Origin: Cyanophora paradoxa CCMP329
Lineage: Eukaryota > Plantae > Glaucophyta
Direction: 5' to 3'
NCBI GenBank assembly: GCA_004431415.1
Contig: QPMI01000542.1
Span: 1-64,000 of the forward strand
Length of the DNA stretch: 64,000 bases
The notes below the pieces were generated by a model. The model worked only from the letters and a program-made list of their open reading frames with translations, was not told the origin of the DNA and ran no database searches. The position numbers were made by a program, and so were the translations under genes. Shown piece after piece: positions 1 to 64,000 of the stretch (position 1 is its first letter; every line of letters starts with the position of its first letter).

Positions 1-2650
1 CTCCTGTGGGTGGTTGCTTCTCTCAACACTGAGTGGATTGGATCAAAGAGAGCAACTGTGAATGTAAGAATATTGATGGTCAAGACTGCTTCAAGTATGC
101 AATCTTGGCTTACCTGCACCGAAATGATATAATAAACACAAGAGCAATGAACCCAGCCAGTATAGAAGATGGTTAAACGAACTCAATTTCGAAGGCATCC
201 AGTTTCCAGTTGCCTGTGATGCAGAGGTTATTGATCGATTTGAGGAGCAGAACCCTGAACTGAGTATCAACATTTATGGTGCAGATAATCAAGCACAGTG
301 TTTCTATCCTCTCCATCAATCCAGCAACCCAGGAGAAAGACCAAGATTAACCTTTTATTAATCGAAAACGAAGAGGATGATAGAGGGCATTATATCACCA
401 TCATGTCTCTGAGTAGACTTCCTGAAAACCACCTTTGATAAAGCCCATTGATGGTCGCATTTATTACTGTGAGACCTGCCTGTCTCGTTTCAGAACTCAG
501 GAGAAGCTGGATGTTCATTAGAAGCAATCGCTGCATTGATTGGAGGGAGAGCAAAGGTAAATGCCCGAAATCTGGAAGTCACATTGCATTTGGGCTTCAA
601 CACCTTCGCAAAACTGTGTGGCTTCCCACTATCTGCTATGTAAAATGGATAGTCACTCGGTTCCAATTGATGAGAACCGCAGCAAGAGAGAGGTAAAATC
701 GGTTTCTCTAACAGTTGTGATGGGGGATGAGGTGATCTCTCATTATTTCGAGGGATCAGATCCACTTGGTGCTCTGTTTACCACTCTCACAGAGATCAGA
801 CCCCAAGTAATCCGCACTCTATTCACCAATATTCCAATGCACCCACTCACAGAAGAGCAGAAAGCACAATACAAGATCACTAAACACTGTTATATCTGTG
901 CTGAACGATTTACCCATGAGAATTTCCCAGTGAGAGACCATTGTCATCAATCAGGAGCATTTATTGGGAAAGCATGCCGAAACTGCAACCTCCACAGGAA
1001 ATCTCAAAGCAAACCAAAGTAGCAATTGTGGTGGATCACATGGATGAATGTGGACACGAAATATTCCGCAAAATTGCACAGCAAGATGATAAACTTCGTG
1101 TTGAGATTCTGAGCAAGAATTTCGACCAATACCTCTCCCTGCAATGGGGCATGTGGAAATTCATAGATGCTTCGCACTTCATGACTTCCAGGCAGTGGAT
1201 GCAGGTGATCTAATGGGTAAATTCCAGACATTCCGAGAATTGGCGTTTTCCCATATGGATTGGATCCTGCCCACTATGTTTCTGCTCCTGATTATCCTGG
1301 GATGCAATGCTAATTTACACCAGAGCAAAGATAGAGCAGATCAGTGATGTAGGCAGTACGAATTTATTGAGAGGGCAATTCGAGGTGGATTTGCTACAAT
1401 GCCTACTCGATATGCAAAGGTGGAAAGCCCAGATGACCACATAGTTCTCTTGGATTCAAATAATCTGTATGGTTATGCTCTCAGTCAAGAACTGCCAGTG
1501 GCGATTTTCGCTGGGAAGATGTCACAGAGCACTCAAAGAGACCCCTGGACGAAGTGCCTTTATTGAAGTAGACCTGGAATACCCACAAACTCTCACAGAT
1601 CATTACGATTTTCCGCTTGTAGTGAATAAAGAGCATGTCACCATCGAAATGCTGGGTGAGTATCAACGAAAACTACTGGATATCACAGGTGAGAAGATAA
1701 GCAAGACCCCAAACTCACAGCAACATTCTCACCCAAAACAAACTATGTAATCTCCCAACCTCTCTTGGTCTACCTGGTGAGCAAAGGTATTATAATAAAA
1801 AAGGTTCACAGGGTGCTCTCATTTGCAACCTCTGCATTTATGAAGAGTTACATTGATCTAAATACGAAACTGAGGCGACAATCTGTGACCAGATTCGAGA
1901 GTGACTTCTTTAAGTTAATGAACAATGCAATCTATGGTAAATGCCTCGAATCATTCAGGGGTCGATCTGTGGTAAAGATTGCTAATAGTGAGAAACTCTG
2001 CAAGAAATATGCTGCAAGTCCACTCATCAAGGCAACCAATGTATTAAACGAAAATGCTGTTGCCTTTGAGATGTACTCAAAGCATGTTCACTTAGATAAA
2101 CCAGTTGCAATTGGGCTTTTGTGCTGGATTCGCGAAACTCCATAATAGCAGGTTCTTTTATGATGTGGTGAGGAGCACTGGGAAACAGCAGAGCTGCTAT
2201 TCCATGATACAGATTCTTTCTGTCTGCTGCTGCATACCAATGATCTAAATAATGAGATGAAGCGAATTACTGAGCACCTGGATTGCAGTAATTATGATCC
2301 TGCCCACCCTCTCTATGACAGGAGTAATCGTTTGATTCCAGGTAAATATAAAAACGAGTTTCCCAGTGCAAAGATTGTGGAGTATGTAGGTCTGAGATCG
2401 AAACTCTATGCTTTCAGAACTGATACCTTTGATAAAATAAAGATGTCTGGACTTCCTCGAAAGAGGTTCACTTTGATGATTTCAAGAGATGCCTGTTTGA
2501 AGGCATCACCAAAACAGTAGCAGTAGTAAACAAGCGAAGGCAAGACCACAACTATATGATTTGGAGAGCAGAAGGGTGGTTCTAAACCAACTCGATAGCA
2601 AAAGGAAGATATTAGACGATGGAATTCACAGCATTCCATTCGGGCTCTAA
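1..2650 (+). pseudogene. polB: Protein-primed family B DNA polymerase with EndoVII-like Zn insert; multiple frameshifts (decay or assembly indels); 5' end outside window
   Basis: Fragments in order across frames: NVKNIDGQDCFKYAILAYLH; HCYICAERF..VRDHCHQSGAFIGKACRNCNL; ERAIRGGF; motif A LLDSNNLYGYALSQELP; FIEVDLEYP; motif B FFKLMNNAIYGKCLES; motif C FHDTDSF; GKYKNEF..EYVGLRSKLYAF; C-terminus DSKRKILDDGIHSIPFGL* ending at 2650. Confidence 0.93.
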
Positions 2651-2830
2651 TCTACTTCATCAATCTTTCTTTTTCTTTGGTTCGCTCTCAAGAAGTAATA
2701 AACGCGAATTAAATGCAGCAGCCATATACATCTTAATCCAGGGTCATTGGGCTCGATTGCAAAGTAGTTGGGAATTGTGTTCTCCTTCCACACAGACTCT
2801 TGCATTTATTATATGAGAGATAAGGTAAAG

Positions 2831-4200
2831 ATGCCTTCTACACAAATAGGATTGAGACAACCACCCAGAATTGTTAGAAAAGAAGCAATTGAAGATCGAG
2901 GGAATATTCTGCCCATCACAGTTCCAGTGGAGGAGAAGAGCAGTCGAATATTAAAAAGATCAGAGATGGTCAAGCAATTAATCCCAGAGACACTCCCAGC
3001 TGAGACAGCACCAAAAGAGTCAAAGATTGCTAAGAAGTTCTATGATCCAGGACAGGCTACAAGGATTTACTGCAATGAGACAGGAACTACCAGAGGAGAA
3101 CTACAAGAAGATGAGAGAATGGTATGATAAGCAGGAGGTTGTCCAAATTAATGCACCCACCCTATCTCGAAAGAGAGATCCCATGATTCCAATTAGGCAA
3201 CCCCTTGATACCTATGTGATTGATCTGCTCTTCTTTCCTGCATACAAAAAGCAGAATGATGGTTATGATACATTTATGAGTGCAATGGAGTCAACCCTGA
3301 GAACAGGGTTCATTATTCCAATGAGAGACAAAAGTGCTCTTACTACACTTGCAGCATTCAAGCAACTTGAACAGAGAGTCCCAGACCTATTGTTCGCATT
3401 CAGAGTGATAGTGGAAGCGAATTTACCAATGTGTTATTCACAGATTATTTGGGAACGAAATTCATTGAGCATCAACTAAGTGATGTTGCAGATCACAGAA
3501 CCCAAGGTCGGATTGAAGCCTTTAACAGGCAGATCAAGAGATTGATCACAAACTACTGCATTGCAAATAATACTGCACGATTTTTTGATGTGTTGGGTGA
3601 CATTGAGTATAATTATAATAACACCATTCACTCTGCAACCAAGAGAAAACCAGCAGAAACCACAGAAGCCCACTACAAAGAGATTGTGAGTATGGAGGAT
3701 CAGAGATTCAAGAAATCGATTGAGTATCTCGATGCTCTGAAACCTGGAATGTTTGTGAGAGTGAAAGTTGAAAAGAACCCATTTGCAAAGCAGGGAGTGA
3801 ATTGGTCTCGAATTGTTTATAGTGTAGAGGGAAGAGAGGCTTCAAGTTCAGAATCAGAAGCCCCAGTGGTGAGATAGTTGATGGTAGATTCGCTTTCATG
3901 AACTGCTGCCCATCAAAGGTGTTGAGTATCATGAAACCCCCACAGTGGATGCCTTGAACAGGCAAAAGAGGAAGCCAGGGTTGATTCAGCAATCAGAAAG
4001 GAGGGCATAGAAAAAGCAAGTGAAGTACCAAAAGAGCCCCTCACAGAAGCAAGAGCACAAAAGAAGGGCAGAGTAGAGAAAGAATTAAAGAAGTTGACCA
4101 TAGCAGGAACCCAGAAATTATCAGAAGTTAACAGTCAGAGATGGTATAATGACTTTTCAACCACCAAGGAACATATACTGCACCCCAAACTCGCTTCAAT
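2831..4200 (+). pseudogene. Retroviral-type (rve) DDE integrase, frameshifted; 3' end approximate
   Basis: ATG at 2831. Catalytic triad in YVIDLLFF, (RI)QSDSGSEFTN and QGRIEAFNRQIK, followed by YNNTIHSATKRKP and an SH3-like LKPGMFVRV..NWSRIVYSV segment typical of Polinton integrases. Confidence 0.9.
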
Positions 4201-4268
4201 TTACGAAGTGGGCAGAGGAAATAGATTAACAACGCTTTCGGAATCTCTTAGACTCTGGCGAATTTTCC

Positions 4269-4466
4269 TCATTTGTCTATCTTTTCAAGAATTTCCAAGA
4301 AGAAAGTTTCAAGGTTTGAGACCAGCTGGTAATTGTAAACAAAGAACAGTCTCACATGCTCTGGCTGTGACATGAAGAAATTGTAATAGAAAGCAGTTTT
4401 GAAATCATGGATCCAGTCTGATTGGGCAGCATGGATGATAGCAGGGTCTTGGTAGATGGGATCCAT
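4269..4466 (-). CDS. Small hypothetical viral protein (may continue to ~4200 via a frameshift)
   Basis: ATG at 4466 (MDPIYQDPAII...). Protein-like composition, no recognisable motif. Confidence 0.3.
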   Translation of the reverse strand: MDPIYQDPAIIHAAQSDWIHDFKTAFYYNFFMSQPEHVRLFFVYNYQLVSNLETFFLEILEKIDK

Positions 4467-4631
4467 AGCAGAAGTTGAGAGAATCCAGAAAATCCTTGTC
4501 AATTTTTTATTTTGTTAGTGCCCGATCTCGACGAAACCTGATAGCCGCTGGCGAGAGGATTCCGAATCTGCTTTCAGAATTGAAAACGGAGCAGTTGGTA
4601 ATAAAATACATATATATGACCGATATTGATG

Positions 4632-4732
4632 GAGTTTCAGTCAAGTTTCGATGAAGTTTCGGAGCGAAGTTTCGGTGAAGTTTCGGAGCGAAGTTTTGTG
4701 AAGTTTCGGTAAAGTTTCGGTGAAGTTTCGGT
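4632..4732. repeat. Tandem GAAGTTTCGG array (~9 copies, 10-13 nt period)
   Basis: Directly visible: gaagtttcggagc gaagtttcggt gaagtttcggagc ... Confidence 0.9.
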
Positions 4733-4761
4733 CAATAGGATAATTTGACGGAATAAATTAA

Positions 4762-4965
4762 TTTGTCACCAGTGACAAATTATGTCACCGGTGACAAATT
4801 ATGTCATCGGTGACAAATTATGTCATCGGTGACCGAATTCACCAAAGAAATTATGTCACCGTTGACAAATAAAGCCATTTGTAACCAAATTCACGTAAGA
4901 AATTATGTCACCGGTGACAAATTAAGTCATCGGTGACCTCATTAATTATGTCACAGGTGACAAAT
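4762..4965. repeat. Array of palindromic TGTCACCGGTGACA(aatta) units (~8 copies, 19-nt period in the first block)
   Basis: tgtcaccagtgacaaatta tgtcaccggtgacaaatta tgtcatcggtgacaaatta ..., with further copies near 4854, 4906, 4927 and 4949. Confidence 0.9.
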
Positions 4966-5392
4966 AAAACTATGATGCATATGAAACATATATGTCGCAT
5001 ATATACACAAAACTCCGCATTCCCGGTTGACTCAGACGGAATTTCTGGTAAAAAAGTGTATATATATGCATATATATACTTGACGGTTCGCGTTACTACT
5101 GTGGGCATCGCGTTGCTGCTGTGGCGATTTCGCCATCTTCAAACGCTTGTATCTCACCACCAGATCATCAGATCGTGACCGTCAACATAGCGCTGGAAAG
5201 CGCTTGAAAAGATCTACACGATGGTGTAGGTATCAAGTATATATACGTATATATTACATACAAATATTTCGAAAAACGATTAATCGGCTACTTTCTACTG
5301 TAAGGAACATACAGTAAAATAATGCGAAAATACAGTAGCTACTGTTAAAAAAGCCATAATCTGGCGCACCATACATCAGAAGTCCTGAATTT

Positions 5393-6932
5393 CTATACAC
5401 TTCGAATAAATGCACCTGTGACATCCACTCTCATGGTTGGGTTATTTATATATACAATTGGATAAATACGAATATACCTTGTCCTCAGAGGGTAGCCAAT
5501 ATAGAAAACGTCTCTTATAGAGGTGGGATACCCAGAACTGTATGAGACATCACCACTATTATGGGCATTATTAATAGTTTCACACATAAACACTCTGTTG
5601 ACACCTTCATACTTGATAAATGACCAGGAAACACCATCTTGTGATGTTGCAACATTGAAGGTCTTAACAAAGGCATTGGTCACACCAGAACCATATGCAA
5701 TTATAGATGCTACCTCAAATATATATGGGAAGGATACTTGCAGATACTCAGTGGGAACACTCCATATTCCATCAGGAGCAGATGCATTTGCCTCCCAACC
5801 AGTCAAGGAAGGTCTTGCTTTAAATGCCTCCCTTCCAATTTTTGATGATGATGCAGTGAATGAACCATCTGATAGAAGATACCAGTTAGCATCAATGGGA
5901 GGCATGTTATTCAGAGTTGATGATATATAGAACCTTGCAGGGTTCTTGATTTCATAATTTGCAACCAGTAAATCACAGAGTCTATCAATCATTACAGTGT
6001 TTGCTGCTATATATATTTCGGTTGCATCTATCATATCTGGGATCTTAGAGGTATCATCCAGAGAGTTTACTATGGTCTTTGGAAGTGGAACAGAGAGTCT
6101 ATAATATCTTGCATATCCCTGGTCATCATTATATGGGAGAAACTCTTGCATCTTTTCCAGGGCTGAGAGTTCACTTGCAGCCATCAACATATTAATTAAT
6201 GGACTCCCAGAGGTCGAAGCAATCCAAGAGAGAATACCCCAGCTGTTCACATCTTCATAGGAATATCCCACATTTGGGGCATCTGTCTCATTCACCTCAC
6301 CACAGGATATACTGATCACAATTATATCATCATCATCATCATAGATCTTTTTAGCATGGCTGTAACCACATACACTGGGGTTATTATTACCTGAGATTGC
6401 ACCATCAATTAGAGACATCCCATCATAGTTCACAGGTGAGAAGTAAGTAGGAGCAGCAGAGGTGGATCTTGCAGCAATCTTGCTGGGGATGGATTTGTAG
6501 GAGTTATCATTGGTGATAAAGATGGGCTTCATACTCACAGTGTCAAAACTTGTGATCACTACATCTTTTAGAGAGTCTTGAATGAGAGACTCACCAGTAA
6601 CAGTGAGAATGGCTGTCTCCAATGGGGTCACATCATACTTGGTGTTGAAAAGGGCATTATCTATAATATTTCTGGGATTTGCAAAGATTAATGGAAGTTG
6701 ATTGAGATATGTTGAATGCAAATCGGTAGCAGTGAGTTTGGGTTCGTTTGGAAATTCGGGATTTTTCACATTGAGACCAATCGCAATAATCCCACCAGTG
6801 GATGTTCCACTCACCAGGTCAACAAGGTCTATTACTCTTTTCCAGTTCGAGTTTCGATTTCTTTTAGCAATCTCGTAATAATTATACCACGAGCTCCCCC
6901 ACCTGAGAGACTGAGAATAACACGAAGGGCAT
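5393..6932 (-). CDS. Patatin-like phospholipase fused to a C-terminal F5/8 type C (discoidin) domain; two 1-nt indels in the 5' part
   Basis: Upstream frame reads LRVILSLSGGGARG (oxyanion motif), joined across a homopolymer indel near 6840 to SGTSTGG (catalytic Ser), AARSTSAAPTYF and LIDGA (catalytic Asp). The C-terminus EYLQVSF..AFVKTFNVATSQDGVSW..RTRYIRIYP..MRVDVTG is F5/8-C. Confidence 0.88.
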
Positions 6933-6981
6933 CTTTACTTAACTCAAATTTAATAAATCTCTATAAGTAGAGTAAACAGGG

Positions 6982-9900
6982 ATGAGTTTCAATTACCCAG
7001 CAAACCTACAAACCATTCCCTCATCAGGAAGAGGGAAGACAGATAACAAACATGTAAATTTCGATAACTTGACAGCCAGAGGGTCGATCTCTATTGACCA
7101 CAGTGCAGATGAACCTCAAAGACTCACCCAAGAGAGCATGCACTTTCAATAAACGAAATGGATCCTGAAAAAGAGGATGTGAGTGTTGCTTTCAGCATGG
7201 GAATGTGAAATCGAATCAGGTAGCCCAGATTAAAGCAACCAGGAGCAGACCAAGAAAACTGAAAACCAGTGGAACCCACCCAGATATTCCAACTCGATTC
7301 GATAGTGGAAGGTTGATATTCAATGTTCAAAACGAGAAGGGTGGGCATCAGAGTGGTTTGAGAATCTATAATGAAGGATCAAATGCAATTGCACAAATTC
7401 CCGAAATATTACAGATAGCCCCCCATGGAGAAACCAACAAAATCGAGTTCACTAACAATGTTTATCCACGAGATATTGTGGCGAATTCGGCTTCTAATGC
7501 GCAATTCGGTTTCCAATTACCAGGTGATACAGCAAAGAATAAGGCGTCTATCACTGTCAACAGTAGCCCCACTCAACCAGTAACAATTCATTTACACCCA
7601 GACCTTGTCGAAATGGACAGGCACCTTTTACCTTTGGTAACCAACACCAAAGATCTTGGTATCAGAACCAGGCAATGGCGAAATATCCATGGAAGCAATG
7701 TGTATGCAAATGGTGAGAAACTGGTAAGTGAGAAGACCATAAGAGAGATCTTTGAATATTATGGACCTAATGGACCTGTCCCAGTTCCCTTTCCTCTTCC
7801 ATGGGATCCACCAGATTTAACACCCAAAAAGCAACCAGGAAGAGAGTATACAGCAGATGAGACAGTTCCCTTTGGGCAGCACATTGTGAGTTGGGAGCAG
7901 GTTCGAAATAAACCGATAATTGAACCAAGAAAGCAGATTGATGAGCAATATTTACCTCCTGAAATCGACATATTGGAGCTTGATGATTACTACTTCGTCC
8001 CAGATGAGGAGGAATACCTACCTGATGGTTTCGACCCACAGGAATATGAATATGATCAATATGAACCCAATGAGGAAGAGTATTTACCAGATGGTTTAGA
8101 TCCACAAGAGTATGAGTATGAGCAAAATTATGAACCCCATGAGGAATATTTAGCAGATGGTCACGAACCACCAGTTGTTGATTATGAGCAACCATATGAA
8201 CCCCATGAAGAATTATTACCAGATGGATTTCGACCTGAGATTTGGGAATTCTTCCCTGATTGGGAGCAGATCAACAATAAACCAGCCAGATTTCCACCAG
8301 AGGATCACAACCATGACTGGGATGAGATATTAGGTAAACCAGACAAATTCCCACCAGAGGATCACAGGCATGACTGGGGTGATATTGATGGAAAACCAGA
8401 AGAGTTTCCACCAGAAGATCACAGACATAAATGGAGCGAAATAGATGAACAACCAAAATTCGCATCAGCAGGTGATGATTTCGACACCTTACATGGTGTT
8501 ACTCTCTACCAAAGTAACACCATACCAGAGAGATTACGATTAGATGAATATTATGTGAATCGTAAAGGGATTGATGCAGGCACCACAATGGAAGGCGAAT
8601 TATACATCAGACCACCTACAAGAATGCAGATAATTGCAGCAGGCGGAAATTTCGGTTTGATGGACACCAAACCAGGTATCTATTTAACCAGTTACTATGC
8701 TGATGACATCCCAATGACAGATAGTTTAATATTATCGCTTCCATCTGATCCAGCAAACTATGATGATAAAGATGCAGCAATACAAATTAATGTTACTGAT
8801 GTGAGTGATTTAGATTCATCAAGACCCAAATTAATATTCACCAGAGAGAGACTGTTACCCAATGCTCTCATTGGAAATCGAGATGACTACAAGAGATGCG
8901 AAATCTCATGGATCAAAACAAATTATAATGGTGGAGTGGGTGAGGGTCTCTTAGAAATCAATCAGAGGGCAGCAGCAAAGAATATTCACAATGAGACCAT
9001 ATCAAGAGTGGTGACAGAGGATTACCTACAAGCCCAAAACTACATAGATGAAACAGAATTGAACACAATCATTGCAGGTATTAATATTGGTGTGACAGGT
9101 GATTACCTCCCTCTCACAGGTGGGATTATTGATGGAACAGTAACAGCATGCAACTTCTTTGTTCATACTGAAAGCAATCAAACCTTCCCTGTGGTTCATC
9201 CAGGAGGTGAGTATGAGATACCAGATGATCCAGCTATAATGCCCATCAAGATTGATCTACCTTCTGATTATGTTGGAAGGGGTGAACTGAAAATAATCGC
9301 TTTTACAGGAGACTATAATGATCTCCTAAACAAACCAACTGCTGCAAATCTGCACCCTGTTGCATTTTCGGGTAGTTTCCTTGATCTGAATAACAGGGCA
9401 CACACCCACACAAGAGCAGAGATCACAGATTTCAATACTCACACTCACACAAAATCCCAGATAACAGATTTTGCACACACCCACACCAGAGCAGATATTA
9501 CGAATTTCGCTCACACTCATGTTAAATCAGAGATAACAGATCTCGGAAATGTTGCATATGTTGGTCACACCCATACGAAGGCAGAGATTACAGATTTTGC
9601 ACACAATCACACTAAGGCAGAGATTACAGATTTTGCACACACTCATGATTGGAATACAGATATTTATAACAAACCAGCGATTTTCTCGGGCAACTACAAT
9701 GACCTGACCAATAAACCCACCCTCGATCCCTTTACAGCAACCACCATCAGAGCGAATAACACAATGTATGTAGGATCAGGTCAGATTGTAGAACCAGCAG
9801 GACCTATGTTTGAAGAAACATGGTTCTTTCACAATTCGCAAAATTACTTTGATAAAACCTTACTTGTTCGTGGAAATGCTTATGCAAGAAATTTCTATGC

Positions 9901-10278
9901 TATGAACCCTTCCAATAATCAGACTATTAGTAGATGTATCACAGAAGCAGATCTTTCCAGTCAACTCAATGCATATTTCAATGGGAAAATTCAAGCAGGA
10001 AAGTATGTTTACACTACTCCTGTTTTGAATTACAATAATTTATATGTGTTCAATCTAACTATCTATTTTACCAATGCCTTTGCTTCTCCTCCTGTTGTGA
10101 CAGCAACAGTAAGGCATGAAGGACAAGAACCAAATTATCAAGTAACTCCCGTCGTTTTACTGTGAATTTGTTGAATGTTTACAGTGATTATTTCACTTGT
10201 GAACTTTTCACTGATCCATATGCAATGAATAATTCATCCAAAACTGTAACGATCCATTACATTGCTGTCGCAATTTAA
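6982..10278 (+). CDS. Long phage-type tail-fibre-like protein with HxH repeats and a lectin-like tip; frameshifts near 7130-7200 and ~10150
   Basis: Core ORF 7205-10165 contains HxHxWxxIxGKPxxFPPxD repeats, GDYNDLLNKP motifs and ~7 HTHTKAEITDF repeats. The C-terminal YFTNAFASPPVVTATV continues in another frame to TIHYIAVAI* at 10278. ATG at 6982. Confidence 0.8.
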
Positions 10279-10297
10279 CTATTTCGTAATTATAAAG

Positions 10298-11365
10298 ATG
10301 ACCTCTCTATTAGAAATCCCAAACTATGAACTTGCAGCCAAATCACTTCATAGCACCTCTCATGGAGTAGTTGATTCAACCCCTGGGTATATTTGCACTG
10401 AAACTTCAAGTAATACCTCTTTCACAGAGAAAAACATACTCAGATTCAAAGAAATTCGATGTGATCGAAATGGAGGCAAGATAAGAACCACAGGCATTAT
10501 TATCTCGAATAAAAATCAAGTTCAAGCAGGTCAAGTAGTCCCCGATTCAGCAGTATATGATAATGTGGGTGGATTCACCACAGCACAGATAGTTAATTTC
10601 GATAACACAATAAATAATTCGGCTCTTGTAGTCAGAAGTGGAGGTGCCTATATTGGCGATGGGGCAATTGTGGTGGGGACTGTCACAGCAAATCAGTTGA
10701 CTGTGAATGGGACAAGTGTTTTCACTCAGTTGATGAATATTACCTCTGGTCTTTTAGGAAATATTGTCTATGGGACTCTTCAAGCATTTCTGAGAGTTCA
10801 AGCACCCGAAATTGGTAATGGAACAGATTCTAATACGACCTACAAACGAAATGGTAATGCAATTGTCACTCTTGAAAAAACAACAGTTGCACAGACAGAG
10901 ATAAAATCATTTACACTTTCTCCTACTTGCTATTTGAAAAGGACCTACTGCCCAAGATTGTGTATCACAAAAGTAACTAATCCTCCGACATCACAAGTAA
11001 CATGGTCATCTGGCGCTCGTCTTACTTTTACATTCCCTACATATGGAAGTTATTATGTCAACAATGAAGGCAACTGGGGAACCTACATGTTTACTGCACC
11101 TGTTGCAGGTGTTTACAGGGTTTTCTTTACAGGTCTCAGAATAGATACTCAGACTTCTTATGTTACTATTTTAAAGCTTTCAATAAATGGAGTTGCTTCC
11201 AGTTACGAAGTTGGCTGTTCATTAACAGGACAAATGGCTATCACATATGAAACATTAGTTACTCTGAACATGGGAGACACTGTTGGAATATTAAACTCAA
11301 CAGGTGTGACTATAACATTTGACACACGATGTTACTTGGGGGTTTATCTGGTTAGTGCTATATAA
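10298..11365 (+). CDS. Fibre/spike protein paralogue 1: shared N-terminal domain plus C1q/TNF-like head
   Basis: ATG at 10298 after TATAAAG. KEIRCDRNGG..SGGAYIGDG is shared with three neighbours. Head: MFTAPVAGVYRV..LNMGDTV..LGVYLV. Confidence 0.8.
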   Translation: MTSLLEIPNYELAAKSLHSTSHGVVDSTPGYICTETSSNTSFTEKNILRFKEIRCDRNGGKIRTTGIIISNKNQVQAGQVVPDSAVYDNVGGFTTAQIVNFDNTINNSALVVRSGGAYIGDGAIVVGTVTANQLTVNGTSVFTQLMNITSGLLGNIVYGTLQAFLRVQAPEIGNGTDSNTTYKRNGNAIVTLEKTTVAQTEIKSFTLSPTCYLKRTYCPRLCITKVTNPPTSQVTWSSGARLTFTFPTYGSYYVNNEGNWGTYMFTAPVAGVYRVFFTGLRIDTQTSYVTILKLSINGVASSYEVGCSLTGQMAITYETLVTLNMGDTVGILNSTGVTITFDTRCYLGVYLVSAI

Positions 11366-11387
11366 TATTGTATATGTAATATAAAGA

Positions 11388-12413
11388 ATGGCTACTCAAA
11401 TAGCAGTCCCTGTTTTCTGTTATGCAGCCCCTAAAATACACCAACTTCATCACACAGTCTCAGATGCAACCCCAGGTTTCATTTGCACAGAAACAACAGG
11501 AGCAGATTCATTTTCGCAGAACTCTGTGATCAGATGCAAAGAAATTCGATGTGATCGGAATGGGGGCAAGGTGAGAACCACAGGTCTCATTGTTTCCAAC
11601 AAGAACCAAGTTCAATCAGGTCAAATTGTTTCTGATTCCGCAATTTATGATGATGTTGGAGGGGTCACCACACCCAAGATTGTAACCTTCGATAATACAA
11701 TCAATAATGCTGCTCTTGTTGTCAGAAGTGGAGGGGCATACATTGGAGATGGAGCAAGGATTAATGGGAATCTCACAACTGAGCAAATCACAGTAACAGG
11801 AGGGAGCACATTTAATGATTTGGTGACAGCCAATGGTGGTGTATATGTTCCTGGTGCACAGCAATCTATTGTGACAGCAAGTACCAAAATAGTTACACCT
11901 GAAATAGATACAGGATCGAGCACAAATCTGGTTTTTAAACGCAATAGTGACGTTATGGCGACACTGGAAGCCAACAGTTTAACCCTCAATTCAGGTTGTT
12001 ATTTAAAGTATGATTTTCAACCTCGATTCTGTGCACAACTTGGTTACACACATGTTGCTTCAAGTGCTGCTCCTCTGATCAACTGGACAACAGTTTTTAT
12101 AGACAACAGAGGTGCCTTCAATACAGGCAATGGAAGATATACAGCTCCTGTTGCAGGACATTACAGATTAACTGTAAATTCTTCCTCAACAACTTCAACA
12201 GCTGTAAGTCTGACTTTGCAGGTAAACGATACTAACCCTGGTGGTCTGACCATCTTCACATCTGGAACTTCAACTACAATTGCAGCGAAACCTCTATATA
12301 TCAACGTTATACTCAATCTTGCTGCCGGAGAATATGTCACAATTGTCACAGGAACAGCTGGTAGTTATGCAAGTCGAACAACATTTACAGCTGAACTTCT
12401 AAGTATCACATAA
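11388..12413 (+). CDS. Fibre/spike protein paralogue 2: shared N-terminal domain plus C1q head
   Basis: N-terminus highly similar to paralogue 1. C1q signature PRF..DNRGAFNTGNGRYTAPVAGHY..LNLAAGEYV..TTFTAELL. Confidence 0.85.
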   Translation: MATQIAVPVFCYAAPKIHQLHHTVSDATPGFICTETTGADSFSQNSVIRCKEIRCDRNGGKVRTTGLIVSNKNQVQSGQIVSDSAIYDDVGGVTTPKIVTFDNTINNAALVVRSGGAYIGDGARINGNLTTEQITVTGGSTFNDLVTANGGVYVPGAQQSIVTASTKIVTPEIDTGSSTNLVFKRNSDVMATLEANSLTLNSGCYLKYDFQPRFCAQLGYTHVASSAAPLINWTTVFIDNRGAFNTGNGRYTAPVAGHYRLTVNSSSTTSTAVSLTLQVNDTNPGGLTIFTSGTSTTIAAKPLYINVILNLAAGEYVTIVTGTAGSYASRTTFTAELLSIT

Positions 12414-12435
12414 ATTTTCTCTCTATAATGTAGGA

Positions 12436-12702
12436 ATGTCGAATATCTACCAAGTGGTTCTCTCAGATACTGAGAAGTTGGGAATGGAATATTGCTGCGC
12501 ATCTGTTCAGGACTGGATTGATAATGCTGCCCACAACAGGGCAAGAATCGCAATTGATGAGATTGTTCAGAAAGAGATCCAATCTTGCATCTCATCAGGA
12601 GTTCAGATACCAACCTCAAAGGAAGCCATTGTGTTACAGGCATTCCAAAGGGGAACTGTAAAGAAAGGCATCGAGTATAACAATGTCACAGAAGAGCAAT
12701 GA
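12436..12702 (+). CDS. Small phage-like protein, putative fibre assembly chaperone
   Basis: 88 aa. The motif LSDTEKLGMEY..VQDWIDNAAHNRARIAIDEIV resembles small proteins I recall lying beside C1q-type fibre genes in marine tailed phages (from memory, not searched). Confidence 0.65.
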   Translation: MSNIYQVVLSDTEKLGMEYCCASVQDWIDNAAHNRARIAIDEIVQKEIQSCISSGVQIPTSKEAIVLQAFQRGTVKKGIEYNNVTEEQ

Positions 12703-12737
12703 ACATTATTTTTCTATCCTTCTTAGTAAAAGAAGCA

Positions 12738-13583
12738 ATGGGTGAATACAATCGAGTTCAACTGCCTATATATTCCCTTGGATCCCCTGCAATGCATTTT
12801 CGCCAGCATGAAGTAAATGATGAGGTTCGTGGTTTAGAATCCACAGAGAGACCCAATTCCAATGGTAACTCCTTTGATAAGAACTCAATTATTCGAGTTA
12901 AAGAACTGAGAGCAGACAAGAATTCTGGGGTTGTTAAAACAACTCGACTCCTTGTCTCAAATGCGAACTTCTTCCAACCAACTAATGGAGGTCCTGATGC
13001 TTACAGTGTTGATCTGAAAGCCCTCGATTTCGATAAGAATTCTGCTGCTGTAACTGTGAGATCAGGTGGAGCATTTATTGGTGGTGGTTGCAGAGTTTCA
13101 GGTCAACTCTCCTCATCAATTGCATACAATGATGTCCCAGATACTCTTGAACAGAATGTTGAAGACCCCCAACGAATTCGATTATATATACCAGTTGCAC
13201 AACAGCCACTTATTCAATTTTACCAAGGTTATACTGTCACACTTGAAAACTCTGAATTGATTGAAGGAACCAAAAGAGTAATGAGAGGGCTGGTCATTCC
13301 TTCTGCAATGCTTTCTTTATGTAGAGCCAACAATAACCAGCCAGGTCACAGATACAATTTCAGTGTTCAAGGATATGATCATTTCGGCACAGGGTTCTGT
13401 GTTTATAATAACAATTTCACCTATGATCTGTTTGTTACAGATATTGGAAAATATACAATTACAGTTATGGGTATCAGAACAGATATAGCTGCTGTCTCAG
13501 CTCTAAGAGGTGTTACTCCTGATACTCTTTCTCAAACAGGGTTTTACCAGGAACCAGATGTGATTGATAACCCAACCCCATAA
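12738..13583 (+). CDS. Fibre/spike protein paralogue 3: shared N-terminal domain plus putative autochaperone-like C-terminal domain
   Basis: KELRADKNSGVVKTTRLLVSN..SGGAFIGGG. C-terminus GYDHFG..GKYTITVMGIRTDIAA is shared with paralogue 4. Likely ATG at 12738 (alternative 12699). Confidence 0.75.
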   Translation: MGEYNRVQLPIYSLGSPAMHFRQHEVNDEVRGLESTERPNSNGNSFDKNSIIRVKELRADKNSGVVKTTRLLVSNANFFQPTNGGPDAYSVDLKALDFDKNSAAVTVRSGGAFIGGGCRVSGQLSSSIAYNDVPDTLEQNVEDPQRIRLYIPVAQQPLIQFYQGYTVTLENSELIEGTKRVMRGLVIPSAMLSLCRANNNQPGHRYNFSVQGYDHFGTGFCVYNNNFTYDLFVTDIGKYTITVMGIRTDIAAVSALRGVTPDTLSQTGFYQEPDVIDNPTP

Positions 13584-13606
13584 ATTATATATCACTTTAA
13601 TGTAAA

Positions 13607-14434
13607 ATGGCTGCCCCAGTAGAGCGAATTATTACACCCCAGCTATCATTAGCAGCACCTGCAAATCACGTTTTGCAGCATGCTACTTTTGATGATGTAG
13701 AAGGTCTCCAATCCACAGAAGTCCAACCTACCATGAATACTTTTGGTTCCACCCACAAACTGAGATTGCAGGAACTCAGGTGTGATAAAAATAATGGTAT
13801 AGTTAAGACAACGAAACTCCTTGTCACCAATGCAAACTTTTCTGCCCATTATGGAGACCCAGACAGTTATGGTGCTCCTCTTTCTACTTATTCTTTTGAA
13901 TCTCGGTCGGGAGCTATTAACTGCAAAACGGGGGGAGCATATATTGGTGATGGTCTTCGGGTTGGTGGAGCTGTTGGTGCGCCTCTTTTCGTAAATGATC
14001 AACCCAATCCCATTGATCCCAACACCAGAATTCGCACCTATGTCCCCAGTATGAATGCACCATACATTATAAAGATCTTCCCAATTGTTGTGAATGAGCA
14101 GACATCAGTAGTAGATTCTCTTGTTGAGATTGGTGATCACTACAAGGTGGTTGTCGATATTCCACCAGATGTTTATGCTGTCTGTCAAGTAGAGGGTGGA
14201 ACCCCAAATATTGCAGTTGTGATCACTCCATATGACAATTTCGGAATCGCTTATCATGGTGTGAATTTCGGTCTTGAAGATTACCAGTTCTTGGTGAGAG
14301 CCACCAGATTTGGTATCTACAAATGCATTCTCTATGCTGAGAGAACCGATGCTATTGCAAAACAGAATACATATGCAGAATATTACGGCACAAATCGCTA
14401 CTTCCCCATTTTCGGGCAGGATACTGCTCCATAG
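13607..14434 (+). CDS. Fibre/spike protein paralogue 4: shared N-terminal domain plus putative autochaperone-like C-terminal domain
   Basis: QELRCDKNNGIVKTTKLLVTN..TGGAYIGDG. C-terminus TPYDNFGIAY..GIYKCILYAERTDAIA. Confidence 0.75.
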   Translation: MAAPVERIITPQLSLAAPANHVLQHATFDDVEGLQSTEVQPTMNTFGSTHKLRLQELRCDKNNGIVKTTKLLVTNANFSAHYGDPDSYGAPLSTYSFESRSGAINCKTGGAYIGDGLRVGGAVGAPLFVNDQPNPIDPNTRIRTYVPSMNAPYIIKIFPIVVNEQTSVVDSLVEIGDHYKVVVDIPPDVYAVCQVEGGTPNIAVVITPYDNFGIAYHGVNFGLEDYQFLVRATRFGIYKCILYAERTDAIAKQNTYAEYYGTNRYFPIFGQDTAP

Positions 14435-14461
14435 AAATCTCAGGTATATATAGAGAGAGGG

Positions 14462-14734
14462 ATGGATGATAAAACAAAGAAATTCATAGAATCTGCAATG
14501 ATGGTTCATGGTGATGCTAAATTCGATTATAGTGCGACAGTCTATAAGAAAGCACAAGAGAAGGTCTCTGTTAGATGCCTCAAATGCAACAAGATCCTCC
14601 AAACCTACCCATTTAATCATGTAAGGGGAAGTGGATGCAGAGAGTGCAACAAGAAATCCTCTCATGCTTACAGAAAAAAGACTACATCAGGAATTGTGAT
14701 AGATGATAAACCAGTGGTATTATATTTCGATTAG
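14462..14734 (+). CDS. DUF723-like zinc-binding DNA-binding protein (homing-endonuclease-associated module, no nuclease domain)
   Basis: FIESAMMVHGDAKFDYSATVY..VSVRCLKC..PFNHVRGSGCREC matches the HG-YDYS-V-Y..C..P-NH--G-GC--C module. Confidence 0.75.
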   Translation: MDDKTKKFIESAMMVHGDAKFDYSATVYKKAQEKVSVRCLKCNKILQTYPFNHVRGSGCRECNKKSSHAYRKKTTSGIVIDDKPVVLYFD

Positions 14735-14920
14735 ATCTTTGAGAGAGAAATGAGAATCTTTCCCCATTTTCCCTTTGTGATTATGCATGTGTCAAAGCAG
14801 TTTGGACAGGTCTTGTGGTAGTGCAGCAGAATGATATCCACCAACTCATAAGGTAGCACTCTTGCTAAGATGGTTCGCATTCTACCAATCGCGTTTTTAA
14901 TTTTTCTAAATTATTCATAA

Positions 14921-15322
14921 ATGAATACTCATCGAGGCTTCCATGTGATGCTGGATTACAAATTCAGAACCCAATTAGCAGTAGGAGTGGAAAACTTGGA
15001 GACAACAACCAGGTGGTTAATGCAGTTCTTGCAAACTATTATTCAAGAGCAAGGTATTCGAGTAGTTCACAAGCATTGCGAGATTTTCGATGGTGGTATT
15101 TCTCCTCCTGGTTTTGCAATGGTTCTTCTGCTGGATGAGAGCCATTGCACTGCTCATTGTTACTCAAATGAAGGTATGTTGGCGATTGATATATTCAGTT
15201 GTGGATTAGAAGCAGAGAGGAAAACCACGAGAGTATCTCATGAGATAGATGAGAGAATAACAGGTGTGTTTTCAGGGTTGGAGAAATCGGAGAAACATAG
15301 AGTATTGCGATTTCCGAGTTAG
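14921..15322 (+). CDS. speD: S-adenosylmethionine decarboxylase proenzyme (short prokaryotic/viral type)
   Basis: 133 aa. GFHVMLD near the N-terminus, then PPGFAMVLLLDESHCTAHCY..LAIDIFSCG with the E-S-H self-cleavage (pyruvoyl) site and the catalytic Cys motif. Confidence 0.9.
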   Translation: MNTHRGFHVMLDYKFRTQLAVGVENLETTTRWLMQFLQTIIQEQGIRVVHKHCEIFDGGISPPGFAMVLLLDESHCTAHCYSNEGMLAIDIFSCGLEAERKTTRVSHEIDERITGVFSGLEKSEKHRVLRFPS

Positions 15323-15352
15323 TTGACACTGAGAAATTCAGAATTTCAGATG

Positions 15353-15835
15353 GTCTTACTGAAAATGGTCAGATAATCGGGTGTGACACCTATTTAATTG
15401 ACTGTGACGCCTCTTTAATTGACTGTGACGCCTGTGACGCCTGTGACGCCTACTTTCAAACTTTTTAAAATTTTCAAAAATTACAGACTTCTGAAAACAG
15501 CCGTCACAGCCGTCACAGGCGTCACACCCAATTAAAAATGGAATCTCTTTCTCTTACTGAGATATTCAAAAATATATTCTTGTCTTACTGAAATCCGTCT
15601 TGTGACACCTCTGACACCTACAAAACACTATCCATTAATCAACCTTTTTGAAAATGCGAAGTTGTCTTACTGGAAATGGTCTGCAATTTTGCTGTGACAC
15701 CTAATTTAATTGAGTGTGACGCCTGTGACGCCTGTGACACCTACTTTCAAACTTTTAAAATTTTCAAAAATGACAGACTTCTGAAAACAGGCGTCACAGC
15801 CGTCACAGGCGTCACAGACATTCCACCCTCTTACT
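15353..15835. repeat. Duplicated iteron-like cassette: (TGTGACGCC)n, AT-rich spacer, (GGCGTCACA)n; candidate replication origin
   Basis: Two near-identical blocks (~15353-15530 and ~15663-15820). Each has converging 9-mer repeats around ctactttcaaactttt..ttctgaaaac. TCTTACTG motifs recur on the flanks. Confidence 0.8.
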
Positions 15836-15928
15836 GACTTTCTCAAAAACAAAACTATCTCTTACTGAATATCATTTGAATACTACCTGTCACACTTGAT
15901 CTCAATTATTCTGTTTTATAGAACATAT

Positions 15929-16190
15929 GCAATCTAATCGAATGTTCAATTGGAGACCATGCAACTCTGTGACACTTTTTTCAATCTAAAATATACATCC
16001 GCAATCTCATCGATTGTTTAATTGGAGACCATGCAGTTCCGATATATTCCAATAGAAAATCCCGCAATCTAATCGATTGTTTAATTGGAGATAATGCAAC
16101 TCTGTGACACTTTTTCGGTGCAAAAATGTACATCAGCAATCTCATCGATTGTTCAATTGGACACAATGCAACTCTGTGACACTTTTTGCG
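15929..16190. repeat. Subterminal ~65-70 bp tandem repeat, 4 copies
   Basis: gcaatct(a/c)atcgattgtt(c/t)aattggagaccatgcaactctgtgacactttt at ~15929, 16001, 16064 and 16136. Confidence 0.85.
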
Positions 16191-16507
16191 TTTTTCGATA
16201 CAGAATGGGCGGTGGTCTACTTCAATACATGAGAGATATATCGAGTTTATGCGAATTTATGCAATTTAATCGCGATTATATCGATCTTTAAGTAGTTTAA
16301 TGTTAATCTATCGCAGATTTGTATGTAAACAACAAAGTACATAATCAATCGATATAAGATCAATTGAATCTATCGAAGTTTAATCGAAAATATGCATTTT
16401 GGAAAACGCGTTTTCGTTTTTAATACAAAGTTTGCATTATTTTATACAAAGTTTGCATAAAAAGTTAAAGAAATTAATCGAAAAATATGTATTTTAGTAT
16501 TAAATTA

Positions 16508-16592
16508 ACACATATTGAAAAACGAATTTAAATCCAGGAGCGAAGCGCGAAGCGCGAAGCGGAGGGATTTAAATTCGTTTTTCAATATGTGT
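16508..16592. repeat. Perfect 28-bp inverted repeat with a (GCGAAGC)3 loop at the element end
   Basis: acacatattgaaaaacgaatttaaatcc (16508-16535) pairs with ggatttaaattcgtttttcaatatgtgt (16565-16592). The loop is agga-gcgaagc-gcgaagc-gcgaagc-ggag. Confidence 0.95.
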
Positions 16593-16889
16593 GGCTTGAG
16601 CATCTGAGCGACGCCCGCCAGATCTATCAATTGCAATTATCACTTATATATAATTATGCTCTTTCACGCATCGATATCTTGCAATTGCGATCGAATATGA
16701 ATGCATATGTGGGTTTTACGAAATTTTGTAATTCGCGATTGGGCGCACTTGAACACTCGCATCCGAACTCTGAGCGCCCTATATATCTATATATAGCTAT
16801 ATCTATAGCCTACGTATACATCTAATTATGAAGGCCTGCCCGGCCCCGGGCCCGGCTGCGCAGTGCGCATATGACTGATGCCTTCGAGA

Positions 16890-18455
16890 TCGGCGCCGGG
16901 CCCCCGGGGCGCGAGGCGAGCGCCGCCGGCGCGGCCGCTGGCGCCGGGGCCGGCGCGGCGCGGAGGGAGGGGAGGGAGGAGGTGCGGTGCAGGGCGGCGG
17001 AGAGCGGCGGGGGCTGCGCAAGAGCGGCGAAGAACAGACCGACGCGCTCGGCGGCCCGGCCGAAGGCAGCCGCAACGGCGGCCGGCACGGCGGAGGCGGC
17101 GGCGGCCGCCGCGCCGCCGCCGGTACGCGACGTCCGCGCTGCCGCCGCCGCCGTCCGCGGGCTGGGCCCCTGCGGCGGCGCGAGCTCCAGAGTCGGGTGC
17201 GGCGAGGCCGGCCCCGGGCCGGGCGACGCGTCCCGGGGCCGCTGGGGCCGCCGAAGGCCAGGCCGGCGGCGGCCTTGGCGGCCCGGGGCGGGGAGCCGGC
17301 GGCCCCGGCCCCGGGCCCCGTGGTCGACCCGACGGAGGCCGTCGCGAGGCGGCAGAGGCAGTCCAGGAACCCGTCCTGCGAAAAGAACGCGGGTTCGAAT
17401 CCGCGCGGGGCCCTTTCTTCCCTTGGACGAAACGCGTACCTGGTCGAGGGCCGAGTCGAGGGGGGCGGGCTCCGGGGGCGGCGCCTCCCTCGCCCCCCTC
17501 GCGGCCTTCTAGATCTCCTTCGCGGCCTTCTTCTCCTTCCGCTGCTTCCGCCGCTGGGAGGGCGAATGAATGCGCGAGGCGCGATTTGATCGATTGTTCA
17601 GAACTGTGGAGGCCGATCGGGGTACGTGTACCTCGGCCTTGGTGTCCTCCTCGACGACGGCGGAGAGGGGTACAGCGGCGCTCCCGACGCTCAGGTAGAC
17701 GGAGGGTACGTCGCCCGCCGCCGCCGCCAGCGCCGCCGCCTCGCCCTTCGCCGACTCTGAAGGGGAGGGGGAAGAAGACGTTAGGGGGTGCGGGGTTCGC
17801 GCGGCCTTGGAGAGGGGTACGCGCGCACTGGAGAAGTATGGCCAGCACTTCAGGCGCTGCCGCACGCTCAGTGCTAAGCACGTTTGCACAATCGACCGGT
17901 CAGTCAAAGATGTTGAGGGGGTTAAGGGGAGCTGGGAGGGGTACCGCTATTTCGGCCTCCGTGACAGAAATGGGACCGTCGGGGTCCGGGGGCGGAGGGG
18001 CCGGCCCCCCCTCCTCCTCCTGCGGGTCTGGCGGCCGTACCATCCCCCGCCTCCTCAGTATGCTGTACCCCCCCTCAGCGTCCGGTCGGGAGGCACATCG
18101 CGGGGGGTACGCACTCGACGAGGTAGGGGAGCGTGATTCCCCCGTCGGTCCGGACGCTGCACGTGGTTAGAGCGGGGGGGGAGAGCGATAAGGGGGTACA
18201 CCCGCTCCTGGTGCGCCCCTGCCGGCGTACTGCTCGAAGAGCTCGCGAAGCTCCCGCCGCGGGGGGTACGCCTCGCTCTGAGGGGGGTACACGGTAAGCG
18301 AGGTGGAGGAGGGGGGGGATGAAACGGGGTACGAGCCTGGACGGGGAGGCTGAGGAGGATATTTCGCTCCTTCGAGTCGGGGGAGGGGGAGGTTCGGCTC
18401 AGGGGTACCACGCTGTTCATCTGGGGGGAAGAGGTCAAAAGAACGGGAGGGGGAA
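16890..18455 (-). pseudogene. Inverted, 5'-truncated duplicate of the 3' part of the host gene at 27565-31847
   Basis: Reverse complement aligns with ~30140-31730 (shared peptides MNSVVPLSRTSPSPDSKER, KCWPYFSS, RKQRKEKKAAKE). It begins inside an intron and retains introns. Confidence 0.85.
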
Positions 18456-18859
18456 ATTTAAAAGACTGCGATCGCGAGCCCTTTCGAATTAGCGATCGCT
18501 AAGCTTATTAAGGGAAGAAGAGAAGAAGGGGCGCAGAGCCCAGTGTCAGTGGCTCGTCGATGGCCGCGAGACTGCGAGCCTGCCGGCGTTGCGAATTGCG
18601 GAGGCTACCGGTAGATGGCTGTCCCACATGCAAAACATGTATATGCGACAGGAAATTAAAGCGATAAACTTAGCGTTGTGTATTCTTGATACAGACAAAG
18701 TAAAAAATCAGACGCATACAGGCTCTTCCGAATTAATGCTCCTTAATTCAGGAAATCAATCTTCATTAATGCTCGTCAAATGCTCACAATGATCTAAGCC
18801 AACAACGAGTCGACGACGAAAACGTGCAACGAGAACGTGTGACAGCTGCAGCTCCGCGG

Positions 18860-21800
18860 TCACTCGTCCCCCCCCGGGAGCCACAGGCGCACGGCGGGCT
18901 CGGGCGCCTCCCCGTCCCCCTCGCCGGCCCCGCCCTCGCCGGCCTCGAGGCGCACGCCACCCTCCTGCTCCAGCAACAGCGCGAGCTTTGCGGACATCAC
19001 CGTCGCCCCGTCGTACTGCCAACCGTTCGCGCGGTCACGAGGGAGGCCAGAGGGCCGGGGCGAGTCGGAGAGCACCTTGCAGCCACGGAACTCCTGCGCG
19101 CGCTTCGTGCCGATGCGCCTGGCACAGAACACGCGCTGTGGGGGAGCAGGCGGGCGGTCAGACAGAAAGACGCCTGCAGCTGGAGAAGAAGAAAGGGGAT
19201 GGCAGCGGCCAGCCTGCCAGCCTGCCAGCCCCGCAGGTGCGCGTGCGCACGGGGAGAGTCGAGACGTTGATGGTCCCGTCGGGGCGACCGACGGCGATCA
19301 GGCCCCGCCCGCCCAGCGCGCCCTGCACAAAAGGCAGTCTAAGAAGGGGATCCGCCAGTCCTTATTTTGCAGAGGACGCACCTCGGCAACTGTGAACGAA
19401 GGAGATTCGAATTCAAATCCATTCAGAAGGAGCGGCAGGTTCATAATTCTTCGAAAAGGTTCCCATTCCGATCCATCCGACTTTCCGGATTGCAGCCCGT
19501 GCTCCTTGTCTACCTCATTCGACCCATCTGATTCCGATCCATCTGACTCCTCGAATTGCAGATTCTCCTCCCTGTCCACAGTCTCTGCCGACTGCCAGCG
19601 CCACACGTACGCCGGCGCCGCCTCCTCTCCTATTCGAGGGCGAATGCGCAGCGCCGCTGCATCCTGTCCACCCATGATGTGAGAAAGCAAAACCTCAATC
19701 GAATCGCGCATATGCCCAATCAAAGAAAAAACCTTTGAAAAGGCAAGTTTGAACTCAAATTGGGTATATATTTTCGGCGGAGGGAACTTCGTTCTTGCAA
19801 GCTCCGCCCCGCTCTCCAGGTCCCACACCCGCAGCGTCGTGTCCTCGCTCCCTGACACAGCGCGCTTCCCGTCCTGCGACCCGCCGATAGGCCCCCGAGG
19901 CCCCCGAGGTCAGCCTCGGGCCCCGGCCCCCGGCCCGCCCCCCGCGCACCGGCGAGATCGAAACCGAGCGGATCGCGTCCTCGTGACCCGCGAGGCACCG
20001 CAGCTCCGCCCCGCTCTCCAGGTCCCACAACCGCAGCGTCCTGTCGTGGCCCCCCGACACGGTGCGCTTGCCGTCCTGTGGTTTGCAGAAACCCCAAGGC
20101 TCCCAAGATCAGCCTCGGGCCCCGGGTTCCGGCCCCCCGGCCACCCCTCGCGCACCGGCAGGATCGCCAGCGAGAAGGCGAAATGCCCGTGGCCCGCGAG
20201 GCACCGCAGCTCCGCCCCGCTTTCCAGGTCCCACAACCGCACCGTGTCGTCGTCGCTCCCCGACACGGCGCGCTTTCCGTCCTGCGGATTGCAGAGACCC
20301 CAAGGCTCCCAAGATCAGTTTCGGGCCCCGGGTTCCGGCCCCTCCCTTCGCGCACCGGCGAGATCGCAACCGAGTTGACCGGGCACTCGTGGCCCGTGAG
20401 GCGGCGCAGCTTCGCCCCACTCTCCAGGTCCCACAACCGCAGCTGCAGCGTGTTAGCCTCCCTCCCCGACACGGCGCGCTTCCCGTCCTGCGGCCCGCCG
20501 AGAGGCCCCCAAGGCCCCCGCAATCAGCATCCGGACACAAGCCCCGGCCGCACCCCCCGCGCACAGGCGAGAACGCCACCGAGATGACCCTGTCCTCATG
20601 ACCCTCGAGGCACCGCAGCTCCGCCCCGCTCTCCAGGTCCCACACCCGCAGCGTCGTGTCCTCGCCCCCAGACACGGCGCGCTTTCCGTCCTGCGGCCCG
20701 CCAAGAGGCCGCCGAGGCTCCCGCAATCAGCATCCGGACCCAAGCCCCGGCCGCAACCCCCGCGCACAGGCGAGATCGCCACCGAGATGACCCTGTCCTC
20801 ATGACCCTCGAGGCACCGCAGCTCCGCCCCGCTCTCCAGGTCCCACACCCGCAGCGTCTTGTCCTCGCCCCCTGACACGGCGCGCTTCCCGTCCTGCGAC
20901 CCGCCGAGAGGCTCCCGAGGCCCTTGCAATCAGCCTCGGGCCCCAATTGCAAGCCCCCGCCCGCTGCCCGCGCACGGGCGAGATCGCCACCGAAGTGACC
21001 CCGCCCTCATGGCCCGCGAGGCGCCGCAGCTCCGCCCCGCTCTCCAGGTCCCACACCCGCAGCGTCGTGTCCTCGCTCCCTGACACAGCGCGCTTCCCGT
21101 CCTGCGACCCGCCGAGAGGCTCCCGAGGCCCCCGAGATCAGCTTCCGTCCCAAAACCAAGCTCGTCCCCCGCGCACCGGCGAGATCGCTACTGCGCCGAC
21201 ATCGCGCTCGTGGCCCGCGAGGCACCGCAGCTCCTCCCCGCTCTCCAGGTCCCACACCCGCAGCGTCGTGTCCTCGCTCCCTGACACCGCGCGCTTCCCG
21301 TCCTGCGGCCCGCCGAGAGGCTCCCGAGGCCCCCGAGATCAGCTTCCGTCCCAAAACCAAGCTCGTCCCCCGCGCACCGGCGAGATCGCTACTGCGCCGA
21401 CATCGCGCTCGTGGCCCGCAAGGCGCCGCAGCTCCGCCCCGCTCTCCAGGTCCCACACCCGAAGCGTGCTGTCGCCGCTCCCTGACACCGCGCGCTTCCC
21501 GTCCTGCGGCCCGCCGAGAGGCCCCCGAGGCCCCCGAGATCAGCTTCCGTCTCGAAACCAAGCTTATCCCCAGCGCACTGGCGAGATCGCTACTGCGCCG
21601 ACATCGCGCTCGTGGCCCGCGAGGCACCGCAGCTCCTCCCCGCTCTCCAGGTCCCACATCCGCAGCGTCTTATCCCAGCTCCCCGACAAGGCGCGCTTCC
21701 CGTCCTGCGACCCGCCGACAGACCCCCGAGGCCCCCGCAATCAGCCTCAGATTCCGAGCCCCGGCCCGCCCCCCGCGCACCGGCGAGATCGCCACCGAGA

Positions 21801-24800
21801 TGACCCTGTCCTCATGACCCTCGAGGCACCGCAGCTCCGCCCCGCTCTCCAGGTCCCACATCCGCAGCGTGCTGTCGCCGCTCCCTGAGACCGCGCGCTT
21901 CCCGTCCTGCGGCCCGCCGACAGACCCCCGAGGCCCCCGCAATCAGCCTCAGTCCCAAAACCCGGCCCGGCCCCCAGCGCACGGGCGAGATCGCCACCGA
22001 AGTGACCCTGCCCTCGTGGCCCGCGAGGCGCCGCAGCTCCGCCCCGCTCTCCAGGTCCCACACCCGAAGCGTCTTGTCGGAGCTCCCCGACACGGCGCGC
22101 TTCCCGTCCTGCGGCCCGCCGACAGACCCCCGATGCCCCCGCAATCAGCCTCAGATTCCGAGCCCCGGCCCGCCCCCCACGCACCGGCAAGATCGCCACC
22201 GATGAGACACTGCCCTCGTGGCCCGCGAGGCACCGCAGCTCCGCCCCGCTCTCCAGGTCCCACACCCGCAACCTCTTGTCGCTGCCCCCTGACACGGCGC
22301 GCTTCCCGTCCTGCGGCCCGCCGACAGACCCCCCATGCCCCCGCGATCAGCCTCAGATTCCGAGCCCCGGCCCGCCCCCCACGCACCGGCAAGATCGCCA
22401 CGGAGGAGACCCCGTCCTCGTGGCCCGCGAGGCGCCGAAGCTCCACTCCACTTTCCAGGTCCCACACCCGCAGCGTGCTGTCGCCGCTCCCTGACACGGC
22501 ACGCTTCCCATCCTGCAAGGCGCAGAGAAGCCCGAAGGCCTGGAAATCAGCCTCGGGCCCCGCGCGTCATCATATTCTTTGCAACGCACCCGAGTAATAG
22601 CGACAGCATTCACATAATCTTCGTGCCCCCGGAGTGCCGGGTTGAGTGTGACGCTGCAGTCCATGAGCACGGCCCCGCGAAGGTCCGCCCCGGCGAGGTT
22701 CGCGTCGAGGAGGCTGCAGCCCGTGAGGTCCGCCCCACGCAGGTCCGCCCCCGCCGCCTCCAGCCGCTGTAGATCGGCCCCGGGCACGCGCACGCGTCGA
22801 AGGCTGCTGCCCGCAAAGCTGTAGCCCGCTGCGGACAGTGTCAACAGCGTTGCGATCGCGAGCAAGTAGACCGCACCGCGGTTCAGGATTGTCATGGCGT
22901 TGGCAGAAGCGGTGATGTCTCCTGGCGTGGCGTCTTCGCGGCGGCTCCTCTCCATCAGCTCCAGCAGTTTCTGCGCCGGACTCCGATGTCGAAGCAAGCA
23001 ATGTGATGAGACGCATGCACAGCGGCGCAGCGCACGTCGCGGTAGTCGACGTCGGCGGTGCAGCAGTCGGCGAGGAACTGGAGGATCTTCGGCTCCTTCG
23101 TCAGCAATCTGGTCCCAGCAACGCCAACACGTGTGAATGCCAGGCAGGAAATTAAAGCGAAACTTGCGAATGCTGCACCGCAGGTGGAGGAGGCTGGGGT
23201 CCGCCCGCATAACAGCGGCGCTGCCGTCGGCAATGCTCTGCGCCCGGCGCAGGGCCTGCAGCTTCGCGTGTGGCCGGGCACGCTCCTCATGCGGGGCTGC
23301 CCCGACCTCGCCCTCGATCGCCTGGGAAGCGGCGAAGACGCACGTTCGAGCTGTGCGCATGCATTGGCAGGAGTCGCGATCCAGGCGCACCGATCGGAAC
23401 GCGTTGGCGCCGTCGGCGTACGCCCCCTCCGCGACAAAGTACTCCAGGAGCGTCTGCCGCGGGCGTCAGAACAAGGGACGGCGCCGCGGAGCGGGCGGGC
23501 CTTGTGGAGGAAGCGGACGGCCGTGCCGCCGTCGGCCGCCCGGGCGACGCGCAGCGGGCAGTTGTCGCGGCAGAAGGCGAGGACGGGGTCCGACGTGTAC
23601 GTGAGGAGCTCGATGCAGAGCCGGAGGTCAGCGCCCTGCGCGCCCTCCGCCGGCACGGCCGCCATCGACGTCGCATCCGCCGCCTTCGCACTGCGAGGAA
23701 CGTACTGCGCGCCCTTCGCCTTCTTTGGAGGGCAGAGCACTTCGGAGACGGCCGCCTGCACAGCCCCTGCCATCGGCCGTGAACGGTGCGGAGGGCGGAG
23801 GGCCCGCACTCGGAACATGGCGTCGGCAAGGTCCTTGCAGTACCCGCGGGAGTACTCCTGGAAGTCGCTCAGCGTCCAATCCTTCAGGTCGCCTGGCGAC
23901 GGAATCACGTGCACGTGTCAGATCACGAAATCAAAGCGATCACTGAGGTCCAGACAACAGCTATTCATGAGTCTCAAAAAAAAACAATCAGCCCGTACCC
24001 GTCTCCTTGGCCGCCAACGTCGACTTGTCCCACTGACGCTTGAACCACAGCTGCCCACGAACGCCGTCAGCCGTAATTCGCCCGGCGGCCCATGCCCAAC
24101 GGGGCGGCAGCGCCCCGGCGCACCTCGACGAACTGCTGGTAGAGCTCGCGGATCGTCAGGAGGTACGACGCGGCGGCCTTGGCCGGCGCGTTCTCTGAGT
24201 GGGCCGCCTCGCTGCGGAATGACGAAGTTAGTTGCAGCCGTTGCGGAGCGGCACGGAAAGCGGGGCTCACCGGCTCTTTAGTATCTTAGGCAGCGATTTC
24301 ACGACCATACTGCGCGCCCCGAGGCGACGGCAATCGTCAGGCATGAGTCGGCAAGGATCATCGGATCGGACGCACGTGAGCGTGAAGGGGTTCTCGATGA
24401 GCGTCGCGGTGCCGGGGACCTGCGCGATGCGCGCCGCGTACTCCTCCGCCGTCCACGTGCAGTCCAGGTCCCGCGAGCCCTCCAGCGCCGTGGGCCCGTA
24501 CATGCCGACGTACTTCGACACATACACTCCCACCTGCGGCAGGCTTCGGATAAGAGAGCTAGTGGCTGAAAGAGGCGCGAGCGGGCTCGCGGGCGGACCT
24601 GCTCCGAGTCGAACGGGTGGGTGCAGACCTCCTCGAGCGCCCCGCGATCGCCCCCCGGCGCGAACAGCGCCTGCGGGGAGGTCGCTTGGCGTGGCGGGGC
24701 GGGGCGGGCGGGGCTGCGGAGGGCCGAGGGGCGGCGCACGGGGTAGTCGGGCTGGGCGGCGAGGTACGCCGAGCGGCACGTGACGACGACGGCGGAGGCC

Positions 24801-27285
24801 CACTTGCCGAGCTCGTTGCCGTTCCAGAGGGCCGGCGGCCGGCCGACCCCAGTCTCCAGCTCGTCGTACGCGTCCAGCAGCAACACCAGCCCGCGGCTGC
24901 GCACAAGAATCGTCGAGATACGAAGGGTGGGCCGGCGGCGTGGGCACATGTGTAGCACCTGTCCCGCAGGGTGGGCAGGTCGGCCTCGGGCAAGCCGAGG
25001 ACGCCGGCCGCCTCCGCCCGCAGCCCGCTCGCCGCCCGCTCCCGCGTGATGTTCGAGAGGCGCAGAAGGCACGTGACGGGCAGCCGGTCGTCGTCGCCGG
25101 CCGGCGGGCGGCCGTCCGCCCCGGCCCACTGCTCGCAGGCGCGGCGGTGCAGGTGCGCGAGGAAGGTCGACTTGCTGGAGCCGGGCTCGCCCGCGATGAG
25201 GAGCACGCGGGCGCCGCCGGCGGGCGCGGCAGGGGCAGTGTCCGCAGACCCTGCCCCGCCCCGGGCGGGGAGGCGGCGGCGGAGGAAAGCGTCGACGTGG
25301 CCGGCGAGGTCGACGACGTTGCGGCGGGCGGCGTCCGTCGTCGCCTTTGGGTGCACGTACAGCGCCAGCGCCTGCGCCGCGTCCTCGTCGCCCGCCTCCG
25401 CCTTTGCGTACTGCGCCCGGCCCGCGAGTGAGGGGCGAGGCGGGAAGCTCCGCCTCCAGCTCCGCCAGGTGCCCGCCCTCCGCCAGCGCCGCCACCAGCC
25501 GCGCCCGCCGGTACCTGCGCCCCGCCGCTCGGCCTCGCGGTGCGGCCGCCCGGGCCGGGCGGGCGGGGCGGGGGCGGCACCAGCACTTCTTGCCCTGGAG
25601 GTCGTCGGCGCCGACGAGCTGGCGGAGGTCGGCCCAGAACTCCCGCACGTCCTCCAGCACCCCGGCCCCGTCCACCGAGCCCGCCGCCTCCTGCCCGCTG
25701 GCCCCGGTCGGGCGCGCGCCGGCGCAGGGCGCGCGGGGAAGGGAAGGGACTTTGGCGGCGGCGACGAGCTCCATGGCGGTGGTGACGCCGAAGCTGGAGA
25801 CGCCGTCGAAGACGACCTTGCCCGCCCGGTACAGCTTGTACACCACCCGCCCTGCCCGCCCGCCCCCGCCACGGTCAGCTCCCGGCGTCACCCGCCGCCC
25901 CGCGCCGCGCCGCGCACCGAGGGCCTTGGCGCGGCCGAGGGCGTTCTGGAGCGGGTCGTAGTCGGAGCTGGCGGCGGCGAGGGCCTGCCGCGCGAAGCTC
26001 GCCGCCGCCTCCGCGCGCCACCAGCCGCAGCCCTCGAAGCCCCTCAGCAGCGCGTCCAGCTCCTTGGCCGCCCCTCGTAGCTCAGCGCCGGCGCCTCTGC
26101 CGCCGGACGCTCGGCGCTCGGCCGGCGCTGCGCGAGCGCGCGCGGGGGCGGGCGGCGGGCGGCGGCGCACCGTCCGAGTCGAAGCCGGCGCCGCTGCCGC
26201 GGGCCTCGACGGCGGCGAGGGCGGCCGGCACGAGCCGCAGCGATGCCAGCGCGTCCACGTCCCCCGGCGAGGCCGCCCCGACGCCCCTCAGCTGCGCCCG
26301 TGTCAGGCGGCGGCCGCCGGCGCCGGGCGGGCGGGGCCGGGGCGGGGGCCGGGGCGGGGCGGGCCTGCTCGGCGCAGAACTCGACGAGGCGGGCGCGGTC
26401 GGTGGAGGTCAGCGTGCCCCGCGGCAGCCGCCCGAGCACGCCCGCCAGCGCCCCGACGCGCGCCGGCGGCACCCGCGCCAGCACCGTGCTCCGCCGCAGC
26501 GACAGCAGCACGTCGAGCAGCTGCGGCGCGGCGTCGGGGGATGAGGGCGGGGCGGGGCGGGGCGGGGGCGGCGCGGGGCGGGCGCAACGCTGCGGGAGAG
26601 CTCGGCGTCGCCCGAGAGGACCACCGCGCACGCGTCCGCGAGCTCCGCCGGCGACGGGATCGCCTTCTCAGCGAATAGCTCCAGCGCTGCGCGCGCGGGG
26701 CGGCCCGCCCGCCTGAGCCACGGGCGCGGGCGCGCGGGCAGGCGGGGCGTCGCCGGGTCCGGGCGGGCGGCGCGGACCTGCGCGGCACGCTTCCCTCGCG
26801 GCCTCCAGCGCCTTGCTCACGTCGCCCCCGAACTGCCTCTGGACGACGGGGAGTTCCAGGGCGAGCCGCGGCGCGTCGGGCCCGGCCGGCGCCGCCGCCG
26901 CCTCGCGGAGGAGCCCGCAGAGGCCCGCGAGCTGCGCGACCGAAGTGGCGTCCTCCAGCGCACTCAGCCTCCTCAGCTCGTCGGCCCCGCACACCCACGC
27001 AAGTCCGGTCACGGTCGCAGTCGAGGCTTCGTGTGCATGGGCGCTGAACGGAGTTCTCGTGCGCGCCTCTGCTACCGCTGCTGGGATTGCCGGCGCGGCG
27101 CTGACGGTCGTGGAGGGATTGCCAGCTGCAGCGGGGCCAGGCCCGCCCGCGCCAGGGGAAGTTCGGGCTTCGACCTCGGGCGAAACTGGGGCCGCGCGAG
27201 GCACTGCGCCCGTGCCGGTACCAGCGCTAGCAGCTGGAGCCGACGATGCGTTCGAAGGCGTGGGCGACGAAGCCCCGCAACCCAT
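18860..27285 (-). CDS. NLR-like NACHT / pentapeptide-repeat / WD40 protein (multi-exon), with a predicted N-myristoylation site
   Basis: Start MGCGASS. Walker [16 protein letters not shown] (~25190), Walker [11 protein letters not shown] (~24870), [23 protein letters not shown]|[19 protein letters not shown]. Pentapeptides [22 protein letters not shown]. Then 14 WD40 exons, a degenerate WD ([13 protein letters not shown]) and a terminal exon ..[18 protein letters not shown].. ending at 18860. Introns are GT-AG. Confidence 0.88.
19790..22515 (-). repeat. 14 tandem ~201-209 bp exon+intron units, each exon encoding one WD40 repeat
   Basis: WDLES core at ~19811, 20013, 20219, 20419, 20628, 20831, 21039, 21240, 21441, 21642, 21844, 22046, 22248 and 22450. 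Junctions read ..ATC TCG CCN|gtgcg..cag|GAC GGG AAG (phase 0). Confidence 0.95.
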
Positions 27286-27564
27286 CGCGCTGGAGCTGGG
27301 AGCAGGGGCGGATTCAGCGATGATTCACGCGCGCTGCTCTACGGTTGGCAGCACCGTAGGGCCGGCGTAGGCTCGATGGGGTGTACACTTGTGTGTATGT
27401 ACACTGTACCCCTCTCTGCCCCAGCTTGCTTCGCCAGGGTCGCAGGCACGGCGCAGCAAGCAGCGTAATGCGCCATTATAGATGACATGAAATGCGAAAT
27501 CAGGCTCTCCGCCGCCCTAGCTAGCGCGAACGGGAATAGCTAGGCGAGTCACCGAAGCTTAGCG

Positions 27565-30500
27565 ATGCAGTCGGCGCTGGACGATGACGTCTCCGGGAGC
27601 TTCCCGCGCGTCATCGAGCTCCTACGGGCCGCCCCGCCCGTGCGCCGGGTTCCCCTGGCCTCCCGCCTCGCTCTCTGCCGCTGCCGCTAACTCGTCCCTC
27701 GCCGTCGCCGCCCGCAGGCCTTCGTCAAGGAGCTCGAGGAGCAGGTGTGCCCCTCCGAGCCTGCCGGCCCTCCGAGCCCACCGAGAGCTGACGCGGCGCA
27801 GTGGCGGGCGTACTTCCCGCACCAGGCCCCGCCGCGCTTCACGAAGGCGTACGCTGCGAAGGCGGCGCCGGAGCCCGCGCGGGGCAAGCACGCGTCACCG
27901 CCGCGGCGCCCCGGGCGTCGCCCGTCGACGTCCGCCGCCGCCTCGCCGCTGGCGGGGGAGCGGGGCGGGTGGCCGGCGCCGGAGCCGCTGGACGCCGTGG
28001 ACCGCGTGCGGCGGGCGCACGGGTACCCGCACGTCACGACGAGCAAGTTCCGCGTCTTCCTCGGCCTCGTGCGCCCCGCCCCGCGCCTTCTCCGGCGCCG
28101 CCCCGCGCCGACGGGCCGGGGGCAGGAGCGGGAGGTGAGCGCCCTGGAGGAGCAGGAGGAGATCGAGGAGGAGCTGGCGCGCCGCGCCCGCTCGCCTTCG
28201 CCCGAGCCGCCCTCGCCCGCCGACCGCGGCTCCCCGCCGCCCTTCTGGCCCGACGCGCCGTCGCCCGCGCTGCGGCCGCCGCCGCTGGCCGGCCCGTCGG
28301 CGACGCTGCGGGGCCCCGGGACGCGGTCGCTGCCGACGCTGCACCCGCCGTCGCTGGCGCAGCCGCCCTCGGCCAAGGGCGAGTATGATGCCGTCTTCGG
28401 GCGCGAGGCCGCCACCGAGATGCTCGCGCGCGTCCTCGGCTCCCACCGCCAGGCAAGCAAGCGACCAAATTTGATCCCGGATTCGATCCCAATTTGATCC
28501 CGCCTTCAACCAGTTCCACCTGGACCGAATGGCCTTCGAGGCGTCCCGGCCCTCCACGCCGAACCAGGCACGCCAAGAGTCAAGTTTCCACGATTTGATC
28601 CCGGATTTGATCTCGATTCGATCCCGGCGCCCCCGCGCAGTCGCTGGCGACTGCGCTGGCGAACGCAAGCTCAGCCGCCGGCGCCGTCGCCCCGCGCGAC
28701 GTGCTCCACTTCCGCCGCATGCTCTGGAAGTACTGGCACCAGGTTCGCGGCCCGGCTCGGCTCCGCGCGGGGCCTCTTTCCTTTCCTCACCCGCGGTACC
28801 CCCCGCATCCGCAGCTGTGGTCCATCTACTCGTTCTACACAGCGCGCGACGAGCCGGCCGACCCCTCCGAGGTACCCCCCTCTAGAGTCTTTTCCCTTAG
28901 AGTGTTCCGGCATCGAATGCGCCCTCCGTGCTAGCCCGCTAGAAGCCCGCTAGGCGTTTGATCGCCCCCTCCCGTCCCACTCCCGCCCCACGACCCGGGC
29001 TCCCCGCTAGCCCCGGGCTCCTCCGCCGTCCTCCTCCTCCTCCTCCTCCGGCCGCGCGCCCACGCCGCCCGCCCGCGCAGCCGGCGGACCGCGCGATGGA
29101 GCGCGTCCACCTCCTCACGTGGGCCAACGACCTGCGGCTCGACCTCCACGTACCCTCCGCCGCCCTCGACGACGCCTTCTACTGCGCCTCCCAGGAGCCC
29201 CCGTCCGGCGCCCCCGGCGCCCCGCAGGTGTGTCACGTGTACCCCCCGGCTCTGTGTGCCCCAGCAGGAGTGCTGACGCTGCTCCGCGCCGCGCCGCGCC
29301 GCGCGTGCGAGCGCAGGGCCCGGTGCCGCCGACGCCGCCCGACGAGGAGAGCGACGAGGAGGCGGGGGAGGACGGGGGCAAGGCCGCGGGGGGCTCGGGC
29401 AAGGCGGCCGCCCCGGGCGAGGAGCTCGGCCCCGGCCGCAGGTGCCCGGATTGAATTCGCTTCGAATTCGATCCGATTCGAACCGAGGCCCGCGCAGGGG
29501 GGCCCACTGGCTGCGGAAGAACCCGTCCTTCCGGGGGAAGAAGGGCCGCCGGCGCGCCTCCCTCATCGGGGGTACAGGCGCCACCGAGGGCATCTTCAAG
29601 AACCGGCGGTACCCCCCTTCCATACCGCCCACCATTCTGTACCCCCCTCGAGCCCGGGTACGCAGGTGCCGCTTCCTCGACTTCGTGGAGATCCTGTGCC
29701 GCCTGGCCGTCGAGGTACGCCCCCCCCCCCCCCCCCCCCACCCGCCCTGCCCCCACCCGCCCTGAACCTTCACCCCCCGCGCGCGCCCGCGCAGCTGGAC
29801 AAGTCGTTCCGCCCTGCAGGCCCGCCGGCGACAGGGGCGCCCCACGCGGGGGCCGGCGGCGTTCGGTCCCACGTGACTCTCAACGTGGCCTCTTCTCGTT
29901 CCCTCGGCGGCTCCTCCATCGGCGGGGGCGGGGCGGCGGCGGCGGCGGCGGCGGCGGCGCTGCCAACGTCGGCCCCTCCGCGCCGGCCAGCGCCCTGGTG
30001 GAGGCCGCCGCCGCGATCCTCGCCGGCGGCGGCAAGGGGCCGCAGCCGGGAGGGGTACAGGGCGAGACCGAGGGCGCGCGCGTCACGGCCGCCGTCGAGC
30101 GCTTCCTCGTGCGCCGCCTCGAATCCCGCCGCGTCCCTTTTCCTCCTCTCGTTCTTTTGACGCCCTCCCTTCAGATGAACAGCGTGGTACCCCTGAGCCG
30201 AACCTCCCCCTCCCCCGACTCGAAGGAGCGAAAAATCCTCCTCAGCCTCCCCGTACAGGCTCGTACCCCCTTTCATTCCCCCCTCATCCACCTCGCTCAC
30301 CGTGTACCCCCCTCAGAGCGAGGCGTACCACCGGCGGCGGGAGCTGCGCGAGCTCTTCGAGCAGTACGCCGGCAGGGGGCGCACCAGGCGCGGCCGTACC
30401 CTCCCTTATCGCCCCCCCGACCTCCTCCCCCGCTCTAACTCCGCGCAGCGTCCGGACGGACGGGGGCATCACGCTCCCCTACCTCGTCGAGTGCGTACCC

Positions 30501-31847
30501 CCCGCAATATGTTTCCGGACCGGACGCTGAAGGGGGGTACAGCATACTGAGGAGGCGGGGGATGGTACGGCCGCCAGACCCGCAGGAGGAGGAAGGGGAG
30601 CCGGCCCCTCCCCCCCCGGACCCCGACGGCCCCATCTCCGTCACGGAGGCCGACATCGCGGTATCCCTCTCTGCTTCCCGTACCCCCCCGCTGAGCCTCT
30701 CTCCGACTGACCGGTCGATTGCGCAGACGTGCTTCGCGCTGAGCGTGCGGCCGCGCATCAAGTGCTGGCCATACTTCTCCAGTGCGCGCGTACCCCTCTC
30801 CAAGGCCGCGCGACCCCGTACCCCCTAACGTTGCTTCCCCCCTCCCCCTCAGAGTCGGCGAAGGGCGAGGCGGCGGCGCTGGCGGCGGCGGCGGGCGACG
30901 TACCCTCCGTCTACCTGAGCGTCGGGAGCGCCGCCGTACCCCTCTCCGCCGTCGTCGAGGAGGACCCCAAGGCCGAGGTACCCCCGTACCCCAATCGGCC
31001 TCCACAATTCTGAACAACCGATCAAATCGCGCCTCACACATTCATTCGCCCTCGCAGCGGCGGAAGCAGCGGAAGGAGAAGAAGGCCGCCAAGGAGAAGG
31101 CCGTGAGGGGGGCGAGGGAGGCGCCGCCCCCGGAGCCCGCCCCCCTCGACTCGGCCCTCGACCAGGTACGCGTTCCGTCCAAGGGAAGAAAGGGCCCCGC
31201 GCGGATTCGAACCCGCGTTCTTTTCGCAGGACGGGTTCCTGGACTGCCTCTGCCGCCTCGCGACGGCCTCCGTCGGGTCGACCACGGGGCCCGGGGCCGG
31301 GGCCGGCGGCTCCCCGCCCCGGGCCGCCAAGGCCGCCGCCGGCCCGGGCGGCCCGGGCGGCCCCGGGGACGCATCGCCCGGCCCGGGGCCGGCCTCGCCG
31401 CACCCTGTCCCGGAGCTCGCGCCGCCGCAGGGGCCCAGCCCTCGGACGGCGGTGGCTGCGGCGCGGACGTCGCGTACCGGCGGCGGCGCGGCGGCCGCCG
31501 CCGCCTCCGCCGTGCCGGCCGCCGTTGCGGCCGCCTTCGGCCGGGCCGCCGAGCGCGTCGGACTTTTCTTCGCCGCTCTGGCGCAGCCCCCGCCGCTCCC
31601 CGCCGCCCTGCACCGCACTTCTTCCCTGCCCTCCCTCCGCGCCGCGCCGGCCCCGGCGCCGGCGGCGCTGGCCTCGCAGCCCGGCGGGCGCCGCGCGCTG
31701 GCCTCGCGCCCCGGCGGGCCTGGCGCGCCCCCGAAGACGGGAAAGGGGCCCCGCCCCGCCCCGGGCGCGGCGGCCGCCACTCCGGCCCCCGGCGGGAGGG
31801 CCCCCGTACCCGTCAGCCTCTTCGGGGGGGCCCTCCTGCGCGTCTAG
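27565..31847 (+). CDS. Multi-exon host hypothetical protein ('gene X'), possibly with degenerate EF-hand-like segments
   Basis: ATG at 27565 (MQSALDDDVSGSFPRVIELL). Exon-like segments MLHFRRMLWKYWHQ|LWSIYSFY, LLTWANDLRL, CRFLDFVEILCRLAVE and RELRELFEQYA are bounded by GT..CAG introns. Stop at 31847. Confidence 0.65.
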
Positions 31848-33020
31848 TGTCGCATAGAGATTGTATGAATGTACAGTGTGCGGACTACGGCACTCTGGCG
31901 CTTCCTACTAGGCTAGCTCTTGGCCTCCGATCCTGCGCATGCTGCCGCGGCTGAGCATGCACTGCGGCAGCGCTAGCCTAGTAGCGAGCGCTATAGCTGG
32001 ATCCGATCACAGTATACGTGTGATCATGATCGACTCGCAACTTGGCAAGTTGGCGATATATATCGATAAATATCATGATATCGTCCATGGCCAGCTCCGA
32101 ATTCAATCATTATTGAATTATCCGATCGGATACGTATATACGTATACGCATATATATATATATATATACTGTAGCTATAGTACGTATATACGTATATTGT
32201 GGTACGCGATCGCCGCTAGCTATACCACGCGTACGGGGGTCGGCGCCGGCGGACCCGTGACCGGGGAAGGGGGTGTAGCCTAGTAGCGCCAATATTTTTT
32301 TTAATCATTGAATGTCCGACGGTCGCGTGCGCGTTCAAACTTGAATTCGCGAGATTTGAATTCGCGAGAACTAGAAGCCTTGAAGCGCGAAGGCGGAGCG
32401 CAGGCGGAGCTGGGGGGAAGGGCCAGGCGGGGGTACGGTCTGAGATCATTCGCGATCGGTTTAAAGGTGCGCGCTCCCGCTCGCGCGCCGGCGCCGCGCG
32501 CGTGCCGTGGATCGACGTCCTGTGCCTCTCGTAGATTGATGGCACGTGGTGCATGCGCAAAGCGGGCGAGGGCGGGAGATCCAGAAGCGCCGCCTGCAGG
32601 TCAGCGCGCGCCGCGGCGTGGTCCTCAACTTGGCATGCGCAAGGCATTCGAATTCGCTGACTCGCGATCGCGTGTACGCTGGCATGGGCAGGAGCGTCAC
32701 CTTTGAACGCGGCCGCGGCCGCAGGTGCGCATGCGACTCCGCGTCGCAATCGTGCGCAGCTAGCTCTGTTAGAATTCGCGCCTATTATCGCGAAAATTGC
32801 GTGGCACCGGTACCGCGATCGTGTCGCGCAAAATCAAATTAAAATCGAATATGAACGAATATACGTGCTCAAGGACTCACTGATCGATATCGATATCGAT
32901 ATCTGATATCGATATCTGCCTGGAAGCTTAAGGTCGTAATCGTAATCTTTGCGCCGCTGCGCAGGATGTGGCTCCGCGGGCGCCGCCGGTGCTTCCGCGC
33001 TGTCGCCCGTGGCGGCGGCG

Positions 33021-34900
33021 ATGGCGGCCGGCGGCAGCCCGTTCGACGCGCTGCCCGACGAGCTCGTCACCCGCATCATCGGAGAGGCGTCGACGTCAGA
33101 GCTCGAGTGCGAACACATTGCAATTGAGACGGCCGTCGAATCGAACGCTCGCGAGCTCGAGATGTCTAGATCTTCGCGGCCGCGATCGGCCGAGGGGTCT
33201 CTTTCGCGCACGTTCCAGAATCTTGGCCAGCTAGGGCAGCTCAGCCGCATCTCGCGCCGCTTCCGCCGCCTCGCCCAGCAACCCAGCCTCTGGGAGCGCG
33301 TCCTCATCGATCAGCCCAGCGATAAGTCCGTCAGTTGGCTCCTCCAGCAGCCTGAGAAGCAGCGAGAAGCGTTGCGGTCGCTGTTTCTGCGGGGTGGCAC
33401 GCTGAGCGGCAGTGGCTTCAAGCAACTTTGCAAAGCGGTTGAGAGTCAGCTCACAGCTTTGTGCCTCGTTTTTGGGAACTCCTTTTCTCCCCACATGCTA
33501 GCAGGAGTTTCCAATTTCGGGAACCTTCAAACGGTGCGGACGTTGCAATCGATCCCCTTCAAACTCTCTTCGAATGTCGTCGGCATGCGCAGTTGAGCAT
33601 CGCCAGCGAGTCGGATGCTTGGCTCAAGCGTAATATTAGCACAGATACGATCGCGAATACCGTGAAGATCACGGGTCCGCTCGTCCAGAACGCACTGAGA
33701 AACACAATGTGGCTGCCGCTGGAGAATTTGGTCATGAAAAAGCGCGTCATTTAATTTATGGCTACATTAATTGTGCTGCTCATTATTTATATTCAATTAA
33801 ATTCGTTAACGTTTGGTCTTGATCAGATTCCCAATTCTGCCGGAGACGCTTCCAGCCCATGCGCCGATAGCTTCAACTCTCCGAGATCTACGTATCTCGT
33901 TCGCCTTGGAGACGGACAGCTCCCCCGGACCGGCTCTCGCAGCGGTGGCGGCCTTCAAACAGCTCGAATACCTGTCAATTGAAGTGTACAACAGTCAAGG
34001 ACAAGTAGTGTTTCCGATCGCCTCTCAAGCCAATTCACAGCCACTCGCTGGCCTTCAACAGTTGCGAGGTTAGCAACCGCCGTATATATATCCGATTCAA
34101 CATTAAATTCAATTTTTATTTTGTGTATATTCACTTTATAATTAATTTCCGGATCAGCGTATCAGGTTCATCTCCGACATGAGGACATCGGCTTCCTGAG
34201 CGGCATGCCGCAGCTGGAGTCCGTGGTCTTGTTCATGGGGAAAACGGACGTCGACTGCTCTCCGCTTCTGTCGGCACCGGTCGCAGAGAGCTTGCGGTCA
34301 TTGCGTCTGATCCAGTACTCAAATGTCAGCGATTCTGCCGTGGCTTCGTTCACGTCGGTCGTCCTGCGGCTCTCCAAGCTCGAGGTCTCCGGGATCCACG
34401 CTAGCGCTCCTCGTGCATTTATATTGCATCTTGAACTTTTCTCTGAGTATGCGTGGCGCAGAGGTTGGAGCTGGAACTTCCGACCAAGACCTACGTGATG
34501 CTGGCAACACAGTCGCTTAAGCAGTGGTCGAGCTTGAAGGACTTGTCCGTCCGCTGCCGTCCCGGCAACACACAAGTTCCTGGCGCTTTTCTTAAGGTTT
34601 GCAATTGCATTTTGAAGTTCAATATATATATATAATTATATAAGCTTTAATTTATAAGCACATGATCACGTTGTACGACAGCAAGTCGGGTCGGACATCC
34701 CCAGCCTCCCGAAGCTCATCGTCAGATCACCGCTCCCCTTCCCCAACGCCATCGGGTCCATCACTTGGCTTAGAAGAGATCGAGGCGAGCTCGCGCTCGA
34801 GCTCGTCCTCAAGGAGGACGCGGCGCGGGCGCTCGACGCGCCCTCGCGGGAGGCCCTCGAGCTGCTGCTCCTCCACGTGAAGGTCTCCTACGTCCCCTAA
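33021..34900 (+). CDS. F-box / LRR-like protein (multi-exon)
   Basis: FDALPDELVTRII ... LSRISRRFRRLAQQPSLWERV is an F-box with an insert. LxxLxL segments follow (LRSLFL, LRDLRI, LEYLSI, LRSLRL, LKDLSV). Introns are AT-rich. Confidence 0.8.
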
Positions 34901-35984
34901 TCTCCTGCCTGAATTTTCTTTCCTGCGCATGCGCGCCTTGCGCATGAAAAAATGGGTTCTTTCAGTTTCAGTGTCAAAGCAGCTTCGAAATCGCGATTGC
35001 AATCATTGAATTGCACAAGAACATGTACATGTCGCTTTCTAATTCGAGGCTCTAATTTGTATATAAATTTTCGAGCTCGCAGCGTGGGATGCCGGCCGCG
35101 GGGTGGATCCGGAGAGGGGCTCGAAAGCGGGTCCTAGGGAGCGCTAAGCATGAAGGCGGTGGAGAGCGGGCGGCGCGGAGCGGAGAAGGAGAGAGGGGGA
35201 GAGGCGGCGGCGGTGGATGGGGAGGGCTGGCTGGGCCGGGCCCACGGGGGCGGCGGAACGGCAGCTGCGCATGCGGGGGGGGTACCGGTGCCATTTGCGA
35301 GCGTCTCGGGGGCCGGCGGGGGCGAAGGGGCGGACACGGAAAGGAGCGGGGGAAGCAAAGGCGGCACCGGCGGAGGAGCGGCGGGGGGTACGGCGGGCTC
35401 CGGTGCGGGGGCCGGAGGGGCGGGGGAGGCAGGGGGCTGCTCCGGCGGGGCGGTCGCGGAGGACGGTGGGGCGGGGCCGGGGCCTGGGGTGCGAGGGGCG
35501 CCGGGCGCGCCGGGGGTAGAGGAGGGCGAGCCAGGGCGGGATCCCGGGCGCGGGTGAGCGGGGCCGTCCGGGCCTCCTCCTGGGGTGCACGTGGTAGGGG
35601 TAGGTAGGGGTAGGGGAGGGGACCTGGAGGGCCCGCGGTAGCTGCAGCGAAAGCGTCTTCTCCTTCCCCAGCTGCGGGGGGTGGGGTGGGGGGGGGGGGG
35701 GGGGGGGGAAGTCAGGGGTCGGAAGGGGGGGGGTCTTTGGCGTCGAATGTCTGCTGCGCATGCGCCACAGTGTCGTTCACGCTGCGCAAGGGGGGCGGGG
35801 GTGAGGGGCGTAAGGATGGGTAAGCGAGGTAGGGGCGGGCGAGATGGGGACGATGCTGAACAGCGGCGCTCGCGGCGCTCGCGGCAGCGCAGCGCGACTC
35901 GACGGTTCGACTGCGCCGCGAGACAGGCGCGCCGAAAGAGAAAGGCACCGCGCGCCTGGCCAGGGACAACGACTCGGCGACAGC

Positions 35985-36683
35985 GGGCCAGAAGGGCGGC
36001 GGGGAGCCGCGGTCGGCGGGCGAGGGCGGCTCGGGCGGGGGCGAGCGGGCGCGGCGCGCCAGCTCCTCCTCGATCTCCTCCTGCTCCTCCAGGGCGCTCA
36101 CCTCCCGCTCCTGCCCCCGGCCCGTCGGCGAGGGGCGGCGCCGGCTAAGGCGCGGGGCGGGGCGCACGAGGCCGAGGAAGACGCGGAACTTGCTCGTCGT
36201 GACGTGCGGGTACCCGTGCGCCCGCCGCACGCGGTCCACTGCGTCCAGCGGCTCCGGCGCCGGCCACCCGCCCCGCTCCCCCGGCAGCGGCGAGGCGGCG
36301 GCGGACGGGCGACGCCCGGGGCGCCGCGGCGGTGACGCGTGCTTGCCCCGCGCGGGCTCCGGCGCCGCCTTCGCAGCGTACGCCTTCGTGAAGCGCGGCG
36401 GGGCCTGGTGCGGGAAGTACGCCCGCCACTGCGCCGCGTCAGCTCTCCGTGGGCTCGGAGGGCGAGGCCGGGGCAGGCTCGGAGGAACACACCTGCTCCT
36501 CGAGTTCCTTGACGAAGGCCTGCGGGAGGCGATGGGCGAGTCAGCGGCAGCGGCGGAGAGCCAGGTCTGAGGCCAGGGGAGCCCGGCGCACGGGCGGGGC
36601 GGCCCGCAGGAGCTCGATGACGCGCGGGAAGCTCCCGGCGACGTCATCGTCCAGCGCCGACTGCATCGCTAAGCGTCGGTGAC
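35985..36683 (-). pseudogene. Second copy of the 5' end of gene X, joined to unrelated downstream sequence
   Basis: ATG at 36666. Near-identical to ~27545-28250 (WRAYFPHQAPPRFTKAYAAK..SPPPFWP), then diverges. Confidence 0.8.
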
Positions 36684-36752
36684 ACCGGGTGACCAGGGTG
36701 ACCTCGCCTAGGGGGTACAGTGTACAAACGCGTACAAGCGTACTATACGAGC

Positions 36753-38710
36753 ATGGTTAACGCTGACGGAACGGCGCGCGCTGCCTCGCTCGACGAGCTA
36801 CCAGACGGGATCCTTGCTCTCATCCTGGGGCAGCTAGCTCTTCATGAGGCCTCCAGCGTTCGCGGCGTCAGCCGGTCGTTGCGCCGGCTGGTCGAGGCCC
36901 GCGACTGGAGTCATTTGGACGTCGCCGCGTCGAATCACGAGCGCTTGGACCAGCTCGCAGCGCTCCTGGTTGGCGGTGGAGGCGAGGACTCGAGCGCAGT
37001 GGGCCCGGGCGGCCGCTGGGTCCGCGTCGCGCCCGGCGCGTCGCTCCGCGTCGTGGTGAAGAAAGTAGCCCAGCGACCGGAGCCAGCAGCTGGGAGACCC
37101 GCCGAGAGCCAGCGGAGCACTTGGGAAGCAGCGCTCTCGCTCATATCCGCCTCCAACGCGGCGAGCGGAGGCCTCAGCAGCGTGGAGGTGGAGAGCGAGC
37201 TGGGCTGCCCGTCTCAAGCGGGCAGCTGCACCTGCGACGTCCTGTCCGCCCTCGCCCCGCCCGGCGGCGCGGCTGCGCCGCAGCTCCGCAGCTTTATCTT
37301 CCGCAAGGATTCCGGCCTGTGCGGCGGCCGGCCGGGCGACCTCGACATATCACCGCTCCTTCGTCCATTCCCCAGCCTGTCAACTCTCGCGCTTCCCACC
37401 TGCTGGAGCGTCGGGACCGGCGCTGCAAACGACATCCTCGACTGCCTCCCGCGTCTGAAGCGGGTCCGCCCGCCCTCCTCGCTCCGCCTCGCCCCGCGAC
37501 AGACCCTGCCCGCAGCTGGAGATCTCAGCGCCTTCGTGCATGGATTTCAGCCCCATCGGAAAGCTCTCCTCCCTGGAGACACTCGAGGTGCGGTCTCTTC
37601 CACTCAAGTCGGCTATCCGATCCGCTTCGCGAGCGAGCGAGCGACGCGTACGCCTCCTCAGATCCGTGCCGACAAAGCATCGCGGGACGATGCGTTCTAC
37701 TATAGCCTGCGCTCCGCCCTTCCGACCCTCGCGGCCAGCGCCGCCGCGCGCTCCCTCCGCACGTGCGTGCGGCCCCTTCCCCGGCCGGCCCTCTGATTTG
37801 ATCTTCTCTCTATCTTGGAGCTCGGCTCGCGCAGGCTGCGCTGTGGAACGACCACCCGCTGCAAGTTCGGCGAGGAGTCCCTCGCCGCCCTGCCCCGCTT
37901 CGCCTCGCTGGAGCACTTCGGGGGCCCCCTCGAGGTTTGCCGTACCCCCCCCCCCCCCCCCCCCCCCTCCCACACAGCGGAACCGAACCCGCCTCGCCGC
38001 GGCAGATAAGCAGCTCCATCGGCGCGCGGGACGTAGCCGACGCGCTGGCCTCCTGCCCCGCCCTCCGGAGCTTCGGGCCGGTGTGGCTGTACCCCAGTAC
38101 GCTCAACTTCCTCGCGGGCTTCGCATCGGCCCTCGAGCGATCCCCTCTCCTCGCACTCGACATCGCCATCCGTGCGCGCCCGGCCCCGATCGCTCTCGCG
38201 TGTACCCCCGGCCCTGACGCCGTGTACCCCCCCCCACCTGCAGTTGAGCCGATCCCCGACCACGCGGCCGCGCTCCCGTCGCTGGCGGCGCTGGCCCTTG
38301 CCGCCCGCGGGGGCCGCCTCGACCTCTGCCTGTGGCTCGACCTCCCGCTCGGCCGCCTCGCTGAGACCGCCGCCGCCCTTGCCGCCGCCCCGCCCCGCAG
38401 GCTCGTCCTCTACATCGTCCCGGACCACGGCGGGGAAGCCCCCGGGTACCGCATCGCGGCCTGCCTTTCGCCCTTCGCGTCCTGCGCCCTCCAGCATCTC
38501 GAGGCGCGCCGAAGCTTAAGCCTACCCCCCCGTTTAATTTCGTGTACCCGGCTCAGCTTCGCTTCGTTCGCAGGTCCGGCTGGCGCCCAACCATTTCATG
38601 TCGCTCACCGAAGCCGTGCTGGAGGCAGCGGCGGGGGCCCTGCCCTCGGCCCGCATTGTGTACGCTTCTCGAACCACTACGGATACCCCTCCTATTCTTT
38701 CTTTGCATGA
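36753..38710 (+). CDS. F-box / LRR-like protein (multi-exon); 3' end approximate
   Basis: SLDELPDGILALILGQL..VRGVSRSLRRLV is an F-box, followed by LRSFIF, FPSLSTLAL, LPRLKR, LSSLETLEV, CPALRSF and LQHLE segments. Confidence 0.78.
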
Positions 38711-39144
38711 AATTTAAGATCAGGCGGTTCGAATTTAGTGCTTTAAACCTTCCTTGGACTGGCAAGGCTACGCGGGGAACCTCTCAGAGTCTAAATTGCA
38801 CTTGCATGCGGTCCCTTTAATTTTAATTAATTATAAGTCTGAGCGATGCGCATGCGGGCCGAGGCGGGGGCTGCTCTAGGGTGGGGGAGGGGCCGTGGGG
38901 CGGAGGGGCGGGATCGGACCCGGACTGGCGGGCCTGTTCCGAAGTTCGCCGTGTGCTTCTCATGATCAACGTTAACTGGCAAAGCCTCCTCTTCGAATTC
39001 GGTCTTGACCTACATATACTGCGCGGGGGCGCTCGCGATCGCGATCGAGCTCGCGGCAGCGCACGCGAGCGAGCGACCGCAGCCGGAGCTCGAGGGGGAG
39101 CGGATCGGAGCGCGCGCGCCGCAGCGTCCACACGTACAGCGCCG

Positions 39145-39560
39145 GCCGCGTCGGTGACGCGCGCGTACGCGTACGCGTTCTTGCCCCGCGCGGGCTCCGC
39201 GATCCGGCGCCGCCTTCGCTGCGTACGCCTTCGTGACTCAGTGAAGCGCGGCCGGGCCTGGTGCGGGAAGTACGCCCGCCACTGCGCCGTACGCGTCTCA
39301 GCTGCAGCGCTAGCTAAAGCGCGCGCTAGCGCTAGCGCTCGGTGCACGTGGGCTCATTGGGTCGGGGCTGGCTCGAGCTCGGAGGAGCACACCGAAGGCC
39401 TGCGGGCGTCAAGGGGCCGGGCGAGTTAGCGGTAGCGGCGGGGAGCGAGCTCGAGGCGGGAGGCGAGCCCGGCGCACGGGCGGGGCGGCCCGCAGGAGCT
39501 CGATGACGCGCGTGAATCTCTCGGCGACGTGATCGTCCAGCGCAGACTGCATCGCTGAGC
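39145..39560 (-). pseudogene. Third, decayed copy of the 5' end of gene X with many palindromic micro-insertions
   Basis: ATG at 39552. Aligns with 36325-36670 apart from short insertions and a deletion. Confidence 0.85.
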
Positions 39561-39689
39561 TAATCCAAGGCAGCCCAGCGAGCACTCACTCCCCCCCCTC
39601 TTGACATCGTACCCGGTGACCGTTGACTGAAGGGAACGGCTTTTGAGCGCTTCTAGAGCAGCTTCGGCCGCTCTTGGGCGCGCTTCACG

Positions 39690-42600
39690 ATGTTCTCGAT
39701 GTTTAACTCTGGAACTACAGATGGCCGCTCGAACTCGGCGTCGCGCATCCGGCCTTCCGAGTTCGCCCGCATGTCCCAGGCTGCGGGTCTCCGGCCGCCT
39801 CCCAGCGGTGGCCAGCGGCCTAGCGAATTCGGAGGGAGCGCCGGCAACTATTCAACGTTCCAGTCCAACAGCTACGGAGGTTACCAGCGTTCCGGAGCCG
39901 GGGAAGCGCCTCCTCCTCGTCCGAAGCCTCCTCCGCAGGCTATCCGGCCGCCTGGCCCGCCCCCTCCGCCTCCGCGAGTCGCGGTACGTTGGGGCCCGAC
40001 TCGGGCATCAGCGTTACCGTCCTGGCTGAGTACGTACTGCCGCAGCCGGGAAGAATTCGTCCGGGCCAGTCCAACATGCCCCCGCCGCCGCCTGGTTACC
40101 GACAGGCGCCTGCACCGGTTCCACTCGCCCGCGAGACCCCTCAGGCGCCCCCGCCTCCGCCCGCGAGACCCGTCCCCGTGAGCACTGCGGCTCCGATTGC
40201 TGGTTTCGTTCGCTGAGCCCTGCGTCCGCCCCAGGCGCCTGGTGTCCGCCCCACTCAGAACCTGCTGTACGACCCGTCCAAGCGCCGCCGCGCTGTTCAC
40301 GTCGCCATTAGCTACAAGCACGATGAGGACAACTTCCTTCCGGGCTGCTGGAACGATGCGAAGAGCATGGTGGACCTCGGCATGAAGCAGTACGGGTGCG
40401 GCGCCCCTGCTCGCTCCGCCCGCCAGAGGGCCTGACGCGGCCTTCGCCGCAGCTTCAAGTCGAAGGATATCAAGATGCTGACGGATGAGGACTTCAACAA
40501 GAACTTCCCCTCGTTCCCCACGCACAAGTCCGACATCGCGCTCGCCCTCTGCGCCCGCCCCGCCGCAAACTGATCGGCGCGAACGCAGGAACGTCGTTAA
40601 CGCTCTCAAGTGGTGCGTCTCTGTTCACTTCCTTTTCGCCGCGCGACCGACGCGCCGCGGCGCCGCCTGGTCGCTTCCCGGCACGGGATCAAATCCTGAC
40701 TTCTCGAATCGCAGGCTCATCGAGGGCGCGAGGCCCGGCGACATCCTGCTCTTCACCTTCTCCGGCCACGGTGGCCAGATCAAGGACCTGGACGGTGACG
40801 AGATCGTGCGACCTTGTCTCTCTTTCCTGAAGAGGCCGTTGGTCTCTTTCTCTTTCTTTTGCCGACGCCGTCGCGCCCGCCCGCCCGCCCGCCGCGCACA
40901 GGACGGCAAGGACGAGACGCTGATCCCCGTCGGTGCGACCCGTCCCGCCTCCCGCCTCCCGCATCGCGCCTTCCGCGACCCTCCCGCCCACCGCCCGCCC
41001 GCCGCTCAGACTACGAGACCGCCGGCGAGATCACCGACGACGAGCTCGCCGCGCTATTCGCCAAGCTGCCCCGCGGCGTTCGCCTCATCTGCTTCCTCGT
41101 GCGCGCTCCTTGAGGCTTCCTCACGCGCCGCTCTGAAGCCGAGGGCCGAATCCGACGCCGCCGCTCGCAGGACTGCTGCCACTCGGGCACGGGCCTTGAT
41201 CTCCCCTACCACCACAACGTGCGCCCCGCCCCGCCCCGCCCCGCCCCGCTGCACTGCGCTCCGCTATGCTCCATGTGTGACGCGCGGCGCGCGCGCGCAG
41301 ATCCTCCCCGCGCCCAAGGCCGGCCAGCAGCTCCGCAACTACCTCCCGGCCTCGCGCAACTGTGCGCCTTTCTCTTCTTCTTCTTCCTTCCTTTCTTTCT
41401 TTCCGCTCGTTCCGACGCCGCGGCCCGCAGACAAGGCGCTCCCGGCGCCGAGCTACGCGCCGCCGCCGATGGCGAAGACCTCGATGGACCCCGAGACCCC
41501 GAAGAAGAAGCACCACGAGCCGGTCTTCGCGTGCCTGCCGCCCAACTCGGTCCTCGGGCAGTTCCTGGACGCTATCTTCGGGCCCATCGTCCACCCGGAG
41601 TCCTACCAGGACCAGTACGGCAACCACTCGCAGCAGCTGCAGCAGGCGCGCGCCTACGGCGTCGGCGGGCCGATGGACGCCGGCCACGTCGGCGGGCGCC
41701 CCGTCGTGCAGGAGATGCGCCCCATCGTCGTCCAGACGAACCTGCGCGAGAACACCGGCATCCTCAACTTCGGCAAGGCGGAGTGCTGGAAGAAGGCGGC
41801 TCCCCGCTCCGCCTCGGGCGGCGGCGGCGGCGGCTTCCGCCGCAAGCCCAACGCGGTCATGGCGACGGGCATGCGCTTCGGCCCGCCGGCGGGGTACGGC
41901 GAGCTCTCGCCGCACCCGTACGCGGCGGAGCCCTACTCGAGCGTGGCGACCTTCGGCCACCAGCAGTACGGCTCCTTCCGCCCGGGCTCGGCCCCCGGCG
42001 CCGGCGTCGGCGCCGACACCTACGGGAGCCCGCCGCGGGCCTCGTACGCGCCGGAGCCCATCAACCAGTCCGGCGTCTTCGGGTACGGCGGCGGCAGCCC
42101 GCAGGGGGGGTACGGCAACGACTCGCGGCACGGGTACGGCGGCGGCAACGACTCGCGGCACGGGTACGGGGCGCGGGACCTCTACGCGACGAATGGGAGC
42201 GCGGCGGGCGCGCCCTACGGCGCGACCTACGCCAGCGTCGTCAGCGCGAGCCCCTACGCCGGCGCGCCGTCCGCTCGGGACCTCTACGGCCTCCGCGGCG
42301 TGGCGGACGCGTACGACACGGGCTTCCCGCAGCCGCAGTTCGGTGGCGGCCCGGGCCCGATGGTGGGGCAGACGACGCCGGGCCGCGGGCCCGCGCACCG
42401 CGCCACGCGCGACGCGTTCGGCGCGGACCGCACGCCGGGCCGGCCGGCGGCGGCGGCGCCCAAGCCGCGGCGGGACCCGGTGCGCTTCGACGCGGAGGTT
42501 ATCATGATCTCGGGCTGCAAGGACGAGCAGTGCTCGGCCGACACCTTCGAGGAGGGCCGCAACACGGGCGCCATGACATTCGCCCTCCACAAGGTCAGAT

Positions 42601-43016
42601 CTGATCTGATCCGGTCCGGGGTACAGTAACCGGGACCGGCGCTGACTTCGTTCGCAGATCCTGGCGCAGTTCGGCGAGCGCGGGGAGGCGCCGACCTGGG
42701 CGCAGCTCATCGCCGAGATGACCGCGTGGCTCCAGGTGCGCTCGCGGCTGCCGGGCGAGCAGCGCGGGCGGGTGGCGGGCGGGGAAAGGGGATGGAGGAT
42801 AGATAGAGAGAGAGGCTGACTAGGTCGCTATCTAGGGGAGCGCTTAAGAGAAAAACATTTCCAGAGCAGCTCACTTGGCTTATCTTAGCTTAGCCTTTTC
42901 CAGAACAGCTTCCTTAGCTTACTTTCGCGCGCGCGCAGGACAACGACTACGAGCAGCTGCCGCAGCTCTCGACCTCCTTCCCGATGGACCCCACCACGGA
43001 AGCCTTCCTCCTGTGA
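39690..43016 (+). CDS. Metacaspase (peptidase C14B) with Pro-rich prodomain and very long p20-p10 linker (multi-exon)
   Basis: RRAVHVAISY..LPGCWNDA; ARPGDILLFTFSGHG (catalytic His); DGKDETLIPV|DYETAGEITDDEL; DCCHSGTGLDLPY (catalytic Cys); VIMISGCKDEQCSAD..GAMTFAL; YEQLPQLSTSFPMD..FLL* at 43016. Confidence 0.92.
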
Positions 43017-43646
43017 GGAGGCGCCGGGGGCCGGGCGGGCGCGCGAGGCTGGATCCGGAGTGCGCGCGCGCGTGTCTAGACCGAATGAATAATGGGAACC
43101 GTATACACCTAGACCTACTGGACTGGATTGCTTTGGGCGAGGCGCCGGGGGGCGGCCGGAAGCGTGGGGCGACGACGTCGACGAGATGAATGTGATCATG
43201 ATAGCTTTGAGGCCCGGCCCGGCCCGGCCCGGCGACCACGCGCGAGTGATCGGCGGCACGGTCGCGTTCACTGTTACTAGTATTAGCTAGTGCTACTACT
43301 GATTCTCAGATCTAGAGTCCACTACAAGCCTATTAGCACTGTTTCATCCAATACTATGCATATGATAGAATTCGAACAACGTCGACGGCTGCACTCAATA
43401 CCACCATGCGAATTCGAAGTTACAACACACATGCGAATTCAAAGCGTGGCGCGACAATCTAATACTAGCACTAGCCTGGTATGGAAGGATGCAACGTCTC
43501 TATTCTTCTCGATGTCCTGAAGAGAAGGGAAGCTCTACAATCTTTCGAAAAACTCGAATCGCAGCGTAGGGGCAGCGGAAACCACGCTGGGAGCGGTGCC
43601 CGAGGCAGGGGCCGGGGCCGGGGCCGGGGCCGGGGCCGAGGTCCGC

Positions 43647-46600
43647 TTAGAGCGGGGCGGGCAGCGATGAAGAGGGCTCCGGCGGCTGCGGGAGCAGAGA
43701 AGGCTCCAACGGCGGGGCGGCGACGGCGGCCAGGCTCGGAGAGGCGACGGCCTGGGGGTACGCCTGCCCCTGGAGGGGTGGCGAGAGGGGCGCAAGGGGC
43801 GGGAGGGCGCGGGGGCGCGGGTTGATGGGCGGGAGGCCGCTTGGGGGGGCGGGCCGGAGGGGAGAGGCGGGGGCCAGCGGGGGTAGGGCCCGCGGGGGCG
43901 TCCCGCCCGCCTGGGCGTACCCCAGGGAGGCCCGCCTGGGGGGTACGGGGTCCAGGGTGGGTACAGGCGGCGGAAGTGGCTGGCGGAGGAGGGCGGCGAG
44001 GGGGGGTACGGATCCCGTGGCGGCGGCGTACGCCCCAAGCATGACGCGGTCCAGTATTGCCGCCTCCACAGAGGGCGTCCCCCCCTCGGGGGGTACGCCG
44101 GCGGTCGCCAGGGAGGACAAGCCTTCCTGGGGTACCGGGGGTTCGGCGTGCAACAGGGGGTACGGGTCGCCGGAGGAAGAGGGGGGCGCCCCCACGGAGG
44201 GGGTAGGGGGGGCCAGGGAGGGGGCACCGGAGGCTGCCCGCATGAACGGCGAGTCCCGGCCGGCCCCCCAAGAGGGGGTACCGACAGGCAAGGGGGAGGG
44301 GGCGATGGTGGTCTGGCCGGCGCCGGAGGAGGGGGTACCGATCGCGACCCCTCGAGTCTCGGCGTGGACGACGAGAGTCGAGGCGGGGCTCCGCTCCGGG
44401 TCCTCAGGTGAGCCCGAGTGCAGACGGGGTACACCCTCCTCCGGGTCCGGGTCCGTGCCGGGTACGCTGTCCCTCCGGAAGGGCCGCCCCGCCCCCCCGG
44501 CCGGCTCCGCCGCGCTCGCCGGCCGCTGCACGCGGCGGCGCCTGAGCCGCTGGGCGAATCGGGGCACTCCCCTGCGCGGGGGTACGCGTGAGTCAAAAAG
44601 AAAAAAAAGAAAGGGGGTACAGGATTACAGTACCTGCCGAAGAGGTGCTCTATGGCGCGCTTCTCGGCGGCGCTCGCGTTCCTGACTAGCGCGCCCGCCG
44701 CCGCCTGAGGAAAGAAAGAGAGTAAGAAGAAGAGGGGAAGTTGGTTGGGCGGGGTACAGGGTTGAATGGTACAGGGGTACGCGCCTGGTGGCGGGGATCG
44801 GGGAGCAGGAGGCTCGGGACCTGCCCGGATCGAATTCGAATTCGAATTCGAATTCGAATTCAAATTTGAATTCAAATCCGGGGGGGTACGCACGACGCGG
44901 CGCCCCTCGGCCACCAGCGCGTCGGCGTGGCTCGCGAGCGACTCCGCCAGCTGCCCCGGGATCGAATCAGATCAGATCAGATCGAACTTTTATCCGATTT
45001 TTGGTGGATCTCTTAGGTGCTGATCTAAGGTGGATGATTGATCCTAGGTGCTGAAACTCAAATTATTCCATCTGATTTCAGGAGGACGTTAGGGAGGGCG
45101 GGGGTGTACCTCGGCGAACTGCTCGCGCTCCGAGGCCGCCGCCGCGCCGCCCTCCTCGCGATCGCCCCCGGCCTCTGCAAAGAAGAAGAAGAAGAAGAAT
45201 AAGGGACGAGCTAAGTAAAGGAAAGAATGAAGGAAGAAGGAAGAAAGGGGGGAATGCTGGCGCCCCGCACGCACGCACCGCTCTCGCCGCGGCTGGGGCG
45301 GCGGGCCTGGTCCCGGGCCTGGGCCTCGCGGGCGGGCGCCGGCGCCGGCGCCGGCGCCATCGCGAACCACAGCGCGATGGAGGCCATGGACCTGGCGGGG
45401 CGGGGCGGGGTGGGGCGGGGTGGGGTATACGTAAGACGAGGAAGAGCAGGACAGGACAGAAAACAGGGCCCTCGGGGGCGAGGGGGGGGGGGGGGGGGGA
45501 GGGCCTGCGGGAGAAGCCGGCTCTCCCTTGGGTCGGGATCCTTCAAGATAAAACGCCTAGACGGCCCCTCCCTAGAGATTCTCGGATCGGATCGGATCTG
45601 CGGGGGCGGGGCGGACCTGCGGGAGAAGCCGGCGCGGGGGACCTTCTCGAAGGGCGGGCTCGCCTCGGCCGCCGCCGCCGCCAGCCGGCTGCCCGGGGGA
45701 GAAGGAGACGCGAGTCAGCGGGGGGCGCGCGAGAGAGTGAGGGGCGGGAGAGCGAGGAGGCGCTCTGTAATCTTTCCAAGCCAATTCTAAGACGGACCTG
45801 CCGACGAAGGCGGAGAGGCAGACGAGGAGGAGGAGGAGCTATAAGTTCTAAGCTATCATGCTTAATTGTATCGTACAAGCTATAATCTATAAGCTATAAG
45901 CTATAATATATAAGCTATAAGATATAAGATATAAGATATAAGCTATAAGCTATAAGCTATGAGCCAGAAACTTATTATAAGCTCTCACCTGTCGACGAAG
46001 GCGGAGAGGCAGACGAGGAGGAGGACGAGGACGGCGGCGACGAAGGAGAAGAGCGTGAACCACGTCATCACGTCCTGCACGTACCCCTCCAGCCCTGCGG
46101 GGGGGGGGGGGGGGGGGGGGAAGGCGTGAGCGAGCGAGCGAGCGAGTGCGTGGGACGCCGCTCTCTCGAATCGAATCGAGGCGGGGGCACCGCCGGAGAC
46201 GAGGACGGTCTCCGGAGGAGCAGGGTGTAGAGGGGAGAAGGATCGGTGCGGGTTTCATGTCTATCATGTCTATCAATATCCATCTACGCGCACCGCCGGA
46301 GACGAAGACGGTGGAGGCGAAGAGGATGATCGCGTTCGCCAGGACTGCCCAAGGCCGGCTCAAGAGAAAAGCCTCGGGCCGGGGCGGGGCCGGGGGCGGG
46401 GGGGGGGGGGGGGGGGGCGCACAGGCGATGGAGATGGCGGCGTTGAGGCGGCGCGTGGGGAAGGGCCCGAACGCCACCGTCAGCAGCAGCGAGCCTGCGG
46501 TTGCGGGGGAGGAGGGAGGAAGGGGAGCTCAGGAGAGAACTCGGAGAACTCGGATGAGCGCCAGAGAGAGCAGGAGAGAGCTAGGCCTTTCAGCTTTCAA

Positions 46601-49600
46601 GACGGATGTTTGATTAAAGAGAGCTTAGAGAAGCTTAGAGAAGCAAGGCGTGCTCTTGTGCTTTCGAGCGGGGCGTTGCGCGGGAGCGGGGCGCGGGGGT
46701 CGGAACGCGGGGCGAGCGGACCGACGATAACGAGCATTAAACATGTTAAAGAAGCGGCTAGAGTCTTGCATTCACATATAGTAAAAGAAGCTTCTGGGGG
46801 GCGGGGGCGGGGGCCTGGGGCGGGGGCGGACCGACTACGACGAGCATGGAGAAGTAGGCATTTAACATGTTAAAGAAGCGGCTAGAGCTCTATCGTCTCA
46901 ACCAAGTAACGATAACGATGACATGTTAAAGAAGCGGCTAGAGTTCTTCTATAGGGTGCGGGGGCGGACCGACGATGACGAGCATGGAGAAGTAGGCGCG
47001 GTTGAGGATCGCGTCCCCCGCCGCCCGCGTCTGAGTGAGGACACCAGGGCGGGTGAGAGGCGAGGGGGCGAGGAAGGGGCAGATGCGTAGGCGTGCGCGG
47101 AGAAGGCCGGGGGGAGGAAGGCGAGGGGGCGAGGAGGAGGCAAGGATCTCTGAGGACCGCCGAGGTCTCGCTCGAGGGCAGGGCACATGGCCGGGAGAGC
47201 CCTGGGCGGGGGCCGGGGCGGAGGCTGGCGCGGATCTCTAAGGATCCAAGAATATCTGTCTCTAGCGATCCCAGGGTCTCTCTCTCACCTGGCCGGGGGC
47301 CGGGGCGGAGGCAAAGATTTATCTCTATGGATCCAAGGATATCTATCTCTAAGGGTCCCAGGGTCTCTCTCTCACCTGGCCGGGGGAGCCCTGGGCGGGG
47401 GCCGGGGCGGAGGCGGCGCCGTAGACGTTGATGAGGACGAGGAGGAGCTTGCGCGCCAGCACCAGAACCTGCCCGGCGGGTTTTTTACGGTTTGTATGTG
47501 TTCTTATTGCGTTTGTGTGTGAGGGGCAGAGGTCAGAAGCCGAAGAGCGTTCTATGCGTCGGCAGCACTAGGAGTCGGCATCGAAGGTTCAAGAAGGCTT
47601 CGGGCTTCGGGGCGAGGAGCGGACCGCGAAGCGGGCATCGGCGACCGCGAAGCGGGCATCGGGCATTCTAGTGCAAGATGCTTCTAGCTTTCATTTAGGG
47701 GCGGCATGGGGCTTCAGGGCGCACCTCCCGCCAGGCGCAGCCCGGCCTAAACACTTCTAGCTTGAAGAGCATTGCTTCTAACTTTCTTCTAGATCCTTCT
47801 AGCTTCTAAAACCTTCTAGCCTCTAAACGGGGCTCCTAGATGCTTTTAGACGGACTAGAAGCTAGGATGCTAGAGGGCCTAAGAAGCTGGCATTGCCGCC
47901 CCGCCCTTCTAGCTCCTAGCTCTAATTTAGGGGGCTAAGGCGCGTACCTCCCACCAGGCGCAGCCGGGACGGTAGCGGGCGGTGAGGTACTCGCCCACGT
48001 GCGCCCCGATCGGCGTCCGCGCCCCGTGCGCGTCCTGTCGCACGGCCCCCCGCGTGAGGCGAGGGCGAGGGGGGAGCGACAGCTGCAGGACGAGGCGATC
48101 GGACGAGGAGGCTTTATCCGGTGCCGGGCGGGGCGGGGCTGCCCCCCCTCTCTATGAATCTGGGGCGGGAGGGGCCGAAGGGGCCGCACGTCGAGGGGCG
48201 GGAGGGGCCGCTCTATCTCTATGTATCTAGATCTCCCCCTCTCTACGTATCTGGGGCGGGGCGGGGCGGGGAGGGGGCGGGCCGCACGTCTATAGAGCGG
48301 GGGCTCTGCTCTATGCCGGGCGGGGCGGGGATCTCTGCTCTATCTTCCTGGGCCGGGAGGGGCCGGGGCGCACGTCGAGGGCCGGGGTGGTGGAGCGCCG
48401 CTTCGAGGGCCGCCACTCGTCCTCCGCAAGCTGCCGCGGCGGGGGGGGCCGTCAGATGCGCCCGGGCAAGCTCTAAGCTCTAAGATCTCAAGCTCTAAGG
48501 CGGAACTAAGCTGCCCGCCCCGTCAGATGCGCCCGGGCAAGCCCGCGGCGCCGCGGTTTTGCATCTCATCTAAGGCGAGGCAGGAGGCGAGGCAGGAGTT
48601 GTTCTTGGGGGGCGGGCGGGGCGGGCACGGTGCCGTCGACGCCGCGCCGCGTTCTAGGATTTAAGATCTAATTCCTAAGATCCAGGATCAAGGGCGGGGC
48701 AGGGGGGGGCCGCACGGTGCCGTCGACGACGGAGCCGTCGCGGAGGAGCCGCCCGCTGCCCCCCGGATCCGTCGACTGCACCTGCGCGCGCCACCCGCCA
48801 TAAATAGGGAGTCGGAGAGAGTCCAGGGTGCCGGCTTCAACGGCGGGGCGGGGGGCGTGGGGGTGCGGACGCGGCGGGCGGGGAGGACGACGTCCTAGTC
48901 TAGGGCCTAGACTAGGGCGAGGACTAGGCCCTAGGCCCTAGCTAGGACACAGGCGGGGCGTGGCGGGCGGGGACGGACGCGGCGGGCGGCGAGGACTAGG
49001 CCCCTTGCCCTAGGGCCTAGGGCTAGGACACGGGCGGGGCTGGAGAGCGTGGGGGACGGACGCGGCGGGCGGGGAGTACGGAGCTGGAGAAAGCTACAAA
49101 CAGACTAGGTCTAGCCTAGGTCTAGCCTAGGAGGCGGGGCAGGGCGTGGGGGGCCGAGGCCGGCGTGAGGCGAGGAGAGGGGGGGGGGGGGGGGGGGGGG
49201 GGCGTGGGGGGTAACGGACGCGGCGGGCGGGTAGGACGACAGAGCGGACGACGAGGGCGGCGAGGCCGAGGGGCAGGCCCACCACGTAGCCCCCGATCGC
49301 CACTGCCCGGCGGAGGAGCAGTTAGATCGCCGCTGCGTCGGGGCGGGATCGGAGGCGGGTGTGGGGCTGGGGCGCACGGGCGGCGGCGACGCGGAGCTTG
49401 GGCCACACGGGGTCCTCCATCGAGCTGCCCGAGGCGTGAGGCGAGGCGAGGCGAGGTGGGAGGGGCGCGCGCGGGGGCGGCTCGAGCGACTCGGGCCCAG
49501 TACGTACACCTCTAGCATCGGCTTCACTAGGCCCCTCCGGCCTCATCGGGCCCCCGGACCGCGCGCACCGCAAGACAAAGGGATAGCTCCAAATCTAATC

Positions 49601-52600
49601 CCTCCCGCCCCCGCCCCGCGCCCGGCCCGGACCGCGCGCACCACAAGACGGAGGGCTCGGAGGCGAGGTCTAGTCTAGTCTAGTCTAGTAGACCCGGCCC
49701 CTCCAGTAGGCCCGGCCCCCGCCGCGCGCACCAGAGGACGGAGGGCTCGGAGGCGAGGTCTAGTCTAGTCTAGTCTAGTCTAGTAGACCCGCCCCCTCTA
49801 GTAGACCCGGCCCGGGCCGCGCGCACCAGAGGACGGAGGGCTCGGAGGCGAGGTAGCGGGTGCCGTCGGGGGCCTCCACGCACGCGAACGGCTCCAGCGC
49901 CGTCGAGCACAGCTGGGGGGGGGGAGGGGCGGGGTCAGATGGGGCCGAGGTCGGAGTGGGCTACGGGGGCGCGGGCGCGGGCGCGGTCGGAGGAGGCCCG
50001 CTGCGGAAAATCCAGTAGGCATTCTACCTATTTTCTAGTAGGAAGCGATGCTACATATCCGCTAGCACCCCTTCCCTTCGCCCTAGAGCTAGCAGCGCGG
50101 GGCGGACATGGACTCTAGGGAGGATGGAGACAGCAAATCTAGTCTCTAGATCTGCTCAGCGGCTCTGGTACGAATAAATAATACGTAAGAGCAGCGCGGG
50201 GCACCTGGACGTAGGCGAGGATGAGGAACTGGGCCATGGTGCGCGCGAGCCGCCGCGCCCGCGAGCGCCACTCGGCGCGCCGCTGCTCCGGCGGCTGCAT
50301 CGCCTTCCCGTGGCCCGCCTGCGGGGGGAGGGGAGGGGAGGGGGGGAAGGAGGGTGGGTCAGGGAGAGAGAGCTAACGCAGTCTAATTGTGGCGCCCAAT
50401 CTGAGATAAACATCCGAGCAGATCTAGAGGGCGGGCGGGGCGGGCCTGGGTGAAGAGGGCACGCTTCTATAGGATCCAGCCCAGCCTATTCAAATCTAAT
50501 AAGCGCGCCGCGTCCCCCTTATAATAGCATCCACGATTAACATCCGAGCAGATCTAGAGGAGGGCGGGGCGTGGCGTGGCGCGTCCCTCTAGTAATAGCA
50601 TCCAATCTACGTTCTACGATAGGATCTAATATACGCGTCCCTCTGTCTATGAAGAAAGCTCTTAGCATCCGATCCACGACGAGAACCCGAGCGGAGGAGG
50701 GCGGGGCGGGGCGGACGTGGGTGAAGAGGGCAGCGTGGAAGTAGTCGCGGGCGGCGAGGGCCCCCGCGAAGGCCACACACGCCGCCCCGAACAGGAACGG
50801 GCTGCGCGGTGCAGGAGGGAGCGCCGGCGCGTCAGTCTCGGGACGGGAGCGCCGGGGAGGGAGAGAGAAGGCCCTTAATTTCCTAGGGGTTCGGGGGGCG
50901 GGCGGGCGGGCGGGCGGGTAGCCTAGGCCCCTCCTGAGGACCGTGCGTGTGGGCGGCTCACCTGAGGGCCATGACGCTCCAGCGGATGAGGAGGGCGTTG
51001 CCCCCGAGGTTGCACTCCGGGTGCTGCACGCGCCCGAGAGTCGGAGGGGCGGGGCGGGTAGTAGGGGCGGGGCCGAGTCGGGGAGGGGAGGGGAGGGGAG
51101 GGGCCGAGAGGGAGTCAGAGAGGTTCTTCGACTAAATTAGATGTCGCTCAGTTTAGGTTCTCAGTAGATTCGATTCGATTGGGCGGGGCCGGGGCGGAGG
51201 CGGGGCCGGGGCGGACGAGGAGCTGTAGGTTGAGGGGGCTGGACTTATGTTCTCACTAGATTCGATTATAATTAGAGGAGAATCTACAGCTACTAGACCG
51301 GATCTCTTCGGGCCGGGGCGGGGCGGGGCGGGGCGGGGCGGGGCGGGGCGGGGCCGGGGCAGACGAAGAGTCGGGAGTTATCTATGTTCTCACTAAATTC
51401 AATTATGATTAGATTCACTAGAATCCCTTTGGGGCGGGGCGGGGGGGGGGGGGGGGGGGGGCGGGGGGCGAGGGGGGGGCGGGGCGGGGGGGGGGGGGGG
51501 GGCGCACGAGGAGCTGGAGGTTGAGGTTGGAGAAGGAGAGGGCGGCGAGGAGGTTCCGCACGGGCGCCGGCCACGGCGCCCCCGCCAGGTTGAACACCGC
51601 CATCACTGGGGGGGGGGGGGGGGGGGGGGGCGGGGGAGTCAGGCGAGAGATCTCTCTCTAATCGAATAGGCTGCGAGAGGGGCTCGGCGACGCGCGGGGC
51701 CGGCTCGGAACCTAAGAAGAAGCCAGGTTTCCAACCCGACCCGTTCAAATTCAGCCGGGGGCGCGCGCGGGCCCTGGACGAAGGCGAAGGCCTTCTTCGC
51801 AGGTTGCGCCGCGGGCTAGAGCCCGTCTAAGTGATCGAATCTAGCCCTCCGACCCGACCCATTTCGACCCCAGCGAGCCCGGCGTGGTGGCGGACCCTGG
51901 ACGAAGGCAAAGGCCTCGGTGAGGGTGGTGAGGGTCTCCGAGGGCTTCCGTGCCGAGCTCCGGTAGAGCACCGCGAACAGCGCCACGAACAGCACCGGCA
52001 CCTGCCGCGAGGCGGCGGCGGCGTTAGCTGTGGGTAGGTGGAGCGGAGAGAGTCTGAGACGGCTAGAATTCAGGCCTCTAAGCAGCGTCAAGGCGTCAAG
52101 TGTCGGCGTCAAGTGTACGTAGGTTGGGGTCGTCTGTCTGATGGATGGATGGAGAGGATCCGAGCGGCTAAACGCTAAGAGCAACTCGGGTAACTATCTT
52201 ATACGTGTGGCATCTCGGGAGAAGCGGGGGGAGGGGGGGGGTACCACGATGAAGAGGACGAAGCGCTGGTCGTCCGGGCACTCTGCGGGGAGGGAGGGGG
52301 TACCGGAACCGGGCAGAAGTCAGAGGCCAGACGGGCACGGGGGGAAGAGTCGGCAGGGGGCGGGGCGGGGCGCGCGGTAGCAGCGGCCGGCGAGGCGGTA
52401 GTAGGCGGGGCCCTCCGCCGACGCCTGCCCGCACTCCGCGCACCCCGCGCCCCTGTCCCCGGGCCCCCGGCCCGGTCAGGAGCGTGGACGTGAGAGGCAG
52501 GACTTAGGTGCCCGCTGGCGCAGAGGCATCCCACTTTAATAAGCTTAGAAGCTTAGTAAGCACAAGAGCTTCAACCGTGAAGCTACAGAATCTTGAGCTC

Positions 52601-55600
52601 CAGAAGCTTCAGAAGATAACAGCTTAAGAAGCATTAGCTTTAAAAGGTTTCAAAGAGCTTGGGGCGTCCGAGTTCAGCTTTCGAGGCCTCAGGGGCGGGC
52701 GGGGGCGGGGCCGCACGCGTAGCCGCGGGCGCAGCGGTTAGGGCCGCCGAGGCTTAAAAGGGTTTAAAGAGCTTGGAGCGTCCAAGGTTTTAAAGAGCTT
52801 GGAGGTTTTAAAGAGCTTTGGTTTTTAAAAGATTTAGATTTAGAAACTCAAAGCTCCGGCTTTAGGAGCCTATAGCTTTGGATTGGTTTGGGCGGGCGGG
52901 GGCGCACGCGTAGCCGCGGGCGCAGCGGTTGGGCCCGCCGAGGCAGGCGTCCTAAGCTTTCCTAGAAACCTCTGGCCTCTAGAAATCGGACGGCCTAAGA
53001 ATCTTGAGCTTCAGAAGCTAACAGCTTTAGAAGCTTTAGCTCTAAAAGGCTTAGAAGCTTGGAGCTTTGGGCGGGCGCGGGCGCACGCGTAGCCACGGGC
53101 GCAGCGGTTGGGGCCCCCGAGGCAGGCGTCCGCGGGGATGCAGGGCCGCACCGCCAGCGACCCGGGGTTCGCGCTGCGACCAAAGAAGAAGGACAATCAG
53201 TAATAGTAAGGGGCCTAAGCCTAAGCACTCTATCTCTTCTCTTCTTATTCCCTCTACCATCTTATTCTTCTGGAGGGAGGGGGGTACGCACTCGACGATC
53301 CAGAAGCCCGGGGCGGCGAGGGGCCGCGCGGCGCCGCGGGGGCAGAGGGTGCCCAGGGGGCACGCCACGCACGCCGCCGCCGCCCACGCCGCCGAGGAGG
53401 AGGCGGAGGAGGCGGCGGAGGTGCCGTTACCGAGGGGCGCGCTCTGCCGAGGGAGGGAGGGCCCACCGCGCATCAGCACAGTCAGTCGATCGCGGTCCCT
53501 ATCGATAGATAGATACGTTGATGGAATAGTCGCCACTTTACGATGTGAGAAAGAGCTCTGTAGAGTTCTAGGGGCAGAAGGCGGGGGGCGGGTTGGGAGG
53601 TGTGGAGGTGGTGGGGAGGTGGGGGTGGGGGGGTGGGTGGGTGGGGTGGGGGGTAGTGGGGGCGTCCATGAATTCGAAGCTCGAATTCGAAGTGAGCTAA
53701 TCTCCTAGCTCATCACCGGGCGGGCACGGGCGCTGGAGGGGGAGGGGGGGGGAGGGGGGAGGGGGGTACCCTGGTAGTCGAAGTGGACGGCGTCGTGGTC
53801 GCCGGAGGGTCCCCCGTGGAAGGCCCGCCGCCCGTTCGACACCCGCACCTGCCGCGAAGCTCAGATCAGATCCGATCCGATCCGATCCGATCCGAATCGG
53901 TTGCATCTGATCTGAGCGCTGACCTGGGCCTCGCGGGGCCGCGAGGGCGGCGCCACGCACACGACCTGGCGGGTTGAACCAGATCAGATCAGATCGAATC
54001 AGATTGGATTGGATTGGGTCGGATCGGATCGGGTTGGGTCGGATCAGATTGGATTGGATCGGATTGGATTGGATCGGATCACATCCGATGAGATCGGATC
54101 AGAGCGGATTAGATCGGATTAGATCGGATCGGATTGGATCGATTCGGATGAGATCAGATCAGATCAGGCCGGATCAGATCAGAGCCGATCCACGGCCTCC
54201 TATCTAATCCGGCCCCCTCCGCGCGCACCCTGGAGGGGTCGAGGCCCCTCCTATCTATCTACGGCCCTCGACCCTCCTCCCCTCCTACGGACCCTCCTAT
54301 ATATCGATGGCCCTCGACCCTCCTCTCCTCTTCTTCCACCGCCCCGCCCCGCGCACCGTGAAGGCGTCCACGAGGGTTCCGGGGACGACGGCGACGGGGC
54401 CCGCGGCGGTCGAGAAGGTCCCGTTGGGGCCCAGGTCCGCCGGCGCCAGGATCACCTGCGGGGGCGGGGGGTCACGCCTCAGCCGGGCCTCAGATATCTC
54501 AGATAGAGAAGCTTGGATAGAAGCTTAGATAGCAAGGTCGGGGTTTTTGCACATCGCCTCCGCTAGATGCCGCGGCGCCGCTTCGGCGGGCGGGGCGGGG
54601 GGAGGGGAGGGGCGGGGCGGGACGCAGACGTCGGTGCCGGGGCGCTAGATAGAAGCTTGGATAGATAGATTGTTGCGCTAGATGGGGCGCCTTCTTAGCC
54701 CGGCGCTGAGCCCGGCCCCTTGGCTAAGCTAGACGCCGCGTCACATGCATCCGCTAGACCTCGTAAAGGGAGGGCGGAGGAGGGGCGGGGCGGGGCGCGT
54801 ACGCCGGTGCCGAGGGCGGCGGGGGCGAAGGCGCAGGAGAGGTGCGGCGAGGCCACCAGCTCCCGGGCCCTGCGGGCGGCCACTGTCAGAACTCTTATAG
54901 CTTAATAAGACGGCCTGAACGCTTATTAGTAACTATAGAAAGCGGCCCCGCCGGTTAGTCAGGCCGAACGAGCTTCTTTCGGTGGCGGGCGGCGCGCTCC
55001 GCGCTGCTTCCAAGCGAGCGGGCGGGCGGGCGGGCGGGCGGGCCCCGAAAGCGGGGCCAAGCAAGCTTGACTGACTAGAGTCGGGGCGGGGGGGCGGGCG
55101 GGCGGGGGCGGGGGGCGGGGGCGGGGGGCCGGGCACCGGACGGTGACGGGGAGGCCGCCGCCGGCGGGGACGGCCCGCGGCGAGACAGACTCCACGGCCG
55201 GCGGCACTGCGCGGGCGGGGCAGTCAGCTAGAATCTTACATCTTAAATCTTAAGATCTTAGATCTATAGATCTTCTTCTTCTATAGATCTTAAATTTTAA
55301 TCTATAGGTCTTGAACTTTAAAGCTTTGAGCTTCAAAGACGGACTCTACGGCCGGCGGCACTGCGAGGGCGGCCGGGCGCGGGGCGGGGCGGGGCGGGGC
55401 GGTCAGTAGAGATCTCAAGCTTGGAGCTTTTTCTTCTTCTTCTGAAAGGGCGCGGCGCTGCGACACGGCGCGTCTCTCGCACCGGGGGACGCGCCCAGAT
55501 CTTAAACTTCTATATATATCTTATAGATCTTCTATAGATCTTATAGATCTTGTATAGAGTCCCTTCAGCTTTTTCGGCGCACCGACGGTGATGGGGACCA

Positions 55601-58600
55601 CAACATCGGGGGCGGCGGCCACCTCGTTCGCCGCCCGCAGCGTCACGTTGAAGACCCCTGCCCCGCGTCCATCAGGCGGGCGGGGGGGCGGCGGGGCCTT
55701 TCTTGGATCGGATCAGATCCCGAAATTTGGCTTGGAGGATAGAGAATTTATCGCCAGAGAACGGTAATCGTCTGGGGGGCGCGGGGCGGGGCGAGGTGCG
55801 GGGCGGGGCGGGGCGGACCCTCGATGAGGAAGCTGTGAGTGACCTGCGGGGAGGGGAGGGAGAGGGATGCCAATGCTCAGGGCGGGGCGCGCGGGGTCGG
55901 GGCGGGGCGGGGCGGGGCGGGGCGGGGTTGGACGGGGCGGGGGGATGGGGGGCCCCTCTAGGCTCGGCGGGGCGCCCCCAGGCTCAGAGACGGAGACAGG
56001 GGCCCTAAGCTCAGCAAACCTAGACCTCTGGTTCTGGCTGAGCCCTGGGCCTCTAGTCCGGGCTAGACGGAGACGGAGGCGGGGGCGGGGGCCGGGGCCG
56101 GGGCGGGGTTCCTGGGGCCGGGAGACGAGGCGGTCTTGGGATTCTAGCAAAGGCGGCCTCTAGGTCCGGCTGGGCCCTAGCTATATAGATCTCCAGTTCT
56201 GGCTGGGCTCGGCAAGCCTAGACCTCTAGGATGGGGCCGGGCCGGGGCACCTGGGGCCGGGAGACGAGGCGGGCGTCGGTGCCGTCCCCGAAGTCCCACT
56301 CCAGCCGCACCTGCCGTGGGGGCGCGAGGCGTGAGCGGAGCGAAGCAGAGGCGGCGCTCGAGCTGGTCCAAGAAGCTAAACGCTAGAAGCTAAAACAAGC
56401 TAAGCAGCTGAAACAAAGCCGGCCCTCGAGCAGAAGACAAAGCTGTATAAGGTGGAGTGCAAAGCTAAGGTGGAGTGCAAAGCTAAGGTAGGCTGTCTAA
56501 GGAGGACGACGCGGGGGCTCCGCTCCTGACGCGGCACTCGAGCTGGGCCTAGAAGCTGAAAGCTAGAAGGAACAGCAAGGCGGCCGCGGCCGCCTTCCTC
56601 GAAGGAGGACGACGCGGGGGCTCCGCTCCTGACGCGGCACTCGAGCTGGGCCTAGAAGCTGAAAGCTAGAAGGAACAGCAAGGCGGCCGCGGCCGCCTTC
56701 CTCGAAGGAGGACGACGCGGGGGCTCCGCTCCTGACGCGGCACTCGAGCTGGGCCTAGAAGCTGAAAGCTAGAAGGAACAGCAAGGCGGCCGCGGCCGCC
56801 TTCCTCGAAGGAGGACGACGCGGGGGCTCCGCTCCTGACGCGGCACTCGAGCTGGGCCTAGAAGCTGAAAGCTAGAAGGAACAGCAAGGCGGCCGCGGCC
56901 GCCTTCCTCGAAGGAGGACGACGCGGGGGCTCCGCTCCTGACGCGGCACTCGAGCTGGGCCTAGAAGCTGAAAGCTAGAAGGAACAGCAAGGCGGCCGCG
57001 GCCGCCTTCCTCGAAGGAGGACGACGCGGGGGCTCCGCTCCTGACGCGGCACTCGAGCTGGGCCTAGAAGCTGAAAGCTAGAAGGAACAGCAAGGCGGCC
57101 GCGGCCGCCTTCCTCGAAGGAGGACGACGCGGGGGCTCCGCTCCTGACGCGGCACTCGAGCTGGGCCTAGAAGCTGAAAGCTAGAAGGAACAGCAAGGCG
57201 GCCGCGGCCGCCTTCCTCGAAGGAGGACGACGCGGGGCTCCGCTCCTGACGCGGCACTCGAGCTGGGCCTAGAAGCTGAAAGCTAGAAGGAACAGCAAGG
57301 CGGCCGCGGCCGCCTTCCTCGAAGGAGGACGACGCGGGGGCTCCGCTCCTGACGCGGCACTCGAGCTGGGCCTAGAAGCTGAAAGCTAGAAGGAACAGCA
57401 AGGCGGCCGCGGCCGCCTTCCTCGAAGGAGGACGACGCGGGGGCTCCGCTCCTGACGCGGCACTCGAGCTGGGCCTAGAAGCTGAAAGCTAGAAGGAACA
57501 GCAAGGCGGCCGCGGCCGCCTTCCTCGAAGGAGGACGACGCGGGGGCTCCGCTCCTGACGCGGCACTCGAGCCGGGCTGGGCCCAGAAGCTAAGCTAAAA
57601 GCTAGAAGCTGGAAGGAACAGCAAGGCCGGCCGCCACTCGAGCCAGGCGGAGGGCGGAGCTAAGCATCCTCTGAGAGGGCCCCTCCTCAAGGCCTCGTCG
57701 GCTACGGCTCCACGAAGCTAGAGCTAGAAGCTAGAGCTGAAGCTTGCAAGCTAAAGCTAAAGATAGCTGAAGCGGCGGGCGGGGCGGGCGGGCGCAGGGC
57801 GCACGGCGTCGGCCTCGGCGAAGAAACACCGAAGCGAGAGGCTAAAAGAAACATCATGCTTAAGCAAGCACGGAGCTAGAAGTTAGGAGCGCGCGGTGCT
57901 AGACAACCGCCATCAAGCTAGAAGCTGCTAGAAGCTGCTATAAGCTAGAAGCTAGAAGCTAGAATCCCGGAGGGGAAGCCAACGCTAAACAGGCGGGGCC
58001 GCACGGCGTCGGCCTCGTCGGCGAAGGCGGTGAAGACGACGGGCTCCGCCGCCCGCACCCGCGCCCGCGACGCCGTCGCCCGCACCTGAAGGGGGGTGTG
58101 GGGGGGGGGGGGGGGGGGAGAAGTCAGAGGCGAGGTGGAGACGGGGAGGCAGGGGCCGGTCCCGGGCGAAAGAGAGATAGATAGGGGGGCGCCCAGGGCG
58201 GAAGTCGGGCTGGGCCGGGGGCCAGAGGCGGAGACGGGGAGGCAGGGGCTCAGAGGCAGGGGCAGGGCAGGGCCGGGCGAAAGAGAGAGATGATAGATAG
58301 ATAGGGGCCAAGAACGCCAGAGGCGGGGACAGGGCAGGGTCAACGGCGGTGGGCGCGCGCACGTTGCTGAGCGGCGCGGCCGAGACCTCCAAGATCCCCG
58401 GGGCCGAGCTGCGGGGGGTACGAAGTTAGCAGGGGGTACGAAGGGGGGGGGGGTAAGCGGCACCTCCACTCGTACGCGCCGCGCAGCGTCGCCCCAATAC
58501 CCCCGGGGGCCACGCTCCGCGTCCGGTTGCCCCGCCTGGGGGTACAGGTTGGGTGATGGAGGGGGTACAGAAACCGAAGGGACGAGGGACGCGTACCCCT

Positions 58601-61192
58601 CCTCGAAGGTCCAGTAGGCGAGGAGGCCGTCCTCTGTACCCAGGAGGGCGCGCCGCATCGAGCAGACGACCTCGGACTGCGAACGAAGCGAGCGAAGCGT
58701 GAGCGGCGTGTTCAAATCCAAGGCTCCAAGGAAAGGAAGGGGCCGGGCTCACCTGAGTGCGGGTCCTGTTCCAGATGCGAAGCTCCGAGACAGTCATGTC
58801 CGGCGCGGGGTCAGATTCCTCCTGCACAGAAATCATATCAGATCAAATCAGATCAGATCGAGGGGTACGGGCGGATGCGAGCCTGGGAGCGGCCGAGCCA
58901 GAGGCGGGTACGGTTCGCGACTTCGGGCAGGTACCCCAGGCCCCTGGATACCAGGGTTCCGTTCCAGTAGAAAGAAACCTGTACCCCCTTCAGAAGTGTA
59001 CGGGATGGGTAGAGGGGGGAGGCAAACCTCGGCCCAGGGGGGGTACGGCGGGTCCAGGGCCGTTTGGAACTGCGCGGGGGGAGGGGGGGGGAGAGGGGGG
59101 GGTGTGAGCGGTAGAACGGGGGGAGAGACGAGGGGGTGCATCTCACCGCGCCGGTCGCCTGCCAGGTGACGGCCAGGTGTACCCACCCAGGCGCTGGAAA
59201 GTTCCCGACGTTCGGGCGCGGCGGGTGGTAGTCTGCGATCACGGGGTACAGTGTTACGAGGCTACGCGATGGGGAGCAGGGATGGGGGTACCGTAGGACG
59301 TGTAGAACACTTGCGGGACCAGAATCTGGCGGGCTGGGGGGTACGGCAGGGTAAGGACTCAGAAGGGGGCTTCCCGGGTACGCGTGCACTTACACTTCGA
59401 GAAATGGAGCATTACGCTGTTCGTCTCGACCCCATCGCCTGCGCAAGCCGCTTCGCCCGGGGGCGACGCTCGAAAAAAGGGAATTCGGGGGTACCCAAAT
59501 CGAAGACGCGTTCCCAGCCCGTCGGCACCTTGTGGAAGTACGCCCAGAGCTCGATCTGCGTACCCCCGGTCGGTCGGGGCGCGCGAGGGACGTCGGGGGT
59601 ACGCGGGCACGGTGAGGTTCCCGCCGAAAGGGAACGGGTCGATGTGGATGTACCCGTCCCCCTCCCGGAAGATCCGTACCCCCCCAGGAACTGCGCGTGC
59701 GGCCCCTCGGAAACGAGCTGAAGGGAGGCGGGAGAGGGGTACTACGGCGCGGGCGTACCGGGACACTTTGGGTCGGACGAACGGGCCGTCCCGTTCAGGG
59801 GAACTGGGTACCCCGGCGCTGGGCAGGGTACGCAGGATTTGGATCCGCTCCCGCAGGCGGACTGGAGCGTGCAGCGGCGCGAGGGGCCGCTGCAGGGCGC
59901 GTCTGCGGCGGGCGAGGGTCAGAGAGACTGTACCCCAGGCCCGACAATGCGTGGCCGCCCGCACCGACGGGCACGGGGGCGCCGTTGCAGGCGGCGCCGG
60001 CCCCCGAAAGGGTCGCCGTGCGATTCGAGCCCGCTGCGTCCTGCACCCCAGCGGATCAAAAGGCGGAAAGGGGGGAACCCGAGGGGCCGGGAAAGGGGCA
60101 CGCACCGGAACGGAGGCCGAGCAGGCCGCGAGGGGAAGGGAGAGGAGGAGGAGGCCGCCGACGCCGCCGGGGCTCGGGGCGGCGTCGGGGGCCGAGAATT
60201 CGGCGGAGCCCATCCCGCAGAGGGCGGAGCTCTGAGAGAGGGTCCGGTCCGCCCAGAAGCGGAACCCGGCGAGGGAGCCGGCCAGGCCGGGGCGGGCCGA
60301 GGAGGAGGAGGAGGAGGAGGAGGAGGAGGGGGTGGGCGAGGACGAGGAGGCCGGGGGCCCTGCGAAGCCGAGGAAGGCGTGGGGCCGGGGTACGGCGCGG
60401 GGCATGGGTACGGTGATGGGCGCCTGGAGCGCGGTCCCGTTGGAGTAGGCTTGGACGGCGGCCAAGCCGTCGCCCGCGGGGCGGAACGAGAAGGCGAGGC
60501 GGTGCCAGGCGTTACGGGGGAAGTCGCCGGTGATCCACGCGTACCCCCCCGTCCCGTTGCGCATCGCCGTGACGCGCAGCACGCTCGCGATCGTCGGGAC
60601 TGCGGGGGAGGCGCGCGCGTCAGCGCGGGCGGCGCTCGGGGCGGCCGCGTGCGAACGAAGCCGCACCGCCGTCGACGATCACGTCGTGGTCCTCATCTGC
60701 GAACGAAGCGCGGGATCGAATCCGTATCGAGGCTGCCTGGGGCGGGCGGGAGCCCCGGGCCCGCGCGCACCAAACAAATCCGTGATCTCAATGAGGAGCG
60801 AGTCGGCGCCGCCCGAGTTGGGCGGGACGGTCCCGCCGCTGAGCGACGCCGGCGAGGCGGCGGGCGGCGCGGCCGGCGCGTCGCCGGCGTAGAACAGGAC
60901 CGTCCCCGAGCGCTGGCGGCCGCGGAGCCGCACCCAGAACTCGACTGCAAACGCCGAGTCGCCGAACGGGAGCGCCGGGAGCACAACGCCCGAGGGCGGG
61001 TTCGTGGGCGTCAGCACGAGCTCGCCTGCCGGAGCGGAGCCCGCGCGGTCAGCGGGGGCGCGGGCCGGGGCCGCTAAAGCTTCGAGGGGGCAGGCGACGC
61101 GGACCTGCGGCCGGGGACGGGGCGAGGGCGAAGAGGGCGAGGCATGTGGCCAGCAGCACGGTCGCACGCCAATGCCCTCTCGCGGCTGCCAT
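43647..61192 (-). CDS. Large secreted/multi-pass membrane protein with LamG-like, IPT-like and Cys-rich domains, several TM helices and a Pro-rich tail (many exons; 3' end approximate)
   Basis: Signal peptide MAAARGHWRATVLLATCLALFALAPSPAA at 61192. LamG motifs FAVEFWVR, WHRLAFSF, WVHLAVTW, SELRIWNRTR, GLLAYWTFEEG. IPT-like PAVESVSP. Cys-rich CVACPLGTLCP..AAPGFW and CIPADACLGGPNRCARGY. Hydrophobic exons VLFVALFAVLY, WPAPVRNLLAALSFSNLNLQLL, RKLLLVLINVY, FTLFSFVAAVLVLLLVCL. Confidence 0.7.
44831..44878. repeat. (GAATTC)n hexamer run
   Basis: cgaattcgaattcgaattcgaattcgaattcaaatttgaattc. Confidence 0.85.
45838..45960. repeat. (TATAAGC/TATAAGA)n intronic microsatellite
   Basis: ctataagctataagctataatatataagctataagatataagatataagatataagctataagc... 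Confidence 0.85.
53862..54190. repeat. (GATCG/GATTG/GATCA)n pentamer low-complexity repeat in introns
   Basis: cagatcagatccgatccgatccg..; atcggatcggattggattggatcgg.. Confidence 0.85.
56501..57625. repeat. 103-bp tandem repeat, 10 near-identical copies plus one degenerate copy
   Basis: Units start at 56501, 56604, 56707, 56810, 56913, 57016, 57119, 57222, 57324, 57427 and 57530. Each full unit contains the perfect palindrome AAGGCGGCCGCGGCCGCCTT. Confidence 0.95.
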
Positions 61193-61960
61193 GCCGGTGG
61201 CAGCCGCATGCCGCGCCGCACCGGGCATCGTAGCTCACTTGGAGCTAGCTGCTGCTGCTGCTGCTGCACGGCCGAGCAGTTCGTTCGGGCATCGGGAAGT
61301 TTATCGGCAGGAGCCAGGCGAATGCGCCGCGCCCCGCCGTTGCACACGAAGGCTGTCCTTATCCGGAAGCCCGAACGCCAGCAGGTGCCACGAAAGGCGC
61401 TATCAGTGCCTATCACAGCGCTGGCTAGCTCCGCTGGTGCGCCCGGGGCGCGAATCACAACAATGGCACTTCCCCAGACGGGTACAACGGCCTTGCCCTC
61501 GAGCACTGGCGTTCGGTCGCTGTCGAGCGGCTGTTCGAGGTTGGCGTCGCCGAGGCGGATCCGGTGCGTGTGCGTCCGCCGCCGGAGCCGCTCGGGCGCT
61601 CATCGCGCGTCGCGCTCGCAGGATGCGATGTCGCGCGCCGCGCACGTTCTCCGCCTGGCGGGCTCGGCGGGAAGGAGTGCATCTACATTAACTCGTATTC
61701 AGGCATCCAGGCCCGCAGCTCCTTTCGATTGCAATTGCTCCGCGCCGGCGGTCCATGCATATGGCCAGCCAGCGGCCTTCAAACGATGCGCGGCGGCCGT
61801 GCGCGGCGGCTGGAGCGGAGCGCTGCGGTTCAGCAGCACCTCGCGACCAGCACCGCCGGCCCTCGCATCGCGGCGCCTGCACGTCACAGGCCCCAGCACT
61901 GCGGAGGCGGCGTGGGCGGCGCAGCCTCAGCAACACGCTTACGCGTACGGCAGCTCCGTC

Positions 61961-62840
61961 ATGCCTTGGATCCGCAGCTGGGCACGTAGCTACGCCAGCC
62001 GCAGCTTCGCCAGCAGCGCTAATCCGCGGCGGGGAGAGCCCCTGGCAGTGGACGTGGTTAAAGGAGACGCGGCGGCGCTCGTAGCGTTCGGTCGGAAGCT
62101 CATCGAGGACGGCCTGGTCCCTGACGTCCCGCCGGGTAGCGCCAGCAGGGTACCGGACAGGGTGATCCTCTGGTCGCAGACGAAGGTGGTGCCTCTGGAC
62201 TGCGCGTACGTGGCGCGGCTCCGGGGCAGCGGCGAGGCGGTCGCGGCGGCGCGCGTGGTCGAGAACGTCCTGAGGAGCTTCACGGTCAACAAGTACTACC
62301 TGCGGCGCGGCATCGGGCGGCAGCTCCTCGAGCACCTCGAGCTGCAGTGCCATCTCGAGTACGCTGGCGCGAAGTCCTTGAAGGTGCGCGGGGCCGGGCG
62401 CCCCGAGGCCGCGCTGCCCCTAGGCCTGGCGGGTGGCCCTCGCCTATAGCTAGACAAGTCGCCGGGCGGCCCTGATCGTCGGGCGCCGGCCGGCGACGCA
62501 ACTGCAACCAGGTCGCCGACCCGCCCCTCGAGCTGCAGCCTTTCTTGACTCGCATGGGCTACGTCAAGGACCCCGATTTCGACGTCGAGAAGAGCCTCGA
62601 GAAACACACGGTGAATCAGCTTAAAAGCTTCTCTGCATATATTATTATAACCTTCGAGTTGCTGCCTACCTACTCAGTGACTCACAATTGATCGCTCAGG
62701 TGATCCCCATACCGATCCTCGGCTACGCCTTCGCCCGGATCGACCTGGCCGCCCCTTTAAAAGAGCTGTGGCACCTCCCCTCGGCCTCCGCGAAAGTCGC
62801 TCGGGCCGAGTCCCGAGCAAAGAAGCGCGCCGTGCAGTAA
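61961..62840 (+). CDS. GNAT-family N-acetyltransferase (3 exons; start may be upstream)
   Basis: Acetyl-CoA motif A FTVNKYYLRRGIGRQLLEHL and motif B LQPFLTRMGY. Introns ~62384-62511 and ~62611-62699. Stop TAA at 62840. Confidence 0.75.
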
Positions 62841-63065
62841 AACAACTATATTAAAATATTAGACGGGATTTACATATGCATGCCCCGCCGGGATTAACAA
62901 GGGCGCCCCCCACGGGCCACGGTAGTCCCGCGGCCGAGGGGGAGGGGGAAGCCCGAAGGCCGCACGGGGTAGCCCACACCTGCACACGTTTGCGAGCGGA
63001 AGCTCAAGAGAGAACCCGAATCTGCGAATCGCCGAAGCCCGGAGCGAGCGCACCGGGGGTGCGGG

Positions 63066-64000
63066 GCGCGCGCGTCAGCGCCGGTGACGCTCGGGGCGGC
63101 AGCGCGGCGGGCAACGAGCGAACGAAGCGCGGGATCGAATCCGGATCGAAGCTGCCTGGGGCGGGCGGGAGCCCCGGGCCCGCGCGCACCAAACAAATCC
63201 GTGATCTCAATGATGAGAGAGTCGGCGCCACCCGAGTTGGGCGGGACGGTCCCGCCGCTGAGCGACGCCGGCGAGGCGGCGGGCGGCGCGGCCGGCGCGT
63301 CGCCGGCGTAGAACAGGACCGTCCCCGAGCGCTGGCGGCCGCGGAGCCGCACCCAGAACTCGACCGCGAAAGCCGAGTCGCCGAACGGGAGTGGCGGGAG
63401 CACAACGCCCGAGGGCGGGTTCGTGGGCGTCAGCACGAGCTCGCCTGCCGGAGCGGAGCCCGCGCGGTCAGCGGGGGCGCGGGCCGGGGCCGCTAAAGCT
63501 TCGAGGGGGCAGGCGACGCGGACCTGCGGCCGGGGACGGGGCGAGGGCGAAGAGGGCGAGGCATGTGGCCAGCAGCACGGTCGCGCACCAATGCCCTCTC
63601 GCGGCTGCCATGCCGGTGGCAGCCGCATGCCGCGCCGCACCGGGCATCGTAGCTCACTTGGAGCTAGCTGCTGCTGCTGCTGCTGCACGGCCGAGCAGTT
63701 CGTTCGGGCATCGGGAAGTTTATCGGCAGGAGCCAGGCGAATGCGCCGCGCCCCGCCGTTGCACGCGAAGGCTGTCCTTATCCGGAAGCCCGAACGCCAG
63801 CAGGTGCCACGAAAGGCGCTATCAGTGCCTATCACAGTGCTGGCTAGCTCCGCTGGTGCGCCCGGGGCGCGAATCACAACAGTGGCACTTCCCCAGACGG
63901 GTACAACGGCCTTGCCCTCGAGCACTGGCGTTCGGTCGCTGTCGAGCGGCTGTTCGAGGTTGGCGTCGCCGAGGCGGATCCGGTGCGTGTGCGTCCGCCG
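63066..64000 (-). pseudogene. Direct duplicate of the 5' end and upstream region of the LamG membrane gene (signal-peptide ATG at 63611), truncated after exon 2
   Basis: 63118-64000 is near-identical to ~60700-61580. The short third exon present near 60670-60697 is missing and similarity ends near 63066. Confidence 0.85.

What the first reader, a model, noticed from the sequence alone, without database searches (positions are those of the whole stretch)
19790..22620. NLR-like receptor with one WD40 repeat per exon: a recombining, splice-ready variable array
There are 14 units, enough for two 7-bladed propellers. Each is typically a 126-nt phase-0 exon ([24 protein letters not shown]) plus a ~75-nt intron, and the introns are also homogenised. 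The scaffold is nearly invariant while two surface patches vary. After SG: SGDS, GSDK, SSDK, SWDK, SEDT, GEDK, GEDT, SDDD, GHDR. After GH: EDGVS, EGSVS, EGRVT, EDRVI, ERDVG, EGGVT, ECPVN, GHFAF, EDAIR. These correspond to the diversified positions in fungal HET-E/D NWD receptors. The halves are mosaic: SGDS pairs with EDGVS, EDRVI and ERDVG, and EDRVI pairs with SGDS, GEDK and GEDT, implying crossovers in the conserved core. Symmetric exons allow in-frame skipping, duplication and shuffling, as described for brown-algal TPR/LRR genes. Inference: a diversifying immune-receptor system in a protist, 2 kb from a provirus.
Basis: partly seen in the sequence, partly recalled or inferred. Interest (0 to 1): 0.85.

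Follow-up and report, generated by a model that had tools for sequence, protein, structure and literature searches.

The report
Recombining WD40 sensor, glaucophyte NLR-like gene
An NLR-like gene of the alga Cyanophora carries 14 near-identical WD40 blades, with an intron in each full repeat, that have swapped sequence and vary at the same four surface positions as fungal non-self receptors; diversity likely comes from DNA recombination rather than alternative splicing, and this copy is probably broken by a frameshifting deletion.

Summary
The array is real: 13 full repeat exons (12 of 126 nt, one of 132 nt), a 75-nt half repeat and homologous 74-82-nt introns, on the minus strand. It belongs to a transcribed ARM-NACHT-like-pentapeptide-WD40 gene of Cyanophora paradoxa, one of at least 27 family members. 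The nearest named outside relatives are from Mortierella fungi and Mycoavidus bacteria. The four most variable codons match the four selected sites of fungal HET-E (omega 1.3-2.6 against 0.1; above 1 significantly in 2 of 5 tree set-ups). Recombination among units is strong (PHI p=5e-5), and the array has no positional match to that of its closest paralog. The 'splice-ready' reading is not supported. Exchanges break inside exons, exon borders cut through blades, symmetric exons follow from any exon-plus-intron duplication, and RNA contigs showed no skipping (a weak test). Spliced RNA contigs from two studies read across it unspliced, which frameshifts this copy. Nothing links the gene to the provirus. 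Verdict: a new, intron-bearing variant of HET-E-type repeat diversification.

The parts
18860..27285 (-). Whole gene: about 40 exons; N-terminal MGC motif, ARM/HEAT-like solenoid (truncated), NACHT-like NTPase, helical/winged-helix region, pentapeptide repeats, WD40 array, acidic insert, short C-terminal tail. Public annotation tig00021070_g17805 (P0001).
   Evidence: model by coordinates; spliced RNA contigs; P0001 carries the same 14 repeats
27262..27285 (-). Start MGCGASSP: likely N-myristoylation plus S-acylation motif (motif reading recalled). MG followed by Cys within five residues in 10 of 26 paralog models.
25454..26686 (-). Exons for an ARM/HEAT-like alpha-solenoid
   Evidence: paralog P0031 model helical over 1-480, matches to HEAT proteins Z 10-12; weak ARM_5 hit in P0013, E 0.075
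25411..25453 (-). Deletion junction: about 155-200 codons present in ARM-type paralogs are missing; read unspliced the frame shifts and stops at 24288
   Evidence: (37 aa against 192-236 in 11 paralogs), 16 table 8 (X17 record 4 and X19 record 17 bridge it), 86, 53
24376..25410 (-). NACHT-like P-loop NTPase exons: Walker [10 protein letters not shown] (Ser where Gly is usual), Walker [10 protein letters not shown]
   Evidence: AAA_16 E 3e-4; NACHT E 5.6e-5 to 0.13 in 5 paralogs, all below the curated cut-off
22590..22970 (-). Pentapeptide repeats and the first GH/strand-a half repeat
   Evidence: PF00805 E 4.8e-11; RNA X17 record 13
19874..22589 (-). 13 exon+intron units: exons 22387-22512, 22185-22310, 21983-22108, 21781-21906, 21579-21704, 21378-21503, 21177-21302, 20976-21101, 20768-20893, 20565-20690, 20356-20487 (132 nt), 20156-20281, 19950-20075, and 14 homologous phase-0 introns. 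Hypervariable exon codons 10, 12, 34, 36.
19799..19873 (-). 14th unit: 75-nt half repeat (strands b-d of the last blade), 99% identical to unit 8
18860..19798 (-). Acidic low-confidence insert, cryptic WD-like hairpin ([16 protein letters not shown]) and C-terminal tail shared with paralogs
   Evidence: (introns 19732-19664, 19381-19323, 19250-19136 spliced)
1..16830 (.). Neighbouring AT-rich Polinton-like viral region; context only, no shown link

Best explanation
The array encodes a predicted double beta-propeller, the likely ligand sensor of a Cyanophora NLR-like (STAND) protein; its repeats have exchanged DNA, likely by unequal crossing-over or short gene conversion, and this copy is probably inactivated by a frameshifting deletion. 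Shown: near-identical exon+intron units; recombination among them with breaks inside the exon core; a constrained scaffold; four free codons per repeat at the HET-E positions; full turnover of the array since the split from paralog P0121. Inferred mechanism: an ancestral repeat carried one ordinary short intron, and tandem amplification and homogenisation copied exon and intron together, so the symmetric exons are a by-product. Exchange between misaligned units re-pairs the two top-face patches and keeps renewing the binding surface, as in Podospora HET-E/D. In intact paralogs, binding of a non-self protein would release the NACHT switch of a likely membrane-anchored receptor, which would signal through an N-terminal TIR-like or ARM-type module. 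Here the main transcript would stop before the sensor is read, so the intact repeats are either a recent relic or a donor pool for neighbouring paralogs.
For: PHI p=5e-5 at three window sizes, 61 informative sites. Mantel r: patch 1 vs patch 2 of the same exon 0.08 (p 0.28); patch 2 vs its intron 0.49 (p 0.0005). Identical tracts of 56-111 nt between units. Codons 10, 12, 34, 36 carry 6, 6, 7, 7 residues and flank the conserved D and V, 18 residues apart, as HET-E codons 7/9 and 25/27 do (PMC1805685). The model puts them in the b-c turn, the d-a loop and the start of strand a. The same four sites have the highest entropy (2.5-3.4 bits) over 42 repeats of 4 paralogs, with 42 of 42 distinct combinations. 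Omega 0.09-0.11 elsewhere against 1.3-2.6. Against P0121: flanks 88-93% identical, array diagonal 0.767 against off-diagonal 0.758, p 0.13. STAND fold: paralog model matches NLRP9, NOD2 and NLRC4, Z 12.4, 12.1, 12.0. 25 of 25 family members tested form one group, and TIR-type P0002 sits with ARM-type P0001/P0121. Break.
Against: Omega above 1 is significant in only 2 of 5 fixed-site set-ups, and M2a only on a single tree (p 0.002-0.013, against 0.33-0.68 with two trees). No repeat is identical between this gene and three paralogs at the protein level (best 93-95%), so exchange between loci is not shown. Intron to next-exon linkage is weak (r 0.32, p 0.02; lost when units 11-12 are dropped). 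No ligand, cell-death or immune phenotype is known. Pfam NACHT scores stay below the cut-off and the NTPase part of the model has pLDDT under 50. On the break: 40 joints were not displayed; one RNA-confirmed donor in this gene scores as low (-6.3) as the rescue donor (-6.0); no DNA run was laid over the junction.
Confidence: 0.62

Rival explanations
1. [quoted passage not shown]
For: All 13 full exons are phase 0/0 and multiples of three, so any skip stays in frame. Skipping is reported for one-repeat-per-exon LRR genes of brown algae (PMC11378527 passages). The RNA test was weak: listed pieces inside the array are 38-53 nt, while telling a junction apart needs 12-118 nt.
Against: None of the 4 joints listed joins two array exons out of order. 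Symmetry is automatic when an exon+intron unit is duplicated. Other exons of the gene have median 110 nt, and more than half of its other introns are phase 0. Array donors are uniform GTGCG with a fixed branch distance. Exon borders lie inside blades and a skip would leave 13 blades. Introns of about 75 nt usually favour retention over skipping (own knowledge).
Confidence: 0.1
2. Neutral amplification: a recently expanded repeat whose exposed loop residues drift freely, with no selection for new specificities and no immune role.
For: With trees fitted to half or third exons, omega at the four sites is 1.3-1.5 and not different from 1 (p 0.18-0.44). The gene lies among inverted segmental duplications and is probably broken.
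Against: The same four positions vary in four paralogs and in fungi. The array turned over while its flanks stayed 88-93% identical. The family shows many duplications and a TIR/ARM N-terminal swap. Omega is 2.3-2.6 when trees are not fitted locally to those sites.
Confidence: 0.15
3. Same recombining sensor, but this copy is functional: a 43-nt GC-AG intron at 25453-25411, or skipping of the two exons before it, restores the frame and gives an 1884-aa receptor with a shortened ARM solenoid.
For: The rest of the frame is open over 40 exons. A branch-like motif and CAG survive at the junction. Two other GC-type donors and a 47-nt intron in this gene have RNA support. The scaffold still shows omega 0.1.
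Against: Two listed contigs from two studies end at the upstream acceptor, so are spliced there, yet run through the junction. 43 nt would be the shortest intron and its donor scores -6.0. The annotation's own rescue intron removes the LYV.PK motif kept in the paralogs.
Confidence: 0.13

Closest known systems
Podospora anserina HET-E/HET-D/NWD receptors with highly internally conserved WD40 repeats (PMC1805685 passages; PMC12222747 passages; PMC13449251 abstract, passages, section 12)
   Same: NACHT-type NTPase plus 42-residue near-identical WD40 repeats; the same four variable top-face positions; concerted evolution; two 7-blade propellers predicted; interchangeable N-terminal domains; broken copies that keep intact repeats.
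   Different: Glaucophyte alga. ARM-like or TIR-like N-terminus, not HET. Pentapeptide linker. An intron in every full repeat. Walker A with Ser before Lys. No genetics or ligand. The architecture is nearer the Mortierella/Mycoavidus family, so the shared variation pattern is likely convergent (inference).
NACHT-pentapeptide-WD40 NOD-like receptors of Mortierellomycota and Mycoavidus cysteinexigens (10.1101/2021.12.02.471044 and 10.1101/2022.03.16.484565, passages)
   Same: Domain order alpha-solenoid, NACHT, pentapeptide, WD40 and a short C-terminal tail. Nearest named outside relatives, 24-25% identity over the NTPase region.
   Different: The Cyanophora members form their own group (SH-aLRT 100, quick tree), are intron-rich, have G..G.SK[ST] where 118 of 125 motif-bearing profile hits have GK, and often start MG..C. 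Direction or donor of any transfer was not tested.
Brown-algal ROCO-LRR and NB-ARC-TPR exon-shuffling genes (PMC3341825, PMC11378527, passages) and Tetrahymena 90-bp-exon LRR genes (PMC6564038, passages)
   Same: One repeat-length exon per unit, single intron phase, and recent paralogs alike except in the array.
   Different: Closed WD40 propeller instead of an open solenoid. Exon border inside the structural unit. No inactivated or inverted exons in the 74-82-nt introns. Breaks map inside exons. Alternative splicing not shown.

Membership tests
NACHT-pentapeptide-WD40 STAND proteins (Mortierella/Mycoavidus type) | P-loop NTPase of NACHT type with Walker A and B | tested here: met
   Walker [10 protein letters not shown] and Walker B present; NACHT E 5.6e-5 to 0.13 in 5 of 5 paralogs scanned, below the curated cut-off; the profile retrieves Mycoavidus and Mortierella NACHT-WD40 proteins. 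The Gly-to-Ser change makes nucleotide binding uncertain.
NACHT-pentapeptide-WD40 STAND proteins (Mortierella/Mycoavidus type) | STAND helical and winged-helix module after the NTPase | tested here: met
   Model of paralog P0031: NLRP9 Z 12.4 (rmsd 4.3, 240 aligned), NOD2 12.1, NLRC4 12.0 (3.8, 212); Foldseek alone gave no E<=0.001
NACHT-pentapeptide-WD40 STAND proteins (Mortierella/Mycoavidus type) | Pentapeptide repeats followed by C-terminal WD40 propellers | tested here: met
   (2YMU best hit)
NACHT-pentapeptide-WD40 STAND proteins (Mortierella/Mycoavidus type) | One open frame joining N-terminus, NTPase and sensor at this locus | tested here: not met
   Deletion and unspliced RNA contigs at 25411-25453 give a stop at codon 746; a minor in-frame splice form is not excluded
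Podospora HNWD (HET-E/D/R) | N-terminal HET domain | tested here: not met
   No HET hit in the scans of N-terminal exon and paralogs; the N-terminus models as an ARM/HEAT solenoid; TIR-like in P0124, P0123, P0002
Podospora HNWD (HET-E/D/R) | High internal conservation of repeats (about 80-100%) | tested here: met
   Exon DNA identity 78-97% among the 13 full units; mean protein identity 0.78, at the lower edge
Podospora HNWD (HET-E/D/R) | Four hypervariable top-face positions flanking the conserved V and D | tested here: met
Podospora HNWD (HET-E/D/R) | Positive selection at those positions | tested here: inconclusive
   omega 1.3-2.6; p<0.005 in 2 of 5 set-ups, p 0.18-0.44 in 3 of 5; M2a tree-dependent
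Podospora HNWD (HET-E/D/R) | Repeat exchange within a gene | tested here: met
   PHI p 5e-5, mosaic units
Podospora HNWD (HET-E/D/R) | Repeat exchange between genes | tested here: inconclusive
   Cross-gene identity (0.76) equals within-gene identity (0.77-0.78) but no identical repeat among 3 paralogs compared; no paralog DNA available
Podospora HNWD (HET-E/D/R) | Ligand-triggered cell death or non-self response | not testable with these tools
   needs experiments
Brown-algal exon-shuffling receptors | One repeat-length exon per unit, one intron phase | tested here: met
   the exon is offset from the blade
Brown-algal exon-shuffling receptors | Whole exons as the unit of rearrangement; inactive or inverted exons in introns | tested here: not met
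   Exon halves unlinked, exon 3' half linked to its intron; introns too short to hold an exon, and no core-pattern hit outside the 14 units
Brown-algal exon-shuffling receptors | Alternatively spliced repeat isoforms | tested here: inconclusive
   No skip joint listed, but contigs inside the array are too short

The most novel reading that the evidence does not exclude
A unicellular glaucophyte runs a two-layer receptor generator: DNA recombination reshuffles WD40 blades within and between clustered NLR-like genes, with broken but transcribed copies such as this one serving as donor pools, and intact paralogs also skip symmetric exons to make many propeller isoforms from one gene.
Probability: 0.1. 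Interest if true: 0.82.

Novelty: new variant of a known kind. Interest (0 to 1): 0.5.

Why it matters
It extends HET-E-type hypervariable WD40 sensors to a culturable unicellular alga from an early branch of the plant lineage, in a family of at least 27 genes that my searches did not find described. The mechanism that keeps such repeats alike is stated to be unknown (PMC13449251, introduction passage). Here every full repeat carries a short intron, a nearly neutral tracer, so tract lengths, breakpoints and exchange between genes can be read from DNA. It is also a caution: one repeat per symmetric exon can arise by plain tandem duplication and is no evidence of splice-based diversification. 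The family-wide Ser in the P-loop, the lipid-anchor motif and the TIR/ARM swap are testable leads.

Tried and rejected
No whole genome is held for this window, so paralog exon structure could not be read. Indirect hints only: annotated P0121, P0002 and P0122 show mis-joins or read-through just before DGKR. No run is on record as RNA; X17-X20 are guessed RNA, and their contigs are spliced. The joint 19937-22739 (20-letter side, in all three RNA runs) was rejected as a likely chance match. Two 'go back' joints (22113 to 22010/22012) were rejected as isoforms: read by hand, their letters encode the EGQVNS and EAEVNS patches of paralog P0121. DNA run X1 shows no other letters or indels over 27 of 30 bins, but contigs drop rare variants, so this does not test heterogeneity within a clone. 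My first 37-exon model was revised to 40 exons (its last split is 2 nt off, which does not alter the protein), and its 43-nt intron was then doubted. Foldseek alone found no significant fold match for the N-terminal model. A scan of viral contigs gave 25 loci matching the pentapeptide part at 40-71% identity, taken as generic and not examined. The careful tree did not finish; the quick tree is quoted. No complex prediction was run, as there is no candidate ligand. A link to the provirus was rejected for lack of evidence: the family is spread over many contigs. Literature searches listed no paper on a Cyanophora NACHT-WD40 family or on WD40 arrays with one repeat per exon. The library lacks most subscription papers and I opened no supplements; those of PMC7145615 and PMC13449251 might list these proteins.


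Full report
OBSERVATION. The array lies on the minus strand between 22589 and 19799. It has 14 units, a TRF period of 202 with 13.4 copies, and a core pattern found 14 times against 0.01 expected. Twelve exons are 126 nt, unit 11 is 132 nt, and unit 14 is a 75-nt half repeat that continues in frame into acidic sequence. The 14 introns are 74-82 nt, start GTGCG, end CAG and carry a branch-like motif 34-37 nt from the end. Exon DNA identity is 78-97% among the full units. Intron divergence (p 0.25) equals synonymous divergence (p 0.23), so the introns behave as passengers of the same homogenising process.

THE GENE. Reading upstream by coordinates gives a gene from 27285 to 18860 of about 40 exons. 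Spliced contigs from four guessed-RNA runs of two studies support many introns, including GC-type donors. In the array only intron 22589-22513 and the next one are bridged; the 14-nt loose end fits exons 2, 3, 5, 9 or 11. The public model P0001 (tig00021070_g17805) has the same repeats. Seven relatives looked up by name carry Cyanophora paradoxa accessions, and 20 more have the same name format, giving at least 27 members among the listed hits of three searches. Domains: an MGC start (10 of 26 paralog models share it; the lipid-anchor reading is recalled), an ARM/HEAT-like solenoid, a NACHT-like NTPase with STAND helical module (paralog model matches NLRP9, NOD2 and NLRC4 at Z 12.0-12.4; Pfam NACHT below cut-off), pentapeptide repeats and the WD40 array (2YMU is the best sequence and fold match). 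The nearest named outside relatives are Mortierella and Mycoavidus NACHT-pentapeptide-WD40 proteins (family described in 10.1101/2021.12.02.471044 and 10.1101/2022.03.16.484565, passages). The 25 members placed on a quick tree form one group against 19 outside rows (SH-aLRT 100). All 23 of 26 paralog models with a Walker A match have Ser before the Lys, against Gly in 118 of 125 motif-bearing profile hits. P0124 has a weak TIR_2 hit (E 0.004), shared by P0123 and P0002 at 51-60% identity. P0002 groups with the ARM-type P0001 and P0121, which points to an N-terminal swap.

VARIABLE SITES. Exon codons 10, 12, 34 and 36 are the most variable (6, 6, 7, 7 residues); codon 33 follows with 5. They flank the conserved Asp and Val at 18 residues' distance, the layout of HET-E codons 25/27 and 7/9, which PMC1805685 places on the top face (passages). 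The AlphaFold model (mean pLDDT 76, pTM 0.45) has 14 four-stranded blades and puts codons 10 and 12 in the b-c turn, 34 in the d-a loop and 36 at the start of strand a. Solvent exposure itself could not be computed. Over 42 full-length repeats from this gene and three paralogs, these sites and codon 33 have 2.5-3.4 bits of entropy, and all 42 four-site combinations differ. Pairwise dN at six candidate sites is 0.81 against dS 0.27 and intron 0.30 (that six-site numbering was recalled). Likelihood models are less clear. M2a picks exactly the four sites on one tree (p 0.002-0.013) but is not significant with separate trees for the two halves (p 0.33-0.68). With the four sites fixed in advance, omega is 1.3-2.6 against 0.09-0.11 elsewhere, above 1 significantly in 2 of 5 set-ups. 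The sites are free of constraint; positive selection is likely but not proven.

RECOMBINATION. A PHI-type test gives p 5e-5, the permutation floor. The two patches of one exon are unlinked (r 0.08, p 0.28). The 3' patch is linked to the intron behind it (r 0.49, p 0.0005; 0.54 without units 11-12). Intron to next 5' patch is weaker (r 0.32, p 0.02; 0.13 without units 11-12). Identical tracts between units are 56-111 nt, and three of the seven cross an exon-intron border. Against the closest paralog P0121, flanking domains are 88-93% identical, yet repeats at the same position are no more alike than any other pair (0.767 against 0.758, p 0.13), and no repeat is identical between genes (best 93-95%). 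The array has turned over since the duplication; exchange between loci is plausible but not shown.

SPLICING CLAIM. Any tandem duplication of an exon with one intron gives symmetric exons, so symmetry is no evidence of selection for skipping (inference). The gene's other exons have a median of 110 nt, and 13-14 of 24 other introns are phase 0. The exon border lies in the a-b turn, inside a blade. None of the 4 joints listed joins array exons out of order; the two 'go back' joints encode P0121 patches (read by hand). The test is weak: listed pieces in the array are 38-53 nt and unique junctions need 12-118 nt. Brown-algal genes have inactive or inverted exons in their introns and reported splice variants (PMC3341825, PMC11378527, passages); this array has no room for such exons. 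Tetrahymena's 90-bp-exon arrays are attributed to unequal crossing-over (PMC6564038, passages), the closer parallel.

THE BREAK. Between two conserved anchors this gene has 37 residues, against 192-236 in 11 ARM-type paralogs (a 12th match at 836 was set aside as spurious). The junction near 25450 joins the start of one coding stretch to sequence lying just before the NTPase exon in P0121. X17 record 4 (25356-25512, no differences) and X19 record 17 (25162-25512) end at the upstream splice acceptor yet run straight through the junction. Read that way, the protein keeps 444 residues, shifts frame and stops at codon 746 (window 24288), before any in-frame NTPase or WD40. A 43-nt GC-AG intron would restore the frame, but it would be the shortest intron and its donor scores -6.0; 34 of 35 other donors score 2.9-10.8, although one real donor scores -6.3. 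Forty joints were not displayed, so a minor spliced form is not excluded. I put the chance that this copy is non-functional at about 0.8. Podospora NWD pseudogenes with intact repeats are a precedent (PMC1805685; PMC13449251, passages).

CONTEXT. Bases 1 to about 16830 are AT-rich and carry a frameshifted B-type polymerase, patatin, tail-repeat, C1q and AdoMetDC ORFs; the Polinton-like label is my reading. Between it and the gene lies an inverted 90.5% copy of part of the neighbouring gene. Nothing ties the receptor to the virus.

COMPARISON AND NOVELTY. It works like HET-E: same repeat length, same variable sites, concerted evolution. It is not an HNWD member (no HET domain). It files under the NACHT-pentapeptide-WD40 family as a probably broken copy. 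NLRs with highly conserved repeats are already reported across all domains of life (PMC13449251, section 12), and a 7+7 propeller model exists for HET-E (PMC12222747, passages). New here are the glaucophyte family, an intron in every repeat, the Ser P-loop and the lipid-anchor motif. Searches listed no description; PMC7145615 and PMC8891106 (passages) sampled a glaucophyte, and the passages shown do not describe this family. Supplements were not opened. Teng et al. 2023 (Plant J) was seen only as a reference entry.

VERDICT. Observation confirmed with corrections; interpretation partly supported; new variant of a known kind; interest 0.5.

Noticed in passing
window 1-16830: AT-rich (GC 0.37-0.43) Polinton-like region: frameshifted B-type DNA polymerase (about 560-2600), integrase-like split ORFs (3027-3877; label is my reading, no Pfam support), patatin fused to an F5/8 type C domain (5393-6814, minus), 986-aa tail-repeat protein, C1q/BclA protein, AdoMet decarboxylase; internal repeats at 4633-4965 and 15382-16187.
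   Followed up: partly
window 16893-18456 vs 30139-31726; 27548-28252 vs 35984-36683 and 39173-39560: Inverted partial copies (90.5%, 93.8%, about 75%) of the plus-strand neighbour gene flank the NLR-like gene; the copy at 16893 ends at the edge of the viral region.
   Followed up: partly
window 25159-25185 and paralogs: Walker A reads G..G.SK[ST] in all 23 Cyanophora paralog models with a match, against GK in 118 of 125 motif-bearing profile hits: a lineage-wide P-loop change of unknown effect.
   Followed up: partly
paralogs P0002, P0123, P0124: A TIR-like domain replaces the ARM solenoid; P0002 nests among ARM-type genes, suggesting an N-terminal swap.
   Followed up: partly
window 56499-57577: 10.5 copies of a 103-nt unit, 99% identical.
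   Followed up: no
window 60699-61581 vs 63118-64000: 883-nt direct duplication, 98.3% identical, running to the window end.
   Followed up: no
window 19382-19798: Lower-GC (0.51) acidic coding insert after the last blade, with an RNA-confirmed intron whose donor is AAG|GTTTTT; longer here than in P0121 and largely absent from P0002.
   Followed up: partly
window 32966-34900 and 36700-38700: Two intron-containing genes that look like F-box/LRR-type proteins by eye; not scanned.
   Followed up: no
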